Assembly (NCBI GenBank): GCA_047495785.1
Contig: JBLDXI010000038.1
Span: forward strand, 558,001-622,000
Direction of reading: 5' to 3'
DNA: 64,000 nt
Source: Lepidodermella squamata
Lineage: Eukaryota > Animalia > Gastrotricha
Below, piece after piece: positions 1 through 64,000 of this stretch. A program made the position numbers and the translations under genes. The notes below the pieces were generated by a model. That model was given only the letters and a program-made list of their open reading frames with translations. It had not been told where the DNA came from and did not search any database. Numbering within the stretch: the first letter of the stretch is position 1; every line of letters begins with the position of its first letter.

Positions 1-2707
1 AAATACGATGCAAAATCAAGGCAGTATAAACTGAGCTTCGTTTTCGACTTCACCGAGGTTTCTACATATTTTCGAGACATCCTATTTTGGGCAACGCCCA
101 AGCCTGCGCCGCGAACGGAGCCAATCGAGATGACTAAACAATCTACGATTTAGTTCGCCCGAAATCATTTTCCAAGCACTTTCAAGAACTTCCGGCAAGA
201 AGAATTCACGATAGTAGAGCATACAAGGGTTTAGTTTCCAGCACTAAGGGCAATATGGACCGGCTAGGATTTTCAAGTTTTCGGAAGATATAATTGATGG
301 TGAAAAGTCGTTCTATGTCGCAGACGCCCATAACTGTAAAGCGCGCATGTATATAATGCACGTATGTCTGTAATTTTACGCTGGACTCGCCCTTTTGGGC
401 CGTCTTCCGTCGAACGGACGCAGATTTGCACGCCGAGAGACCAAGGGCCGAGGACTTTCTGGCGTCGTAGCTAAGGACGCTTAAGTCGGTAAAATAAAAT
501 TTGTATAGCAACAATTTTATTGTTTTTTTAATGTATTTTATGAAAGGTAAATAATTACGTTTCAAGACAATTTAGCGCGCAATTATGAAAAGTGGAAAGA
601 ATGAAAAATGAACTCCTTAACTGTCTATTTAATTCACCGAACGCGGCAAACGTGACCTGCCTTATCTCCAACGGTCGGTGGCTCGGGGACGACCATCGAT
701 ACCTGATGTTCGTTGTAGTGCCGCCTGGTAATCTACGATCGCATCCACCTTCCCTCACAATGAGTGCGGCAGTGAAACTTTTCGGAGTGTGAAGTCGTAA
801 TTATCGTCACATCATCGTTTCCCGGTTCAGAGAATCAATCACACAGCTAGCATGAATGGCATCTGAATATTTGCCTACAAAATTGTCCTTGGATGCGATG
901 ATTGGCCATAAAAATATGGATGCGATGGCTGGCCTCTCTCAATAATGCTGCGAATTTAGAAGGGATTGTGAGCAAATTCCCCACTTGAAATGAAGAGAAC
1001 ATAATTGAAATGAATCAGACGGCTAGGAACCGATTGGCTGGAGGTTCGAAAAAGACTTGTCTGATTCAAATCATTATTGAGAATGGAGACATTAAAGGTC
1101 GGAGTCAATTAATGCTAAGAAAATACTAAAATAACAGAAAATATCTATAAGTATCAGTAAAATTTCGCATGCTTGTCATCGACTGCGAAGAACGTGCACA
1201 AACCTTACTTTGATGAAACATTTCATGTTAATATTTTAAGGAAGCGTAACATTATCAAAATGTTTTGCCGCCGAGTTCTTCATTTGTGAAATTGGCAATG
1301 TTATTTCGCTGGCTGTTTCGTTCTTCAAGGGAACTTTTCTCAATCAAACAATGTCCTCTGGCAGCATAAAACTTCTCAGCATGTTTCCATTTCCAAACAG
1401 TTGAAAGATACATGAGACGTACTATATGAAAAGATATATAGAAATGATCTCGGTAAAAAATTGAGCTATTACATAGCCCAACCCCCAAGCTACATTATTT
1501 GATTTGCTTTGGAGAAAATTCATACCCTTGCGAAAACCCTAAATTGTGAAAAATTGGTTCCACGGAACCGACAAAAAAATGCCGATTGCAACAAATTGCT
1601 GCTTAATTTGGCACCTCCACTCTGAGGTATTTAGCGAAAACATACAAAATTCACCATTTAAAATTTGCCTAATGCGCTTTTCTACACAACTTGCAATGAA
1701 AAAAGGTAAAAATCCTATTTGCATAAGAACAATCAGAGATACTGCACCTTGATCGATAAATTTCGGTGATCGCTACTCCCTAAATTGCTTTATAAATACT
1801 AGCAGCTAGTTATCAACCTTCAAGTCAGCCGTGCATTTATACCAGTTTCAACAGTTCTTGCTTTCAATTTTTCTTTTCAATTAACTTGGCATGTGCACGA
1901 AAAATTGTGAGGAGTTGTGATGATAAATGGCTGGCATGGCCTGAATTATTTACCACCTTTTATGCAGATACAAGATACCTGGCTGCCTGTCACAAATAGT
2001 CGCAAGAACGTGAACCGAAGAAAGCACGTGTGATTTTCGGCGCGCAAACAACATTTTTAGCCTGTGGCTCGAGCCTGTTATTTTTGTTTGTTAAAGAGAT
2101 TTTGGTTTGATCGAAAATGTTGGTGTATTTATGCCAGGTTCTTGTCGGCAACGTGGAACACGCCTCTGGGCATGGGCTCATCAGAGCCTATAATACCAAT
2201 TACTCGATACCTGAGCCTAGTAGATGAGAATAATAATAACACTGTCTACTTGCCATGTTTGTGGCGTGTCATTAAAAATTTATGACACCGAGCTCACGAT
2301 TAAAGAAAGCAGTCGAGGCCCCTTGCATGCGCAGCATGAGCAAAATAATTTGCAAAGCTCTAGCCGAGCGTCGTCACATACGACAATACGCGCGCCTATT
2401 ATTTACCCGCCGCGATCGAAGACACCGACTCTCTCCATCGGGTGCGATCACGCGAGTGCAGCCAGTCACGGTAGCAGCATGAAAGAAACTTCGACGCCGC
2501 TTGTCGATAATCATAGTAAAACGCTGTTGCTACTTTTTTTCGTTCATCGTACCTTTATCCCTTTGCGGCCCGCATGTATGAGCTGACTCAACAAGCTACA
2601 TTTTTCCTATATTTAGTGTGTGCGTGATTTATTTTTGTTGATATCGACACCGTTCAAACATTTTGACATGACACATGTTACTCCTCGACCGATTAACCGA
2701 AATTAAT

Positions 2708-5700
2708 ATGTCCGACGACGTGGACGACGTTGTTATCCCGGCCGCCCTTCTAAACAATGAGCCGCACGCTCCAATTGTTTACGAAGATCGAATTCGAATT
2801 TCTAGATCAAAGTTCGAATCACTTTTCGGTTGGAAAACACAAGCTGGTAACAAATGCAGCCCGCAAGTTTTAAGCGTGAAATGCCGACTTATTCTTTTAT
2901 AGATATGAGCCAGTGTGAAGAGGAATTATGCGATGTCGAAGCATCGACGAGCGAGCGTGGCGGCGAAATTCAAAGCCCCGATCTCGACGGCGCTGTAATG
3001 CCAAGCTGCATCTGTGAGGTTGATGTTTAAAAATGTCTGTGAATATTTTTTAATTTTTTCCAAATTATTAGATCATGCGAGAGAATCGCGTTACAGTCGT
3101 CCCTAGTTTTCGGCGTGGCATTAGTGGTGCTGTTCAGCCGCCAGTCGATTGCATCTCGACATCGAGCGACAACAGCCAACAGCCAAGCAAAAACAAACGA
3201 GGTAATAAATTAAGCCGGGTAATAACGGGCGATAAGCCGCTGTTGAGTGACTTTAATCCCCCTATCATCTGGCCAGGTCGCGCATCGCTCCGCGCGCGCA
3301 TGCCTTGGTGCGTTGCGTGACCGGGTCAGCGATATTTTCCGCTTCCGGATATGACAGCATAGTGCCAATTTCGACGCTTTTAATCTCTAATCAGACAACA
3401 CTTGTCTTCCGCTATTTGGCACCTGGCAGGCATGCCCCTTCCGTTGGTATTTATAAGCTTTTAACACCTAGGTTTCGATTCATTCAATAGCGAAATCAGT
3501 CAATATTAAATTGTAGCAAACTCATTGAATTTGAATGTCTACATTATCGTCAACCGCTTCAAACCCTGGCTTTGCGAATTGCCTAAATGGTTAATATTTC
3601 AGTTTGATAACTTATGTCTCCAGTATTAATTAACACTTCGTTTAATTTATTCAGATTACGTTCTTCGAATTTTCGGCGAGAACGAAAACGACGTCGCCGC
3701 GGCCAAGTTCAAGATTCAAAGCGCAGTACATCAAGTCGCTGTCATGGGCTCGACCGCCAATCAAGGCGATGGTTCCCCAGATTCCAATGCTGCCATGCCG
3801 ATTTCGGGTGTTCCGCGCCCTTTTGCATTCGGTTCGAACAGCTCCTCGTCGCTGACTACCGCCGACTCGGCTCGTAACAACCAATGGTGGTCCAACGTCA
3901 CTGATCGCTTGACCCTTCGCATCGACGTCGACTACACTGTTCATTCCCATCTGATTGGCCGCAACGGCGGCAATATTGCCAGGTAAACTTTTTCAATTAC
4001 CGATTTATTTTCCTTTCATCTTTAACCGCATTACGACACGTACAAAAATTAATCACTGAATATAACCGAATCTAAATTAATTTTTATTTCATTTTACAGT
4101 GTCATGCGCGCCACGCAGACGCACATCCACTTTCCCGACTCAAACAAGCAGTCGCGAAACAATACGAACAACGGCAGCCGATCAGCCTCGCCATCGCTTT
4201 CCTCCGGCTTCTCTTCGACGCCGCTCGTCAAGAACAACTACGTCACCGTTTCTGGCCCTTCGGTCGAGCAAATTGAAGAGGCTCGTCAGTATATCCGCCG
4301 TCTTGCGCCGCTGCGCCTCGCCATTCCTTTCAGCACTCTGCAAGTTCCGTTGTCGCTCACCGGGCAAGTATTCGTTCCAGCGCGGCTCGCCGCCGCCAGT
4401 CGTCGCGTCATGCAAGAGTACGCCGACCGCGGCCTGACCGCAGCCATGCGCTCAGACTCGCTCGTCGTGTCTGGTACTGTCAGTACGGCCGACCTGGTCA
4501 TCGCGGCGACTCAGCAAATCTGCATCGAAGTTTACGAGTGTCTCGTACCTGTCTCGCTCAGCCTCGATGTCACGCCTCGCGACATGGCCTTCGTCCGCGG
4601 CCCGGGCGATTGCTACACCCGAAAGATCGAACACGCTACTGGCTGCCAGTTTTTATTCCCAGTGCCGGGCCACGACGAGGCGCGAAACGCCGATGGTCGC
4701 CGGCAACCGGTCCGCATCGTCGGCTTTCCGGCAAACGCCGTTAAAGCGCGTCTTTTGCTTCAAGCCCGTTTGCCCATCCAACTGTCCTGGCCTCTTCGCA
4801 GCCAATCATCGACTGCCCACGAGTCGGACGCGGCGCTGAAGGAAATCGTTGCAACCAAGTACGACATCTTTCTCACAATGCGCGACCGAAATGCCCGTCA
4901 GAATGGCCCTAACCAAGGCCGCGACAGTGGCTCCGCTACGCCAGATCTTGTTTTCAACGGTCAGCCGAAACCGCCTCGCCCTACGAGCAGCGCGAGTACT
5001 GCCTACCACATGGTGCAGCCAAAGGTGGTTAATTTTTACAATTGTCTATTTTACTGCTAAATTTTCGCTAAATTTGTGCACTTATTCCAGCCAATATTTC
5101 AGACTTTATTATATCCTATTTTTGTTTTTTTGTCCAATAGCATGTCGTATTGAAGTCGTTCGAAGGCAACCTCGGCAACGTCTATCGCTTTTTCGCCTAC
5201 ATGCGGGAACTCACCAACCAGCCAAGTCGAACTGCGAGTCGTGTCGACGATGTCTCGCCTCCTACGCCGCCGCAATCGCCAGCCTGGTGGATGCCCATTC
5301 CATCGGACCTCAGCGACGATGAGCTATTCCAGAAGGTCGATGCGCTTGTGCACCATGGCTACATGCTGGCAGCACGAAGCAACCCGGCTGCCGCCGCCGC
5401 TGCGTCGCCCCTCGCTTTCTTGTCGACTGACCCTCTCGCCGCCTACACCGCCTTGGCGATTGCTCAGCAACAGCAGCAACAGCAACACGCCCTCTTGGCC
5501 GCCGCCATCGCCAACGGTTGGGTGCCTCAGAACTCGAATGGCCTCATCCAACAGTGTGCCAAGGCCCCGCTCGCCGTTCTTGGTCGCGGCAACGTGCTTG
5601 TCGGTCAGAATCAACTGAGCAATCACCAGCAGCACTCGGTATCGGCAGCTACCCGCGCCGTTCTATCTCAGAGAAGTAAGTTGTCGTCTTTTTACTTTAT

Positions 5701-7168
5701 TATCGATGTTGAGAATTTTTACTAATTTTTCTGTATTATTTCAGATGCCGAACAGCCTGTGCAACAGCTTAGCCCGCGCAGTCTCGACGGCGGCGCCTCG
5801 AGTCCTGAAAGCAACAGCAGTGCCAGCCTCGAGAACTACAACATTGTCATCGACGAGCGTTCGATCAACTATAGCAACGCGCGTTACCAATCCACGGCGC
5901 CGATGCAGCGCTCCGTCTCGTCTCTCTCAGGCACTATTCGCGACGTCATCCCTGAAGGCCGTCCGATAACTGCAGCGCCTCGAGTTTTCGCCCAACACAC
6001 GTCGTTCGACACCTCATCGGAAGCTGATAGGTTACTCGAGCAGTTCGCCGCATCGTTGACGCGTGCTGGTTCGGCCATGGCTGACTACCGCGAATCGAAC
6101 AACACAGACCGTGGCGCCGTCATCGTTTCGGCTGAGTCGCACAAAATCTACGAAATACCTCGCCGCCACCCTTGCGAAAAGCCGCCTGCTGATCCCATTG
6201 CCAACGGCATCTTATCTTCGATGATGGCGGCATCCAACGATCCGCAGAAGTCCAACCAGCAGCACTCTCATCAGCAGCAACACTTGCGCGTTCCAACGGC
6301 TAATAACTGCGGGCTGTTGTTCTCGTTGTCGCAGCCTGATGGCTACCTCCAGCCGAACGTTCCGGTAATTGGCGGCGCCAAGCAAGCCGCCAAATTGCAG
6401 CCTTTCGGCGTCTCATCATATGCTGTTGGCGACCACATGGCGAAGAACGCTCATCAAACTGTCTCCAGTGCTGTGAAGCCCGATCAGCTCGCCAATATGA
6501 TGAACAGTGTTGGCCATGAACTCTTCGCCAGTCGTGCCAGCTCTAACAGCCAACAAGGCCGAAGTTTTTCAACCACCGGTGGCTTTGCGTCAAAACTGCA
6601 GACGACTGAGCTGTATTACGAGCAGTTCGTTGACGGTGAGTAATTTACACCATTCTCGCCTTAATGGGACTAATTTATTTTTTTTAATTTTATAGCAATT
6701 GACGAACGACTTGGCGAAATTTTGCATCGCGCCGGCGTTGCGAAAAGCGACATTGGCAAGCTGGCGTCCCAGGAAGTCAAGTTGGAAACGTTCCTTGCCA
6801 TGAGCGAGAACGACCTGCGTGATTGCGGTATCTGGCAACTCGGCGTGCGGCGTCAACTGATGCGAATAATCGCCGAACTCAACCAGCGCCACCAGCAGCA
6901 GCTGCATGTTGAAGCCGAGAGAGAAGCCGAGCGGCCGTTGTCTGCTCGCAGCACTGGCAGCGCAGCTGATTCGCGACCAGCCGCGCAATCCGACCCTCTG
7001 CCGCTATCGTCGACCGCGAACGGGTCGAAGTCGCCGATGCCCACGACGCAACCGCCGTCGATTGACATCTCGCACCCTGTGCACCCAGCGCAGCTGCCTC
7101 CTCAAAGCCCTCCATTTTTCGCCTCTCTGAAGACCTACCGTCTCGAGTCTGAGTTCCGGCTCCTCTGA
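2708..7168 (+). CDS. BicC: Bicaudal-C homolog (KH / KH-like RNA-binding domains, low-complexity linker, C-terminal SAM domain); multi-exon
   Basis: Spliced ORF: YEDRIRISRSKFE (N-term BicC motif), DYVLRIFGENENDVAAAK, LTLRIDVDYTVHSHLIGRNGGNIAR|VMRATQTHIHFPDSN (KH with GxxG), further KH-like modules, and SAM-like LASQEVKLETFLAMSENDLRDCGIWQLGVRRQLMRII. GT-AG introns are frame-consistent where checked. An in-frame upstream ATG lies at 2675. Confidence 0.93.
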
Positions 7169-10098
7169 AGCTTCACACACATTTTCATTTCGAACTGTGC
7201 CTATACCTGTAGATAATACTGTTATGGTTTGATGGCCGGTGACAATTAACGTTATTGACTTTTTTTGCCATCATTTCTGGTCTCTTGCGTCTGCACTTGC
7301 TATTCGTTGTTGATTGTTTTTAATTTTATGATCGTTCCTAATGTTTGATTTTTTATTGCTTTTTCACCTTCTCATACAACTTTGAAAGTCTTAAATGCAG
7401 AGTACCGGACTATCTTTCATCCATGACTGTATAAATTTACCCTTTTCAACAATGAAGTTGTCATATCCATCTCTTGCGCGGTCCCTCAAAGGCCAATGAT
7501 TGATCTATACATCCATAAGCTTTTGTTCAGCCTGGCCCGGTTTTCATAATAGTCATCATAAATGATCTTTTTCAATGCGATCTCCGTTTTCTTGTACTAA
7601 TTTGCTTGATAAGATCAACGAAACACTGATTGATTAAGCCTTCTTCTATATCGACTTTGCATGAGTGAATGCTTGATTTTACCTGACCCTATCGACCAAC
7701 TGTATACAGAACGAATTAATTTCAGTTTTCGAGAATACATGTCAACTAGTCAAATTTGAAATGCGCTTTCCGATATCTGATAAACAGCAATGTATAACAA
7801 CCGACTTGAAATTGTTTGATCGATGTTTTCGGCGACTCCCTATTCGTACGGTACCATGAATTCTAGGCCTGACAGTTTGCCTCACAGCTTTTGTTCGAAC
7901 CCCGACAGACACTCTAGATGCCAGCAGAATCAGTTATGTGGAATTGAATTTGCTGATTGCCTTGTTTTGTTTTTGTGAATCCTTATTCGTCAAATAATTG
8001 AAAATAAAGCGTGCCTTGCAACACAGTGAACTTTTGTAAAGCAAATGTTAAGGTGGGTACAACATCAATCATCCTCAAAGCTGCAGTCACCAATGATTGA
8101 ACTGGTTCAAGCCGATTTAAAAAATTTAACCATTACCCTACCTGTAATTTCATGTCCCGAAAAGGTTGCATTGTGCACAATCAGACTGGCCTCTTCTTGG
8201 GCTATCCAACGGTATCTTTACCGTACCGCCTTCGATTTTGATAAGCCAAAATGATATGCCGAAGTGACCCCAATTTACGGTACTTGGCTCGGCTGGGGAA
8301 TTCAAATTGCGTAGACAAGCAAAAAAACCCTTCAGCTTGATCCAACTTGATACTTTTATTCAGCAAAAACTTCGTAAAAATTATCTCACGGCGTTTACAC
8401 GATGTGCCATGCAGCCATGAAATAGCAATTTAGCATCAAATGCAATCATAGCCGTGCGTGTGCCAACTACTACATCTTCAATCAACTAGTAGGTTAACAA
8501 ATGTCTAGCAGTTGTTATCAGTTGTCAGTCATGAAGTTGTCTTCTAAGATATACGCTTCTAAGATATGTCCTATTCGACGTCAGATGACACAAAAATTGC
8601 GCACTTCAGAGAGATATACGCTAGCAAATCTAGACTGCATGACTAACGACGGCCACAGTTCACGCGAAGGGGCAAACAATTTCGGTTAGAATTTGGCCAA
8701 GAGCCCTCTATCTGGTTACCAGAAGTAAATGACACAGGGCAAGTTCAAGTACAACACTCGCTACAATTTGCATCAACAACATGATGCGATTTTTAGACTC
8801 AAATGCAATAGTTAAAACATCGAGTGAATATCGAGGTGGGCGAAATTGCCAGCACTGATAACAACGTGTAATTCGTGCATAAGCTGTTCGATCAATTTGT
8901 ACGCAAGAGCAAGGTGGTTACACACTCACAGATACATATATTTATATATATTGGATATATCTCTTGAATAAAAACTAAAATACATGTGGGTGTAATATTA
9001 TGATAATGTAGTTTTCATTCAATTATAATAGTCAAGGCACACAGACGAGAACAGAAATTATCACACGGGTTTAATAATATGTAGGTGATGACATTTTTGA
9101 TAGAAAATTCATAAATGGTGATCACACGCACAAACAGCTTTCGACGAAACATAATTACCTGTGAGACAGAGAATAGTACCGATTGAACGACCATCGAATG
9201 GGCTACATCATTGACGCAACGAGACTAAGCGACGCGAAATGGTGTTTAGGAAGAAGCAGAACATCAAGAGATTATAGTGATTATTCATTTTTCAATGTAA
9301 TCGTTGAATTGCAGTTACCGAATAGACACGACGCAAAGACAGAGATGACGAAGGAATGATAAAGCAATGACAAAATGTTTACAACGACCTAAGCATTTAC
9401 ACCTAGTTTATCCATGAGCAAATCGAATATTTAATCCTGTTTTCGGACGATTAATAACATAGGCTCAAGCTATTGAAGCAGGAGAAAAGTTACAATCAAC
9501 TAAATCGAGTTAGGTCAATTTTTATTATCACAAAGGGCGCGTGTATACATTGAAGCCTTGCAGCAGATTGGTGTGGAGTAAGATGCAAACTTTGTGAAAA
9601 CAAACAGTTGAGTGGACTAGGACACAGCACACGGGAGATTGAGAAACCAGAAGGGTACCGGCTTGATCATTAATCACGACGCTCGACGTTTGAAGGCATC
9701 AACTTGGAAGGTATCGGCGAAACTACGCAGTTATTAAAAGATTAAATAGCCCGACTCGAGCGTGTGATCACAGCAGTAGTTGTAGTATAGGCTTCCATGC
9801 ATTCGTCTTTGCGAAACACCGTGAGAAATTTTGGTAGCAGCTCGCATCATTTACTTGCTGACGTGAATAGCAGATAGTATGTCATGATGATGATGATGTA
9901 AATAGACGTATGATAATTGTTATCCGAAACGACAGTCGGTTTCAACGAATACATTCAGAATCTTGATGAAGATGGCAATATTAGTAGAATTACTACTGTT
10001 TGCTAGTTAATTCGCGTTTTCGTTTCCACTTATCCTCATTCTCTTTGACGACATATATATTTATATTTATTATTATATTTCAGTATTCAATCAAGTTC

Positions 10099-12047
10099 TT
10101 ATTGCCTATCAAAACCGCCCGATCCACCGCCACCCCGAGGAGCGCCTGGGTAACGACGACCAGCCATTCCACCACGCATGCCGCCACGGCCGGAGTTCGC
10201 GGAGCCAGAGTTGTTCGCCTGTTGCCCACGGTAGTTGCCGCCCTGGCCACCCTGACCGCCACCGTAGAAGTTGTTCGACCGCTCACGTTCCTGCTTTCGC
10301 TCAATGTTCAGACGAGTGTGGCCTCGGAAGTCGTTGATTGGCAGACTTGCCATCATCTTGTCAACAGCATCGACATTCTCGAATGTCACAAAGGCAAAGG
10401 CTGGAGTCTGACGACCCGCCTGCTGACGACCAGGCTTGTTGACAATTTTAACATCAACAACACCGCCAAACCCTGGGGATTGAAAAGTACGTAGTTTCAT
10501 TAACAATAAACTAAAATTCAACAAACTCGTCATAAAGTCCTGCAGTTCCTCGTCCGTCACATCCTGAGGTAAGTTTCCAACGAAAACTTGCTGCTCGTTG
10601 GGATATGACGATGACCCACGGAAATTTCCGCCACGACCACCGGCACCATGACGACCTTCGGCAAAGTGGCCATCACTCTCATCGCCACCAGAAACAGAGC
10701 CGTGAGCGCTGTGTTCCGGGGATTTGTCACGATGGGCCGACTGTTTAGCTTGAGGCTTCGAAGCAGCAGGAGCTTGGCGCGTGTTAGTCGCGACGGGTGC
10801 GACGGGGCTAGTGCGACCGCCTCCAGCGACAGCAGCGAACGTCAATGGCTTATTAGATGCCGGAGGGGCGTTCGATGCAGGTGCACGCGTCTCCTGAACA
10901 TGTTCGGCAGCTTCTAAAGAGTCAAAACTTAAGTCGTAAAAATTGGAGCATAGCAACTGAATCATACTGTTGTTGACTGATTCCTTTGCGTTAGCAGGGG
11001 TCGGGGTCGGCTCTGCAACCGGCTCAGGCTCCTGAACAGGTGCAGCAGGAGACACGGCGCGCTGGGCGGCATTGCTGACGACCATACGTTCACGCTCAGA
11101 TCGTTGAGACTGGCGCTGTTTGGGCTGTTGCTCATAGGTTGTTTCAGCATGGGCTGCGCGTTGCGCAACGTTGTGGGCTTGCTGCTGAGAAAACGGGGCA
11201 GCCGGAGCTCCGTGATTCGCCTGGTGGTGTCCCGACTTCTTTTCATCGTTCTCAGGCCAAGATCCATTTCTAAATGTTCAACATAATAAATAAATAAATA
11301 AATAGAGAAGACTGAAACACTCACGCAAAGTTTTCAGCACCCGCAGATGGAACGTGATGGTCTTGCGATGGTTGAACAAAGACAGAAGAAGAACTATCCA
11401 TCGCATCATCGGCACGCTGCTTAGAAACAACGGCCTTAGGCTGAGTAGGTTCCACCTCTTCATCGCGGAAAACGTCATCCTGGAGGCGATAATCAACAAG
11501 CTGAACATAGAAATTGAAATAGAAGGCATTTCATACTTGGTAGCGGAAAATATCGTTGTTGACATAGTACGATTTAGGGCTCTGTTGAACCAACACGAAC
11601 GTTTGCACGAAACGACGCATAGGTTCACCACTGTTTCCGAGCTGGCCAATCACCTTAAATAACAAAATATCAAGTTAATATGAAAGCTGGAAGCAATCAA
11701 ACCTACTTGAATGACAAGGGCGCCATTAACACTTTCGAAGCTATCCACCTGGTGAATCTTAGCTCGGCAATCACGCAAGTTGAGTGACATTATTCTCTTG
11801 TGAATTTCAGCCTGGCCCTTGGCAACTCTTGTACTCTCTCCTGGTTGCTCCATTCCACCATGGACAAAGCTTGAATCGGTGCAATAGAACCTTAAAAATA
11901 AATAGCCATGTTTATATTCCAGAATTACAGTCATTATCATCGAAGTTACCTGTGCAAGTTCTCAGGGCACGCATTCATAACAGTATAATATTGTCTAACG
12001 AATTCTCGTCCAACGACATCAGGAGACGGTTCTTCTTCCATGACCAT
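10099..12047 (-). CDS. G3BP: Ras-GAP SH3-binding protein / Rasputin (NTF2-like domain, acidic/Pro linker, RRM, RGG tail); multi-exon
   Basis: Start [33 protein letters not shown]|[12 protein letters not shown]...[26 protein letters not shown] is the G3BP NTF2 signature. [13 protein letters not shown]...FAFVTF and C-terminal RGG repeats are present. Confidence 0.96.
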
Positions 12048-13115
12048 TATACAACCAATAACAACAACTAGAGGAAACGGCACACCTAAAATAGCCATTG
12101 CGATTGGAGGATCCAATGCCATAGATAGGGTTCAAGATTTGGCATAAGGCGGGCACGGTACCTGAGTTCGTAGCACAGTTGAGCGACACTCAAGGATAAA
12201 CGAAGATTCGCAATTAAACCCGTTTAACTGCATTTGAAGATATAGGGGATTGGGGCTAGACCGACTTAACTAAGTGTCTGAAAGCTAGAGGAGGATGATA
12301 AAGGAGGAATGGGAAATGGGATGGAAAGTTCCCCGTAAACACTCTGCTGCGCTGGGTGCCTCTACTGGATATAGGGTACAAGGTACAAGTTTAGGCCAAG
12401 ACAAGATTCAAGATCAGACGCATGGAACTCAGCCGAAATTGTAGCATTTAGCATAAGAGGTACCTCGTCTCTCGTCTCTCGTCTCTCGTCTTGGTTCTTG
12501 GTTCTTGGTTCGAAACGAAACGAAACAGAAAACAAGCAAAAACATAAACAGAAACATGAAGCAAGTTGACGCTGTATCCATGGACCCTTTGAGACTCTCT
12601 CTCTTACACAGTAGCCCCCTAACACCTTTCATTTAACAAAAAAGCAAACATAGAAAATTCAAATACACTTGCATATTTTTTATTGTTTGCATCTTTATAT
12701 TGTTCAAAATTTAAAGGTCATTTATTGACCGGAGCACGTGGTCTACATGCGCGCCGATCTGCGAAGCGTGCTCGGTATGGCAAAGCGTTGCGAGGGCTGC
12801 GGGAATCGCTCTGAGAATCGCTCAATTGTTTTGCAATGTGTCTCAAAGCTCAAAGAGCATTACGCAACGATCCAAAAATAATCGTTTGTCGACCTATTGT
12901 AATCGCCTTTCATTCAAGATTCCATGGACCATGGACCATGTACAGCATCTACGCGGTGGAAGGTTACGTCGAAGCTCAATCAAGGTAGGTGAAATTTAAT
13001 ATTGTTGGAATGAGGCGTGTCGCATAATAAAGAAGGATATGTTAGCTTACCGAGAAGCCAAGTTTGAAATTTCAAGTATTCCTTCTTTATGGGTCTCGCC
13101 TCATTAAGCTATTAA

Positions 13116-13207
13116 ATGATGAAGTCATGACATTTCAATGAGACAATTGCCTGTGATTTTAGAATTTCTTCAGCTGAAGCGATTCTAGTATCATGGTCGG
13201 AAGCTGA
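13116..13207 (+). ncRNA. Box C/D snoRNA, U36/snR47-like (28S Am, yeast A2220 equivalent), in the 5'UTR intron of the nucleolin-like gene
   Basis: C box ATGATGA 13116-13122. Guide GAATTTCTTCA 13162-13172 is complementary to conserved LSU UGAAGAAAUUC, followed by CTGA 13174-13177; the +5 rule hits the A2220-equivalent. A second CTGA at 13204-13207 and a terminal stem gct-a-ttaa / ttaa-c-agc are present. Confidence 0.8.
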
Positions 13208-13298
13208 TGTTAACAGCATTTTAACAAATTTTATTTTATTTTCAGGTCACTCGATCATCGATCGTCGATCGTCACTCAGCTATCCTGAACCCCCAATC

Positions 13299-16200
13299 AT
13301 GTGTTGATTTATTTCTAGATTATTATATTGTTTGAACGATGTCTCCTAATTTTAACGGAAGAGGTGAATTTCTCGAACCTTAATGACTGGCGTGTTTTTA
13401 TTCGACTTCATACCTTAGGTGGTGGTCCCAAAGTCGGAGGCCGAGGTGGTAGCAGGGGCGGTTTTGGTGGTAAACCGAGCGGAGGTGGCTTCAGAGGGGG
13501 CAGTCGCGGTGGCAGCCGCGGAGGCAGTCGCGGTGGTAACCGCGGTGGAAATCGTGGCGGAAATCGCGGTGGCAATCGTGGCGGTAACCGTGGAGGAAAC
13601 AGGGGTGGATTTGGAGGTGGCAGGCAAAATGGTGATAGCTTCAATGGTCCCAGAGGAAAGTTCCCACCTCAAGGTCAATCATTCCCCCAGAAGAAGCAGG
13701 TATAACCGTTATAAAAAATTCTGAGTACCTTCATTACCTCATTTTTTTATCAGATTAAGGTCGACGACATGAGCGAGGAAGACTTCAGCAACGAATCGTT
13801 CGACGATTCGGAAGCCTCTGACCTTAACGAGACCCCCGATGAAGGTATTGGTATGTGAACTAGCCTGAAAAAATCTATGCCGTGTAATGCTTTTCAATCA
13901 TTAGAAGATAGCTTTGCGGCAAAGAAAGCTGGCCAGAAACGGTCGCTGAGCTTCGCCGATGATGTCAATACCGCTTCTGCTAAAAAGGGCCCGGCTCAGA
14001 AAACTCCTCTTCCAGCCAAGTCTAATGGTAAATCAGTTAAAGATACCACCCCACTGTCAAACGGCAAGAAAGCTCAACCAGAAGCAAATGGCAAGAAGGC
14101 TGCCAAATTAAAGGTCGAAAGTGAAGAAGACAACAGCGAATTTGACAGTGATGAGGATGATGATGCGGACATGGCTAGTTTTGATGAAGAGGACATGGGG
14201 TCTGATGAAGAAGAAGATTCTTTGATGGGCATGGATGATGGTAACTAGGTCCTGAAATTTCATTCTCCTTTATTTTGTCTTTTCCCCCAGACGATTCGAT
14301 TGATGATGAAGAAATGAGCGATGATGACGATGAGAAGCCGTCTCCGAAGAAAAAGCAGGACGCTTCGAAAAGCGCTCAGAAAGGTATGTGCAAATAATGA
14401 ACTAATTGTATTCCATGCCATTGGTGATGATCTATAGATGACGAAATGATTTTCGCTGATTTCATTTACTTATTCTGAATTTTTTATTCAATGAAAATAA
14501 TTTATCAGATCAATTTTATTTGAAACTATCTGATATGCGTTTTTTACTTTTGTGCAGCTGGACCTCAGCTAAAAGTCGCTGGAGTCCCGAAGAACACATC
14601 TCCTGAGAAGTTGGAATCTTTCTTCGCTTCTAAAGGCTTCAAAAACGTTAAAGTGTCGTTCAACTCCGCTGACAATAGGTAACTTTGCCGGCATGAGCTG
14701 TATTACTTACCTATCTATATGTTTTGTGCAGCTTTGTTGCCGCTCTCCAGTCGCCAGCGGACGCAACTAAAATGAAGTCTAGCTTGAAAGGTGCTGATTT
14801 CAATAAGAGCAAGCTCAGCCTTCTCGACTACGTCCCGAAATCCTCCCCGGCCAAACAAGAAGCCCCGAAAAAGCAAGATGCCAAGAAGTCAAACAAAAAG
14901 CAACCGGAGAGTGAGGATGATGAAGATATCAGCGGCGATGATGACGACGACGATGAAATGGCGAGCTTCGACGAAGAAGACCTCTCGGATGACGATGACG
15001 AAGAAGATGTCGATGGTGAAATGGAAAGCTTCGATGAAGACGAGGAGGATGAAAGTGACGAAGGTGAGAGATTTTGAATTTAGCTCGAGCAACCCGTAAG
15101 TTTTCTCTCTTAGATGTTCAAAAGATGAAGAAAGCAAACCAACAAGCCAAGGCAAAGGCTGAAGCTGCCAAGGCTCTCGAAAGTAAGAACAACAAAGCCA
15201 CCGACAAGAAGGAACACAAGTCGGCGGAAAAGACTGATAAAAAACCCGCGTCGTCGAGCTCTGCTGAGAGCGGTGACCTCAGCGTTGTCATTCGTGGCGT
15301 CGCCAAGTCTTACGATGTCTCCAAGCTCAAGTCATTCCTTAACGAGAAAGGTGTCCATACCAAGGGTGAAGTAGCGTGGAATGGACCGAATGGCGGATTC
15401 GTTGTCGCTGTTGGTTCTACTGCTGACTTGGACAAAGCGCTGGCTCTTCGCGGTACAAAATTGGAGAAGTTTTCGCTCTCTGTTGCTCAAACCGGCGAAA
15501 AGGCTGCCTCGAAGCCTGCTCAAGAACAAGCATCCAAGAAGGAGGAATCGAAGGAAAAAGATGCTTCGAAGGATGTTAAGAAAGATGTTGCTCAAAGTAA
15601 GTCTGATCACTTCTAATTATAAGGTTATATTTGTTTTTGTAACCAGATTTGACTGTTGCGCTCAAGGGCGTTCCGAAAACCTTCGAAGCTGAGAAAATCG
15701 CCGCTTTTCTGAAAGCGAAGAAAGTGAACGTAAATGGTGCTATCAAATTTGTGGAAGCCGCTTCGGGCTTCGTTGTTACTCTCAAGTCCAAGGCTGATCT
15801 CGATGCTATCAAAGCGCTCAAGGGCGAAAAGATCGCTGATAAATTCCGTTTCACTGTTGCCGATTATGCTGGTAAAGCCGCCGAACCAGCGAAGGCTGCC
15901 GTCGAGGCTAAAAAAGATCAAAAGAAACAAAAGAAGGTCGAAAGCGAGGATGAAGACGATGAAGGCGATTCCGATGATGACGACCTGAATTTGGGCAGTG
16001 ATGATGAAGAGGATGATTCGGAAGCAGAGGACGACGAAGAGGAAAATGTTCAACCCAAGGCGAAGCAGCAAAAACTCGAACAGCCCAAGTCGGCTAAAGG
16101 CGACGGCAAAGAGGCAACTCTGCGCTTGAGCGGAATCCCCAAGGCGACTCCGACCGACAAGCTTCAAGAGTTTTTGAAATCTCGCGGTATTCCTAGCGCC

Positions 16201-17569
16201 GTAGTCAAGCTTCAAGACAATCAGTAAGTTCCTTGCTGAATTTGAACTAAAAAATTCAATTTTATTTGTTTACAGTCTGACAGCTACCGTTAACAACACT
16301 ACTGAGGCTGATAAACTGCGCGCGATGAGTGGCGTTAAGTTCAACACTTTCATTATGAAGATCGAAGATCATAAAGCCCAGCCTTTAGCTGCAAAGAACG
16401 AATCCGATAAAACTTCAGGTAATTTCCATCTTCCATTGAATCGTAATCTGCCTTAATAGCGCGTTGCGCGACGAACTTGTCAGCGTTTCACCTGACGATT
16501 CGTCGAAATTAAATTTTTCGCGCGATATCAATAGTTTCAAGTTCAATGGGAGGCAGATTTACTGTTTTTATTGTGTATTATTGCCTTCTCTGAACTTGGC
16601 ACATTGTCTTTTTCAGTGCCTGCTGGCCAGTCTCAATTCCGGGCGCGTCTGTTGTCTATTCCTAGCGACTTCGCCGTGACCAAGTTGACCAATCTGCTCA
16701 AGGGCCGCGGTGTGCAGTCGGTTATCATTACCAAAGAGAATACCCAATACATCGCAAACTGCTCAACCAAACAAGACCTGAACAAGTTGCTGGCACTGAA
16801 GGGTCAGAAAATCGACGACAAGGTGCGCTTGATGGTCTCGCCGATCCAGGCCGACCAGAAGCAGCAAGACCAGCAGCAAGATTCGCGAAAGCGCCCTGCT
16901 GATGCTACCTCCCCTCAGAATACTGATCAAGCCGCGAAGAAGCCTCGTCAAGTCGACGACGCGTCTCTTCAACGCCGCCAGCTGTACGTCGGCAATGTAC
17001 CCACCGGCGCGTCTGACGATGAGGTTCGGAAGGCGTTTTCGGAGGCGACCGGCGTCAAGGTGATCCGCCGAGCTGGTGCGAAAAAACTTTTCGCCTTTGT
17101 TACTTTCGATTCGGAGCAGACTTGCGACCTGGTAAAGAACGCTAAGGATGCTTCTGGTGGCGTTAAAATTCACGGCGAACGCGTCACTGTCGACTTCTGC
17201 GGCGACAAATCAGCCAAGTTCAAGGAGCTTCAAGCTGATAAGGCGAAACAAACCGAGCAGAAAAAGACAGAAAAGCAACCTGAGAAGAAAGCCGACCAGA
17301 AGAAAAATGAAAAACAAACTGCGGCGAAGAAACAGTCAGACGACAAGAAGTCTGAGCCGAAGAGCAAACTGAAGACTGCTCAATCGCCTTCGAAAGATGC
17401 TCACGTACGTTTCGCTGATGATGTCGAAGACAACGAAGCGATGTCTGACGACGATGAGGACGACGAAGACATGTCGGACGATGATGGAAGCTTCGATGAC
17501 GAAGGCAGCGAAGACGACATGTCTGGCGACGATGATGACGATGTCGACGACGATGAAGATGATGAGTAA
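13299..17569 (+). CDS. Nucleolin-like nucleolar protein (N-terminal RGG array, interspersed acidic tracts, about six RRM/RRM-like modules)
   Basis: ATG T|gttgat...ag|GT GGT gives MCGGPKVGGRGG. RGGS/RGGN repeats, D/E tracts and Lys-rich spacers follow. The last RRM is canonical (QLYVGNVP...KKLFAFVTF). The gene hosts snoRNA candidates in its longer introns. Confidence 0.8.
14424..14478 (+). ncRNA. Box C/D snoRNA candidate, diverged U15 paralog, in a nucleolin intron
   Basis: GTGATGA...TAGATGACGA-a-ATGA...CTGA. The 10-nt element is complementary to LSU UCGUCAUCUA. It shares GATGACGA and tgatttcat with the U15 copy at 17889, and the intron is longer than modal. Confidence 0.6.
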
Positions 17570-17888
17570 ACCCTCACCGATTTTCGCTGTTGTTGAGCTT
17601 TGTTCTGTCTCTGTGCTTGTCATTCTTATCTGTATAGTATGAAAAACCTCCCTTTTAACGCATCTTGCGCCAAAGGCATCACACATTCGAGCTTCTTCTT
17701 ATTATCATGTTGTGCAGAATATACATATAATCACTATATAAACAATGGTGTAGAAATTCGGTAATTAAAACCATTTACGTAAAACGTTTTTCTGATTTTA
17801 GATATGTTAAATACCTACTTGAAGTTCAACCTCAAATCTCCTCGCGAAATGGTTAGTCCAATATTCAAGTTTTTTTCCCTTTGGAAGT

Positions 17889-17946
17889 ATGATGAGTCAA
17901 GATGACGAGTATGAAAATCTTTGATTTCATCGAGGCATTTGTCTGA
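17889..17946 (+). ncRNA. SNORD15: Box C/D snoRNA U15-like (double guide: LSU Gm2288 and Am2281 yeast equivalents)
   Basis: ATGATGA-gtcaa-GATGACGAGT-ATGA ... CGAGGCATTTGT-CTGA. Both elements match the recalled vertebrate U15 guides and pair with LSU CAAAUGCCUCGUCAUC. Terminal stem ttgga/tccaa. Confidence 0.92.
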
Positions 17947-18093
17947 TAAATTTCTCCAAGTGTTGAATCGCGTCCTTCCCATTTGCCGACGTTTCCATAA
18001 ATTTTGTTTTTGTTCCAGATGAAAACGGCTCTTATATGCGGTCAAAAATTGGTGAGTTATTATCATCGATATAACCTTTTCTTTTGCAACCAC

Positions 18094-18151
18094 ATGATGC
18101 TGTAATTTGCGCCTTATTTCCTTATGATGAAAAATTTGCCTATTTCCCTGA
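18094..18151 (+). ncRNA. SNORD16: Box C/D snoRNA U16-like, copy 1 (18S Am484 human equivalent)
   Basis: ATGATGC-T-GTAATTTGCGC-CTTA closely resembles the U16 5' end. The guide pairs with 18S GCGCAAAUUAC. C' ATGATGA at 18124, D CTGA at 18148-18151. Confidence 0.9.
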
Positions 18152-18325
18152 CCTAGATTCATCTTACTACTTTGCGGATTCGAGTCGTAACACTATGTTA
18201 AATTTTCCTTGTTTTCCAGATTTGAGCACTCAGCGCTGAAAGATTCGGACTGATGGCCATCGAAAGCTGAATTCGATTTATCGGGGTTCGTTTTATAATA
18301 TTTCTTTTATTGAAATTTTTTTCAC

Positions 18326-18384
18326 ATGATGCTGTAATTTGCGCCTTATCATAATGATGACAACTTTCGCCTTATTTCCACTGA
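18326..18384 (+). ncRNA. SNORD16: Box C/D snoRNA U16-like, copy 2
   Basis: Identical CACATGATGCTGTAATTTGCGCCTTAT core, C' ATGATGA, and D CTGA at 18381-18384, in the next intron. Confidence 0.9.
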
Positions 18385-18535
18385 CTTATTCGATTTCCTT
18401 TGTCTTTTCATTTAATCATCATGCTGATTCACACCTAATCTCAGCTTTTGTTTCAGGACAAAACTTCGATCAGAATAAGTCGTCGAATGGGCGGAATTTA
18501 CTTGGTAAGCAACATTATTGTTAAGCTACTAAAAA

Positions 18536-18674
18536 TCTCCTTCTTGGCACGATCTGGCTCTAACATGTCATTTTGTGAATGCTAAAGGAGAAATATTGAA
18601 ATCGAAACCGTTTTTTCTTCGGTGCTGACCTTACTGATCTGGTCGGAATTCCATCCTCTGAGACGGTTACATTC
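18536..18674 (+). ncRNA. Box H/ACA snoRNA, copy 1; 5' pocket matches the 18S Psi1004 site (human numbering, ACA60-type target)
   Basis: Hairpin ctcctt...aaggag has pocket strands TTCTTGG and AATGCT pairing with 18S AGCAUU-U-G-CCAAGAA. The second hairpin aaccgttt...agacggtt is followed by ACA at 18669-18671. The H box is degenerate (ATATTG). Confidence 0.82.
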
Positions 18675-18838
18675 ATATGTTTGTTGTTTTCAGAAGCTGA
18701 AGTAAGCCGCCGGTCAAGAATGCCGTAGCAGCGCCTCCATTCATTTTTCAGGTAATTTAAGTTGTCTTAAGATACTTGCAAATTTTGACTAAATTCGCTT
18801 CTCGTAAATGAGCCCTTTGGTGCTTTTTTATAAGTTAT

Positions 18839-18976
18839 TCTCCTTCTTGGCACGATTTGACCCTTAGCTGTCTTTTTGTGAATGCTAAAGGAGAGACATC
18901 AAAATTGAAACCGTTTTTCTTCGGTGCAGATCCTTTTTCTTTGGTCTGACTTCCATCCTCTGAGACGGTTACAATT
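18839..18976 (+). ncRNA. Box H/ACA snoRNA, copy 2 (paralog of 18536-18674)
   Basis: Same pocket strands conserved, H box ACATCA (ANANNA), ACA at 18971-18973. Substitutions are concentrated in the apical loops. Confidence 0.85.
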
Positions 18977-21388
18977 TTTCTAATTTCAGAAGCTGAAGGG
19001 CGGTATTCCCCGTTGGCCTGAGATTTTGGAAGCTACATAGTTACGACTCCATCACGAAATTTGACACGGCATCGAGATTTACCATAATTGCTGCTTTAAT
19101 TTGACTACGTCTTTGATTATTGTTCTGGAATTAAGTTGCATTTTGTTTGTTGATACCTACTATTCGAGCGCGCTTATTTATTTCGTGATTATTTTTTGTG
19201 TGTGAAAAATACGAATAAAACTTGAATGAGCTAAGATTTATTCAGGCTTTTGCTAACCTTAACTTAAGTTTTGGGTTTTTCTACTTTGCCAGCCTAGCGA
19301 ATTTTGGGGAACAAAATCGACAAAAACAGAACATAGAGTTCCTGATCTATCGAATGCCAGTTTCCTCAGTTCGGACGATTTACCGTTATTTATGACTTAC
19401 CTCGTAATAACCTGGACTCTCGGGAACCGGATGTCTTAGTTTCGGCCACCTCATCCCGGTACGTTTATACCTTTGGGTAGATATCGTTGTATTCGTCTCG
19501 ACAAGGCGAATGGCGAATGTGGAAATGTTGTTTTTGCTCTACCTGAGAGCGTTTCATTGGCAAAAACATTGAACCTCGGGATACGTTAACAAATCATGGT
19601 TGAGACTGATTTGTATACCGTTATGAATAATTGTAATAAGACGTCGTTCATCGAGGGAAGAGTAATAAAAGTTAGGACGATTCACCATTTCGGACTACCT
19701 CGATACATCAAGAAGGATGTTAAGTCGCCGACGTTTCGCTTTATTTATTAAAGCTTCTTCAGGGCAATCAGTTTGATATTTTTTTTTTGTTATGAATAAT
19801 ATACCGATATGAGAGGTGGGTTGCCATCGCGGCTCACGGCTCATGACTATTCAGCTTCTACTACTGAGCCCCAGCTGCTTTCGTCATTTTAGCTGGAAGA
19901 CAATTAGCCCAAATTCGGAGGGAAAAGCAAGCGAACATTTTAGCGAGCAGATCGTAAAGCTGACGCTGTGGAAGTCATTTTCCCGATTGGGTCGTTTAGG
20001 TAGGTACCTAGCTAGATTCAGTAAATCAAAGGCTGATACGTCGCCAGGCGAAATGGCACATCTTTCCCTCTCGTAGTGTCTCAGGGGCTCATTAAACCGC
20101 ACTAAAATGGCATTTGTAGAAAAAGCCGCGGCTGGATATTCGTGTCTTCTGGAGCCACAAAAACACCCAGGTGTTTTCTCGAATTTCTTTATACAAAGGC
20201 CATTTTTCGATCTCAGATTGCTAGAAAAATCATTGGAAATGTACTGTGCTGGAAATTCACTTGCTGGACGAACTGAGTCTTGCCCGTACGTCATTCGGCT
20301 CTTTTTCACTGAGTCACTGCAATTTTTCTAGTAGCATTTTATAGTACTTGGAGCGTTATTTTTGTCAAATCCAACCTGTACATATATAATGGGAAAGAAA
20401 AGACCTTGGCCCCTTAAATCTTCTCACCCACACGATTCTTTTGCGAACAGATGCTTCAAAAACCTTGAAACAGATTGGCACAGCAATGCTAATTTCTTGC
20501 ATTAAAAAAAACTGCTGCGGAGTGCTTGGTGTCCAAATCAGGTCGCAGCGGTCGAATTTAGGGCGGTGCCTTTACGCCAATAAAATGGTTCATATTATTC
20601 AACTTATTAAACCCTTAAATTTCCTTACCATTAGTCGATCGCACCAAATAAGATTTTTCGTCAGATGCTCAATAATGTGCTTGCAAATAATCAAGTTATC
20701 AATGCAACAAGGAAAATTTCATGGCTATGTGCAATACAGTGGCGCAGAGGAAACGAGTGCCCCATGATAAGCCGGTGTAGTGTTGTAATAGGCCTCCCCG
20801 CACTAAAGTTCCCCCGGGGATAAGTTGCTACGGGGGAACTGTTATAAAGCCACGCGAAGTAACCTATCCCCCTCGTATCCCCCTATTGTTCGTGTGATGG
20901 TGCGCATGCGCGCGCGCGTGTTACTTCTTGCTATTCTGATACTATTGTTTCGCGATTACGATCGTGTCAAAAAATACAATTATCACATCCAGCTCTTTGT
21001 TATTGTTATTAAAATCGCTAAAAACATCGTATTTTTAAATCAACCGATTCGAAAAATCACATCAATTATCAACAGGCAATTTAGACAAAAGTTAGCACTT
21101 CTTTACAAATATTTGAAGGACAATGACATCATATAACCATTAACCATTTTTTCTCAAGAGCAATCATCGAATCGGAGATTATTTTTTTTCAAAGACATGT
21201 AGCAGAAATTTTGAGATTTATAACAAATTAAAAAATGTGACCGAACCGAATTCGGATTTAAAAATGCAACCACAAAAATTCCAATTTATACATAAAAATG
21301 ACTCTTCACGACTTTACAAAATAGATATAGGAGATATAGGATAGATATAGGAGGATAAAAGATATAGGAGAACATTTATGGAGAAGAT

Positions 21389-23040
21389 TTATTGCAAATG
21401 AAAAAAACGAGATTTTCGAGGGCGAGAGAGCTCGATTGATGGAAAGCGCAAAAGACGCCCTTGCTCCAAGCAATTTACCGCCCATGATCGCAACTGCACC
21501 TCGTCGTAGTCCACCCTCGATGGGTCACCGCCGTTGATGATTTCGCACAAGTTGGCCATGAGGTGGAACCCGCAATCACTTCCGTTTGTCTGTTGTGAAC
21601 AAGCCACGAACTCGATCGATAATCGGCGTTTAGAGTCACACCAAAATTTGCCATAGCGGTCAAATAAAGCATCGCGATACGTTTGTCTTAGTTTGTTGCC
21701 CTTCGGCGTGAGGCTATCATAAACGCGCACGGTTCGAACACCGCCCTCGCAGTGTAGCGTCGAGGACAGAATCCAGTGGTCTCCGATGTGGTGCGGATGA
21801 ACACTCAAATACCGTGTCGCCGAGTGAACAGGCAGAGCTTCGTATCGATTAGCTTCAGCCGCAGCTGGTTGATTAGGGAAGATTTCCGAGAATTCCGGAT
21901 CCTCCGGCTGAATTGGTAGGTGATCTCGCTGAAAAATTGCCAAGATGATAGTAACGATGTCGTCGGGCATCCATGTACCTGAAGAAGACAATATTTAGCT
22001 TATACAATTCGTTAAAAACAAGGAAAAATTACCATTTGTTAGCATATCATTACGCAGGAAATTCCAGTTCGGCATTGCAACGGGATGCTGCTGCGGCACC
22101 AAGACGTCTAGCTCGCGTGGCTGCTTAGCTGCGACCTCGCCAGAGTCGGCTGGCGATAAAAGTCGTTTCTTGGAGCTGGTGGTGATCGGCTTTAGCTCGG
22201 CGAAAACGGGCGCGGGCGAATTTTCAATCGGAGCTGGAATCCTGGAAACCCTGCCACCCTCGAACCAGGGCGTCAGATGAGATAGAAAATCATAAGCGCC
22301 GACGATAGGAGAGGAGTAGTAGTCGTCAAAGTTAACAGCATTGCTGGTATCGGCATTGCTGGCTGGCGCAGACGTTTCTCCATCAGCCCACGGTGGAAAC
22401 AACCCGGCGCATTTTTGGGGTGTTTTCAGATTTATTTCGCGATTGGTTTCCCGCCGAGGCTCGATTTCGGGCAGATCATCGCTGATAATTGGCGGGGAAT
22501 CTTGGAACAAGGCCGCCATTGGCGGAGATCTGCTGCTAACTGCTGCCGTGCGATTTTTCAGCGCAGCGGACAGGCTTGGCGGACTTGCCAGTGACGTAGT
22601 AGCATTGAAAACGGGCGATTCGGCGACTGGCGACGTTGGCGATTTGAGAGAATGGCCGTTTTTCAACCGGGATTTTAAGGCGATCGATTTCACAGCTTGC
22701 GTCTTCATCGCTTTTTGTCGCGGCTTCCTCGGCTTCGAGGATTTTTTCGAGGATTTCGCAGGCGCTGTTGTCGCAGGCGGTTGAGGCGACTCCACGTCTA
22801 AGCCGAGGCTTCGCTTTTCCTCAGCTTCGCATTCCAGTAGACGAGCAACGAGCTTGCTGCTTTGTCCTAAAAAAAAATTAGGCACATTTGAAATGGATGG
22901 AATAGACAAAAATAGATGGAAAGACATATTTTTTTAATTACCTTAATTTTCAAATTTAATCGTAAAGAGTGGTTATTTGCCCATACCGTATTTGCTTATT
23001 TTCCCTATTGTTGATATTACTACTACTATTAGTGGACTAT

Positions 23041-23075
<35 letters not shown>

Positions 23076-25778
23076 TGCGAAATTTCTAAACAAATTGACC
23101 ATCCCAACCTAGAGTGAATCTAATTAATTTTAAATTTAACAATTCACCTTTGGCAACGTAAGGTTTCAGTTGAAGACCGGAGGCTTGTAGCTCAGCGTCG
23201 TCTTACTTTCCATGTTTACGGGGTCAACTCGCGCCAGCACCGCATTTCGGCCGTCGTTGACTAGATTAACGATTCGATACGGTCCGATAAATCGCATCGT
23301 TCGAACCTTGCCACCTTTTCGATCGGCCCGCCTCATGTTGGCCAACATGACCAATTGACGGACTTTAAAGGGTTTGCCGGTATTGTGGCGACGGTTGTAG
23401 TCCCGTTGCTGCTTAGCCTGAGCTCGAGCAGTATTCTTAGCCGCTTTGGCTCTTATTTTAGTTTGGACGGTAACTTCTTGCCGCATTGTTGTGATAATAT
23501 CATCGAAGTCGAACTCCTTATTCATAGCCTTCTCAATCTCTTCCTCGTCGCTGCTTAGATCGCCATCTCGGCCGTTGTTGTTGCCGCTGTCGCTGTTGGG
23601 ATTCGAGTCTGGCAATTCAGTCGGGTCCAGAGGTGGTCCCAGCGCACCCATCTTCACGTCGATCGGCGTTAGCATTTTGTAGCTATAAATGAGATCGGCG
23701 GGCCTTACGCCAGTTGTTCTATGTTTTGAAGTCCGAATCGAAAATAGGGCGCTGGTGACGTAGCGTGGCCACTCGTCGAAACCGACGACGCGAAGGCACT
23801 TCAGCAAAATCGACTTTAAGGTTCGGTTGAACCTTTCAACCTTTGCCTAAAATAGGAAAAAAAATTATAAAAAAATGAATCTATTTATTAAAAAAATTTA
23901 TATTTGTAGACAAATAACAATTAGGATTCGGCAAATTATCTAGATTTCCATAGTTAAATTTCAGAAAATAATTTTGCATTAACCATTATTTTGATGACTC
24001 TCAACCTCTATTTGACCGTTATTAGGAATCGACTTAACTTAGTGTTATATATTAAGAAAAATAATAAGACAAGCGCCTCACCTGCGGATGGTAGGATGAA
24101 GTGACTCGCTGCTCGACACCGGTCCGCTCGAACAGAATCTGAACAACGGCGTTGATGAACTCCCTGCCCTGATCGTTAATCTGCACTCGATAGCAACCGT
24201 ATTGACGCATGAACTCCAGCAGGGCTTCGGCGACTGATAGCGCCGATTTATCCTTGATCGGATAAGCGTGCGGCCATTTGCTGTTGTAGTCGCCAACGGA
24301 CACGAAGCCGATGTAGCCATCCTCGGTCGATTTAGGCATGATGGCAATGTCTGCTCCCACTATAACCATAGGCCGGTCAGGCACTTCGATCGATTTCATT
24401 TCGGGCCTGTCCTTCGGACCAGGGTTGGTCTTTTGGCACTTGTCGCACTCCTTGACGAAGGCGCCAACATCGCCCCACAGTTCGTGCCAATAAACGCTGG
24501 CTGCGAGTTTTTCACTAGTCAGCTGTGCACCTCGGTGACCAGCGAGCGTTACGGCGTGACTATCGGCACCGTCATCGCCTCCTTAAATATTTGAAAATTA
24601 TTAGTATAGGTAGGTAGGTAGGTAGGTAAATTTAGTAGGTTAATGATGGTTACGGAATGACGAGGGTTTCAAAAAATTGGAAATTTTGAATATTTAGGTA
24701 ACCTTACCCTTATAGAACGGAAACTTGTGAAATATTTAATTTTACTAAATATTCAAAACGCACATCAAATTAAAAAAATTAATTTACGGGCCAATTATTG
24801 GCATGTCTATTCCCAAGTTCTAGGTAGAGGACGTAGCTTACTAACCTTGGTGAACGAGCTTGATCAAATCGAGTTTTTCTTGGTCGCCTTCAATGCAGCG
24901 GCACCATTCTTCGCCGTCGCTTTGCGAAGTATTGCGCCTCCTATGGTACAAGTTACCATCTGCCTTGACGCAGTAGAAGGTTGTTGCCGACTTTCTCAAC
25001 GATCTTTTCCGGTCTAAAATCATAGAAAGACAAAAAAAATGGAATATAACCACATCGCTTATAGGAGCAAAATTGTTAATTATAATTAATACCATATTCC
25101 TAACTCAATTCCTAACTGAAATCCCAAATCAAAACCTATCCTACATCAAATAATAAACCCTAGAATAACAGTCCCAAAAATTAACCCAAGTAGTGGGTTA
25201 AAAACAACCCGCCTCGAATAATAGCGGCTGAAAAACAGCGCAAAACCAGGAGAATCACGTGGACAGGGGATACTGAATCGAAATTTTACTTAGTACGGCT
25301 TGCCTTTTCAAGACTGCCTTTTCAAACAAGTGATGATACGACGTTTTCGTTTTAATATTGCCTCCCTAAAATAAAAGCCTCCTGGAATGATTGCTCGATT
25401 TCTTACTATTGTTCAATTTTCGAACTCGGAAAAAATACTTATATTCGATTAAATACGAAAACCATTACAAATTCTACACGTAGCTGGCACAATATTAAAT
25501 TAAAAACGCCTACCTTTACGTTTTTGAGCCACAGGAATTGCCAAAATCCAAGCAGGATAACGCCCTTCGGACAGAAACATCTTCAGATCGGCGAATGACC
25601 AATGCTCGCCCTTCTTCTTGTCTTCCATCTTGTCACCCTCATCGCCACTGCCCTCGCCATTCGACGGTTTCTTACCACGTTTACCACGTTTCTTACCACG
25701 TTTAGACGCGGGGGTAGGCTCGGGCGAGACTTGATCGCGCGGCTCAACATCGCTCGTCGACGAAATTGAGACAGACAT
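21389..25778 (-). CDS. Ginger1 transposase: YPYY region, H2C2 zinc finger, DDE integrase core, GPY/F motif, C-terminal Ulp1/SENP-like cysteine protease
   Basis: GRYP...FY...GNLY; LVH...GH...YW...CDKCQK; VGADIA, INDQGREF, SYHPQ|AKVERFN; FIGPYRIV; protease motifs DHWIL, VYDSL, QQTNGSDCGFH. About six exons; start codon approximate. Confidence 0.9.
23015..23074. repeat. (TAC)n microsatellite inside a Ginger intron
   Basis: Direct reading of TAC repeats. Confidence 0.9.
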
Positions 25779-26965
25779 AGCAGTTGTAGGGTGTTGTTTT
25801 AAGATTAATCGTGAAATTACAACGTCAAAAGTGGCGAGAAGAATAAACGCGGGATCCACCGCACCCGAGACAAGCGCGGGATCCACCGCGCACGAGACAA
25901 GCGCGACTTAGTTGTCACGCAAAGGTAACGCTTTGATCATTCGCGCGCACCTACCGCCGCCTTCGACTCTCAACGCGACAAGTCGTGCGGCGCTTATCAA
26001 GTGACGCCGTCAAAATTACGCGCGCATTCACCCATTTATTTGTTCATTGTTTTTCGTACAAACGTGTCAACTTTTACACCTGCATCATTCACCTGAATGT
26101 AGGGGGATAGATCGTTCTGGGGGGAAGGGCCTTATCGGCTGGGTAGGCCATTAACACCTGTGGCTACTGTATGTTTGTTCGTAGAGGGGAACAGTTACGG
26201 AGGGGGGCCGATTAATACGCTACACCGGTGCTCAGAATTCGGACGACGAAACCCACTCTAGGACGGTCATTCAAAGCTTACTTACAAGACTGCTTTCTTT
26301 ACGCAACCTTTCTTTACATCGCACAAAGCACAATGATTAAAATACGATTTTTCCACCCAATCAAGTTTCGTTAGCAACATGTTTTATTTTCTTATTTCAT
26401 GTCATCGATAGATATAGTATCAATATGCAGTCGATTTCCATAAACCGCCTGTGGATCAGGAATTCACTCAAATTCTTGATTTTTGCAAGGTTAATATAAG
26501 CAATGCATTTGTATAAAAGATCAACTGTACACGAGGTGGGTTTGCGTCAGCAGGAAAATCAATAATATTTCTCGACCACAAACGCACGAACGGATATAGT
26601 AAATTCCGTAAAACTGGAATCTGAATAAATTCACAACCATCAGTTTTCTTTTAAAAGACATCGTTAGGCCAACAATTTAAAAAAAGCACAACCACATTTT
26701 CTTTCATTTTGAAAAAGAGAGCGCATAGTTTCAACAATTAAGGAGTAGCAAAAGGAGCGTTTTATATACACGATTAATTCTCGCTATAAATATTGGCAAT
26801 ATTTGATGACGTGCGGTTCAAGCTGTGAAACCTTCCAAACACAAGACAGTTACGCCAAGTGAGGCAAAGAATTCTGCTAAATCTTACTCGGCATGTCAGT
26901 TTATAAAAGGAAGAGCGATGAGAAGAATTTATGGGTGACGAGGAAACCTATACAGGTTAGTTATT

Positions 26966-27430
26966 TCATCGGCCAAATTTCAAGAAGAAAGCAAAGAAAA
27001 GGCACAGACTTAAACCATACACTGCCACCTGCTTGCTATCGACAGCCTCGTTACATCCATCAGTAGCACAGGTGTAAATGCAACCTCGGTAGGGCCTATC
27101 GTGATTTTCGTAAAAAAGATCCCAGCACTGAGTGTAAAGATTGTGGGTACTGCACCATCGTGTAGTGCCGACAATACCGCCGTAAATGCCGACAGTTTTT
27201 ATGCAAAATGATGCATGTTCGATGTCGCAATCTTGCAGTACCAAATTAGGATTAAACTTCTCGGTGCACTGAATATCGGTCGATGAATTGCAGGTATAAC
27301 ATCTGATGCAATCGCCTGAAAGAAAAATCAGAAACAATATATACAAAAAAACGAGTGAAAGAAAAGGGTTACCTGATTCAAACAATATCGCAACAATCAA
27401 GCCAAACAAAATAAATTCTGTATTTGACAT
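26966..27430 (-). CDS. Ly6/uPAR (three-finger, quiver-family-like) GPI-anchored protein, two exons
   Basis: Signal peptide, IRCYTCNS...C...FCIKTVG...TTRWC...C...YRGCIYTCATDGCN, and a hydrophobic C-terminal tail. An in-frame intron lies at about 27317-27372. Confidence 0.88.
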   Translation of the reverse strand: MSNTEFILFGLIVAILFESGNPFLSLVFLYILFLIFLSGDCIRCYTCNSSTDIQCTEKFNPNLVLQDCDIEHASFCIKTVGIYGGIVGTTRWCSTHNLYTQCWDLFYENHDRPYRGCIYTCATDGCNEAVDSKQVAVYGLSLCLFFAFFLKFGR

Positions 27431-29282
27431 TTCAAGTCTATGACAATAAAAATCAACAAGAGATATTCAAACGCCACATTCCACAAATGACGCGTCTATA
27501 ATTATCTATAATTTGTTTGGAGCCAAATCGGATTTTTTTAAGATTAAATGAAAGTACTAAAGCCTTAGACCTTGGAGCTCCTCGAGTAATAACACCAACC
27601 TCAGGCAATGTCCCCAGGCAAGAACCAGCCGAAATACACTGCGAAGAAGGCAATTAGATGAATTTTGAAGTACAAGACGACGAGCAATCCCTTGTCTCTA
27701 GTCCCTCGAATCCCGAAGTCAAACTCATCCGGTGTCAAGCATTGCGCATTGCTTGTCTTCACGGGTTGGCATTTAGAGTTGAAATAAAGCTTGGGGAACG
27801 TAATCTGCATTGATTCAAGAGTGAACAGGCAGTAATCATTCATCAATGACCAACGATTCTTTGTTCAGCATTCAGCATTCGACTTCCTTTCGCCCCAAAC
27901 TTCTGAAAATGACTGAAAAGCAGCTAACGCTAAGTTTGTTTTCAATGTCCATCGAATAAAGTAGACCATGGACACTATAGATACTAGACGACCGCGGGAG
28001 TGATGAACGTTGCGGTTTGAAAGAGTTTGAAAAACAGTTGCTTTCGCTAATCTGTGATTTGCGCCTCTACAAGCCGTTAGAAAGCAAAGCCAAGGGCTTT
28101 TTATAATAATCGAAGGAAGCTGCACACTAAAAACTACAAAAATGGCTGTTATGGCAACGGGTCACGACTAGGGAGTATTTTTATGCATTTTTCGTGCCAC
28201 TGACGCAAATCAAGTTTTGAATTGATGGATCATTTTGATTGGGCTGTCCGAGAACCGGCATCTGTGCCGTCTTTGCGATAGCTGCAACTTTTCTATATTG
28301 CTACCGCGTCAGACCTCCGTGATCTCAGATCTCAGATGGTCTCAACAAAAAAAGCACGGCAAGTCAACTTCGATCCAAAATCCAAAAAATTCGCCGCGTT
28401 CGAAAAATTTCATAAAATTGTTTTCAACTTTGTTATAATTAAATAAAAGATAAACTTTTGAATTTGAATTTTATTAATATCTGAAATTCTTAACAAAGGA
28501 AATTTTCGAAAAGCACCCGGGTCGTGCGCAGGGAGCTCAGGCAAGTCGAGCAAGTCGTGCGCTTCGTTACGTATGTGAAACCTTCGAATGCCGCCCGCGT
28601 CGTCTCCTTCGTAGCTGGAAGCTGCCTAGTCTGACGACCCATGCGAATGTTGGCTCTTTTATATTGAGTTTCGGACTGCGGATATGCTTTGCGTCTACAA
28701 ACCTATGAATCAGCTTTATGTGCGCTTTATATTTAGCCTGGCTGATCACTGATTTTTCCCTTCATTCTCCATTTCTTAACTAACAAACAACATGAGCGCT
28801 GCCCGCTGCCCGACGTTTATTTTTATTTGCAGTGCGATTCATTTTGTGTACTTCTAGGTGTTGAAAATTAATTGAGCAATTTAAAATTGCATGCTTTGAA
28901 GACTACATCTTAGAGTGCCTATAGCCAATCACATCTCACTTTGCTCTTTGCTCTTTGCTGTATCCAATGGCATTTTTAACCTTTGCGAATTAGGCGTCGC
29001 TAACATTGCACCTTGAAAACTTATTTTTTCGATGTAATTCTCAATTTTCAGCTGAGACCGTGTCATTTCTGGGCACATGCCTACAAGTTGTCTAATTTAT
29101 GGCAGTGCATCAGGTTGAATTGTCGCTGTAAGCGAATTAGCACGTATGATAATTTCTTGCGCGCGTTACCTGGTTCTTTCGTAGTTCATAGCTTACAACT
29201 TCAGACTTCGGAAATTTTCCCTTCGACCGTGATTGCATATTAATTTTGTGTTTAGGTTTCTTCTTGACGATAGTCTTAGAAG

Positions 29283-30073
29283 ATGGTGAGTTTTTAACGA
29301 ATGCTATCCTGGCTTTTTACGTGTTGTCTGTTTAGGGTATCGACATTAAGCACGCCCACAAGCGCAAGAGTGTTCGTCGCGAACCGGAAAGCCAGGATAT
29401 CTACCTGCGCTTGCTCGTGAAGGTTAGCAGTCACCCCTAACAAATCAAATCAAACTGTGTGACTTATGTATCCGAATTTTAGCTTTACCGCTTCTTGGCT
29501 CGCCGAACTGGTTCCAAGTTTAACAAAATCATTCTGAAGCGGCTATTCATGAGCCGGACTAACCGCCCTCCGATTTCTCTAGGTCGTCTGGTTAGTTGCA
29601 AGGCATACGAATGTCAATAATTCAACGTGATTTTAAATGTAGGTCAAGATGATGAGCAAACCTGGTCGCGATGATAAGATCGCCGTTGTTGTGGGAACTG
29701 TCACTAATGACTTGCGCCTTCACGACCTCAAGAAACTGAAAGTTTGTGCTCTGCATGTCACCGAAGGTGCCCGCGCTCGCATCTTGAAGGCCGGTGGTGA
29801 GATTCTTACCTTCGATCAGCTGGCTCTGAAGGCTCCCAAGGGTCAGAAGACCGTTTTGCTCCAGGGTCTGTTTCAATTTTCCTGTTTTGACTCATCTTGA
29901 AGAAATACTTTTTTAATATTTACTCAGGTTGCCGCACTGCTCGCACCGCTTGTCGCTACTTCGGTCCCCCGCCAGGCGTGCCTAACAGCCACACTCGTCC
30001 TCGTGTGCGGTCCAACGGCCGAAAGTTTGAGCGTGCTCGCGGTCGCAGACGTAGCCGTGGTTTCAAGAAGTAA
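29283..30073 (+). CDS. RPL18: 60S ribosomal protein L18 (eL18), five coding exons
   Basis: M|[29 protein letters not shown]|[30 protein letters not shown]...[14 protein letters not shown]...[16 protein letters not shown]. Confidence 0.98.
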
Positions 30074-30223
30074 ATGCGCAATGCCCCATTAAGTGTGGCG
30101 GTGCTGCTGTCTATTGTGAAATTTAGTTGGAGAAAAAGCCGAGTTATCTGTGGAATTCTAATAAATGATCGCCGAAAGCTATTCTGAGAAAAAATTAAAA
30201 TTTGATTATTACTTTAGGCAGGC

Positions 30224-32498
30224 ATGACAGAGCCTATATTAACTGAGAATTTTGGGCGGCTACATGACGCTAAGGTTTCGTACGAAGTGAAGCTATATCC
30301 AACTGAGGTCGTCTGCCAGCCCCAACAAGTTCGTAATAAGCAATACACAATAAGCCTACTGTCCGTTATTGGATGCCGTTGCATGAAAGCGAGCGCTGGT
30401 GGAGACAATCGGTCTTTTCTGACGATATATGCTTACCCCAAAAGCAGCTCTGGCGTCCGCCGCCGACAGACTTACACATTTTTCTTCGAAAAAACTACCG
30501 ATTATGAAAAGAATTTTGGTATCATGCGGAAATGGAAACTGACCATCAGCTACTTGGTCGCAAATAGGATTCCTGATATGAGCATTCTTAACTCGTATTT
30601 ATCTGGTGAACTGGAGACTTTGCCAATTCCATCGAGGAGATGGTTGATATTGTTTGTTTTAGACTTTCACTGATATGAACTTACTTAAATGCTAATTTCT
30701 AGGTTGAACCCATTCAGCGGGAAGAAAAACACGGAGAAAATTTTCAGTTCTCTGATTTCTAATATGCTTACGGAGGCCGAAATAGACTACACTGTTGTTA
30801 AAACTGAATATAGTGGACATGCTCGTGATTTCATTCGGCAAGCGCAATTGGATACATTCACGGGAATCATCACGTCCTCAGGCGACGGCCTGTTAAATGA
30901 AGTAATCAACGGCCTGCTCACACGATCTGATTGGTCGGAGGCTATTCAAACACCCCTCGGAGTGCTCCCAACAGGCAGTGGAAACGCACTTGCTGCTCAG
31001 CTTTGCGCAATGGCTGGGTAAGTCAGAAAATCAACTATAAGCTCGTCTAAATGTAAATAAATTAATCGTTTCAGAGAACGCATTGATCGGCAACATGTTC
31101 TCCATGCAGCCTATCTGCTGATCAGGCCGCCGATAAAGGAGCCATCCATTCCACGCCCATTCGACTTGATGGCAGTCGATACGGTTGACGGTCGCATGTA
31201 CTCATTTCTTGCCGTGAGTTGGGGCTTAGTGGCCGATGTAGATATCGAGAGTGAGAAATACCGGTTCATGGGCGGCGCACGATTTGTTGTCGGCGCAGTA
31301 GCTCGAATTCTTAGCCTCCGAACTTATCGTGGGAGAGTTTCGTTCTTACCTGTCGATGCAGCCGAGGCAAAGCAAACTTTACAAGCGCGTCGATCGCGTA
31401 GCATGTCTTCTCCTCCGAAGCGGACCTCTGTTTCCGGCATTCCGCAGTCTGTTATTTCCGACGATGGGCAGCGACACACTTTGACTGGAAACGATGCTAT
31501 CGATTATCCTTCTGTTGGTAGATACAGGTCGCTCGATGACTTGACGGCCAGGGTTGCGACGCAGGGTTCCACACCTTCGTTAGTGACATCGACTCCTGTT
31601 TCGACGACGAAAAACCCTCTGCCTGGCGCATCTGGATCGCGCCATTCGCTGAACTTGACTGCAAATAGCACATTTGCGGCAGCAGGCTCGTCGTCGAACG
31701 ATTATCAGGACGCACTGAACACTTCGGGCACAGCAAGCTCTGCCCTGGACAACTCAGCAACCTCGTCGCGCCATCAGCAGTCTTTTATCGATACACCGCT
31801 TTTGCCGCCGAAGTTGACCGACCCGGTGCCGCTGAATTGGATGACCATTGAAGACGCCTACGTCGGTGTCGTTGCATCTAAGTATGTTTTATTTTTATTT
31901 ATTTTTATTTCAAATTAATCCGGTAAATTCACTGGAAGTTGGTCCTGCATTTTGGCGTAGTATTTTTTAGCTTTTGAGTTCTTTTCACTTGGGTTTCTTT
32001 ACTTGCTGAAACAAGCAATTCAACGCAAACACACTCTCTTTTGTATTAGTCTTGCTTTTTTGTTAAAGCAACAGTAGTAACAAGGAAAAACATTTCAACT
32101 GGCTGACCTAGCATGTTTGCATTTGAACTTCAATGCTTGTAAAAACAATGGAAGGTGAATTTTAGATTTTTTTGCTTTTTTTCAGATGTAGCCATTTGTC
32201 GTATGACACCGTGGCTTGTCCGGCAATCAAGCCTGACGATGGCGCGATCTGGTTGATGCTGACACGAGCGCCCATCTCAAGACAAACGCTGATTCGGCAG
32301 TTCCTGGCCATGGGCAAAGGCGAGGACGTCACCACAGACCCGTCGTTCTGCATGGAGTGTTACAGAGTTCAGGCTTTTCGTATCGAGCCTGTGCCGCCAT
32401 CACCCCCGACACGTATAATGACTGTCGATGGCGAACGGGTTTCATACGGCCCTATTCAATGCCAAATTCTACCTGCGATCGCTTCACTTCTGTGCTGA
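30224..32498 (+). CDS. SPHK: Sphingosine kinase (DAGK catalytic family) with a Ser/Thr-rich insert
   Basis: LNPFSG, TEYSGHA, SGDGLLNEVING, LPTGSGNALA, SFLAVSWGLVADVDIESEKYRFMGGARF, MTVDGE. Confidence 0.95.
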
Positions 32499-35320
32499 TA
32501 TCGATCGACACATACCGCGTCTTCAATCTTCTGTTGTGTTTTATCATTTGGCAATAATTTTTTGTCTTCCTGCCGATTACGATGTTTGTGGCAATCACAC
32601 CAATTGAAACTATTTTTATGATGTTGAGATTTTGTGGCAGTATTTCTATTGTAATAAATTATTTTAAATCGGTTGTGGTTGTGGCGCTCTTTGATCACAC
32701 TCGAACGAAATAGGTATTATGAAAATTATCATATCAATTATTATACGCTTTTGCACAATCCATATTTTTATATAGCTATGATATAGAGAACCTGTTTCGA
32801 AAGCTATTGATTGCTCACATTGGACGAAAACGAGGTTATAATAACTGTGCACAACGATTATTGTTTTTATGGGTGAAGGGCTCTTTTGAATGATATAGCT
32901 ACGTGATATAATAACAAATCAATGATATGATTACTTCGGTTTCCTGTTGCTTTGTTACCAACAGATATTACGTCCGTCAAAAATTATTGTGATTACTCGA
33001 TTGGTACTGCCAATTCACGCCAACTGCTGTCATCAGATAATTTCCGCTGATTCCAATTAAATTACTTGATAAATGCTCTTTCTCCCGCAAAATAACTCTG
33101 TTTTCTTCTACTCTGCGACCTATCCGAGTGCTTTAATTTTTGACGATCTTGAACATGCATGGATGATGAAATACTGGATCGGCTCTTAATTGCCTTGTTT
33201 AATTACCGCCGACTTTCCCTCCTGATATTTACTATTATTCGATGCTACTTATTTCAATTTATTGCACGAATAATTCGAATAAAACCTAATAGGCTTATCC
33301 TCAAAGTCTTTGATTTGTATCAGCTCTACAGCTCTAAAATTTGCAGTATTTGATTTGGACAGTCGAAATCGATCAACTTATTTATTTAGATTGAAGCACA
33401 AAAGAAGAAAACTTGTGCGGTAATGGTGAATGGACCACGAACGATCCGTTGATTTGTATAGGCTCAATCGCGCTCCGGAAAGCGATGGGGTTGAAATGCA
33501 GACGCCACGGCTACTTCTGTAAAAATGAAAGAATTTCCTGGCCAAAATTAAATAAGTACACAAAAATACACAGAAGTACAGTGCAGACCTAAACCAAGGT
33601 GGCACACGCCGTGAATTCATAGTAGCGAGTATCAGCGTAGTCAATCTGCCAAGTTGAGCGAGCATAAATTCGATTTGTTCAAGCCATAATTCTTGCCAGG
33701 ACTCACCTGCATTAACATTAGAGATAATCTGATGTATCGCCCGGCCCTTTTTCTTCATTTTTAGGCGTTATGGTTGGTGTGCTAAAGTTATTTTCTTTAG
33801 CAATTTACTTGGGTTCACTCGTTTTTCAACTATTTAGTCAGATCACATTCACTGCAGCATGATTGCTGAGATATTGACCAAAGGTAATGCATTTACTACG
33901 GCTGCATCCTACTGTTGAAAGAAACGGATATTCTGTCGCGTTGGCGCGGCTAAAAGTAATATTTTTGTTTGCTTGAGTTATCACCATTTTTGTCGCGATT
34001 GAATAATTCTATGCTGTACATATACTTTTGATGCCCCAGTTCGTACTCTGCCATGCAAATATCACTTTTCTATATGGAAAAAAAATGACCTCGAAAAATC
34101 CACGAATGTGTAGATGATATACTTTTGATTCCTGTGGTTATCAGATTTTATTGACCAGTGTGAAAAACTGAGTTTGGGAGTGTACAAAAATCTCAATTTC
34201 GTTTTTGGATGCCGATATTACTTTTTGCCGCACCAACGACGATGGGATATTGGGGTAGTTTTATTATCACCGAAAATTAAATACTGAAAAATAAGGCGTT
34301 CACAATATTCCCTATGTTGTCTAAAGCTTTGAACAGAATTATAAAATGCTCAGCAGTCAAAAGCATTGCTAGTATAGCGATTGCAACCTACGATGAAGAT
34401 ATTTATGTTACGATATAAAATAAAAAACGTAACCATTCATCTTTCCGTTTCTATCCCACCGGATCTACCATCCCTTCGAGACTGCTTATGAAACCTTTAT
34501 ATTCTTAGTCGGGAAGCGCATTCTGCTCCAGATACTCGTCAAATTAAGTACAGCGTGTTTTTGAGATCGATAAGATTGCAATATTGTAACTGACTTAATC
34601 TTTTACACGATGAAAAATGGCGCAGATTCTCGTGTCTCAGTAGTGAGCGCTCTATGTGACTCCGCTCATAACTTTTAATTATCGCACGACCGCGCTGATT
34701 ATTCAAAAAACGCGATGCGCGGTTCGCTGGCTAAGACAGCCTGCCTCCATGAACTCAACATTGTTTGGCGTCTTATCCACTTTAATGACAAACTTCCATG
34801 ATTGCTGTATTGATTTCTCAGGTTCGCTTCCTACGTCGTCTTTCAAGAGAAGGAAATTAAGTCGATCGATGTACACAAGAAGGTTAAACAGATATCCAGC
34901 GGCAAGTGCGACGTTGCGGATATCTGCAAGCAAATTTTACTCAGTTGGAAATTCGTGAATTGTCTCACTGAATAGCATCAACCATTTTATAGTGTACTCA
35001 AACATCTAGAAAATCGATTCAACCCTCCAGCCGTTTTAGCACAAACGGTATAATCGTAAAATAGCATCGCTATACTTTCATTCTTTTTCAAAGCTTTTTT
35101 CGATATTTTGTCGATTGATAATTCTCTTGCCTCGAGTTATGTACGCTATAATCTGAGTTCGAAATGAAATTTTTATCAGAATTGCGAGTTGCATTACTTA
35201 GAGCTATGAACTATACAGCCATTTATGTTATCGATATCATTTTAGACGGGTTTTGTCCCAATCAATGAACGTGGTCAACTTCTGGTCTAGCGTGAAGTGA
35301 ATGGCTTCGAAGGCGTGCTA

Positions 35321-38300
35321 ATGGACTCGACCATAAGCGGTCAGCAGGATGGAAATGAGAGAGTCGATAACTCATCCGGTCAAGAAATGACCTCCGATCG
35401 CCATACCAATAGCGTGCCGATGTTCGAAGACAAAAGTAATCTTGAACGCCACTCAAGTTTGCGACGGGTTTCTACAATGCCGAGGAGGTAATAATTGTTC
35501 ATTTTTCCATAATTTTTGCTTGTGATAACTTATTCTGCACGGTGCGACAATGAAGCTGTCGGCCAGCCAGGTCGACGGTTTTCCGCTGAGTTTTTTGGTC
35601 TAAATATAGATCAATAGTTGCGAGAGCATGCACACAGGAAATTGCTGATTAAGCTCGGAAGTTTCGATCTTCGATTTCTCAATATTTTCATACAAACTGT
35701 GATTTTATTCTGCATATGGTACAAGCTTTATCACCATCCTGTTTACGAAGCCCATTTCATCACCGTAGAACATTATTGTAATACGGGGCATAAATTTACG
35801 ACTGCCGTACGCGCTTTCAGCTAAAAATAAAAGATTTGCATAGGTATAGCTTGCAAAAACTATCAATACGTAGGTATGTTCAAAGTTCCATTCTTTACTC
35901 TTCCGAAAATCAGGAACCGATCAGCGCCCAGACAGTGCGCTCGTTTCTCGTGACATAGCTATGCTAAGAAAAAGCGCGAGAAACTTGCAGATACACCAGC
36001 CCTTTCGCTGCATTCACCGCTTTTCTTGGGATATGTTTATTTTTCCGCCCGGCAAAAAGTATAACCGAGATATAACGATCAGCCGGTATTTTCTTAAATT
36101 GTTCCTTGTTCCAATTTTATCCAAAACGATATCTCTTAAGTTTTGTATTGGCGTGAAAAAGTCATGCTTGGTTTAGGCTAATAGGTGGCTGTAACATCGA
36201 TTTTTAAGAAATAATAATGTCCACATCTTCAAGCGACGTGAAGTTCATGCCTTAGGTAACCGGGCAGCCCTCTTTTCCCAAGTTACTGTCCGCCAGGAAA
36301 CATTATTGGCATAATGACGTTGAGTAGTATATAGAATTGTTTAGATAAACAAGGCGCTGATTATGATAAATGGCGCACAGTCAGCGCCGAACATCTAAAA
36401 AGCTGTTTGCTGGCCTGCAATAGGAGCGCGTAAAAGAATGTTGGAACTGGGAAGTGTCTGCGCTTTACCTCGCGAATAGTAAGCTCATTATCATTAGCTT
36501 TTTAGATCAGACGGCTATAAAGCGCAACAAGCTGGCGAACTTGGGCGGGCAGGCGGCCATACAGCAAGCGCCTATCATCACGTGGTGCCGCTGCTGCGCT
36601 CGCATTGCACCCGAATGGGCGCTGCCGCTAGTCACGCGAACGCAAAAGCGCTGTGTGATCGATACGCAGCGATCACCGATGATAATGATCGTAAAATATT
36701 GTTCGCGCTGATTTTACGACGCAGGCCTTCGGGACGGTGTAACTTGCGCCGCAGCCGCCGCCGCTTTCCGCTGGCCTAGTATATGAGCTTCCTCCTTTCC
36801 GCCTTTCCCATTTAGCGCGATCACTCGTGTGATTGACTCGTGTTTTGTTGATGCAGTCAGTCGATGCCCTCACCTGTTTGTCGTCTTTTAGTCACAAATA
36901 ATAAGCCCCTGGTTTTGTTGTTCCTTTTGCCTTTTTATTCTATGAAGACAATCCATCCGCGGGGACTCTAGGGTATAGAGGCTTAAAGCAGAACATCACG
37001 ACCGAAAGCAGAGCGCCGTCATCGGCCGGCTTGCTTTTCGCTGCTGCTCCTTTGATTCGCAGCGTACACTGGCGACCAGCGATCGGCTCGCGGCTCGCTA
37101 TCGAATCGCAGGTCACCAATAAGAGCATTATCCATCGCTTGACTGCATTACGCACAACAATCGGCGGAATGACTCGCGAGACCGCGATTCCGCGTGCTCC
37201 CTAGTGGCGCGGCAAATCTCGTCATGCCATTTACAAATATTACTCGCCCGCGCCCACCAGCCAACCCGCGTTTTTGGCCGAGAGATGTCCACTTCAAGCG
37301 AATTCACTTTTTCGCAACTTTCTATAGCTAAAAGCGACAAAATTGCTCACACTTAATTTTTTGTCACTCAGCCAAATTCTTCCTTTTGTTTTATTTGACA
37401 GGGTGACTTACGATGTTACCGAAAAGTGGTACTTTGTAGGAGGCGCAAGTGACCCGGGCCAACTGATACCGCCCGATATGGCCCAGGCTGATGACGAACT
37501 GCAGCGAACAGCAGTGCCGACATCGCTCCGGCGGGAAGAATCGACCAAACCAATCGTCGTTACCCCGGTGATGATTGACGAGGTCGGCAAAACAACGAAA
37601 AGCCGGCCGGATACTCGTGTGCCGTCGCCAGTTGCCTCAGACGTTGGGCTGTTCGCTGAAAAATCGTTCATTTGGATCGGTCGCGAAAATTACGTGCGAA
37701 GAGCGGCGATCCAACTGATTACTTGGAGATAAGTTTCCATCAATATTTTACTTAAAAAAGCTTTATTGAAGTCGTTTCATTTTTTTACTTGGTTTGAGCG
37801 GCTGTCAATATTCGTCATCTTAGTCAACTGTGTTACCCTGGGTGCCGTTGACCCTTGTGAGGGCGACACCTGTGTGACTTTACGCTGCTCGATTTTGCAG
37901 TTGCTCGACCACGTGATTTTTGCGTTCTTTGCGGTCGAAATGCTCATAAAATTGCTGGCGATGGGCGTCACAGGCAAAGGTGCTTACCTAGGCGAATCGT
38001 GGAACCGGCTTGACTTTTTCATCGTCATTGCGGGGTTTGTTTCTTTTTTAATTTTCTTTAAACTTGTCAAAGCAGCATTAATCCTTAAGAGTCCATTCGC
38101 ATTCTAAACTTTTTCCTTTACTATTCTTCTTCTAACTACTCTTCAAACTTTTATGGTTAAGAGGATAAATTTCTTGATTTAATTGTTTGTGAAAATGTTC
38201 TCATTGCTTAATTTTCAAGAGAACAGCTCAAAAGCAACTAAATTTGATAATTTTGCTGATATATAGAGCTGCTGAGTACGTCTTCGTGATGGAAAACATC

Positions 38301-41300
38301 AACCTGTCAGCGATTCGGACGATCCGCGTGCTGCGGCCACTGCGCGCCATTAACCGCATTCCCAGTTTGCGATTGCTCGTCATGCTGTTGCTCGATACAC
38401 TGCCTATGCTTGGCAACGTTCTGCTCATATGCTTTTTCGTTTTTTTCGTGTTCGGCATTGCTGGAGTGCAGTTATGGTCCGGAGTCTTGCGCCAACGTTG
38501 TTTCTTCCCACCGATCACGGATTCTTCTGCAATGATCTTAGCTGCCTCGCAACCGAACACCGCCTCGGTCGATAGCCAGCAAGGTGACACGAGCACTATT
38601 TCGCTGGTTCAACCAAAGCCTAACAATTCTCCTTCGCCTCTGTACTATCCTTCATTCATGCCGAAATACTACCGACCGCCACAGCGCGACTACGTCTGCT
38701 CTCCTTCGTCCGGTATTCTGCACTGCTCGGAAATCCCCAAATACGAGTCAGTTTCTTTTGAAAAATTCGCTATTGCCTTCCTTTTAGATTACTCTTTCCT
38801 AATTTCACACGATTGCTAATTTCTTTTTCAGGATTCTGAAAAGGTAAAATTAGGTGTGAACGGAATCATGATGAAGCACTGTGTGACTCTGTTGTGAATA
38901 ATGTACGATTGGGGTGGACCATTCGAAAAGTACGAAGATTAGGATCCAATCATTTTTATACTAATTAATATTGAAGCTTTTCCCTATTATTTAACCGTAA
39001 AGCCCGTTGTCTTCTCATATGACTGATAAAGATCAGCTCAAACTAATGCATGCATGCCACAAAAGCCGTAACCGTTGATTGCCTGTCGCTCTTCATGCCT
39101 GTAGGTTCAAGCCATGTATTCCGGGTCATCTGGGCAAATAAAAGAACCTTCTGGGAACTAAGACGATTATTACTGGTTGCAATATCAACTGGGGTAATCC
39201 GAAATTTGATAGCTTTTCTCTAGATGTGGCTCGTGGCTTTCCCCCATATGAATTGGATCAGCATTTACGGTTTTTCGTTCAATCGAAAAACGTAGTTTGT
39301 CGAGAAAAAGTTGAAAACATTCCTATTGAAATTACAGGCAGTACGATAGCATGTGCGTCGATTTATTCGGAAACGACACAGCCGAAACTGCCGAGTGCAA
39401 GTGGTGGTCGGACAATTACACCGAGTGTTTGCCCCTCGGACCGAACCCAGCCCGCGGCACCATCAGCTTCGACAACATCGGCCTAGCATGGGTTGCCATT
39501 TTTCAAGTTATCTCACTCGAAGGCTGGACGGAAGTTATGTATCTCATTCAGGTTTGTGTCTTGTCTCATCAATGCGAAGTGTTGAAGTTGGAAAATTCTC
39601 GTTTCAGGACGCGTATTCGTTTTGGGTTTGGCTGTATTTTGTCACTTTGATCATCATCGGTGCCTTTTTCGCCGTTAACTTGTGCCTCGTCGTTATAGCG
39701 ACGCAATTTTCCGAGACGAAAAGACGAGAACTTGCCAAAATGAAGCAAGAGCGCCGCGCTGCCACCTCGTCCCTATCAACGCTTCCTGAATCTGGCTCAG
39801 TGGCGCGCGTCAGTGTTGCCTCGGGTAGTCAAAGCAACATCTACACGCAGATCCTCGACGTCATTGGTCACGGCGCGCGGAAAGCTTATCGCTGGTATCG
39901 GCGGCGCCAAACTCGCGCTCGGCTGGCTCGCATGGCTGCAAATGGCCAAGTGGAAGGGGACCAACTAGTTGGCAATCTCAACAACAGTACGTCTTCAGCT
40001 CCGATGGCCTTCGCCAATGGTTATTTTTACGATCGGCCAGAACTATGCGCGACGTGCCGGCTAAATCAGCAGAACATGCAAAAAGCGCAAAAAGTCGAAA
40101 AAACGCGCAGCTCGGTCGAAGATGAAGTGTCATCAGAAGCGTGGGTGACTCCAGCAACATCGCCCACTCCCAGCCCTGCTGTCGCTCGTCGAACTCTCCT
40201 TCCCGAAACAGTCGACAAAGAGCCAAGTTCGGTGAGCAGTAACGATGGGTTTTGTTCAGCGGCGGGTAGCGAGGCCGCTCTTGACCGCATACCACCGGCT
40301 AGTGCCGTCGAACAAGGGGCAGAGCAAATCAAGCAGCCCAGTGTATGTCCTGTGTGCCAGCAGCTAAGCCACCCGCAATCTAACCGTTCGGTAGCGTTGA
40401 ATATCAGCCTGAATCAATCGGCGCCGAAACGGCTTCCGCCTGGCTTGATTAAGGTCCGAGAGCGGCTGCTAACATTATTAAATATGGCTCGAAGCTGGAT
40501 GAGGGTTGTTGTTGAGCACCCATCCACCACCTGGGCCATCATGGGCGCCATTTGCATCAACGCCTTGTCGATGGGCGCCGAGCACCACAACCAGCCGGAA
40601 ACATTGACTGCAGTCATAGAAGCGCTTAACCTCGTTTTTACAGCGTTTTTTGTCATTGAAATGCTCGCAAAGGTCTTTGTGTACGGCTTTGTGGGTTATA
40701 TTCGAGATAGTTTCAACTTGCTCGATTTTGTTATCGTAAGTCAGTTATAAATTTGACATAATTCAATATTTCGGTATTTGTCTCGCAGGTGATAATATCG
40801 GTTGTGGAACTGGCTCAAGGCAGTGCTTCAGGCCTGTCGGTTTTGAGGACTTTTCGCCTTGTTCGCATCGTCAAACTTATCCGCTTTCTGCCGGCGCTGC
40901 AGCGCCAACTCTATGTTATGCTGAAGACAATCGACAACGTCGCGACATTTTTTCTGTTGCTCAGTTTGTTCCTGTTCATTTTCTCCGTTCTTGGCATGTC
41001 TCTATTCGGCTGCCGGTTCTGCCCAGCCAACCGTGCGCGCATCGCCATGGAACAACAACAAGCTGCTTATGACGCGGCTGGCAACTGGTCGGTCGACGGA
41101 ATGCCGCCGTTGCGTGACGTCAACGGGACAGCGGCGCCCACGATGGCGCAGTATCAGCGTTGGTTGGAGCAGCAAACCGCGCTGGCCTACCACACCTGCC
41201 CTCGAGCCAACTTTGATTCGCTGCTGTGGTCTCTTCTTACTGTCTTCCAAGTACTCACGCAAGAAGCATGGGCTCAGGTAATAAAGTTTTATAGGTATGT

Positions 41301-44300
41301 TCGATAAAGACTAAAACTTATCAAAACGAACAGGTTTTGAAAGACGGGATGCATTTCACGTCCGAATGGGCTGCGTTGTATTTTGTTGCACTTGTTACGT
41401 TCGGCAATTACGTGCTTTTCAACTTGCTCGTTGCCATTCTCGTCGAAGGATTTAGCACAGACGAAGTAAGACCAATTAAATTACTTGCCTTCAATCACAT
41501 CTTCTCTATATTCGTAAATTAGAAAGATGAATCACCCGGCACTCCGAGAAGCTCGTCGGTGCCAGCAGAGGCGCAAACCCCAGGTGTAGCACGCTCCGCG
41601 TCCCAAAATCCTCCAACAGATTTACCAACCGCATCTTCACCTCCAGCAATTACCGTCGAAGACGTCGACGATCCAAATGGGGAACGGATATCTATTTTAC
41701 CTGGTAACGGTGGAGTAAGTGTTCCGAAAGAAGAGCCCGCGCCTCCTAGATGGACTTTGCGCAATTTATTCCGTTGCGGCATGACACGTCGTCAAAGCTG
41801 TTTCTCATCACTTCGCACTCGGCTGATGAACCACAATTTTTTCATCGAGCGCCGTGATTATTCTCTTTTCATGATGGCGCCGAACAACGGCCTCCGGCGG
41901 CGTTTGCTGTGGTTAGTGACCCGCACGCGATTCGACCATGTTGTCCTGGTTCTGATCATCGCCAACTGCGTCGCGATCGCCATGGAGCGCCCGAACATCG
42001 AACCTGGATCGTTCGAGCGTCGAGCTTTAAACATTGCCAATTACGTATTCAACGCGCTATTCGGAATTGAAGCTGTGCTCAAAATAGCAGCCCATGGTTT
42101 TGTCATTGGCGAACACACTTACTTGAAGAATAGCTGGAACGTGCTCGACTTCATTCTCATATCGCTGTCGACTCTGGACATGCTGCTCGAGGCGACTGAT
42201 GCCAAGACAGCGTCGACGAAAATTCTTGAAATTTTCCGCGTAATGCGGTTATTGCGAGCTTTGAGGCCGTTGCGAGTCATCAACCGAGCGCCTGGCCTGA
42301 AAATTGTCGTGCAAACGCTGGTTCTCTCAGTGAAACCTATAGGAAACATCGTTCTAATCTGCTTAGCTTTCTTCCTCATCTTTGGTATTCTCGGGGTACA
42401 GCTGTTTCGAGGCTGCTTCTACAAATGCGTCGCAAACGGGCGAACTGCACCAGTTAATACTAATTCTAGCATTCTCAGCTCAAACATGTCTTTCCAAGCG
42501 CCATTTGGCCAAGCTGACGCGACATCAACCTCAACGCCGCCAATCAACGTGGGAGTTCCTGGCTCCGGTGTCGGTTCGGCGGCTGCTCTGGTTGCAGAAG
42601 CGCTCATGTCTGTGAAAACTAAGAACGATTGCCTTGCTCTCGGCTTCGAGTGGGAAAATGAGAATTATAATTTCGATAACCTCGGAAACGGGCTGATGAC
42701 GTTGTTCGTGTTTTCAACGTTCGATGGCTGGGTCAAAATTACTCGTGATGGTCTAGATTGTGTTGGCGTCGATAAACAACCCATCCATGATTACAACCCA
42801 TGGCGCCTAGTCTATTTTATTTCCTTCCTTCTTATCGTTGGCTTTTTCGTGAGTTCTTATTCATACTGCGAATATTTTTTGGAGTTTTAGTTTTTTTATA
42901 GGTGCTCAACATGTTCGTGGGTGTTGTAGTTAACAACTTTCAGAAGGTGCGCAAGCAAATTGAGGCAGAGATAGAAGCAAAGAAGCGCGAGATCAAAGCG
43001 AGAAAGCTACTCGAGCGGCTCCAAAACAAGTCGGAAACGAAGAAAAGAGGTACGTATAAAGCGTTCGAACGCTGCTATTTTTTAAATTTCCCCAAGGTCA
43101 CCCATTAATTTGCCAACAATCAAATGCTTCCGTCGAAGAAGAAGCTCATTGTCTTTGTGTGAAGCTGAAAAAACAGTGCAATTTTTTATTATGAATTGCA
43201 AGCCAACCGCAGCTTCAATTTGCTACCGGTATTTAATTTTTTCGTGTTCATTTGGGTAGCGTCGAGACTCTTCAGTTTATCCACCTTCAAAAGGGTCAAG
43301 CGACCATCGCTCAAGAGTAAAAATTGTATTACGAACTTGAATTTACGTTCATTGAGCTCACCTAATATTTTGACTCTTTCCTTCTTAATACGAAGCTACG
43401 GATTTTTTATTACTTTCATTGCCTGAATAATTTATTTTTAATCTGGGTCAAATGAAAATTGCGCCTCACTTGATTTTTCCATCTAGGATTATAACTTCTA
43501 TTTCCTGAATAATTTCCTTTGGAGCAGCACTGAAAAAAACTTGACCATCACATGGAGATTAATGCTCTCATTACCAATGTTTCCCCTGCACCAATATTTG
43601 CGATTTGTTCGGGCAATTTTATCCCTCATATTAAATGATCCGTTCTACGACATTTTTTATTTAATACTATTATTATTTGTGGTCCTCAGTCTACCGCCGG
43701 CGTCTTCGAAGGATGATGATGTGTTATAGGAGGACGGCGGGTAGTCTAGATGGCGACAAGCCGCCGCCAGCCAACGGTAACGCCAGTTGTAGCAGTCATG
43801 AAACTGATGAGTTTTCATCGGGCGGCGCCTCGCCAGCACCAAGCTTACTAAACCACACCGTTCGCAGCTTGCACCGCCTCGATAGCTGCGCAAGCTCACG
43901 CCAACACGTGCGCGTTACACTGCCGGTCAACCGCGTCGACAGTGAGCCCATCCGCATGCGCCTCGACTCAGCCTGCTCCGCGTCGTCGTCGCGCTGCTCC
44001 GTCATCCTCAACAATCACCCCGAACACCACTCACAGGTGACGAGCAGCGTTGCGACGCCGTCCGAGAGTGGGGTTGCGGTTGATGCGCATGCGACTGGCG
44101 ATGCGGCGCCCCCGTCATCGCCTCGAGGCGGTGGGTTGCCGAGGGGCAAAGGTGCAGTGCCGAGTCGCTTCACACAGCGCAGAAAAGCCACTGTATTCAG
44201 TAGGTCACATTGCGAGCACGCGTTTTCACGTATGATGATGTATCACCTCGGAACTTTTCGGGACTTGTTCGCAACATGATTAAGTTTGCTTCACATGAGT

Positions 44301-46752
44301 ATTTAACATCGGTTTCCAATTTCCAGCAGGGTATGATTAAGTTAGTAAATTTCCTCGCCATTTTGTCGCGAAAAGTTCCAGAGGTTTTGCTTACCCCGCT
44401 TTTAATATGCTTCGAGGACTATGCAGCCGCGTTCTGTCAATGTCGCCGAATGATTCTTTGAACCCGCTTAAATAAATTGATGTGCTTTGGTATATGACTA
44501 AAAGGCTCGACAATCTTGTCACGCTTTGCCATTCTTTATTTTTCACTCTGAATTTGTCACGTCCGCCAGGTCGCCTTCAATCCATGCACCTCATGATGGG
44601 TGTAGTTTATGAATTCGGTTTGTAGCAACATCTATATGTATCAACCACCCTTTGTGGAGTTTTGGGAATTGAAAAATTACCTATAACAAGGCGTTTGATG
44701 GTGTGAATTAGATTCAACAAACCGTAGTAGTTCAATGTAATAAAAATAACCGAGTTGCTTCTTGGCAACTCAGTTCCCCTACTCCATCCTGCATGTGTTA
44801 CGACTGTTCTAGAGGGCATGCACTGCCGACAAAGACATTTCCGGCTTTTCATCACTGCCTTGCTTTTTGCTTGATGTCCTTGTTGTTACTGCTGTGTATT
44901 CTTCTGTTTTTTCCAATCAATGAGAACAATTAATTGAACGTTGAACGTTTTCGTCTAGTTATGGGGACGAACGACGATGCGTATTACTGGCGAGCGTATC
45001 CAGCTTGGCGCAGGTGCTTCCATCGCTTCTGCACCCACAAGTATTTCGACTTGGCGGTGGCTGGCATCATTGGCATTAATGTTTTGGTTATGGCGACCGA
45101 ATTCCACCTAATGCCGAAAAAGTTCCTTCTTGCAGTCAAAATTTTAAACTACATCTTTACCGGTGTGTTCATCTTCGAAGCGGTCACTAAACTTATTGCA
45201 TTTGGACCTCGGCGGTATTTTCGCGAGCGGTGGAACCAGCTCGACATAGCCATCGTCGTGCTGTCGCTTGTCGGCATTTTCCTCGAAGATCTCGACAACA
45301 AATTCATTCCGATCAACCCGACAATTGTACGCGTAGCTCGCGTCTTCCGCATCGCGCGTGTTTTCAAGCTGCTTAAAATGGCCAAAGGCATTCGCGAACT
45401 GCTTGATACCGTGTCAGAGGCTCTGCCCCAGGTTATAGCTGAATTCATATTAAATTGTTGTGATAATAATTTTACTCAAATTCATATTTTAGGTCGGAAA
45501 CCTGTCGCTGCTGTTTATGCTACTGTTTTTCATCTACGCCTCGTTAGGCGTCGAGCTGTTCGGCAAGTTCGATTGCACATACAAAATCTGCGAGGGTTTG
45601 TCAAGGCACGCCAACTTTCATAACTTCGGCATCGCTCTGTTAACACTCTTTCGCATTTCAACCGGCGATAACTGGAACGGAATTCTCAAAGACACGCTGC
45701 GCCTGATTCACGATCCCGAATCGCACTGCGCCACAGAGCCTGGCGGCTGCTTCCTAGTTCAAATTCTGTCGCCGTTTTACTTTGTATCTTTCGTCCTCGT
45801 CGCGCAATTTGTGCTCATCAACGTCGTAGTTGCCGTTTTGATGCGCCAGTTGGAAGACTCGCACACGAAAACAGAAATCGACCCGGAGAAGATCGAGGCC
45901 GAACTCGAGGGTAAGGTCGAGCAGATTGAGGCCCTCGTCCAGGAAACATGCCCAGAATTAGTCGAACGGCTACAGCATCAAATCGGCGCTGATCGGGATG
46001 ACGCGATTTCCCTAGTTTCAACCGAATACATCTTGCGCGAGCGTGCGAGTTTCGACGCCGGCCAGATCGGTGTGCTGGCAGGCAAGGATTCGTTGTTTCG
46101 ACCTCGCCGAATAGTCGACCGCAGCCAGTCGGCCTCCACGAGTTTCCGCCACAAAACTCGGCCTCGTCTGCTGACGACCGTCGGTGAAAACGTCGGCATC
46201 TTCGCAGCAGCGATCGAAGCTGCGCAGCAAAAGCGCAGAGATGCCGAAATGTCCCCAGAAGGCGACATGAGCGCTGACGAGGAGAGAAGAAGTATCGTCG
46301 ACTCGGCGGTGCTCGAGCAGGTGTTCAAAGATCTGGGCGAGCAGTTGCATGAGGCTGACGAACGCAGATCGCCTGAGCGCTCAGCTCTATCTGATCTCAC
46401 TCGAAACGCCCTGAGGCTAGCATCAGCTTCTGGTATTGACCCGGAAGAGGCCGCGCGTCTCGTCGAAGCCTTAACCACCGGTCTTGGCGATGAACTGCGA
46501 TCTGCCGTTGACGTATTCATTGAACTGCGGCGCGAGGAGTTGCTCAACCCCGCCAAGTCACGGGTAAAAAATGCGGCGGCGCGCGCCAAAGTCAAAGTTG
46601 CCAACGGCCGCTCGAACGAACCATCGCATCCGCTTCAGAGTCAGTCGGGACAGAATATGTCAGCGACCACGAGCGATGTAGAAAGCCCGGCTGTTGGAGC
46701 GGATGATCCAGAACTTGCGGCTCTCTTACGTCTACGCACGAGTACGGTGTGA
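35321..46752 (+). CDS. Cav3: T-type voltage-gated calcium channel alpha1 (Cav3)
   Basis: Four 6-TM repeats with S4 segments, an EEDD filter (SLEGW, TQEAW, TFDGW, TGDNW) and a gating-brake-like QFSETKRRE... helix. The first exon 35321-35488 splices in frame (AG|G) to the exon starting at about 37402. Confidence 0.96.
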
Positions 46753-47132
46753 TAATAAATACAAAAAGATCTAATACAGTATGAAGCTGCGGATATGATG
46801 CCCAAATTCTGAACTGCATACTCGATTTTATTCGCAATCAATATATTATGAAATAATGAAGATTTCTAATTTTTCGGAGGCTTTACTTTCGCTTTTTTAT
46901 ATAAAAACATACGAATTGTTTATATACAATTTACTTGTACCGAATCATAAGACGAAATGAACCGCGAACTCAACATGGATTCCTTTTGAAGTACCTAAAT
47001 GGTGTTATGATGAAGCCAGACCATGAAGAGAGCCGTTTCATTTCAACCTTAGGACGGGAGATTCCGAAAATATACGTTATCAAATTTCAACGGTATCAGT
47101 GGTTCTCTAATCGAAAAAATACAGGGAACAGA

Positions 47133-48686
47133 TCAAACACCCACCAGCACAGTTAGCATTTTCACGATGTATGCAACAATGTAGCACGTCGTGAGAACGG
47201 CAGCAGCGGCAAAATTATGGCGAATCGTACTCGGCGACGCGCTTTCTGTTAAAATTTGAATACAGTTTGGTAAGACAAGCCGAAGCTCATAAAAGGAAAA
47301 TAATTTCATACTGCAAATGCCGTATAATTGTTCCTGCGTCGTCCACGGGTTTCGAAGGGTCGTCTGTACTTGCTGGGTGTTGACGGACCTTTGCTGCTGA
47401 AGCACCCGTGCCGTGTAGTTTAGTAGCACCTCAGGGCAAACAATGCAGGCCAGACCCTAATAACACATCATTATAACTGGAAATCGAATCTTAAAGCTCC
47501 CCACTCACAGCAGTGCAGTAGCTTTGGCCGACAGTCGGCGTCGAAGTCGTCCATTCAGGTACAGTACAACGGGCGCCCTCGCGTTGCTTGATGGTGTTCG
47601 CGTTCGCTGCAACGCAAATGGTCCACGTGTTGCGGATCATTGAGTCCGAGTCGCCTGTTTCGTCGCGGTAGTACTGGGTGAAGTTCAACGCAGAAAAGCC
47701 GCGATCGCATGCGCAAGTGTGGTCTTCGGCCAAGCAGATGCCACCATTGCCGGCTCCGGATGGCGCATACGTACCTGGAAATGCGATTTCACAAAAACAT
47801 GCTAAGATGAGTCAATACCAGGCCGCTTTTACCTCCCATTTGGCAATTGTCGTCTGTATCACACGAGATTCCGTAATAAGCTTCCTCACATCCGCTGCCG
47901 CTCCAAACGTAGCTCGAAAAGCAAGTGCATGACTGCCAAACCAAGTTGCAGAAGAGTCCTGAAGACAAGCGCCGCAGATTTCGGTTATTGTGTTTTGGCA
48001 ATCTTATTCTTACCAATTTCGGGGTTGCAATCATTATCGGTCAAACATGCGGCGCCGTATTCGGACTGCGCTTTCGTTGACAGGACACAGGTGTTGTTCC
48101 GCCTCTGTAAATTTCATAAGGAAGCAATCTAGATGATGTTGATTGGAATTGGACAACTAACCTCGTATTGTGGCTTGCATCGGACTGAGCCGGCGTAGCA
48201 GTAGGCGCCGCGAGGGTAAGATTCGAGTTCGCCGGCTGAGCAAACCGCGTTTAGCGGCCGATATATTTCTGTTTATATTAATAGGGTAGCATGGTCAATA
48301 AATTTAGCGAATCCTGCTCAAGTTTACTTGGCGAGCAATGGAAACTGTTTCCAGATGTCCGATAGTATTGAGCCTGTCATTTTCAAGGAAATGATTGTAA
48401 TATAAATGAATTTTGGCCTGAAACCACGTTACTTTGCATTGACAAGTGCCCATCTGGCACGGTTCTGTCAAATCATAATACCAGCAAGTTGTGTTTTGCC
48501 CGCATTCTTCGGTTTTCTTGCAAGCTGGTAGTAAAACATTGGCAACATTGAATAGTTGTTGACGATGTCGAGAAAATGTTTACGTTCGTCAAGTTTTAGT
48601 AACGCAGCGGTCAACCAGGTTGTACATCCAAGAATTATGAAGGCCGCTAATACTATATTCAGTGGCATGTGATGTTGAAGCATCAT
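47133..48686 (-). CDS. Cysteine-rich secreted/surface protein (EB-module-like Cys spacing, hydrophobic C-terminus); multi-exon
   Basis: Signal-like MPLNIVLAAFIILGCTTWLTAA; short Cys-rich exons (GCEEAYYGISCDTDDNCQMG, CLAEDHTCACDRGF); C-terminal AAAAVLTTCYIVAYIVKMLTVLVGV. Family not recognised. Confidence 0.65.
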
Positions 48687-49247
48687 CAATCCGATGAGCA
48701 ATTTAGTATAGCAAACCAGAGCTTGATTTTCAGCCTATGCGGGTGCGGTCGTTCAAGATGCCGCGATTCAAAACAGCGCTCACTGAATGATATCCATATC
48801 GTCTAGGCGACTTCGCATTCAAGCTTGCATTCACCAAACTCAGAAAGAGTTGCTAAACGACCGACGCGAAGCTCAAAGCGTCGCTCAAAAAGCTATTCAA
48901 ATATTATATCAGTCATTCAAAATCTGAGCAGGGAAAAGTCTCAATTTACTCGGTCTAATTTCTACGAACCGCGGCTATTCGATTTCAAATTTTCGCAGCT
49001 TGTTGAATCGATGACCAAAAGAAGACGAAGTTTAGACCTAATAGACGTCACCAAGGAAAACTCGAACCTTTTCAGCTGTGATAACCGATAGAGTTGGTTC
49101 GAGAAATTCTTCAACTGATAAGTCTAATGAATTACTAGTAAGAATTTTTCATAAGATCTGAAGTCCGAAAGCATCTCTTTATTCTAGTTAATTTAATTAA
49201 TTTAATTCAGCCTCTTTAAACGAAAAATAGTTGATGATCCGCGACTG

Positions 49248-50226
49248 CTATATTGAAACATGCTTGAAACCTTCAGTTGTTTTTTTGTACAAATCTGGGA
49301 CACCGTCGAATCTTACAGCGTACGTGTAACGTACAACCGCCATGATACGATGTGGCTGTGGTACCCAGTGACTTTCTTCCACGTTCTTACTGCTCGACCA
49401 ACAGTTTGCTTCAATACACCACGTTAGAAATTTACCTTATTGACAAGAACAAAAGTGAATAAGACATATCGCTAAGAGTATATGAGATAAAAAAAAACGT
49501 GCATTTCTTCTGGCAGTGTCGATCCGAGACAGCGCGAGATCTCGTTTGTTTCACAGGTATCATTCTCTGCTCCACGAAATGCTCCGCAGTCTTTTCGAAG
49601 GCTACTTCGAGAGGCTCTCGAAAAAGTTGGGCCGGAACGACGATGTTTTCCACTATCTTCCCGGCGCTCATCGAATTTGAAATGATTGATTTCAGACTAG
49701 CCATATCAAGTTGATATGGCGGCAACGTGACCTTCCACAAACCATTAGCCTGAAGTTCAACGCAGGTTTTGTTAACCTCCGTTGCGATATTTTTCACAAA
49801 AACGATGCGCTTGCCAAGCTCAGCATTGTTGACTTTAAAGTCTTCCACCACTTGTTGCATAAACGCGTCGGCTCGATCAGTGTAGACGAAAAGTAGAGCG
49901 CGTATGGGTCTGCCCTTGATGAAATCGAAAAACTTGGCGTGGTTTTCGCGGTCACGACCTTCGCTGTCGAGGTAACCAGGAATTTCGACGACAAAATCGA
50001 CGTTATTCCAAGCGATTCGAGTCGTGATATCGACCGTAACCGAATAGTCACCACTGCCCTCCAAAATTGCAAGTTGATCAGGGGCAGCCAAGCGGTTGGC
50101 GATGTAACTTTTTCCCGTTCCAGTTTGTCCGTACAAAATTATATGACCGCTGGTATTGGTAGCTTCGTTGCAATAAACGACGTCGGCAGTTAAAATAGAC
50201 CATGTCAACACGAAATAAATATTCAT
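49248..50226 (-). CDS. Signal-peptide-bearing AIG1/GIMAP-like P-loop GTPase, paralog B
   Basis: MNIYFVLTWSILTADVVYC signal; G1 GQTGTGKS, G2 SVT, G3-like EIPG. The last exon ...VVRYTYAVRFDGVPDLYKK is homologous to paralog A and is joined through a probable GC-AG intron at 49436-49502. Confidence 0.8.
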
Positions 50227-50349
50227 CGCAAACCTAAACAATAATAAAAATATAAACTTTAATGCATTATTCATATGGTATTTTGATAGCTTGGTATTTC
50301 CACATAAAATGGTAAAGAACTTGAAATAATTTGCATTGATTTGGCTGTA

Positions 50350-51523
50350 CTAATTGGAACTCGTCGCATTAACCCTGGAGGAATGATTGCCTGGTGGAAC
50401 CTCAACTTCCTTGTAACGAATGTGCGTCCTTGCGTAAATGTCAGCCACGTCATCAAAGCGCATCGCGTAGGTGTATCGAACAACTTCGAACAGTTGGTAC
50501 TGCTTTGGAACCTTTTCGTCAGCCGTAATCGTTTGCCACGTTGTCGAGCAAGATTTCTCCTTCTGCATTAGAACATCAGCCATTTTCGCAGCAGTTCCAA
50601 CTGCGAGGATTACGGTACCAATCACCTGTCGCTTCGATCGTCGTGTACCTACAGATATGTATTTGCGGCGAAAATGGAACACAGAAATATTAGAATTAGA
50701 GTGAAAGCTGGGATCAAATAATACAATTAGTACTGGGCACTGCGCGGCTAACAGATTCGACCTTCAGTCGGGAAATATGAGTAACGAAATTTTCGACTAT
50801 GTCTTCCCGAACCTCAAGAATATAATTATTATTGAAAAAATAGAAAATAATGAAGAAAAGTCGAACCACGTGAAGAGGCTGCTTGAACAGAGAGAGCGGC
50901 GTGAGAAGACGCGTCAATTTGACAGGCAACAGTTTTTGAATTGAAGCCTTCAATACACGCAAGTTTTGCTGATACAGTTTGACGTTGATCTTTTGAAATC
51001 CTTCAAACATTTCAGCATCCGGCGCTTGGCGGTTCAGAACTTTGTTTTTCACGAGAATGATGTTAGGGGCCAGTTGGCTGGCGTTGAACGCCGCTAACGC
51101 CTGCTGCATAAACTTGTCGACGCGACGAGTGAAAACAAATAGCAACGCTCGAATACTTTGATCTTTGAGAAAGTCGACAAATTTAGCTTGGTTTATTCGA
51201 TCTTGATTCTCCGTGTCGAAGTACCTATATGGGTTTTGCCGATTCTTGATGCATTAAAGGGGAATATGGCAAACTTTCAAGTGATACCCTGGAAACTCGA
51301 TTAGCTTTCCTAGATGATCCCAAGCTTCAGCTATCGTGGCTTGTTTCGTAACAGATCGATCGCTTGCACCTTCAAGATAGGGAATTTTCGCGGCAGCAAG
51401 CCGATTAGCGATGTAGCTTTTGCCAGTCCCAGTTTGGCCGAAGATGACGACATAACTGCGCTTGCGATCGCCTTGGCAACTTGAAGTGGCGAAGATCGCG
51501 ATGCAGAAGACAATACTTCTCAT
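50350..51523 (-). CDS. Signal-peptide-bearing AIG1/GIMAP-like P-loop GTPase, paralog A, four exons
   Basis: MRSIVFCIAIFATSSCQG signal; GQTGTGKSYIANRLAA identical to paralog B; EFPG|YFDTE; IRALLFVFT; C-terminal VVRYTYAMRFDDVADIY. Confidence 0.82.
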
Positions 51524-53743
51524 AACCGACGATAAATTGTTGGTGCGAGGCTTTGGGAGTTGAGCTCTTTTACTGTTGCAACCGCTTTTAAAATGGCGTT
51601 TTGAATAACGCAATACAAGCCAGAATGAAAGCTAAATTTCGCGCCCATGGTTTTTCGGGGTCCTATGTCAATAGGCTGTTGGAGGATTAGGCGATCTAGT
51701 TTGTTCGGACAACCTATAGAGTGCTCACTCCCAGTCAAAAACATGCAAAGCCATGGGGGCTATACCTATATATGGCAGGTGATTGTCGTGTCGTAAAAAA
51801 CTGTAGTAATAATTAACAGGCTTTGGATCATCGCTTAACTGAGAGACGGCCGATTTTTGTATACCGAATTTCCCAAGGTTGCTATCTTAGAAGTGGTCGA
51901 TAGGCGACAGAGTAGTCGGTGTTCCTTTTCGACCCTGACCCTTTGAGGCGGTCCACACCTGAACGACTTTTCGAAGCCAAGTTATTCATCAGGTCGAGAC
52001 GATCATTTTGACAGCTGATTTAGATCTAGAACCCCCATATTTTAATTGGTACACATTTTCAAAGTTAATTTACCCTTTATAATCTTTACTTTGTGCGTGC
52101 GAACGATCATGAGTCATCAAAATTGGATGCTCAAAATTAAGCTTTGCGGAAAAAACTCTTTCTCAATAATTACGCAACAATGTTTCCCTTGGCATATCAC
52201 ATTCTTGCAAGGACTCTGGGGACCCTCGGCCCGGCTTTCGAACGTGCCATCCAACGCCAAAAACAAAAGCAACTGCTAGCCCGGCGAAATTTTAAAGCCC
52301 GTGCTCAATCCAATAAATGGCGTGATTAAATAATCATCGTATTAAATCCAGGAAAACTGCTGTAGATTGACATTTGTGCGATCTAGCATGCGCGTTTATA
52401 GACTCATTTTTTGAAGCGTTGTTGAGGAATAAATGTTGTGTATTTACTACCTGTAATTATTTTGTGTTTGATTAAGATCGGAGATCGGGACTGTAAACAC
52501 CGGCTAGACGGGCTAGGGATGAAATATCAGATCATCAGTTATATACTGAAACTGTAAAGTTCTTGTTAAGGCAATTGTATTCCGATGCTCGATATGTTTC
52601 TGTTTAGAATTTCAGGATTATTACTATTTTTAATCGCGGGTAGGTATTCCTGCTTAATGATTATTTTCTGAAATATGAGGTTGTTACGATTTCAAGTTTC
52701 TAGTTTGCTCGAAAATTCATGCGCTGGTATTCCCGGGAAGAAAAGTTCTCTTACAAAGGTATTGTCAGGATTTTTCAATCGCTTTCATAACCTCCCGCTA
52801 ATTAGGAGACCAAACATCCGACTACGGCTGGCTACCAGCCCATCAAAGCGAGGCATTGGCGCCCGAAACAACCTGCTATAATAGGTAGCTCTCGGCAAAA
52901 GAAGCAATGTCATCCCCAATGTTCGTCCCATCAAGACTGGATCGATCATTGGCGTTCCATTGGCGTTTTCGGCAAAATAAGACAAACGCAATAAGACCTT
53001 TCTTTTATTGTACGATCAACTCCATTTGCGTCGTAATGAAATCGTTACATCCGCCAGTCGAACAGATTAATAGGTACAAGTGTTAATAATTATACCATCA
53101 TAATTGCATCTCTCTTCGTTTTTCGTTTCCACAAGAAAACAAACAGCAGCAGTTTGAAGAGTGAATAACGTGTGCAGATGATAATCAAGTTTCAGCAGTA
53201 AATTTTTCAAACAACGTGCAGATTAAACACGATTAGCACAATGCACGCTTTCGCAGACTCGATTCAACAAACAACCGAAATATCTGAAATCATCGATTTT
53301 TAGAAAAACTTCATATAAAATTTTTATATTGCGCGATCTCGAATAAATAGGCATTTGACACAGCTTTTCGTTTTCAATTAATATAATATCACCATAATCT
53401 TGGCTCATAAACTCGCCACCTTAAAATAATACGTTTTCAGTCATGGCTCGAGATATAAAAGGATTTGACTGGAAGTTTTAGGATAAAATAACGTTAAGGA
53501 AGCCCAAGAATAAAAAGAGAACAATCGAAGTTGACCCTGCAATAGATTGCGATTCTGGAAGATTTTTTTACAAAAATTTTATAAATTGGCGGTCAAGCAT
53601 TAGCAAGCATCAGCAGTTCATAATTTTGCGCGGGAATTTTCATCAGCAAAAAATTCGTTGTAATAATGTATAGTAACAATGAACACATAGATATTCCGAG
53701 TACAGGGTAAGGAAAACTTGTTGATTGGTTGCTTTCAACTCGC

Positions 53744-54609
53744 TCATCCACGATTAGCTGGAATAGCAGCAGTAGTAGGAGCCTGTGTTGGCGGAGCATG
53801 GGTTGTCGTTTTTGTTTCCGATGATCCGCTGTCGAATACACCAGTCGTACCCAAAATGATAAGCACAATGACGAGAACGATGATGAAAAGACTGAAAACA
53901 ATCAGCACGTCATTTTATCATAATTAAAGGAGATTTTCAGCAAAGTTTTACCTTCCTCCGATGATTAGTTTCATTCGCATGTTTTCCCACCAAAACTTTT
54001 TACGAACTTCTTTTGTAGTGTTTCGGAACTGATCAGCCTTAACTTCGAGTTCCTCTGCCCGGTCCATAAGGTCGTCCAGCTTCTCGCCGCGGTCCATCAC
54101 TTTTTTGACGTTTTGCACCATGACGTCCTTGACCTCGTCGACTTTCGCCTGCATATCGCGCACCTGCTGGCTAGGATCGGCCTTTGAATGCTTCTCCATC
54201 TGCATTTGCAGCGTCGAACCGAACGACCATGAGAGGCCGCCGGCGCCTGCGTCGACAACACGGCTGAACAAATCGGCGGTTTCGAAATTGCGTTTCAGCG
54301 CTTCGAGGCAGTTGAAAGAGCGCTGCTTTCCAAAACTTGTCGGCGCCATCACGGCGAATGCAACGCCGCGATCAATTAGGACGAAAACAGTCAGGCCCCT
54401 AGAATTATCCGAAGTTAATACATTTTCAGGGAAAAAATACGCTTGAATTACCCGTCGACATTAAATGCGGTTTTCTCTCCACTACGGCTAGTTTGAACTT
54501 GTGGTAGAACGCTCTTGAAGACGGATTCGTAGGAGCCAGGGCCGACTTGGTGGCTGCATAAAATTTGTCGATTGTAGACAACAGCGCCGTATAAAATGTC
54601 TGAAGCCAT
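53744..54609 (-). CDS. VAMP7: Longin R-SNARE, VAMP7-like, three exons
   Basis: N-terminal longin-like MASDILYGAVV...; SNARE motif VDEVKDVMVQNVKKVMDRGEKLDDLMDRAEEL...KKFWWENMRM; TM helix in the last exon. Confidence 0.82.
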
Positions 54610-55100
54610 CGTTGATTTTTTTAAGCAATTTGTTTAATAAAATAAAATCGCGGCTAAATCGAGAATGAAAATCATGTAAACGGACAATCACTTTCGCGTT
54701 TTATTAAACGGTGGAGGCGTCGCACACTGGTGCGCCGAATCTTTCTTCTGTTTTTTCTGAGGGTCAACCACACATTTACATATTATCATTAGTAATTTCG
54801 CAACTCTAAAACTGTGGCGTTTGCTAAATAGTATAGTTATGTACATCGGTACGTACATGCACGACACTATGCACGCATCAAGAAAAGATTAATTATTATT
54901 CAGAGAATCGGCTGCCGTGGCAGTTTCTTTTCTTCTCTTCTCTCGATTTCACGGTGTGTGTATTTCATCATCGTCATCATCATTATTTTATATATATATT
55001 TATTATAGTATTTTCAGTGTAATCCTTATGCAGCGAGGATGGTTGCTAAGAAAACGGTGTGCAGATAGGTTTATTTTTTCTTCGGGACAGTCTGGTTGCT

Positions 55101-56781
55101 CTACGAAATAAGTTGCTCAAGATATGGGGTGTCCGTCAGGTCGCCAACGGCGGCCATGCTCGTTCGCGAGCCAGCTGCCCTCTTCGCGACCTGTCAAAAA
55201 ACGGGTGCACATAGAAAGCGAACTCAGCGCCCATTGCATTTCTTACCTGAAGAACGTCGTTCATGGTGACGGCGTCGATCTGAGCCATCGCCTGTTCATG
55301 CGACGGAGCCAGTTCACCGGAGACGAGCGCGGCTTGGGCCAGAGCTTCGGTGTAGTTCGCGTCTTGTTCGAGCGAAAACAACAGATCGGCCTTGGCTTGT
55401 TGCCTAATATCAAGAAGTTATCAATTTTTGTAGTCTTGAACATTATTATCATGGAGCTGTCATGTGCCTATCACTTCAGCTACCTATAGGCTTATTGCTC
55501 TCTACACTTACTTGGCAACTTTAAGCTCGTTTTCGGTCAGGCTGCCATTTGCGATTTTAGCGGTTTCGAGCACAGCCGCGCGCGCCGCCTTGCCGGCGAG
55601 CGCTGGATCAACCGACAAGAAGAAGCCGAACAGACCGCAGTCGGAGTAATTGTAGTTAAGACCGGTGACGGCGAAACCAGAGCCGCTAGGGAGGGCACCT
55701 GCGACAGCCTTTGCTAGGCGGCCGTGGTTCTGGCTCGCAGACCATTTGACGCGTGGTCCCGCGCCGAAAACACGCTGGAGGACGAAGGCGGCCGGGCTCT
55801 GTTTGCTGCCCTGGGCAACTCCTTCGCCAGCTACGGCGATCAAAGCGAGGTTCGAATCGGCATCCTCGCGGTGCTGGCCGCCGTGATATTTAGCTGCTTC
55901 GTCATTAGCATTAACCGCGACGTGCTTATCTTTGTGTGGGGCCTCAGCTGGCTTGCTGCCTACTGGAAAGTGGCGGACCGAGGGGGGAGGGGCAGTGAGA
56001 ATCGAGTTGGTGCGACCCTTCAGCCAATCATGAGGACAGCCGAATCCAACCAACGCCATGCGATCATGTCGGTAATGGGCATCGAAGTAATGCTTGACTT
56101 GTTCGCTTTCGAAGTTTCCGATCATAAATTCAGGCGCATATAATGAGCGGCCCACAGTAGTGCGGAAAGCCGCCTGGTGTAGCAACTCGATAACACGCTC
56201 CTCGTGATTTTGTTTGTGGAGAGCTAGATCAATTTCCATTTGATGGTGCAAGCACTCAATTTCCCAGTGGTGGAATTCCGGTTCAAACACAACCTCCATG
56301 AGGCAACCCAAAGCTACGTCTGCTTTGCTACGGTCAGCTTCAATGGAGTAGATGATGTGCTCTTTTGTACCGGTAGTAGTTAAAGAAGCTCCGATCTGCT
56401 GCACGGTGCGAGTCAATGCGATGGCTGTCTTGTTCTTGGTGGCAAGGTTTGCAGCGCTCCGAAGGCAATGCGAAACACCAAGATTAAAGCCGCTCTCATG
56501 CCGAGAGCCAGCGCGTACGTATAGCGACAGCCTAGTAACAGGCGAATGATTTTCCACAGATACAATCCTCAGACGTTCCGCAGTCAACTAGAGAAAATTC
56601 ACACCATAGTCATGTAAATTAACCGGGTTTAATGTTTAATTCTACCTTTGGCTCTTGTGCAAGGCGCCCTGACGTACGCGCGGCAGACTGTTGGGCAACG
56701 GCCTTAAGATATATGATGATTAACACATAGAAATAAGGATAGCAAACAATAACTTACTCGGAGTTGAGGAAGAAGCTTCAT
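55101..56781 (-). CDS. UQCRC2: Cytochrome b-c1 complex core protein 2 (peptidase M16 family)
   Basis: SVENHSPVTRLSLYVRAGSRHES...LGVSHCLR (no HxxEH), LHQAAF, FGAGPRVKW, NYNYSDCGLFG, C-terminal TPYLEQL. Confidence 0.93.
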
Positions 56782-58974
56782 TTTGACTTCCGGCAACAGC
56801 AAAGGCAACGAATAAATGCCTACAAACGAACCAAAACAACACATTGTAATTCAAAATCATAACCCACAGGATTTGAAAAAAATCTAAGACACAGATAGAT
56901 CGTGCGCCACACATACCCATGTCAGCTCTTTGATAATCATTAATCATCTCGTAAGGCTTCATTGAAGAGTAGAAAAGCGACATATAACTTCTGAGCCGTG
57001 GCGAAACGGTCAGCGATCAACGGTTTGCGGCAGGAATATATAACTATATAATGCGTGCGATCGTGAGCGATTGTAAATCGGGTGTTAATCGGTATTTACG
57101 CAGTTCAACAGTGAGATGCTGCTTGGCGAGTTGTAACAAGATGTTCATGTAAATCATTTGAGGTATTATCGATTTCATTAATCAGCAATAAGCCACAGGC
57201 TAGCATAAAAAAGCACACAGACGGACGAACATGCTTATGAAAAATGCAAATATCCTGGTAACTTATTCAAACCAAGATTAAGTTCCCCTGATTTGCGGTA
57301 ACCGCCAACAAGGCTGTCAGGAGCCAACAATAATGAGAACCTGAAGTAAGCGTTGTTCAGCGTTCAGCTTGACTTGCGGTTCGCATTTCGCATATGAATA
57401 AAAATAGTCTAAGCTTTTTCCTTTTTTAAGGAAGACGCAAGTAGTTTGTAAGGCGTTTGTAAGGCGTTTGTAAGTTTGTAAAGCGTAAGACGCAAGACCA
57501 TAACGTTAGCTCGCGTTGCGGCAAACGACAAACGACAAACCAAAATTCACAGGCCAGAATTTCGTTATCCGTACTCTTATTATTATTATTATTATTATTA
57601 ATGAGTGTACATTTAAAAAATTTCACTGTAGTGAAGAGGAGGTCAGGATTAGATCACTGAGCATTTTCCACGTTTCACGGTTTGAGGCTACCTCTCGAAG
57701 GCGCAGAAGATCATAACCCCGTACTCTTGGTGTGCCTAAAACGCGTAATTATGGTAGTTAAAGACAACATGTAAAACGATTCTAGTTCTGGTAATTAGAA
57801 AAGGGGTAAACAGGTTTGACCTGCATTGCCAGAAGTTCGCGATATCGGGTCTTCTCTCTTCCCCAGGTGATCGAAATCCCAATTTTGTCGTCCCAATTTA
57901 TTTTTCACACATTTATAACAAACTTTGAAATATTTAAAAAATATTTGTATTGATAAATAACTCGAATAAATAAAATCATATTGCCGCAGGAGATTCTCCT
58001 CTATGGCGCTATCAATATTTCCTTGTGAATCACGTTGATGGTTGATTTGACGGAAAACTTCCAGCAGAATGGTTTTTTTCGCCATAGCATTATGGTTTTT
58101 GTTGATAGCGTGATAAAAGAAAATTTTAGGAAGAAAAATTTTGAACAAATTATCTTTCCCTGTGACGTAATCGCTCTTTGATGCCATCTTACGCTTATTT
58201 GGCGGCGTCAAATATTCAAACCGAAACCTTACTCTTACTTTTGATCGATCGTAATCAGATGTTTCATATGTCAATAGATAGCCCTTGAAATTCTCTTTAG
58301 ATGATATGACATTAAAACTGTCCTATTGTTTCTTTATCGTATGATGTGGGCTTAAATGACTGTATTCTGTCGAGAAAGATATTTACGGAGCTGCCACTGT
58401 TGACAGAAGACATATCTAAGTCATTTGTTGGCGTCATAGTGTTGGTGGTTGATCGTTTCATGAATCGTAGTGTTGTTCTGTGTTGTATTTACTAGCGAAA
58501 TACTAAATTTGAGCTTGGATTGGTTATGAAGTGGCTCTGAAGCTGTTGGTAGAAACTAATGTTGTTGCCTGAACCCTTGTATTAGCAGAACCTGGAGTTC
58601 AACAATAGTTAGTTAACAATAGTTTGTTGATAGTTAGCTAACTTAGCTAACCTTTTCCTTCTAACCAGGGTGACAGAAAGTTTTTAGAATACCGAGCTTT
58701 ATCCTAGATCGAGAAGCTTTTCGCTCAAGCTTTGCAAATGTTTGGGGTTGAATAGAGTGCTAGAAGTGTTTATTTAGCATAAAAACTGAACGGGTATGAC
58801 GCCTAAACGTGGAAAACACCAATTCAATGCTAGAAGTCTCAGAAAAGTTGTTTCACCGCAGGTCCCATTGAGGAAGAAGGAGAAGCTCTCAATCAGGCAA
58901 TCCGAGAGTTTGCTGTAATAATTGACGGTGATTATGAAGCCCTACTAGCACAAGACTATCCGAACGCCTTAGAT

Positions 58975-60125
58975 TTGGATTTGTTCGACCCAGGAATGCA
59001 CGACAACCCAGATTTTAATGTGCCACCACCTGTTGCGCCTCTGGCACCGGTAGCAGTAAACAACTGGATTCCCAACGTTGCATCTGCCATGGCTCCCTAT
59101 CTTGAGGCTGACGTGCCGCTTTACGATTTAGGCCCTATGAATGCAGCATGTGAACACTGCGGTGCGCAACACTTCTCTGACGAACGCCTAACTAATTCTT
59201 CGCCAGATCACCCCGAATTTGCTCAGTGCTGTCAGCATGGTCAGGTTATACTTGACCCTATAAAGGAGCCTCCTCTTTATTTGCGACGCTTACTCAAAGG
59301 AGAACAACAATCGACTCAGTTTCTACTGAATGACAGAAAATACAATAATTGCCTTTCATTTACTTCGATGGGGTGCAAAGATGTCACGCCAAATTTCGGT
59401 GCTTTCAAGGTGCAGGGTTCTCTCTACCAGTGACACGGAGCTCTCTTACCAGATGAAGGAAGTGAACCCCGTTATATGCAAGTTTATTTCGTTCAATCCT
59501 CCTCTGAGCAAGTCGCCATACGCAAGAACTTCCAATACGGATCCGAAACTCACATTAACACGGTCGTCTTGACGAATTTGCAAGAAATGATGTATGACGT
59601 CAATCCATTCGTCCGCATTTACGACTACAGCTTGAATACTCTTCGGCAAGCTCCTGAACGAACTATGCGAATCAAAGCAAGTGTTAACGGACTCGATCGC
59701 CGGCGTTATAATGCGCCACAATCTGCCAACGATGAGGTTGCAGCAATTGTTTGCGATGACGAGTCTGCTGAGAGCTCACATCGAGACATCATTCTTCGTT
59801 TGAAGGGTGGTCCTCTTCAACGCTCTTCAACGGTTCCTCTTCTTCACAAGGAAATACAGAGTATGGATTCGGATAAACGTTGGGAATTCGGTTGACATAA
59901 TCAACAAGGAGACACACGCCTGTTACGATCCCCTAAGCTATCCGATCATGTTCCCTGGGGGTGATCTTGGCTGGGACATCACCATGCAGCGAGTCAAATT
60001 GAAACCTAACCAAAAGCAAACCAAGATTTCAGCACGTGACTATATTCAACATGGAATTTTCATTCGTGGGATGCCTGTCATACATTTGTACGGCAAATTA
60101 TTTCAGCAGTACATCGTCGATGTAT
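58975..60125 (+). pseudogene. Decayed Helitron Rep/helicase N-terminal region
   Basis: LGPMNAACEHCGAQHF, CCQHGQV, RKYNNCLSFTSMG, RRYNAP...EVAAI, RDIIL, YDPLSYPIMFPGGDLGW, GKLFQQYIVD. In-frame stop at 59431-59433, an insertion/frameshift near 59825-59895, and truncation before the HUH and helicase domains. Confidence 0.9.
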
Positions 60126-61990
60126 TCTTCATGCGATTGTATTCTTCGCGTGAGGGCTCGCCTTCCACTGGCATGAAACGGCGCCTGGTTTGAACCGCCG
60201 TTCGTTGCGCTCCGAAGATGAAAGTTTTGCTCTTCGGACGGTCTTCCTCGGGTAGCGATTGGACGAAGAGCGGCCATGTTTTCTTCGTCAATCCCAACAA
60301 CATTGAGGTTGATAGCGGTTTTCCATCCTCCGCCAAGAAAAACCGCCGAGCTGCTTTATCGGAAACCGGGCGAAGATTCGGCGGACATGTTTGTGATAAT
60401 AGGCGAGTTCCTCGACGGCAAACGGATCCAGTGTCAAGTCACAAATGTAGTTTCGACCGATAGTTTTTCCAACTAAAAATAGAACATTTATTAAGGTGGA
60501 ATATCTTTAAATAATTATAAGACAAATGCCTACTAAATTTACAAGGGCCCTCTCACTCAATTTGGGTAATCAGAACTAGTAAAAAAAATTAAAATTTGCT
60601 GAACTTACAACGTGCATGCAAGGTGATAAAGCCGTTTGTGAACTTGGTCTGCTGATCCCAGTCAATATGCTCCAACATCCACGCCGTAATCGGACGATTG
60701 GCATTGCGCGCGCAAATCAGCAACACGCAGCCCAACGCAGCGTCATTCGGTGATAATTTTTGCTCGGCCCGTTTCCTTCGGTTCGATTCGACTACGAAGG
60801 TTGCATAGTCATGCGCGATCCATGGGGCGAAAGTGCGATCGGCAACGTGCCTTGCAGCAGCTGACTCGAATTTGCGTTGAAAATTTAGTTCCGCAATGGG
60901 TCCCTCAACGGTCATAACAACAGCCGAAGCCTTGAAAACTTGAATCGCATTGAAGCGATATTTCAGGATATGATGCAGTAAAAACTGCGGCAGGGCCTTC
61001 ACTCGGGTGTATTGTGCACTCTTCCCAACCTGGTTTTTACCAGCTTGCAAACTGCCCTTCAATGAATCTGATTCACGCAGCTTTTTATCCCAAAAGCGGA
61101 TCGAGAGCAAATCATCAATTGTCTTCACTCCGAAAACTTGAAACAGCCCAATTATTGCGTTGACCTGGTTCCGAGTTGTGGCTTCGACCCGATCTTCGTT
61201 GAAGCCGTAAAGTTTCTCGGAGACGTCGCCGAAACGATCGACCAAAAATTGGATCTGGCGTTCACAACGAGGCAATCGCTCTCGAATCGAATCGGAGATA
61301 GGTGCCAACGGGTCAAACGGCTGATATTTGGATTGCAAATAGGCCCCGTGTTGTTTTTCAAATTCCGTTGGGTTATGATTCAAACTCAATGCCAAACTTT
61401 CGTTTTTCGAGATTTTGCTGGGCAGGGCCAAAATCCAGTACGCAATCATGCTGTACGTGACTTCGGTATTAGACTCCAGAGGAGAGCTCGCGGTCTCGCT
61501 TGGTGTGTTTGAAACAGGATCATGCGCGGCTACATGCTGTTCGCCACTGACATCAGACGTTGAGATCGGGGAAATAGAAACTGACCCTGTTGAAGAAGTC
61601 GAATTCGAGAACAGGCTCCTCGCGATTCGTTTAGACTGTTTAGGTGTTTGAAACACCTCGGCAAAAGGTTCCTCGATCAAGTGACGAACTTCTGGCTCGT
61701 AGCAAAATTTATAGTGATCGGGATTTTCCGCCGCAGAGTATTTTAGATTGCACTTGGGGCACCTAACTCGCTTCGGCGGCTTGGGAACTTGTTTCGCGTC
61801 AGCAGCTTTCGCCATCTTGAGCTCATCTGAATCCCCCGAACAGCTAGCGAACTTGCAAGTCTTCACATGAAGGAACAGATAATCACTTCTGTGTATCTTG
61901 GGTTGCGGATGATCGTATGGGCATTGTAAATAGCGATGACGATCCGAATATTTATTCGAAACCGAGCTTGTTTCAAACCGACCTTTCCCA
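60103..61990 (-). mobile_element. Degenerate tyrosine-recombinase (Crypton-like) gene with N-terminal zinc fingers
   Basis: Cys/His fingers (CPY...H..TC; CPKC...H..FC); ICARNANRP (catalytic-Arg-like box); spliced ITLHAR|FGKT (Lys box); YHKHVR; FFLAEDGKPLS; GAQRTAVQT. One frameshift near 60360, and no H/Y box before the Helitron junction. Confidence 0.55.
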
Positions 61991-62235
61991 TCTGTAAGAA
62001 AAATGGAGAATTATTGTCATGAAGGTTTGAAGGATGCGCTACCGGGGAAAACTAAGTTTCCAACCCTCTGAACTTATCGAATCGGAATTGTTAATTGTTA
62101 CATAATATAATACGGAACCGATGATGTTCGCTTTTATAACTCATTTCCGAAGTTCATAAATCAAATCAGATCGAATCAAGGGTTATTCATCAGAATAATT
62201 TTAGAATCTGATTTGGGTAATTGAACTTCAAAAAT

Positions 62236-62395
62236 AATTCCTGGTTTTTGGGAAAATTGTCGGTAGTGCTAAAATCCTTAATTTAGGTCTCTGTATAGGT
62301 CTATAGCCATGTAAAAGAGCCCCACTAAAACAGATAGTCCAACCCTAAATTAAGGATTTTAGCACTACCAAAAATTTTCCCAACGATCAGGAATT
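62236..62395. repeat. Long inverted repeat (~50-bp arms, ~56-bp spacer)
   Basis: GGTAGTGCTAAAATCCTTAATTTAGG (62262-62287) is the reverse complement of CCTAAATTAAGGATTTTAGCACTACC (62344-62369). Pairing extends outward imperfectly. Confidence 0.9.
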
Positions 62396-64000
62396 CTGTT
62401 TTTATGGAGTCCCTTTAACTAAAAGCCAAGTTTCCGTTTTTTAGAACCCAAATGGCCTTTGGTACCTGGAAACCGCCTTCGCTTAAGGCCCTCTTAGCTT
62501 TTGATTATCAGAAATCAATAATAATCTCTGATTTGTGAAATCGATAATCGACCGGTATCGACTTCGAAATCGATACCATGGCTCATCAGGGGTACGACTA
62601 TTTCGCAAAAATGGGGTAGTTTGACACTTACCTCGATGCAAGACCATCACCGGTTTTGCTTATCTCGTTGAACCAGGCTGCCATTCATCGAAAGCCTCTT
62701 GCAGACTACTCTGATTAGCCTGCTTGAAAGCTGCAAACTGCATGTCTTCATCCATAAAAAATAAGCCTGTATACCTATTTCTGAATTGTAACAATTAAAT
62801 TAGATGCCGCGATTATTTTTAATTTTTTGAGGAATATCGTATCAGTTTGAAGAGCGATTTCACTTTTCCCCAGAGTAGTAGAGTAGCTAACGAGTATGAG
62901 TAATTGAGAGGAAACGATGTTCAAATTATCACTTATTATTGAAATTGATTATTGATTATTAATTATTGAAACTATTGGCATTCGAGGCTTGATGAATGAT
63001 GATGAACGACTGGCTCGATGGAATGCTCGATAGATGCTTGATAGAATGCTATATTCTGAATTCAGTTGCGGCCTTTCCGAATATTTCTTCAGACGACGAC
63101 CGATGCTATTAGCGCCAAATAGCAGCGCAGCTTAAGAGGTATTAACTACGAGCTGCTCAGGGTGCAGGCACGCGCGATGTTTGTTTTGCTAGAGAGCTTG
63201 AGAATTCGAAATTTTAATAGATCAGCAGCGCGGAACAAAATAAATTCGCAGCATGCACATGAAATTCGCTACCCGCAGTGAGAACTTTATGATGTTGAGC
63301 ATGTAAAAAAATTTGTTGAAAAATCAAAGCGCCAACTATGAAACAAGAAACTGATAATACTAAATTTACGCGAAAGCGGGGTCATTAATCTTGTGCAAAT
63401 AAACGCAGTAAGTGCGCGAGGAGGGCCGCGCGGTGACCCTATTACGCCTAAATAAACAAGCCAATCCTTAAGTATGTACCGAAATGTGACGGAGAAAATT
63501 TCCGACTCAGAATTCGTCGACTATGAGGCCGAGAAAGAACTGATGGCGGTTTTAGAAATCAGCATTGATCAAAGTCGAGTGATTTCGTTATCCGAGGCGG
63601 CTGAATTGTTGCCAGATTCAGAAATAGATCAGCTGGAAGCGGATTCTGATGAATCTTATGACGAAGTGAATGACTATTCGTTCGATGGAACTCTCGCTGA
63701 AAGCACGCCGTCAGGAAGGCATTTCGTTGATTTGACAGTCAAAATCAAAGCAGCCCAGGCAGCAATTTTCGAGAAATTGCCCGCTGATAAGCTTGTTCGG
63801 ACGAAATTTATCGCCCACAGTGTGTTAAAGCACTAAAAAATCGACGAATGCCTGTCATACTTCTGTGGTCGGGAATAATGCTCGCAGGGTTCCATAAGTA
63901 CCGGTATTATCATTTGAAACAACCGGTAGTACCGATAACTACCAATAGAAACCGGGTATGAACCGATCCTATGGTCAGATATGGCAATTTATTGTTAGAG

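Follow-up and report, generated by a model that had tools for sequence, protein, structure and literature searches.

U2-dependent AT-AC introns were first known from sodium-channel genes, and Wu and Krainer are said to have described them in 1997 as a type II class, with SCN4A and SCN5A among the examples. Genome-wide counts of U2-type AT-AC introns stand at 15 in human, 6 in mouse, 3 in fly and 0 in Caenorhabditis elegans (Sheth et al., 2006, PMC1557818). A rare pathway leading from U12-type AT-AC to U2-type AT-AC introns has been set out, together with the argument that the products are trapped (Lin et al., 2010, PMC2831892). C. elegans provides a second point of comparison, since its genome retains vestigial U12-like introns, which are former minor introns persisting without detectable minor snRNAs (PMC1557818; Olthof et al., 2024, PMC11347168). 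In Arabidopsis, a DROL1/TXNL4B-type U5 protein is reported to be required for AT-AC introns (bioRxiv 10.1101/2020.10.19.345900). Nematodes, myxozoans, oikopleurids and tardigrades are the animals listed as being without minor splicing, and gastrotrichs do not appear in that list (Larue et al., 2023). Our literature search found no paper linking gastrotrichs with U12 splicing and none reporting loss of the minor spliceosome in them, and the genome paper of the gastrotrich Lepidodermella squamata mentions neither introns nor splicing (PMC11660948).

The case considered here is a 60-nt intron of a Cav3 gene, located in a 64,000-nt stretch of L. squamata DNA (the window). It shares with the type II introns of SCN4A and SCN5A the AT-AC ends, a U2-type 5' site with G at +5, AG at -2/-1 and the lack of a U12 branch box; in all these cases the host gene encodes a four-domain voltage-gated channel. 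Unlike SCN4A and SCN5A, the gene belongs to a gastrotrich seemingly devoid of a minor spliceosome, the intron is very short, and in the same genome the site also exists with AT-AA ends, with GT-AG ends, in slid form, or without an intron. Like the C. elegans relics, the intron is a former minor intron whose genome shows no detectable minor snRNAs, and the major machinery probably splices both; however, the relics retain a U12-like GT-AG 5' site, whereas the Cav3 intron combines a fully U2-like 5' site with surviving AT-AC termini. Compared with the ancestral U12-type Cav3 intron, as represented by intron 1 of Drosophila Ca-alpha1T, the human orthologs and metagenome loci L030-L073, the position, phase 2 and the AT and AC termini are the same, but L. 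squamata has ATAAGT in place of ATATCCTT, no TTCCTTRAC lies 10-20 nt from the end, and searches of the genome yielded no minor snRNAs. Judged from these sequence features, the intron very probably represents a U12-to-U2 conversion which retained its AT-AC ends and would now depend on the major spliceosome, with apparent loss of the minor one. It thus offers a well-supported new example of a rare conversion route that has already been described.

Assignment of the host gene to Cav3 follows from exon open reading frames covering four ion_trans domains, which are nearest to named T-type channels. The exon behind the intron, when searched singly, carries PF00520 and shares 68% identity with a protein bearing the name alpha-1G-like; the exon in front of it encodes the N-terminus of the channel, and the remaining gene continues as open exons downstream. 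An NxxRRx9WFE motif spanning the join of the upstream exon across the intron is common to the paralogs. Table 1 summarizes the features of the locus together with the paralogous sites; slashes mark splice junctions. A possible start codon is the in-frame ATG at 37478, 83 codons upstream of the intron, and with this start the AT-AC intron would be the first coding intron. The acceptor AG at 37400-37401 sits 76 nt upstream of this ATG, and a short out-of-frame uORF begins at 37413; this acceptor may be a trans-splice site of the Cav3 mRNA. A UQCRC2 gene is located nearby, whose top named relatives are spiralian (36-38% identity) and whose matches among metagenome proteins reach 69-74%.

Table 1. 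Coordinates of the Cav3 intron and its surroundings in the window, and states of the homologous site elsewhere in the genome
Feature	Position	Strand	Remarks
Upstream coding exon, Cav3	37402..37728	+	open frame; conserved peptide and AG of the split codon at its end; acceptor AG 37400-37401
AT-AC intron	37729..37788	+	60 nt, phase 2; other splice pairs excluded; counterparts in paralogs and metagenome orthologs
5' splice site AG/ATAAGTTT	37727..37736	+	complementary to U1 5' end AAACUUACCU, mismatch at +1 alone
Candidate U2-type branch region TTACTTAAA	37748..37756	+	33 nt from 3' end; 7/9 against TTCCTTRAY
T7 tract, then terminal AC	37780..37788	+	read from sequence
Exon (S)WFERLS...FFIVIAG, segments IS1-IS3 of T-type channel	37789..38034	+	translated sequence
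Next intron, GT-AG, 232 nt	38035..38266	+	ordinary
Comparison GT-AG intron, 55 nt	39553..39607	+	same gene
Comparison GT-AG intron, 53 nt, GTAAGT donor	40736..40788	+	same gene
Comparison GT-AG intron, 56 nt	41278..41333	+	same gene
Comparison GT-AG intron, 57 nt	41466..41522	+	same gene
Comparison GT-AG intron, 53 nt	42849..42901	+	same gene
Site AT-AC, AG/ATAAGT donor	this gene; C32:4393090 (52 nt); C32:4409276 (265 nt)
Site AT-AA, AG/ATAAGT donor	C12:1123279 (L020, 418 nt); C20:2650111 (L015, 55 nt)		3' end ...TTTCAA/G
Site GT-AG, same phase	C32:4479031; also Cav1-like gene (C54) and NALCN-like gene (C15)
Site GT-AG, slid 1 base	C32:4335652 (L008)		TGG CGG/GTAAAT...GATAG/TGG, phase 0
Site without intron	6 paralogs

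Read without splicing, the frame runs through TGG AGA TAA into an immediate stop, and the junction reads ATT ACT TGG AG/ATAAGTTTCC...CATTTTTTTAC/T TGG TTT GAG. All in-frame, stop-free GT-AG, GC-AG and AT-AN pairs around the site were enumerated. No GT-AG or GC-AG pair in this full enumeration preserves both conserved flanks: every such alternative has a weak donor (GTGCGA, GTCGCG, GCGGCG and similar) and either removes the conserved peptide at the end of the upstream exon and/or WFE, or inserts a non-homologous SFHFFT. The claim of the preliminary description that no usable GT-AG pair exists is thereby borne out. The AT-AC pair is the only one giving the conserved protein join, with a spacing of 9 residues between RR and WFE, which is also found in three of the four intronless paralogs retaining the motif (C42:4096522, C32:4399902 and C32:4417844; C32:4345401 was left out of this comparison). 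Removal of 60 nt to give W-S-W-F-E, as had been proposed, is accordingly the only fitting solution, and its length is ordinary and similar to that of the short GT-AG introns of the same gene (53-57 nt).

It could be supposed that transcripts are instead spliced through a GT-AG pair, such as one joining donor 37694 to acceptor 37771 or 37798, the AT-AC ends then being coincidental. These pairs are indeed in frame and free of stops; however, donor 37694 is a weak GTGCGA, the upstream conserved peptide and/or WFE that would be lost are kept in every paralog and ortholog, and AG/ATAAGT at the homologous base is common to five paralogs, this gene included, so that such splicing is very highly improbable. 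Word searches for transcript fragments gave no matches with exon 1, and with exon 2 the top match (68%) came from another species, with no transcript-derived fragment of the Cav3 gene. Sequence comparison confirms, as first noted, that 37729-37788 has the properties of a real intron of an intact T-type channel gene, and we infer that this junction is used in the mRNA, with splicing by the major spliceosome.

The signals of the intron are those of a U2-type (type II) AT-AC intron, comprising AT...AC ends and a U2-type donor save for +1, with no U12 signals. Its 5' site, AG/ATAAGT, matches the U2-type consensus including G at +5 but has A at +1; ATATCC is absent, and the extended site reads ATAAGTTT rather than the U12-type ATATCCTT. 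All 30 U1 copies read (of 42; loci L112-L141) start AAACTTACCTGGCA, and U1 can therefore pair with the site from -2 to +8 save at +1. No compensating U1 variant with an altered position 8 occurs among these 30 copies. The copies read start AAACTTACCTG, and the usual metazoan U1 5' end is AUACUUACCUG; position 2 would therefore be A and not U, which would add a base pair with the U at intron position +7.

A U12 branch box, TTCCTTRAY, was sought 8-22 nt from the 3' end of the intron, where the top match is 6/9, compared with a median of 9/9 in orthologs elsewhere. The top match anywhere in the 60 nt is the 7/9 of TTACTTAAA, which is too distant from the 3' end for U12 use. This stretch is a plausible U2-type branch region to judge from its sequence, and it may also be a relic of the former U12 branch box. 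The earlier observations of an ATAAGT donor instead of ATATCC, of a poly-T tract and of no clear U12 branch site therefore hold.

Comparison with other animals indicates the origin of this intron. Eighty metagenome-contig loci encoding the same exon were fetched, and of these the 31 distinct loci with a match beginning at WFE were used. In 29 of these, the preceding intron ends in AC exactly 1 base before TGG TTY GAR, at the same base and in the same phase 2 as the Cav3 intron of L. squamata. The TTCCTTRAY box of the metagenome orthologs lies 10-20 nt from the intron end, with a median match of 9/9. Two distinct ortholog donors were recovered, in L051/L054 (342 nt) and L046 (93 nt); in each case ATATCCTTT follows an exon end that matches. 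Intron 1 of the Drosophila T-type channel is likewise AT-AC U12-type and conserved with human (Lin et al., 2010, Table 2, PMC2831892). The AC ends, branch boxes and ATATCCTTT donors of the orthologs identify the site in front of IS1 of Cav3 as an old U12-type AT-AC site. The premise from which the preliminary description had started, an ancient U12 AT-AC intron just before IS1, thus holds for Cav3 to the base and phase, the alignment of intron positions with orthologs that it had recommended giving the same answer.

T-type (Cav3) genes number 1-3 in most animals. Counted by IS1 exons, Cav3 in L. squamata amounts to a large local gene expansion: about 12 Cav3-like genes are present, 8 of them clustered at C32 4.33-4.48 Mb and the others located on C12, C13, C20 and C42 (loci L007-L021). 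At the homologous site, three genes (this one included) have AT-AC, two have AT-AA, one has GT-AG and another GT-AG in slid form, and six have no intron. In the AT-AA cases ...TTTCAA/G TGG is the only in-frame 3' end. AT-AA ends are known among U12-type introns; their pairing with a U2-type donor would be unusual in a genome where minor snRNAs are not detectable. The paralog at C32:4335652 looks like a one-base intron slide accompanying a switch from AT-AC to GT-AG. U2-type GT-AG introns also occupy the homologous phase-2 site in the Cav1-like gene (C54:3670928, L024) and the NALCN-like gene (C15:3887805, L023). In both, CCCTTT(T)AAT occurs some 6-11 nt short of the 3' end, perhaps as a leftover U12 branch box, perhaps by chance.

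A tree of the 82-residue exon resolves two local clades with weak support, both containing ATAAGT donors, so the conversion seems older than the Cav3 expansion. After conversion, repeated intron loss and occasional end switching seem to have taken place among the paralogs. The GT-AG paralogs at the same site might suggest that AT-AC ends arose anew from a GT-AG intron, or by fresh intron insertion, instead of by U12 descent. Against this, in the outgroups the site is overwhelmingly U12 AT-AC at the identical base and phase, both clades of the exon tree include ATAAGT donors, and a change from GT-AG to AT-AC requires two simultaneous changes without gain; an origin of this kind is highly improbable.

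The paralogs also bear on the quality of the sequence. The assembly that is the probable source derives from MDA-amplified DNA, and amplification or assembly error, or decay of the gene into a pseudogene, could be suspected. Yet the reads are HiFi, identical ends recur in independent paralogs, every exon that was read is open and conserved, and this copy, with 71% identity to its top metagenome match, has the shortest branch among the paralogs of its own genome in the exon tree, which makes such an artefact or decay extremely improbable. Chance or assembly error, the latter having been named at the outset as what could overturn the intron, is unlikely, given that AG/ATAAGT is found at the homologous base in four further paralogs of this genome, and sequencing error is improbable in view of the related states that the paralogs bear at this site. 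Descent from the U12-type intron, with subsequent conversion, remains the preferred account of the AT-AC ends.

Spliceosomal snRNAs were searched with Rfam models over the whole assembly (121.2 Mb, 151 contigs, about 44% GC), only the best first-look candidates being scored. Among these candidates U11, U12 and U4atac gave 0 matches in the whole 121-Mb assembly, while the same searches returned 42 matches for U1, 47 for U2 and 32 for U6 as controls. A single U6atac match scored 24.8 bits, falling short of the gathering score (33), and covers 90 nt at L001:1501-1590 (C43:167990-168079). It was rejected as a chance match, having an open Cys-rich frame, AUC in place of the AGC triad and no T-run, and this stretch probably lies inside a coding exon. 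A U12 5'-region pattern gave 2 matches, each with 3 mismatches, where the control gave 3; Rfam did not find the two U12-like, and they were not retained as relic U12 genes. The pattern for short canonical U12 introns yielded 2 matches against 6 in the control. PDCD7 (PF16021), taken as a marker of minor-specific proteins, had no match, but the control gave none either.

These non-exhaustive searches thus did not recover U11, U12, U4atac and U6atac as genes encoded by the genome. Absence of the minor snRNAs is not thereby proven, because only the best first-look candidates were scored and the published assembly has a BUSCO completeness of 80.8% (PMC11660948). The incompleteness of the assembly, the scoring of top candidates only and the weak U6atac-like match would all suit the idea that a minor spliceosome still removes the intron, with snRNAs too divergent or located in unassembled DNA. 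However, the donor is ATAAGT rather than ATATCC and no branch box lies at U12 distance, the U6atac-like stretch has a coding-like open frame with neither AGC triad nor terminator, and the counts of the U12 motif and of the U12-intron pattern are at control level. Removal by a minor spliceosome is therefore very unlikely, and the suggestion, made when the intron was first noted, that the lineage had lost this machinery is favoured by the failure of these searches to recover minor snRNAs beside dozens of U1, U2 and U6 matches. A stronger version of this view holds that the minor spliceosome was wholly lost in gastrotrichs, or at least in L. squamata, and that the major spliceosome carried an ex-U12 +1A intron through more than 10 duplications, tolerating C as well as A at the last position; we regard its chances as evenly balanced.

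The proposal that a U12-to-U2 conversion kept the AT-AC ends, which had been put forward in the preliminary description, is supported by the ortholog U12 sites, the U2-type signals and the failure to find minor snRNAs. Its course may be envisaged as follows. The ancestor of the intron would be an ancient U12-type AT-AC intron lying 1 base ahead of the codons for WFE, where IS1 begins. Substitutions from +3 to +6 would have made ATAAGT out of ATATCC, and decay would have removed the TTCCTTRAC branch box; with the altered donor and the lost branch box, the intron would now be recognised by U1, U2 and U2AF. U1 is predicted to pair with AG/AUAAGUUU at all positions but +1, and U2 and U2AF would act on a branch region farther upstream and on the T7 tract. 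The second step presumably works since +1A with -1C may substitute for the usual G-G contact. Altering one end alone would block splicing, and the AT-AC ends would for this reason persist as a trapped relic. The conversion probably predates the local Cav3 expansion and would go with the apparent loss of the minor spliceosome.

Conversion of minor into major introns is usually inferred across distant species pairs. Here, five states are found in about 12 paralogs of one genome, and the starting point of the series is fixed by outgroup sequences. The intron supports the view (Lin et al., 2010, PMC2831892) that U2-type AT-AC introns are intermediates which have become trapped, and the family offers testable cases of a major spliceosome acting on +1 A with -1 C or A. 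Gastrotrichs are a phylum in which splicing has not yet been studied, and they may be a further animal phylum without minor splicing. Gene finders that admit only GT-AG and GC-AG introns will split these channel genes at IS1 or predict them wrongly there. If complete loss of the minor spliceosome with passage of the +1A intron through the duplications is true, the Cav3 family would constitute a natural series of minor-intron death, comprising capture, trapping, end-switching, sliding and loss.

Follow-up and report, generated by a model that had tools for sequence, protein, structure and literature searches.

A T-type (Cav3) channel gene of the gastrotrich Lepidodermella squamata that lacks the domain II beacon aspartate and probably encodes a sodium-permeable pore

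A complete Cav3 (T-type) gene lies on the + strand at 37478-46752 of the window, by which is meant the whole 64,000-nucleotide stretch of Lepidodermella squamata DNA that was analysed, and in its product the aspartate that follows the selectivity-filter glutamate of domain II is replaced by alanine. The substitution at this +1, or "beacon", site is real and not an error, and the pore of the encoded channel probably carries mostly sodium. According to the literature, the +1 aspartate is present in all eukaryotic Cav1, Cav2 and Cav3 channels except one anthozoan Cav3 gene, which has Asn (PMC9694082, PMC10120453). Since reviews name that gene as the sole natural exception, the loss described here is a second, independent one, this time in a bilaterian. 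It would provide an independent natural test of the "beacon" rule, in a bilaterian animal, with alanine or serine in place of Asn and in a different loop context. Ion channels are not discussed in the L. squamata genome paper (PMC11660948).

Structure of the gene

The spliced gene model comprises 11 exons with 2,048 codons and a stop. Its joined exons form a single open frame with no internal stops, nine of the introns are GT-AG and one is AT-AC, and the model is collinear from the N-terminus to the stop codon with the Cav3 channels of Lymnaea and Branchiostoma and with the metagenomic orthologue (L001) described below. Its parts are as follows.

37478-37728, 37789-38034, 38267-38746, 39338-39551, + strand: exons 1-4
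39608-40735, 40789-41277, 41334-41465, 41523-42848, + strand: exons 5-8
42902-43049, 44959-45431, 45493-46752, + strand: exons 9-11
37729-37788, + strand: AT-AC intron of 60 nt (ATAAGT...TTTTAC) in the N-terminal region; its excision is the only one that joins QLITW to SWFERLS, as in other Cav3
40789-41277, + strand: exon 6, encoding S4, S5, the extracellular S5-P loop, the pore helix and the filter of domain II, up to ...TQEAWAQ
43050-44958, + strand: intron 9, 1,909 nt long and situated within the III-IV linker; its removal leaves a linker of normal Cav3 length

Exon 6 is flanked by two phase 0 introns, one of 53 nt at 40736-40788 and the other of 56 nt at 41278-41333. Directly 3' of the TQEAW codons come GCT CAG and then the GT donor at 41278, and the intron-less open reading frame of the orthologue (P0001) runs continuously across both exon 6 junctions. 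Intron 9 also contains a GC-rich open frame of 204 aa at 43665-44276, within which 43690-44199 or 43690-44229 may be a cassette exon.

Identity as a Cav3 channel

Pfam Ion_trans matches were obtained on exon pieces of all four repeats, and four S4 charge ladders occur in the continuous 2,048-aa model. The filter motifs of domains I-IV read ISLEGW, TQEAW, STFDGW and STGDNW, giving a selectivity ring of E-E-D-D whose four residues are the same in the orthologue. With alanine after the domain II filter Glu, there are four acidic filter residues (E-E-D-D) and not the usual five, E-E(D)-D-D. The residues and segments concerned are listed here.

39519-39521, + strand: domain I filter Glu387 (ISLEGW)
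39839-39910, + strand: gating-brake-like segment in the proximal I-II linker, residues 475-498, by sequence resemblance only
41263-41265, + strand: domain II filter Glu932 (GAA)
41266-41268, + strand: GCA, Ala933, the domain II filter +1 ("beacon") site, which is Asp in Cav1/2/3
42720-42725, + strand: domain III Phe1380-Asp1381 (STFDGW); the filter Asp is kept and is preceded by Phe in place of the Lys typical of Cav3 (other Cav3: SSKDGW)
45667-45669, + strand: domain IV filter Asp1688 (STGDNW)

The brake region aligns to residues 429-531 of Branchiostoma Cav3, and a pattern search of the model found no beta-subunit AID motif. In a search of the PDB, the best matches were human Cav3.2, Cav3.3 and Cav3.1 (E ~1e-44), followed by Cav1/2 (1e-25) and Nav (1e-20). 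A tree rooted on Cav1/2-type loops nested the gene within the protostome Cav3 group, among the Cav3 channels of Lymnaea, Gordionus, Adineta, Cichlidogyrus, nematodes and chelicerates. As judged from its sequence, then, the gene encodes the alpha-1 subunit of a Cav3 channel, with every testable Cav3 hallmark present except the domain II +1 Asp. The anthozoan gene with Asn is itself still named a Cav3, and the aspartate is thus near-universal but not strictly defining (PMC9694082). A Cav3 channel would further be marked by low-voltage activation with fast inactivation and slow deactivation.

Reality of the alanine substitution

The original prediction had read TQEAW in place of TQEDW within 41251-41277, and this was confirmed. 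The codons ACG CAA GAA GCA TGG are found at 41257-41271 (+), and the alanine falls exactly at the position of the aspartate, because the product aligns here without gaps to the solved structures of human Cav3.2 and Cav3.3, with Ala opposite Asp. A check against reads bore out the letters themselves. An independently assembled Logan contig from one sequencing run (X1), 25.7 kb long and with a word depth of 99, spans 39300-45200, or 5.9 kb of the region, with 0 differences, this run being possibly the same sample as the window's assembly and so not fully independent. Fragments of a run from a second study (X2) also showed 0 differences, with their coverage of 41267 unconfirmed. The contigs of that run are ~90-160 nt long, full of fold-back joints and with 0 intron-skipping joints; its nature as RNA is only a guess, none of the runs being registered as RNA, and it was counted neither as evidence of expression nor as independent cover of 41267.

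An artefact would mean that the sequencing or the assembly had gone wrong at this site; a decaying gene would mean a pseudogenised paralogue. The possible origin of the assembly from the X1 run leaves some room for the former, but an error at this site is contradicted by the 99x contig and by an orthologue, recovered from two other samples, that likewise lacks the Asp. Moreover, it would take two base changes to turn GCA into either Asp codon (GAY). Decay, in turn, is at odds with a 2,048-codon frame that is intact over 11 exons, and with a pore that has remained 91% identical to that of the orthologue while synonymous sites became saturated. Clearly, an artefact or a decaying gene is scarcely credible.

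The substitution is also constitutive, as the original prediction had proposed, since S4 through the filter lies in one exon between the two short introns and no alternative pore exon occurs: in six frames, no second pore-like exon was found in the window. Rescue by splicing to such an exon was rejected for this reason. Rescue by A-to-I editing was rejected as well, because editing cannot make GCA an Asp codon.

The domain II +1 position in other channels

The near-invariance of the domain II +1 Asp, another premise of the original prediction, emerged from our own survey as it does from the literature (PMC9694082, PMC10120453). TQEDW was found in 51 of the 150 best representatives drawn from 1.84 billion proteins, and in 97 of the 381 proteins fetched overall. 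Besides the window gene, the only surveyed domain II loops without the +1 Asp were those of the orthologue (TQESW), of two sister paralogue groups of the same organism (TQDSW and TQDAW), and of the already known anthozoan type, in a Porites evermanni fragment (P0233; TQENW). Relatives of the same organism have several Cav3 paralogues, with domain II filters TQDDW, TQDSW, TQDAW and TQDDGW. A canonical TQEDW Cav3 of the same organism was not found, the nearest canonical fragments from metagenomes (P0031, P0049 and P0186) coming from samples of other studies.

The sole orthologue found occurs in two metagenomes (L001 and L002) and has AGT (Ser) at +1. It is syntenic with the window gene, a DAGK_cat gene lying upstream in both. 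Across the whole protein, 65% of amino acids are identical between the two; the four repeats reach 75-84%, and the domain II pore loop together with S6 reaches 91%, with a dN of 0.085. The NG86 method yielded no dS, as synonymous differences were beyond its limit, and four-fold sites in identical codons were used instead; 74% of these differ, which amounts to saturation. The loss of the Asp, with Ala in one lineage and Ser in the other, thus appears to be old and the pore to be under strong purifying selection, the age being read from two species. The Ala and Ser codons differ at all three positions, and there may have been simple relaxation of the +1 site or two separate losses of the Asp. 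No third orthologue was found in a set of 5.8 billion proteins queried with P0001 and the domain III open reading frame; the next matches there after the L001 species were 48-58% identical and canonical or paralogous. Among JGI metagenome contigs, the pore exon query returned only a weak, unrelated match (L009, 31% identity).

Loops around the pore

Two extracellular loops have been linked to the ion preference of invertebrate Cav3 channels, and they are placed here as follows.

41005-41217, + strand: S5-P loop of domain II, whose three Cys form a CxxC...C pattern (FGCRFCPAN ... HTCPRANFD), with an insert of ~50 aa between Cys2 and Cys3
45724-45750, + strand: P-S6 loop of domain IV (HCATEPGGC; HCRDEADGC in the orthologue), where the presence of only two Cys would allow a single disulfide

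The CxxC...C pattern defines exon 12a of invertebrates (PMC7382465). The window gene has its three cysteines, but not the short loop, nor a separate exon 12 alternating with a five-Cys exon 12b; from the end of S5 (LFG) to the filter it has 85 aa, versus 35-40 aa in most tri-Cys Cav3. The ~50-aa insert may be able to reach the pore mouth. In domain IV, two Cys pairs have been held obligatory for Na+-permeable invertebrate Cav3 (PMC10120453), and neither the window gene nor its orthologue has the second pair. If the channel is Na+-permeable, this double disulfide would not be obligatory after all. Human Cav3.2, with one domain IV Cys pair, still responded to the D975N mutation considered below.

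A clade-specific Lys-Asp pair occurs at domain II +7/+8, where VLKDGM stands instead of VLYNGM. Selectivity could be altered by this pair, and also by the replacement of Lys with Phe in domain III, in ways that cannot be predicted. Charge balancing by the domain III change was dropped as an idea, because in human Cav3.3 the corresponding residue, K1379, faces the central cavity beneath the filter and makes contact with drugs, and because Cav1.1 has Phe at this site (PMC9019099).

Predicted ion preference

Work with mutant channels supports the role in Ca2+ preference that the original prediction had assigned to the aspartate. Changing it to Asn raised Na+ permeation in two Cav3 channels: the Na+-dependent increase in peak current went from 1.32- to 6.53-fold in human Cav3.2 (D975N) and from 2.32- to 8.56-fold in snail LCav3-12b (D1098N) (PMC9694082). 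The same work holds that a Lys in the exon 12a loop neutralises this very Asp, and interprets the anthozoan Cav3 with Asn as Na+-permeable (PMC9694082). According to one proposal, it is above all the domain II +1 Asp that sets Ca2+ or Na+ preference in one- and four-domain channels, with the rule that a small, neutral, non-Gly +1 residue next to the filter Glu confers Na+ permeability, as in NavAb and NaChBac (PMC10120453). The window gene has the filter features of the "beacon-less" class Ib, namely the EEDD ring, Ala at domain II +1 and no +1 Asp elsewhere.

On this comparison, it is likely that the gene specifies a functional Cav3 channel with four filter acids, in which Na+ would account for much, if not most, of the low-threshold inward current. 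In an ordinary Cav channel, the +1 Asp and the adjacent Glu keep a Ca2+ ion at the pore mouth, where it repels Na+ and gives way only to a further Ca2+. A ring that lacks the Asp would behave more like the ring of Glu residues in bacterial Na+ channels, whose residue at this position is small and neutral; at physiological Ca2+, block by this ion would be weaker and Na+ would make up much or most of the current. The original prediction of a constitutively Na+-permeable or low-selectivity T-type channel is supported in that each of its premises held, the phenotype itself being extrapolated from homologous mutants.

Conceivably, the channel could still be an ordinary, Ca2+-preferring T-type channel whose lost Asp is made good by other features peculiar to the lineage: the length of the domain II loop, Asp940 (+8), the domain IV loop with its one disulfide, and Phe1380. 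The single domain IV Cys pair does resemble the Ca2+-preferring vertebrate and cnidarian forms (PMC7382465), loop swaps alone strongly shift Na+/Ca2+ preference in snail and human Cav3 (PMC10120453), and there are clade-specific changes around the filter. However, a single Asp-to-Asn change sufficed to raise Na+ permeation in each of two channels that otherwise differ greatly, of which one has just one Cys pair in domain IV. Moreover, no compensating acid is present at the +1 of domains I, III and IV (Gly, Gly and Asn) or at domain II +3/+4 (Ala and Gln), and Asp940 stands two helical turns above the filter, where outer charges are ranked as far less influential than +1 (PMC10120453). Retained Ca2+ preference is thus unlikely; were the channel Ca2+-selective, the beacon rule would need revision.

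The main effect of the substitution could also lie elsewhere, in divalent block (Ni2+, Zn2+), Ca2+/Ba2+ preference, conductance or drug binding, the gene being one specialist within an extensive Cav3 radiation and playing no special part as a Na+ channel. The varied filters of the paralogues in relatives of the same organism fit such a radiation, domain II and IV loop changes in snail Cav3 also alter divalent permeation and block (PMC10120453), and the domain III Lys-to-Phe site is a drug-contact residue in Cav3.3 (PMC9019099). Such effects are nevertheless compatible with an effect on Na+, and mutagenesis shows a large Na+ effect whenever the Asp is neutralised. As the principal consequence, they are very unlikely.

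Comparison with known or presumed sodium-permeable channels

The closest counterpart of this presumably Na+-permeable channel is the beacon-less Cav3 of anthozoans (Porites TQENW; class Ib, Spafford 2023). As here, the EEDD ring is combined with a neutral +1 residue that is fixed in the gene and not spliced, and the organism likewise has other Cav3 paralogues. The two differ in residue, the anthozoan having Asn, the window gene Ala and its orthologue Ser. They also differ in their loops: the domain II loop is very long with three Cys here, whereas it is short and without that pattern in cnidarians, and the domain IV loop has one Cys pair here and two in the cnidarian Na+-type gene (PMC9694082). 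Since the tree makes the window gene protostome-type and not cnidarian, its origin would be independent of the anthozoan case.

A second comparison is with exon 12a isoforms, Lymnaea LCav3-12a and the 12a form of nematode cca-1, which have the same CxxC...C pattern in the domain II S5-P loop (PMC7382465). There, too, the +1 site is the target, and neutralising the Asp gives a Na+-dominated T-type current. These channels, however, keep the Asp and neutralise it with the loop Lys, in mutually exclusive exons, while here the Asp is gone and no alternative exon exists; the loop also exceeds the 38-46 aa given for exon 12a by ~50 aa. Considering that the domain II loop has the three-Cys pattern of exon 12a, the Na+-permeable form may have become fixed in the lineage before the Asp, by then being neutralised anyway, disappeared. 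The case thus suggests a route from splice-controlled neutralisation to permanent loss of the Asp.

A third comparison is with the Cav3.2 D975N and LCav3-12b D1098N channels, which carry a neutral residue at exactly the same position and provide the only direct functional data (PMC9694082). They are laboratory Asn mutants, whereas the natural gene has Ala and many other lineage-specific changes.

On a wider view, the Cav3 gene might now be the animal's working voltage-gated Na+ channel, an independent, gene-level, T-type-derived invention in Bilateria within a wholesale reshuffling of cation-channel selectivity; this is a bold reading and quite unlikely. More modestly, the gene adds to the signs of a rebuilt set of excitability channels in a little-studied animal group.

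Finally, the filter of the bacterial channels NavAb and NaChBac reads TLESW, close to the TQESW of the orthologue. These class Ia channels have the filter Glu, a small neutral residue and Trp, and a review sets them in the same class without a beacon Asp (PMC10120453). They are homotetramers with four identical loops, whereas in the window gene only domain II belongs to that kind, the filter residue of domains III and IV being Asp.

Gene model and channel identity

Pfam places Ion_trans in seven open frames of exon size lying at 37.7-46.7 kb, and the T-type channels of Lymnaea and Branchiostoma align collinearly over the four repeats. Splice sites were placed by hand from the frames, GT-AG ends and comparison with a less interrupted orthologue, giving the following features:

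37478-46752, + strand: Cav3 gene, 11 exons and 2,048 codons with no internal stop, nine GT-AG introns and one AT-AC intron
40789-41277, + strand: single exon, with a 53-nt intron before it and a 56-nt intron after it, encoding domain II from S4 through the filter
41266-41268, + strand: GCA codon of Ala933, the domain II +1 position
43050-44958, + strand: intron 9, AT-rich, in the III-IV linker

The pore loops ISLEGW, TQEAW, STFDGW and STGDNW make up the E-E-D-D ring of Cav3, and Arg/Lys ladders are present in all four S4 segments. In the proximal I-II linker, a segment resembling the gating brake is present and a beta-subunit AID motif is absent. Among solved structures, the best matches of the pore exon are human Cav3.2, Cav3.3 and Cav3.1 (E ~1e-44), compared with ~1e-25 for Cav1/2 and ~1e-20 for Nav. 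The exon's local alignment to human Cav3 ...[21 protein letters not shown] contains no gaps, so Ala933 lies exactly at the Asp position.

The AT-AC intron (37729-37788; 60 nt, donor ATAAGT, end TTTTAC) is the only one in the gene that is not GT-AG, and only its excision yields the junction QLITW/SWFERLS seen in other Cav3 channels.

A domain II pore without the +1 aspartate

The original prediction read the domain II pore as T-Q-E-A-W instead of TQEDW, and direct reading of the codons bears this out. ACG CAA GAA GCA TGG occupies 41257-41271 (+), with GCT CAG next and then a GT at 41278; past the 56-nt intron the frame resumes as [12 protein letters not shown]. Two substitutions separate GCA from either Asp codon. 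The read check also favors the Ala933 codon, as a 25.7-kb contig (word depth 99) from sequencing run X1, possibly the window's own source sample, spans 39300-45200 with 0 differences. Run X2, from another study, provides only fragments of ~90-160 nt, again without differences, which may miss 41267 and may be RNA or DNA. Joints among the X2 contigs on 39300-45200 are nearly all "opposite strands" fold-backs, as from amplification or assembly palindromes, and hold no splice information.

The channel had also been predicted to be constitutively Na+-permeable. Domain II from S4 through the filter lies within one exon (40789-41277), and a six-frame pattern search of the window found only the domain I loop as another pore-like loop. 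Thus, there is no exon-12-type alternative, and Ala should occur in every transcript of the gene, in keeping with a constitutive change.

According to Guan et al. 2022 (PMC9694082), eukaryotic Cav1, Cav2 and Cav3 channels all carry Asp at domain II +1; the exception is a single Cav3 gene of the two in anthozoans, with Asn. This Asp has been named the "beacon", and the anthozoan gene was the sole known animal Cav gene lacking it (Spafford 2023, PMC10120453). The near-invariance originally claimed for the residue is upheld by these papers and by an exhaustive search of 1.84 billion representative proteins, where TQEDW occurs in 51 of the best 150 of 2,546 matches. The beacon-less Cav3 of the window adds a second natural variant, separate in origin from the anthozoan one; no account of such a Cav variant in any bilaterian, or of gastrotrich Cav channels, was found in the literature.

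Orthologue and selection on the pore

The top match, P0001 (77% identity), is an intron-less ORF with TQESW in domain II. It originates from two metagenome contigs, L001 and L002, that are 99.7% identical to one another and hold a complete orthologous gene, with the E-E-D-D ring, STFDGW in domain III and a two-Cys domain IV loop, all as in the window gene. A third orthologue was not found in protein and metagenome-contig searches. Four-fold sites within identical codons differ at 74% of positions between the two genes, which amounts to saturation. The encoded proteins are 65% identical overall, with 75-84% identity across the repeats and 91% across the domain II pore loop plus S6. Together, these values argue that the pore is under strong purifying selection and that both lineages have long been without the +1 Asp. 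Since the orthologue's +1 codon is AGT, the Ala and Ser codons differ at all three positions, consistent with either drift among small neutral residues or two losses of Asp.

Upstream of the channel, a DAGK_cat (sphingosine/diacylglycerol-kinase-like) gene is conserved in synteny (window 30218-32495; L001:4332-4994), and the downstream neighbors are unlike. Window introns 2, 5, 6 and 10 (at 38035, 40736, 41278 and 45432) are missing from L001, and a 51-nt in-frame domain IV intron (L001:14336-14386) is missing from the window gene, pointing to intron turnover in the lineage.

Placement and a possible history of the loop

When 98 domain II segments were placed in a tree with Cav1/2-type loops as its root, the window gene, P0001 and fragments bearing TQDSW, TQDAW and TQDDW formed one clade (SH-aLRT 100). 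These fragments share their two source metagenomes with L001 and L002, and are therefore paralogues in the relative's genome; the relative's samples contain EDDD-type paralogues both with and without the +1 Asp. The clade sits (support 87) among Lymnaea, Gordionus, Adineta, Cichlidogyrus, Trichinella, Litomosoides, Romanomermis, Centruroides and Rhipicephalus, a group of protostome Cav3. With the shortest branch in the clade, and a filter Glu where the fragments have Asp, the window gene appears to have changed least within a Cav3 radiation specific to the lineage. Outside the clade, the Cav3-like protein P0079 from the representative proteins (1,341 aa; domain II TQDDW, EDDD-type, short one-Cys loop, long basal branch) may likewise depart from the "always EEDD" rule.

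The domain II S5-P loop starts FGCRFC and finishes HTCPRANFD. Its three Cys follow the CxxC...C pattern by which exon 12a, the form permeable to Na+, is defined in other protostomes (PMC7382465). Whereas exon 12a is a separate exon there, the loop of the window gene is not, and it is much longer. From S5 end to filter, the clade has 70-114 aa, versus ~36 aa in other three-Cys Cav3, and the outer Cys stay fixed despite the inserts. These inserts (window 41032-41187, and related proteins P0001, P0018, P0068, P0111 and P0202) are long and poorly conserved. We infer that the lineage may have fixed a 12a-type form, in which an already neutralized Asp became dispensable and was then replaced.

Predicted selectivity

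In snail and nematode Cav3, a loop Lys of the Na+-permeable exon-12a isoform neutralizes the +1 Asp. Replacing this Asp by Asn enlarged the Na+-dependent rise in peak current, which went from 2.32- to 8.56-fold for LCav3-12b and, for human Cav3.2, from 1.32- to 6.53-fold (PMC9694082). It has been proposed that a filter Glu followed by a small neutral non-Gly +1 residue confers Na+ permeability, as in NavAb and NaChBac (Spafford 2023, PMC10120453). The Na+-permeable or low-selectivity channel originally predicted is supported, by analogy, by this mutagenesis. Ala933 leaves the filter with four carboxylates instead of five, and no replacement acidic residue is present at +1 of the other domains (Gly, Gly, Asn) or at domain II +3/+4 (Ala, Gln). 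This filter lacks the Glu-Asp pair thought to hold a blocking Ca2+. Most likely, Na+ would carry the bulk of the channel's low-threshold inward current, and Ca2+ block would be weaker.

Four features may cut against a Na+ channel: the ~50-aa domain II loop insert; the Lys-Asp at +7/+8 common to the clade (VLKDGM for VLYNGM); the Phe before the domain III filter Asp; and the one Cys pair of the domain IV P-S6 loop. Two such pairs are considered necessary in invertebrate Na+-permeable Cav3 by the cited authors (PMC10120453), yet human Cav3.2 has a single pair and D975N is effective (PMC9694082).

Before the domain III filter Asp, Phe1380 (42720-42722) replaces the Lys typical of Cav3, nearly all of which have SSKDGW; STFDGW is common to the window gene and its orthologue, with Phe as in Cav1 channels. 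Charge compensation by Phe1380 was rejected, because the Lys faces the central cavity in Cav3.3, with Phe in Cav1.1 (PMC9019099). As this Lys contacts mibefradil and otilonium in human Cav3.3 (PMC9019099), T-type drug sensitivity may differ in the window gene.

An open frame in intron 9

Intron 9 contains a GC-rich (0.58-0.70), Ser/Pro/Ala-rich open frame of 204 aa (43665-44276); its acceptor at 43690 and its donors at 43941, 44199 and 44229 are all in phase. A 183-aa Ser-rich ORF occupies the corresponding place in the orthologue (L001:12798-13349), with no detectable similarity between the two. Within the intron, X2 fragments fall on 43634-44027 and nowhere else. The window frame may be a cassette exon or a nested gene.

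Follow-up and report, generated by a model that had tools for sequence, protein, structure and literature searches.

An apparently secreted, putatively disulfide-clamped pair of tandem GTPases from an AIG1/GIMAP-related family with a predicted long beta-hairpin stalk

Two paralogous genes lie in tandem on the minus strand of the window, by which we mean the whole stretch of 64,000 nucleotides that was analysed. Genes A and B encode proteins with 111 of 285 aligned residues the same (39% identity). In both proteins a hydrophobic segment of 18-19 residues is followed by an identical GQTGTGKS and then by SVT, ExPG and xKN. A first-pass annotation had described tandem genes with these P-loop motifs, about 120 nt apart; the coordinates match our models, and the distance from the stop of A to the ATG of B is 123 nt. 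The modelled features are these:

51523-50350, minus strand: gene A, modelled with 4 exons, 326 aa
51288..51523, minus strand: gene A exon 1, with the signal-like N-terminus, G1, G2 and the start of G3, from the open reading frame and alignment to B and relatives
51470..51523, minus strand: predicted signal peptide of A, residues 1-18, from sequence and hydropathy only
51416..51439, minus strand: G1/P-loop GQTGTGKS of A, read in the sequence
51225..51287, minus strand: predicted intron 1 of A, 63 nt, GT-AG; restores the family PGYxD motif, acceptor scores weak
50867..51224, minus strand: gene A exon 2 (3' border at 50867 or 50870), with the remaining G domain including the post-beta4 arginine and xKN, and the start of the hairpin base
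50813..50866, minus strand: predicted intron 2 of A, 54 or 57 nt, in frame, GC 0.20
50725..50812, minus strand: gene A exon 3, outgoing hairpin strand
50649..50724, minus strand: predicted intron 3 of A, 76 nt; with the alternative donor 50733 it would be 85 nt and Cys228 would be lost
50350..50648, minus strand: gene A exon 4, with the tip, return strand, RFD turn, a short tail holding two N-glycosylation sequons, and the stop
50629..50640, minus strand: furin-type site RSKR of A, residues 231-234, within the Cys228-Cys261 loop, read in the sequence
50569..50628, minus strand: hydrophobic amphipathic segment of A, residues 235-254, immediately after RSKR; mean hydropathy 1.47, helical moment 1.13
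50227..50349, minus strand: A-B spacer, 123 nt, AT-rich, with ATTAAA at 50263 and a strong acceptor ending at 50234
50226-49248, minus strand: gene B, modelled with 2 exons, 303 aa
49503..50226, minus strand: gene B exon 1, with the signal-like N-terminus, the whole G domain and the outgoing hairpin strand with Cys238
50170..50226, minus strand: possible signal peptide of B, residues 1-19; the alternative is a hidden 51-nt intron at 50200-50150
50107..50130, minus strand: G1/P-loop GQTGTGKS of B, read in the sequence
49436..49502, minus strand: predicted intron of B, 67 nt, GC-AG
49248..49435, minus strand: gene B exon 2, with a short aromatic tip carrying Cys242, Cys248 and Cys253, the return strand, RFDG turn and stop

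The genome in the window is compact and intron-bearing. Close to A and B are frames for a protein of the M16 peptidase family and for a longin/synaptobrevin protein; neighbours in the window include genes that we take, from resemblance, to encode a T-type calcium channel, Bicaudal-C, nucleolin and sphingosine kinase.

The last exons of A and B align at a score of 109, which none of 5000 shuffles reaches (best shuffle 49), and the likeness of the two C-terminal modules is beyond chance. Identity at codon positions 1/2/3 is 0.52/0.62/0.34, as expected of an old duplication under purifying selection. A retains 54 and B 51 of 68 family-conserved columns, and stops or frameshifts occur in neither gene except inside intron-like segments of usual size and low GC.

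Our reading needs four introns, three in A and one in B, all of them predicted. The reference for these was a set of 26 joints (11 and 15 from two comparisons, the second with 20 more outside the set) in nearby genes whose introns are missing from run X1 contigs. All 26 reference introns are GT-AG, 50-198 nt long and have a GC of up to 0.46. The modelled introns of A and B have a GC of 0.20-0.38, against 0.43-0.49 in the exons, and four of their eight splice sites fall under the lowest leave-one-out score of the 26 RNA-confirmed introns. The B intron is best read as GC-AG, unlike every confirmed intron; of six in-frame options that were scored it comes out best, and it preserves the hairpin register of the family. 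The segment taken as intron 2 of A is intron-like in composition and has no counterpart in B or the relatives in the alignment. The first clamp cysteine of A needs the donor at 50724 rather than 50733, both being similarly weak. The run X1 contigs have zero cover across 48859-51891 and are uninformative on the expression of A and B. A hairpin profile of 20 relatives, with A and B excluded, matches the unspliced last-exon frames at E 2.6e-14 (A) and 9.2e-11 (B), so the last exons belong to the two genes whichever exact junctions are used; this profile matches four frames in the whole window, all within A and B.

In the run X1 contigs the same 21-24-nt leader, in two variants, stands at the acceptors of three genes (12069, 13317, 54655). 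Since this leader sequence is absent from the 64-kb window, spliced-leader trans-splicing appears to operate in the genome; a search for the spliced-leader motif did not find it. The spacer acceptor ending at 50234 scores 6.3, in the top range of confirmed sites, lies 7 nt upstream of the ATG of B and is likely, from these sequence signals, to be the trans-splice site of an A-B operon. The 123-nt spacing fits an operon because the genome trans-splices. A neighbouring VAMP7-like gene has its leader site 50 nt past an upstream AATAAA, so short gaps are ordinary for operons here, and poly(A)-type signals lie downstream of both A and B. A and B likely form an operon, which would imply co-expression and would not imply an obligate two-part toxin. 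The first-pass annotation had read the gap as a possible sign of a two-component pair; the closeness stands, but an operon with trans-splicing explains it.

Two other arrangements were rejected. For an A-B fusion by cis-splicing, inspection found that a donor at the A stop retains the stop and that an earlier donor would delete the conserved return strand. The other put the start of B at a Met further upstream, at 50274, which is positioned before the strong acceptor.

When 1.84 billion cluster representatives were searched with a profile built on the exons of A and B, 83 matched at E<=0.001 and 21 at E<=1e-10. Eighteen of these 21 form one family, the other three being ordinary multi-domain GIMAP-type proteins with short matches, and a second search brought seven further members. 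Members with a named source are P0009, from the chrysophyte Chlorochromonas danica, and P0006, an MMETSP transcript; the others come from assemblies and metagenomes. One member carries a fused TIR domain, and locus L001 holds an intronless copy adjoining a long repeat protein of a kind typical of bdelloid rotifers. Twenty aligned relatives share 23-41% identity with A and B, and the likeness extends through the C-terminal module; a relatives-only profile of this module, run among 104 sequences, matches both proteins, with E 1.5e-23 for A and 4.3e-20 for B.

A maximum-likelihood tree was built from 29 rows after removal of fragments and near-duplicates. It pairs A with B as sisters (support 99/98) and places them, less strongly (88/93), with the groups of P0094 and P0001. 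The family is split from six other AIG1-like matches at 99/98, with the caveat of long branches. On sequence comparison we place A and B in an unnamed eukaryotic AIG1/GIMAP-related GTPase family. A word-indexed homolog search with B exon 1 gave zero matches, and no relatives of 511-2000 aa appeared at 1e-8, which is weak evidence. None were found in phages, nor with two short patterns each in viral contigs and prokaryotic genomes. The literature searched, mostly through listings and abstracts and with few subscription journals, yielded no description of an AIG1-related hairpin-stalk architecture. The family proposed as new is undescribed in that literature and is spread over a chrysophyte, a bdelloid-like contig and metagenomes.

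The AIG1 domain and GIMAPs are defined by motifs G1 to G5/IAN and a conserved box, according to the available part of Lu et al. 2020 (PMC7053062). A and B carry G1 (GxxxxGKS) as GQTGTGKS and G2 (SxT) as SVT, which aligns with G2 of GIMAP4. At G3 (DxPG) both have ExPG; Asp is present in 17 of the 19 relatives having that column. In the conserved box (PGPHALLLV...GR[FY]T) the beta4 strand and next arginine align with GIMAP7 and are retained by both proteins; the PGPH portion is missing. At G4 (NKxD/TxxD) the Asn is invariant and the Asp three residues on is absent from A, B and all 20 relatives; on inspection of the alignment, A and B also lack the G5/IAN motif RxxxFNN. No coiled coil or helical extension is seen in the model of a relative, P0094, which is all beta past residue 185 save a short tip helix, and a crude heptad scan for coiled coils gave no clear signal. 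With ExPG at G3 and no Asp at G4, A and B are not GIMAPs proper. They likely work like AIG1-type GTPases yet fall outside the GIMAP definition.

Profile checks of the G domain agree with this placement. Against solved structures the A/B profile matches GIMAP4 best (E 7.6e-5; family profile 3.2e-9), and by sequence GIMAP4, 7, 5 and 2 come closest among solved proteins. In Pfam, B exon 1 has no match to AIG1 (PF04548) at E<=1, and its top GTPase match, MMR_HSR1, is sub-threshold at 19.5 bits (cut-off 21.9). Nine of the 19 rows of the family alignment match AIG1 at E<=0.01, with P0008 above the cut-off (38.8 vs 27).

The structure and dimer models are those of the relative P0094 (37-40% identical), not of A or B. 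The solved structures closest to the P0094 model are Toc34, MnmE and GIMAP7. Foldseek ranks Toc34 top (E 8.5e-6), with GIMAP7 among the top matches; comparison with the MnmE G domain gives Z 15.4 and rmsd 3.0 over 149 aligned residues, and with GIMAP7 Z 13.8 and rmsd 3.4 over 157. The predicted fold of P0094, transferred by alignment, makes the G domain of A and B a TRAFAC-class domain related to AIG1 and Toc34. The AIG1/GIMAP-like G domain of the first-pass annotation is upheld by the GIMAP4 profile match, the AIG1 matches of the family and the Foldseek matches to Toc34 and GIMAP7.

The post-beta4 arginine occurs in A, in B and in 16 of the 20 relatives, and it aligns with the conserved-box arginine of GIMAP7. 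In GIMAPs this arginine is the catalytic finger. GIMAP activity is regulated by dimerisation, as stated in the available part of PMC8201404. A model of two P0094 chains with GTP and Mg scored 0.63, against 0.13 for the best control; its runs share at least 48% of contacts at a pLDDT of at least 66, and Arg100 touches the P-loop of the partner. The interface is between G domains, with no confident contacts in the hairpin. In calibration, the mark used for a dimer was passed by 21 of 30 microbial pairs with solved structures and by none of 23 single chains. Among eukaryotes it is reached by 17 of 29 pairs (animals 7 of 16) and by one of seven without an older solved relative, so the passing score of P0094 may be memory of GIMAP/Toc34 dimers.

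The AlphaFold2 model of P0094, made with 32 aligned sequences, has a mean pLDDT of 89.3. It consists of a G domain to residue 163, two strands at 185-219 and 236-270 with a tip of lower confidence between them, and an additional strand at 275-289 beyond the RFD turn. The hairpin strands are of 35 residues each, from which a stalk of about 11-12 nm is estimated. Single-sequence AlphaFold of B exon 1 was poor (pLDDT 39.6), and a fold search on it is meaningless. Fold searches with the P0094 model gave matches confined to the G domain, and the last exon of A gave no meaningful match to solved structures. The long C-terminal hairpin that had been proposed is supported by this model of a relative.

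The pairing register of P0094 is 455 at both strand ends. Cys228/261 of A and Cys238/253 of B map to P0094 positions 215 and 240, which also sum to 455, so that in each protein the two outer cysteines lie directly opposite each other across the hairpin. Gene B has a second Cys pair nearer the tip. No relative among the 20 combines Cys at the two outer positions, and P0006 has a Cys pair inside its tip. The model suggests that the stalks of A and B are locked by cross-strand disulfides, and the cross-strand register of the cysteines agrees with the clamp suggested earlier.

Tips throughout the family are 16-34 residues long between columns 215 and 240 and are mostly basic with Gly and aromatic residues. 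They differ from member to member, so that tip variability is a family trait and not peculiar to A and B; the first-pass annotation was right that the two tips differ, but not in treating this as a peculiarity of the pair. The A tip is the longest and most hydrophobic, with RSKR followed by the 20-residue amphipathic segment inside the predicted disulfide loop. R-x-K/R-R is the furin consensus. RSKR with a 19-mer of mean hydropathy >=1.6 arose in two of 200,000 tip shuffles, for a pattern picked after being seen. P0007 has R-x-K/R-R in an arginine-rich tip, with no hydrophobic segment behind it. The stalk strands are charged and hydrophilic: each of the eight that were examined has at least one face whose mean hydropathy is negative. 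This speaks against a beta-barrel pore made by the stalk. The stalk would suit the role of a spacer more than that of a pore wall.

The best 8-residue Kyte-Doolittle mean at the N-terminus is 3.45 in A and 2.09 in B. A starts with a basic residue, about 10 hydrophobic residues and small residues at -3/-1, in DNA of exon-like GC (0.48). The first 57 nt of B are T-rich (GC 0.35) and encode no basic residue. Among 28 relatives with an N-terminus, a set that includes near-duplicates and in which gene callers may have clipped starts, one has a signal-like start (P0026, a 95-residue fragment). Most start 7-20 residues ahead of the P-loop. L002 has a stop directly upstream of its ATG, and L001 has an open, Met-free hydrophobic stretch ahead of its ATG that is probably untranslated. 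Available parts of the literature report no signal peptide in snail AIG genes (PMC7053062) or in GmGIN1 (PMC2362128). A hidden intron of 51 nt in B (50200-50150) would have splice scores of -3.2 and -2.5, similar to those of the required introns, and would leave a cytosolic start of family length. The corresponding option in A (51516-51472) is 45 nt long with GC 0.49; none of the 26 confirmed introns is so short or so GC-rich. N-glycosylation sequons were set aside as support for secretion; they number four in A and two in B and are not enriched against the relatives (0-5).

Three separate marks of secretion coincide in A: a signal of textbook shape, the Cys clamp and a furin-type site. A is therefore likely secreted, and for B secretion is somewhat more likely than not. 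The family as a whole would be mostly cytosolic, the signal-like start being found in one of 28, so that secretion would be a lineage-specific twist in A and B. Secretion of both, as first annotated, is accordingly likely for A and less sure for B, given the T-rich start and the 51-nt intron option.

Taken together, we give roughly even weight to the explanation that A and B are AIG1/GIMAP-related hairpin-stalk GTPases rerouted to the secretory pathway as membrane-binding defence or attack proteins, with the A tip unmasked by a furin-type cleavage. The proposed mechanism starts from family membership and the sister relationship of A and B, both of which come from the sequences. As predicted for the relative, a G domain would bear a stalk of 35-residue strands with a basic, Gly/aromatic tip at its end, and G domains would pair face to face with the conserved arginine at the P-loop of the partner, as in GIMAP and Toc34. 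A face-to-face dimer would present two tips. A and B would be co-transcribed, separated by trans-splicing, and would enter the ER by their signal peptides with disulfide-locked stalks. A cut after RSKR in A would free a hydrophobic helix, tethered by a disulfide, to insert into a target membrane, and B would offer a short aromatic loop held by a disulfide. The scarcity of extracellular GTP counts against this explanation. In the weakest step, the extracellular G domain would be mainly a dimerising scaffold with altered nucleotide handling (Glu at G3, no Asp at G4). The target would most likely be microbial or parasite membranes, an analogy drawn from the TIR-fused relative and from the part that the AIG1 clade plays in immunity. 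It is doubtful that A is, more specifically, a furin-activated extracellular membrane-attack GTPase with a fusion-peptide-like tip on a 12-nm stalk, in a nucleotide-gated, two-tip A-B heterodimer that fires on GTP from damaged cells.

The N-termini also bear on a lesser possibility, to which we nonetheless give some weight, that A, B or both stay on the cytosolic side through a hidden intron or an uncleaved anchor and serve as intracellular immunity GTPases, their tips gripping membranes of organelles or pathogen vacuoles. This would agree with the 27 of 28 relatives that have no signal-like start, and with the snail AIG genes, all without a signal peptide in the available part of PMC7053062. 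In-frame hidden introns are possible at both 5' ends (51 nt in B, 45 nt in A), the T-rich introns of A and B likewise translate as hydrophobic stretches, and the retained P-loop, G2 and dimer arginine are consistent with access to GTP. However, the candidate intron of A (45 nt, GC 0.49) is outside the range of the 26 confirmed introns, and the hydrophobic core of A, of about 10 residues, is short for an anchor. The Cys pairs of A and B and the furin-type site of A are secretory marks without parallel in the relatives.

The length of the hairpin in the P0094 model and the likely co-transcription of A and B could instead suit a secreted ring or filament, a two-component toxin or fusogen whose hairpins form a membrane-spanning pore or bridge two membranes. 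The A cut site, leading to a hydrophobic peptide in a disulfide loop, would be in keeping with this by analogy with class I viral fusion proteins and nicked toxins. We regard it as improbable: the stalk strands are charged and hydrophilic (8/8 with at least one face of negative hydropathy), the confident contacts in the dimer model of the stand-in P0094 lie only in the G domain, and close spacing is ordinary for operons here. Slimmer still is the chance that A, B or both are remnants, silenced not long ago or badly spliced, whose odd features have no present function. The weak splice sites in all four modelled introns, the non-GT donor in B and the change of G3 Asp to Glu in both genes would be expected of decay, but the reading frames are intact outside intron-like segments, the codon-position pattern is that of purifying selection and the conserved columns are mostly retained. 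A strong acceptor ahead of B and poly(A)-type signals behind both genes also speak against it.

The reading that we prefer makes A and B an apparently secreted, disulfide-clamped offshoot of an unnamed AIG1-related hairpin-stalk family. The firmer layer is the family itself, found in protists and small animals, in which the helical tail is swapped for a very long beta-hairpin with a variable tip. Such a stalk offers a simple structural clue to the way in which AIG1-type GTPases may come to membranes, a matter unsettled in the GIMAP literature. The less certain layer is that, in this animal, a GTPase of this kind seems to have left the cytosol and gained disulfides and a protease switch. If true, specialists would not expect a working extracellular TRAFAC GTPase, and a rigid stalk with a protease-armed tip would count as a novel architecture among membrane-active proteins of defence or attack.

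Among known systems, the GIMAP/IAN and AIG1 GTPases (PF04548; human GIMAP2/4/5/7) share with A and B the G1 GxxxxGKS, G2 SxT and a G3-like xPG, the post-beta4 arginine aligned to GIMAP7, the predicted face-to-face G dimer and tandem duplication. Unlike them, A and B have a beta-hairpin stalk in place of helices, a coiled coil or a transmembrane anchor, an ExPG at G3 and a signal-like start; they lack the G4 Asp and the IAN motif and fall below the Pfam cut-off. The Toc34/Toc33 chloroplast import GTPases include the top Foldseek match of the P0094 model, at an identity of only 14%. Toc34 dimerises with an arginine in trans. Its cytosolic G domain sits on a C-terminal membrane anchor and, in contrast to A and B, is not known to carry a long hairpin.

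The Entamoeba AIG1 family retains G1-G3 alone, with the CB and IAN motifs missing, according to the available part of PMC2823695, and is tied to membrane protrusions and adhesion in that of PMC5884625. The keeping of G1-G3 without IAN is shared with A and B, and Evosea clusters are nearest to P0094 in an Atlas feature search (0.93). The Entamoeba proteins differ by description, having coiled coils or C-terminal transmembrane segments and being undetected on the cell surface in the parts of the reports available. GmGIN1-type fusions of AIG1 and Hint likewise join an AIG1-like G domain to a processing-related C-terminal part. They differ in that A and B have no Hint domain and GmGIN1, in the available part of PMC2362128, has no signal peptide.

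The cut site and hydrophobic peptide of gene A resemble those of class I viral fusion proteins and nicked AB toxins, as an analogy only. In these proteins a basic cut site leads to a hydrophobic peptide in a disulfide loop. No sequence or fold similarity to them was found, and there is no coiled-coil trimer; where they have a receptor-binding or catalytic part, A has a G domain.

A 21-24-nt leader, in two variants, is common to the acceptor sites of three genes, at 12069 (minus strand), 13317 (plus strand) and 54655 (minus strand), in contigs from the sequencing run X1. The leader sequence of these contigs is absent from the window. One leader, encoded nowhere in the window and joined at the acceptors of three genes, indicates spliced-leader trans-splicing. 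The leader motif had no match in the literature searched. The third acceptor lies within one of two regions near the paralogous GTPase genes A and B:

46500-48750, minus strand, spliced neighbour gene downstream of B, with eight introns shown by RNA
53600-56600, minus strand, M16-family gene and VAMP7-like gene, with AATAAA at 54705 and the leader site at 54655

The M16-family and VAMP7-like genes look like an operon, with the leader site 50 nt after the AATAAA. In the DNA run, coverage of this stretch is roughly double that of the GTPase region and many bases differ, which suggests a divergent allele or a second copy.

The neighbour downstream of B has an open frame of 378 residues, which is Cys-rich, hydrophobic at both ends and gives weak EGF-like matches. 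Its transcript overlaps the end of the calcium-channel gene in antisense.

Coverage by the DNA run is raised over the stretch 51555-52565, just upstream of gene A, and loose ends occur there, both pointing to a repeated element. By their translations, frames at 21392-24582 look like an LTR-retrotransposon integrase region, with a cysteine-protease-like frame close by, and those at 58834-60190 look like a Helitron-type helicase region.

Four more distant AIG1-like matches (P0032, P0054, P0067 and P0068) have tails that look beta-rich. The hairpin profile, built from the C-terminal modules of 20 relatives, matches P0068 (E 2.3e-5) and, weakly, P0032 (E 0.11), so the hairpin may have a wider distribution in the AIG1 proteins of protists. 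The 95-residue fragment P0026, which comes from a different source, has a signal-like start followed by the same G domain and is possibly an independent secreted member.

In a viral fold library search, AIG1-family models from the giant viruses Marseillevirus LCMAC103, Hyperionvirus and Pithovirus aligned over 200-230 columns to the family model (AlphaFold2, relative P0094). The family member P0008 carries a TIR domain at its N-terminus (Pfam TIR_2, E 2e-13), a connection between the hairpin GTPases and innate immune signalling.

Follow-up and report, generated by a model that had tools for sequence, protein, structure and literature searches.

A furin consensus and a hydrophobic peptide at the predicted hairpin tip of an AIG1/GIMAP-like GTPase: likely convergence on the cleavage-activation logic of class I fusion proteins

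The window, by which we mean the whole 64,000-nt stretch of DNA analysed, comes from a compact animal genome and carries genes for a T-type calcium channel, a longin SNARE and an M16 peptidase, along with a Quiver-family gene. A Cav3 exon was 38-55% identical to tick, butterfly and vertebrate channels alike, and this equal distance indicates that no close relative is on record. The channel gene (37300-46750, plus strand) is very divergent; two of its exons, at 43066 and 44985, lie ~1.9 kb apart with an unexplained 204-aa open reading frame (43665-44279) between them. A retroelement-like or Ginger-like element occupies the minus strand from 21389 to 25907; its integrase zinc-binding and core domains lie at 24052-24582 and continue at 23166-23846, and an open reading frame at 21389-21994 weakly resembles an Ulp1/C48 protease; no env-like open reading frame was seen in it. 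The two genes of interest, A and B, lie in tandem on the minus strand. One DNA data set, which may be the source itself, agrees with 48800-51858 at every base. A dispersed repeat (51716-52000; summed contig depth ~500-1050 versus 99 for single-copy sequence) is found just upstream of A, and a Cys-rich multi-exon gene with weak EGF-like matches (47491-48500, minus strand) just downstream of B.

Gene A is predicted to have four exons (51523-51288, 51224-50867, 50812-50725 and 50648-50350), which form an open frame of 326 aa after removal of introns 51287-51225, 50866-50813 and 50724-50649. Its features, with the hairpin fold of exon 3 assigned from homolog models, are as follows.

51288..51523, minus strand: exon 1, with a signal-peptide-like start (~51470-51523), the G1 P-loop (51416-51439), the G2 Thr, and a G3 Glu for the usual Asp
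51225..51287, minus strand: predicted intron 1, 63 nt, GT-AG; the aligned place in paralog B is without an intron; frame open
50867..51224, minus strand: exon 2, the remaining G domain; G4 is N-K-V-L, without Asp; 38% identity to B
50813..50866, minus strand: predicted intron 2, 54 nt with a GC of 0.20, stop-free and in frame; its removal gives a length equal to that of B
50725..50812, minus strand: exon 3, outgoing strand of the predicted β-hairpin, aligning with family strand 1; its last base is the first base of Cys228
50649..50724, minus strand: predicted intron 3, 76 nt, interrupting the Cys228 codon
residue 227, minus strand: N-glycosylation sequon created by the intron 3 splice
50629..50640, minus strand: RSKR furin consensus, residues 231-234, with one more Arg ahead; the only R-x-x-R in the protein
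50551..50628, minus strand: tip segment, residues 235-260, an N-terminus if cut; hydrophobic core 236-254 at 50569-50625
50548..50550, minus strand: Cys261, predicted cross-strand partner of Cys228
50350..50547, minus strand: returning strand, then the conserved Y-A-x-R-F-D turn, a third strand and the C-terminal tail up to the stop; matched to the family hairpin by hhalign with probability 96.7, E 3e-10

The original prediction had confined the peptide to 50560..50648; the peptide is present there but reaches 50548, with its second Cys 12 bases past 50560. The Cys residues of A are 7 and 16, in the putative signal peptide, and 228 and 261, which leaves two in the mature chain. As judged by hydropathy alone, in A, B and the homologs, both genes have a hydrophobic N-terminal extension (KD9 of 3.27 in A and 1.79 in B), and a comparable start occurred in 1 of 23 homologs. 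N-glycan sequons number 4 in A versus 0-4 in the homologs, and thus these counts do not set A apart. A Cys ends the signal-like stretch in both A (51476-51478) and B (50170-50172), with one at a similar place in homologs P0026 and P0003; as a speculation, this Cys, if N-terminal, could carry a lipid modification. All three introns of gene A have a GT right after them and short direct repeats at both borders, and all are absent from paralog B and from the one homolog seen complete as DNA in a long contig, a combination that suggests recent intron gain after transfer.

Exon 1 gave Pfam P-loop matches below the cut-off, and A contains the G1 motif GxxxxGKS and the G2 Thr. In a profile search GIMAP4, 7, 5 and 2 came first (GIMAP4, E 5e-8; GIMAP7, E 1.3e-6), the alignments shown stopping at about the G4 region. 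When a homolog model was used as the query, the top Foldseek matches were GIMAP7 and Toc34; in VIA, MnmE led the ranking with Z 15.7 (rmsd 3.0 over 149 aligned residues) and GIMAP7 came ninth with Z 13.3 (rmsd 3.3 over 156). An AIG1 match at E≤0.1 was obtained for 9 of 16 family members; by the PF04548 gathering score the A and B exons were not listed, P0001 reached 20 bits versus a cut-off of 27, and P0009 passed with 38.8. G3 of AIG1 proteins is defined as D-x-P-G in PMC7053062, and this motif is found in most homologs; A and B have instead E-x-P-G, and their G4 is N-K-x-x without Asp, not of the T-x-x-D type. The AIG1 conserved box and IAN motif were likewise not seen in A and B in the profile alignments, and the strict AIG1 motifs thus fail. 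With the G3 Asp replaced by Glu and the G4 Asp missing, GTP hydrolysis may be no more than a vestige once the G domain is outside the cell. A and B are like the AIG1/GIMAP GTPases (PF04548; paraseptin relatives Toc34 and IRG) in their G domain and tandem duplication, and the membrane-associated scaffold role given to the latter in PMC3417536 can be counted as a further likeness. They differ in having a long C-terminal β-hairpin rather than helices or coiled coil, and a signal-peptide-like start, which the snail AIG genes described in PMC7053062 do not have. GIMAP-like domains move among eukaryotes, endosymbionts and viruses (PMC3417536).

A profile made from the A and B G domains and searched against 1.84 billion proteins gave 99 matches at E≤0.001 and 19 at E≤1e-10, and a second search added 7 more. 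Most of the top family matches were 276-300 aa long and shared the entire C-terminal part, and by this sequence comparison they are a family of ~20 unnamed eukaryotic proteins set apart from generic GTPases, with few named sources (a chrysophyte alga and a marine protist transcriptome). A and B form sister branches (98/95) and are the only family members that score in the window. The AlphaFold model of homolog P0001 (pLDDT 90.9) contains the G domain, two strands (184-218 and 229-263) with a tip helix between them (220-226), and at the base a third strand, and the C-terminal part of a second homolog, modelled alone, gave the same fold (pLDDT 90.3); the modelled C-terminal part is thus a 35-residue β-hairpin with a short tip helix. 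The L-F-x-x-P-L base, the two long strands and the Y-A-x-R-F-D turn are present in A and B, and the hairpin profile matched the A model with E 8.5e-24 and the B model with E 6.3e-21. Family tips are 16-26 residues long and rich in Gly, aromatics and Lys/Arg.

Locus scans found 3 family loci in metagenomes and 0 in prokaryote genomes, and viral contigs scanned with the family alignment, B and A's last exon gave 0 loci; as these scans need near-exact words, neither zero shows absence. A word-index search with B yielded 0 of 256 candidates. One intronless family member (locus L002, 5764-6687) has a GC of 0.45 in a contig of GC 0.31 and looks horizontally acquired; the gene content of that contig has what we take to be a bdelloid-like look, and its neighbours are presumably a long TPR-repeat protein, a methyltransferase-like gene and a glucanase-like gene. 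A weak viral match to P0006 (46 aa, 30%, E 3e-4) was taken as chance, and the BFVD matches were to the G domain. For the hairpin fold, Foldseek gave no match at E≤0.001, none of 48,161 chains reached Z≥5, and nothing usable came from the Atlas features; the hairpin was without a match in Pfam families, PDB folds and large Atlas clusters, which does not show that the fold is new. We found no description of a G domain plus hairpin family in the literature searched, which left out most subscription journals.

The presence of RSKR in protein A depends on intron 3. As originally predicted, a T|GT splice at 50649-50724 gives the RSKR peptide in an open frame, the splice itself being a prediction. 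This intron (GT...TAG, 76 nt, GC 0.34) contains no AG over 50708-50649, that is, for ~57 nt ahead of the acceptor, and it is similar in length and GC to the best-defined Cav3 introns of the window (six of 53, 53, 56, 56, 61 and 232 nt, GC 0.20-0.39; 2 of 8 junctions were unresolved). When the 54 open models were ranked by the family profile, the claimed splice came 12th, with 272.0 bits versus 280.8 for a model without RSKR; RSKR was absent from 10 of the top 14, and thus the homology score alone does not pick the claimed splice. We set the family profile aside as an arbiter of splicing, since the short tips of the family bias it towards short-tipped models. In favour of a different splicing of intron 3, which would remove RSKR and part of the peptide from the protein, 11 models outscore the claimed one, and acceptor 50601 resembles a Cav3 acceptor in the window. 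The alternative models, however, lose Cys228, they require introns of 109-135 nt versus 53-61 nt for most clear introns, and the tip that they would discard has a coding-like GC (0.48; GC3 13/32). In contrast, the claimed splice yields a Cys at the offset found in paralog B's unbroken exon and in the cross-strand register of the hairpin. We therefore regard different splicing as improbable, and use of intron 50649-50724 as a well supported, although predicted, splice.

RSKR fits the furin consensus R-X-K/R-R (as given in PMC3347325), as had been claimed, and nothing else in the 326-aa protein has even the form R-x-x-R. The best 19-residue hydropathy window of protein A starts at 236 (KD 1.73), so that a basic site whose cleavage would make a hydrophobic N-terminus is present in the sequence. 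The first 13 residues of this tip are uncharged, with Lys and Asp occurring within the first 18, and as a helix the tip is weakly amphipathic (helical moment 0.29-0.44 versus beta moment 0.02-0.16). As an estimate of chance, the 127,996 six-frame residues of the window contain 204 R-x-K/R-R motifs, 2 of which are followed by an equally hydrophobic 13-mer. Within the hairpin the peptide lies at the tip, a place taken in other family members by a short helix or loop made up of Gly, aromatics and basic residues, and it is there that one would expect a part in contact with membranes. A's loop is the longest in the family, 32 residues versus 16-26 in the homologs and hence 6-16 residues longer than any of theirs, and its tip is the most hydrophobic (KD11 2.27 versus −0.79 to 1.70).

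The original prediction also placed the peptide between two Cys whose disulfide could hold the cleaved halves together, and the homolog models are compatible with this: counted from two family anchors, Cys228 and Cys261 have the offsets F+21 and R-30, which together give 447, exactly the sum shown by paired residues in the modelled hairpin, so that the two are predicted to face each other across it, in a register transferred from homolog models that assumes no bulge in A. Cys occurred at both offsets in paralog B and in 0 of 20 homologs. Since the signal-peptide-like starts and the Cys pair are found together in both A and B, the Cys pair goes with secretion, as a disulfide should. The RxKR motif mostly failed the conservation check named in the original prediction: R-x-K/R-R was found in 1 of 20 homologs, where polar residues come after the site in the hairpin, and in 0 of 61 open models of B, so that at the sequence level the family as a whole does not share the furin motif. 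A close orthologue of A was not found in the profile search of 1.84 billion proteins or in the word-index search with B.

A likeness of the peptide to class I fusion peptides, above all that of Sendai F, had been proposed from an alignment by eye. Against the Sendai entry in PMC8419435 we counted 8 identities in 15 positions and a hand-scored BLOSUM62 score of 41, which was reached by 21 of 1,000,000 same-composition permutations; among 180,583 unrelated 15-mers none reached 30, and the maximum was 26. The likeness therefore exceeds what composition would give, and the eye that noticed it was good, with p an estimated ~0.004 after a few hundred peptide-by-offset comparisons, for one candidate taken from a very large scan. 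It was, however, not significant in database searches. In PDB, which should contain several paramyxovirus F structures, there was no viral F match at E≤10 (queries of 20 and 32 residues gave 0 matches, and the query with the 98-residue exon gave one unrelated match), and in Pfam no fusion-protein family was found for A.

The alternative of capture, in which both site and peptide came from the F-type envelope gene of a virus or retroelement and lodged at the hairpin tip, would account for that score and for the added length of A's tip. It is not impossible, because invertebrate Ty3/gypsy elements carry F envelopes that resemble those of paramyxoviruses and include both a furin site and a fusion peptide (PMC13524379). 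Nevertheless, we consider capture highly improbable. No match was found in PDB at E≤10, in Pfam or in the near-exact-word scan of viral contigs, and there is no viral flank, the peptide being flanked by the hairpin strands of the GTPase family (E 3e-10). The Sendai match is offset three residues from the cut, and its N-terminal three residues are missing; by hand comparison with the six paramyxovirus peptides listed in PMC8419435, 4 of the 8 identities fall in variable columns and 2 of the 6 invariant core residues are kept (the Thr and one Ala). The multiple comparisons and the size of the scan also weaken the score as an argument for capture; the likeness is explained more simply by convergence on a Gly/Ala/Val/Ile/Thr helix together with selection from a very large scan. 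Of the two origins first offered, convergent or captured, we thus keep the former: the likeness is probably convergent and the peptide was probably not captured from a virus. The earlier statement that A is not a standard class I fusogen holds. Class I proteins require two heptad repeats and a transmembrane anchor (PMC3347325). In protein A the maximum KD19 after residue 261 was 0.3, indicating that there is no C-terminal anchor, and helical heptad repeats A and B were not found, the segment after the peptide aligning with a family β-strand; with its poor conservation of the invariant residues, A is not a class I fusogen. Sendai F is itself cut by an extracellular protease and is not a furin substrate (PMC3347325).

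Paralog B and the spacer that separates it from A are laid out as follows.

50227..50349, minus strand: A-B spacer, 123 nt, GC 0.26, open in the frame common to A's last exon and B
49503..50226, minus strand: long exon of paralog B, with a signal-peptide-like start, G domain, outgoing strand and Cys238
49436..49502, minus strand: T-rich tip region of B (GC 0.30), read either as a GC-AG intron or as a remnant in a shifted frame that includes a stop
49248..49435, minus strand: last exon of paralog B, with a short Cys-rich tip, the second Cys at the cross-strand offset, and the returning strand; hairpin profile E 2.7e-11

Both Cys are kept in 3 of the 61 open models of B, all with GC donors and with tips of 10, 14 or 24 residues. 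Directly after B's Cys, a shifted frame encodes R-R-x-x-R followed by hydrophobic residues, and this stretch can be aligned with A's tip without a gap. The possible remnant was scored after it had been noticed; of 5000 dinucleotide shuffles, 0 equalled it when 17 or 20 residues were compared and 65 when 29 were; under a stricter null in which only the T-rich part was shuffled the count was 50 of 20,000, and for real intron stretches 1 of 431. Its frame contains a stop and has intron-like third positions (GC3 3/25 versus 121/238). As the most economical reading, these sequences hint that the ancestor of A and B had a gated tip, which B made into an intron while staying functional. Were A and B instead decaying duplicates of a transferred gene, the motif would be without present function. 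The degenerate G3 and G4 are in keeping with such decay, as is the finding that no GT-AG intron in B keeps both Cys. Yet A is open over 326 codons, B's exons of 241 and 61 codons, ~40% identical to A, show no lesions, and a single 110-nt stretch holds both irregularities; we therefore hold decay to be very unlikely.

The spacer bears on another alternative, in which A and B are one gene. A single TAG separates A's last exon from B in one frame, the spacer is open throughout, as were 499 of 20,000 shuffles of it, and a 54-nt intron at 50373-50320, of modal length and GC 0.35, would remove A's stop and leave a hydrophobic linker (KD19 1.93) as a transmembrane anchor. Spliced together in this way, A and B would make a membrane-anchored protein whose furin-armed spike lies outside the cell and whose second GTPase lies inside, a design far nearer to that of a fusogen. 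However, the spacer has a GC of 0.26 and contains a polyA-like hexamer and, 8 nt ahead of B's start codon, a strong T-rich AG acceptor; the part ahead of an upstream Met was open in 2925 of 20,000 shuffles; and the linker flanks, basic before and acidic after, together with B's Cys pair, fit secretion of B by its own signal peptide. We consider the single gene very unlikely. The upstream in-frame Met, at 50274, also begins a signal-like stretch. The A-B pair could be an operon resolved by trans-splicing.

Among known systems, class I fusion proteins, paramyxovirus F and the errantivirus F-type env resemble A in that cleavage at a basic site would free a hydrophobic N-terminus. As in paramyxovirus F, this N-terminus would sit on a disulfide-linked half, by prediction, in addition to the match to the Sendai peptide. 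A is unlike class I proteins in its β scaffold with a GTPase head and in the absence of heptad repeats, a transmembrane anchor and database-level similarity. The β-hairpin pore-forming toxins (aerolysin, CDTb and iota stems), of which protease activation is typical, share with the family a long two-stranded hairpin, and gave weak Foldseek matches (E ~0.01, at least 0.0085); their stems reached TM-scores of at most 0.30 to the hairpin and no Z≥5. A's tip, a predicted helix with a low beta moment, would be unlike the alternating transmembrane hairpin of these toxins, and A has no recognised receptor or oligomerisation domain. The G5/E rod domains of SasG, Aap and RpfB are elongated β rods, as is the family hairpin (G5 matches, Z 3.3-4.3), and clusters bearing the EMI region of MEGF10/Draper had TM-scores of 0.40-0.49 to the hairpin; the short, Cys-closed, aromatic tip of B presumably resembles EMI tips. 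All G5 and EMI scores lie below the tools' bars for a shared fold and come with no sequence match, and are a lead only. A-B toxins of the diphtheria and Shiga type have an enzyme domain, a furin site inside a Cys-Cys loop and then a hydrophobic segment. A is like them in this order, with an enzyme-like domain in first place; no sequence or fold match to them was found and, as A's halves would stay zipped along ~30 strand pairs, reduction would not free the G domain.

From these comparisons we propose that A is likely a secreted GTPase bearing a membrane-binding spike that is armed by furin and convergent in origin; its secretion, cleavage and membrane insertion we infer from the features above. 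A would be secreted, with its C-terminal third forming a long β-hairpin rod whose tip loop is closed by a Cys228-Cys261 disulfide. Furin would cut this loop at RSKR in the Golgi. Strands and disulfide would then hold the cleaved halves together, keeping rod and G domain attached, and the freed, Gln-led hydrophobic helix at the end of a rod of ~115 angstrom (our estimate, from 35 residues at ~3.3 angstrom each) would insert into a target membrane. As there is no second anchor, A would bind, tether or damage a membrane, and not fuse two. The cytosolic members of the family likely contact membranes through their short basic-aromatic tip, and A would have lengthened this tip and placed it under protease control, thereby arriving at the class I cleavage-activation logic on a different scaffold. 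Taken as a whole, this chain of steps is a possibility that we put forward tentatively. Its weakest step is the context, which is likely a role in defence or feeding; the TIR domain fused to one homolog (P0009, Pfam TIR_2 E 2e-13) points to immunity.

The main rival, unlikely in our judgement, holds that the tip is a constitutive membrane- or ligand-binding loop in which RSKR is the usual basic flank, any cut being incidental or inactivating. Homolog loops do carry 2-7 Lys/Arg, P0012 has a basic run followed by a hydrophobic stretch with neither signal peptide nor furin consensus, and B's open models have a short Cys-closed tip with aromatics and no site. The weak structural likeness to the EMI region, under the tool's bar as noted, would also fit. 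The MEGF10 EMI domain is predicted to bind phosphatidylserine (PMC13751773). Against this, the site is a full consensus that occurs just once in the protein and sits inside the Cys loop, precisely where the hydrophobic run begins, and about 1 in 100 such motifs in the window precedes so hydrophobic a stretch.

If the furin-armed spike is real, a secreted form whose ~115 angstrom rod ends in a hydrophobic tip gated by a protease would be a new protein architecture for attacking or tethering membranes, and a clean convergence on the F2/F1 activation logic. More broadly, and unlikely as we judge it, a mobile, cytosolic GIMAP-like GTPase on a β rod may have become, in an animal, a secreted, furin-armed, membrane-piercing spike with an independently evolved class I trigger and peptide on an all-β scaffold, and the rod family, found in protists and micro-animals and once fused to TIR, may be an undescribed membrane-attack system. 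The architecture is odd and rests on one gene, and it is testable; if cleavage does nothing, an unannotated GTPase subfamily of modest interest remains. A with its long gated tip, B with its short one and the cytosolic homologs form a natural comparison set within a family that is small and soluble.
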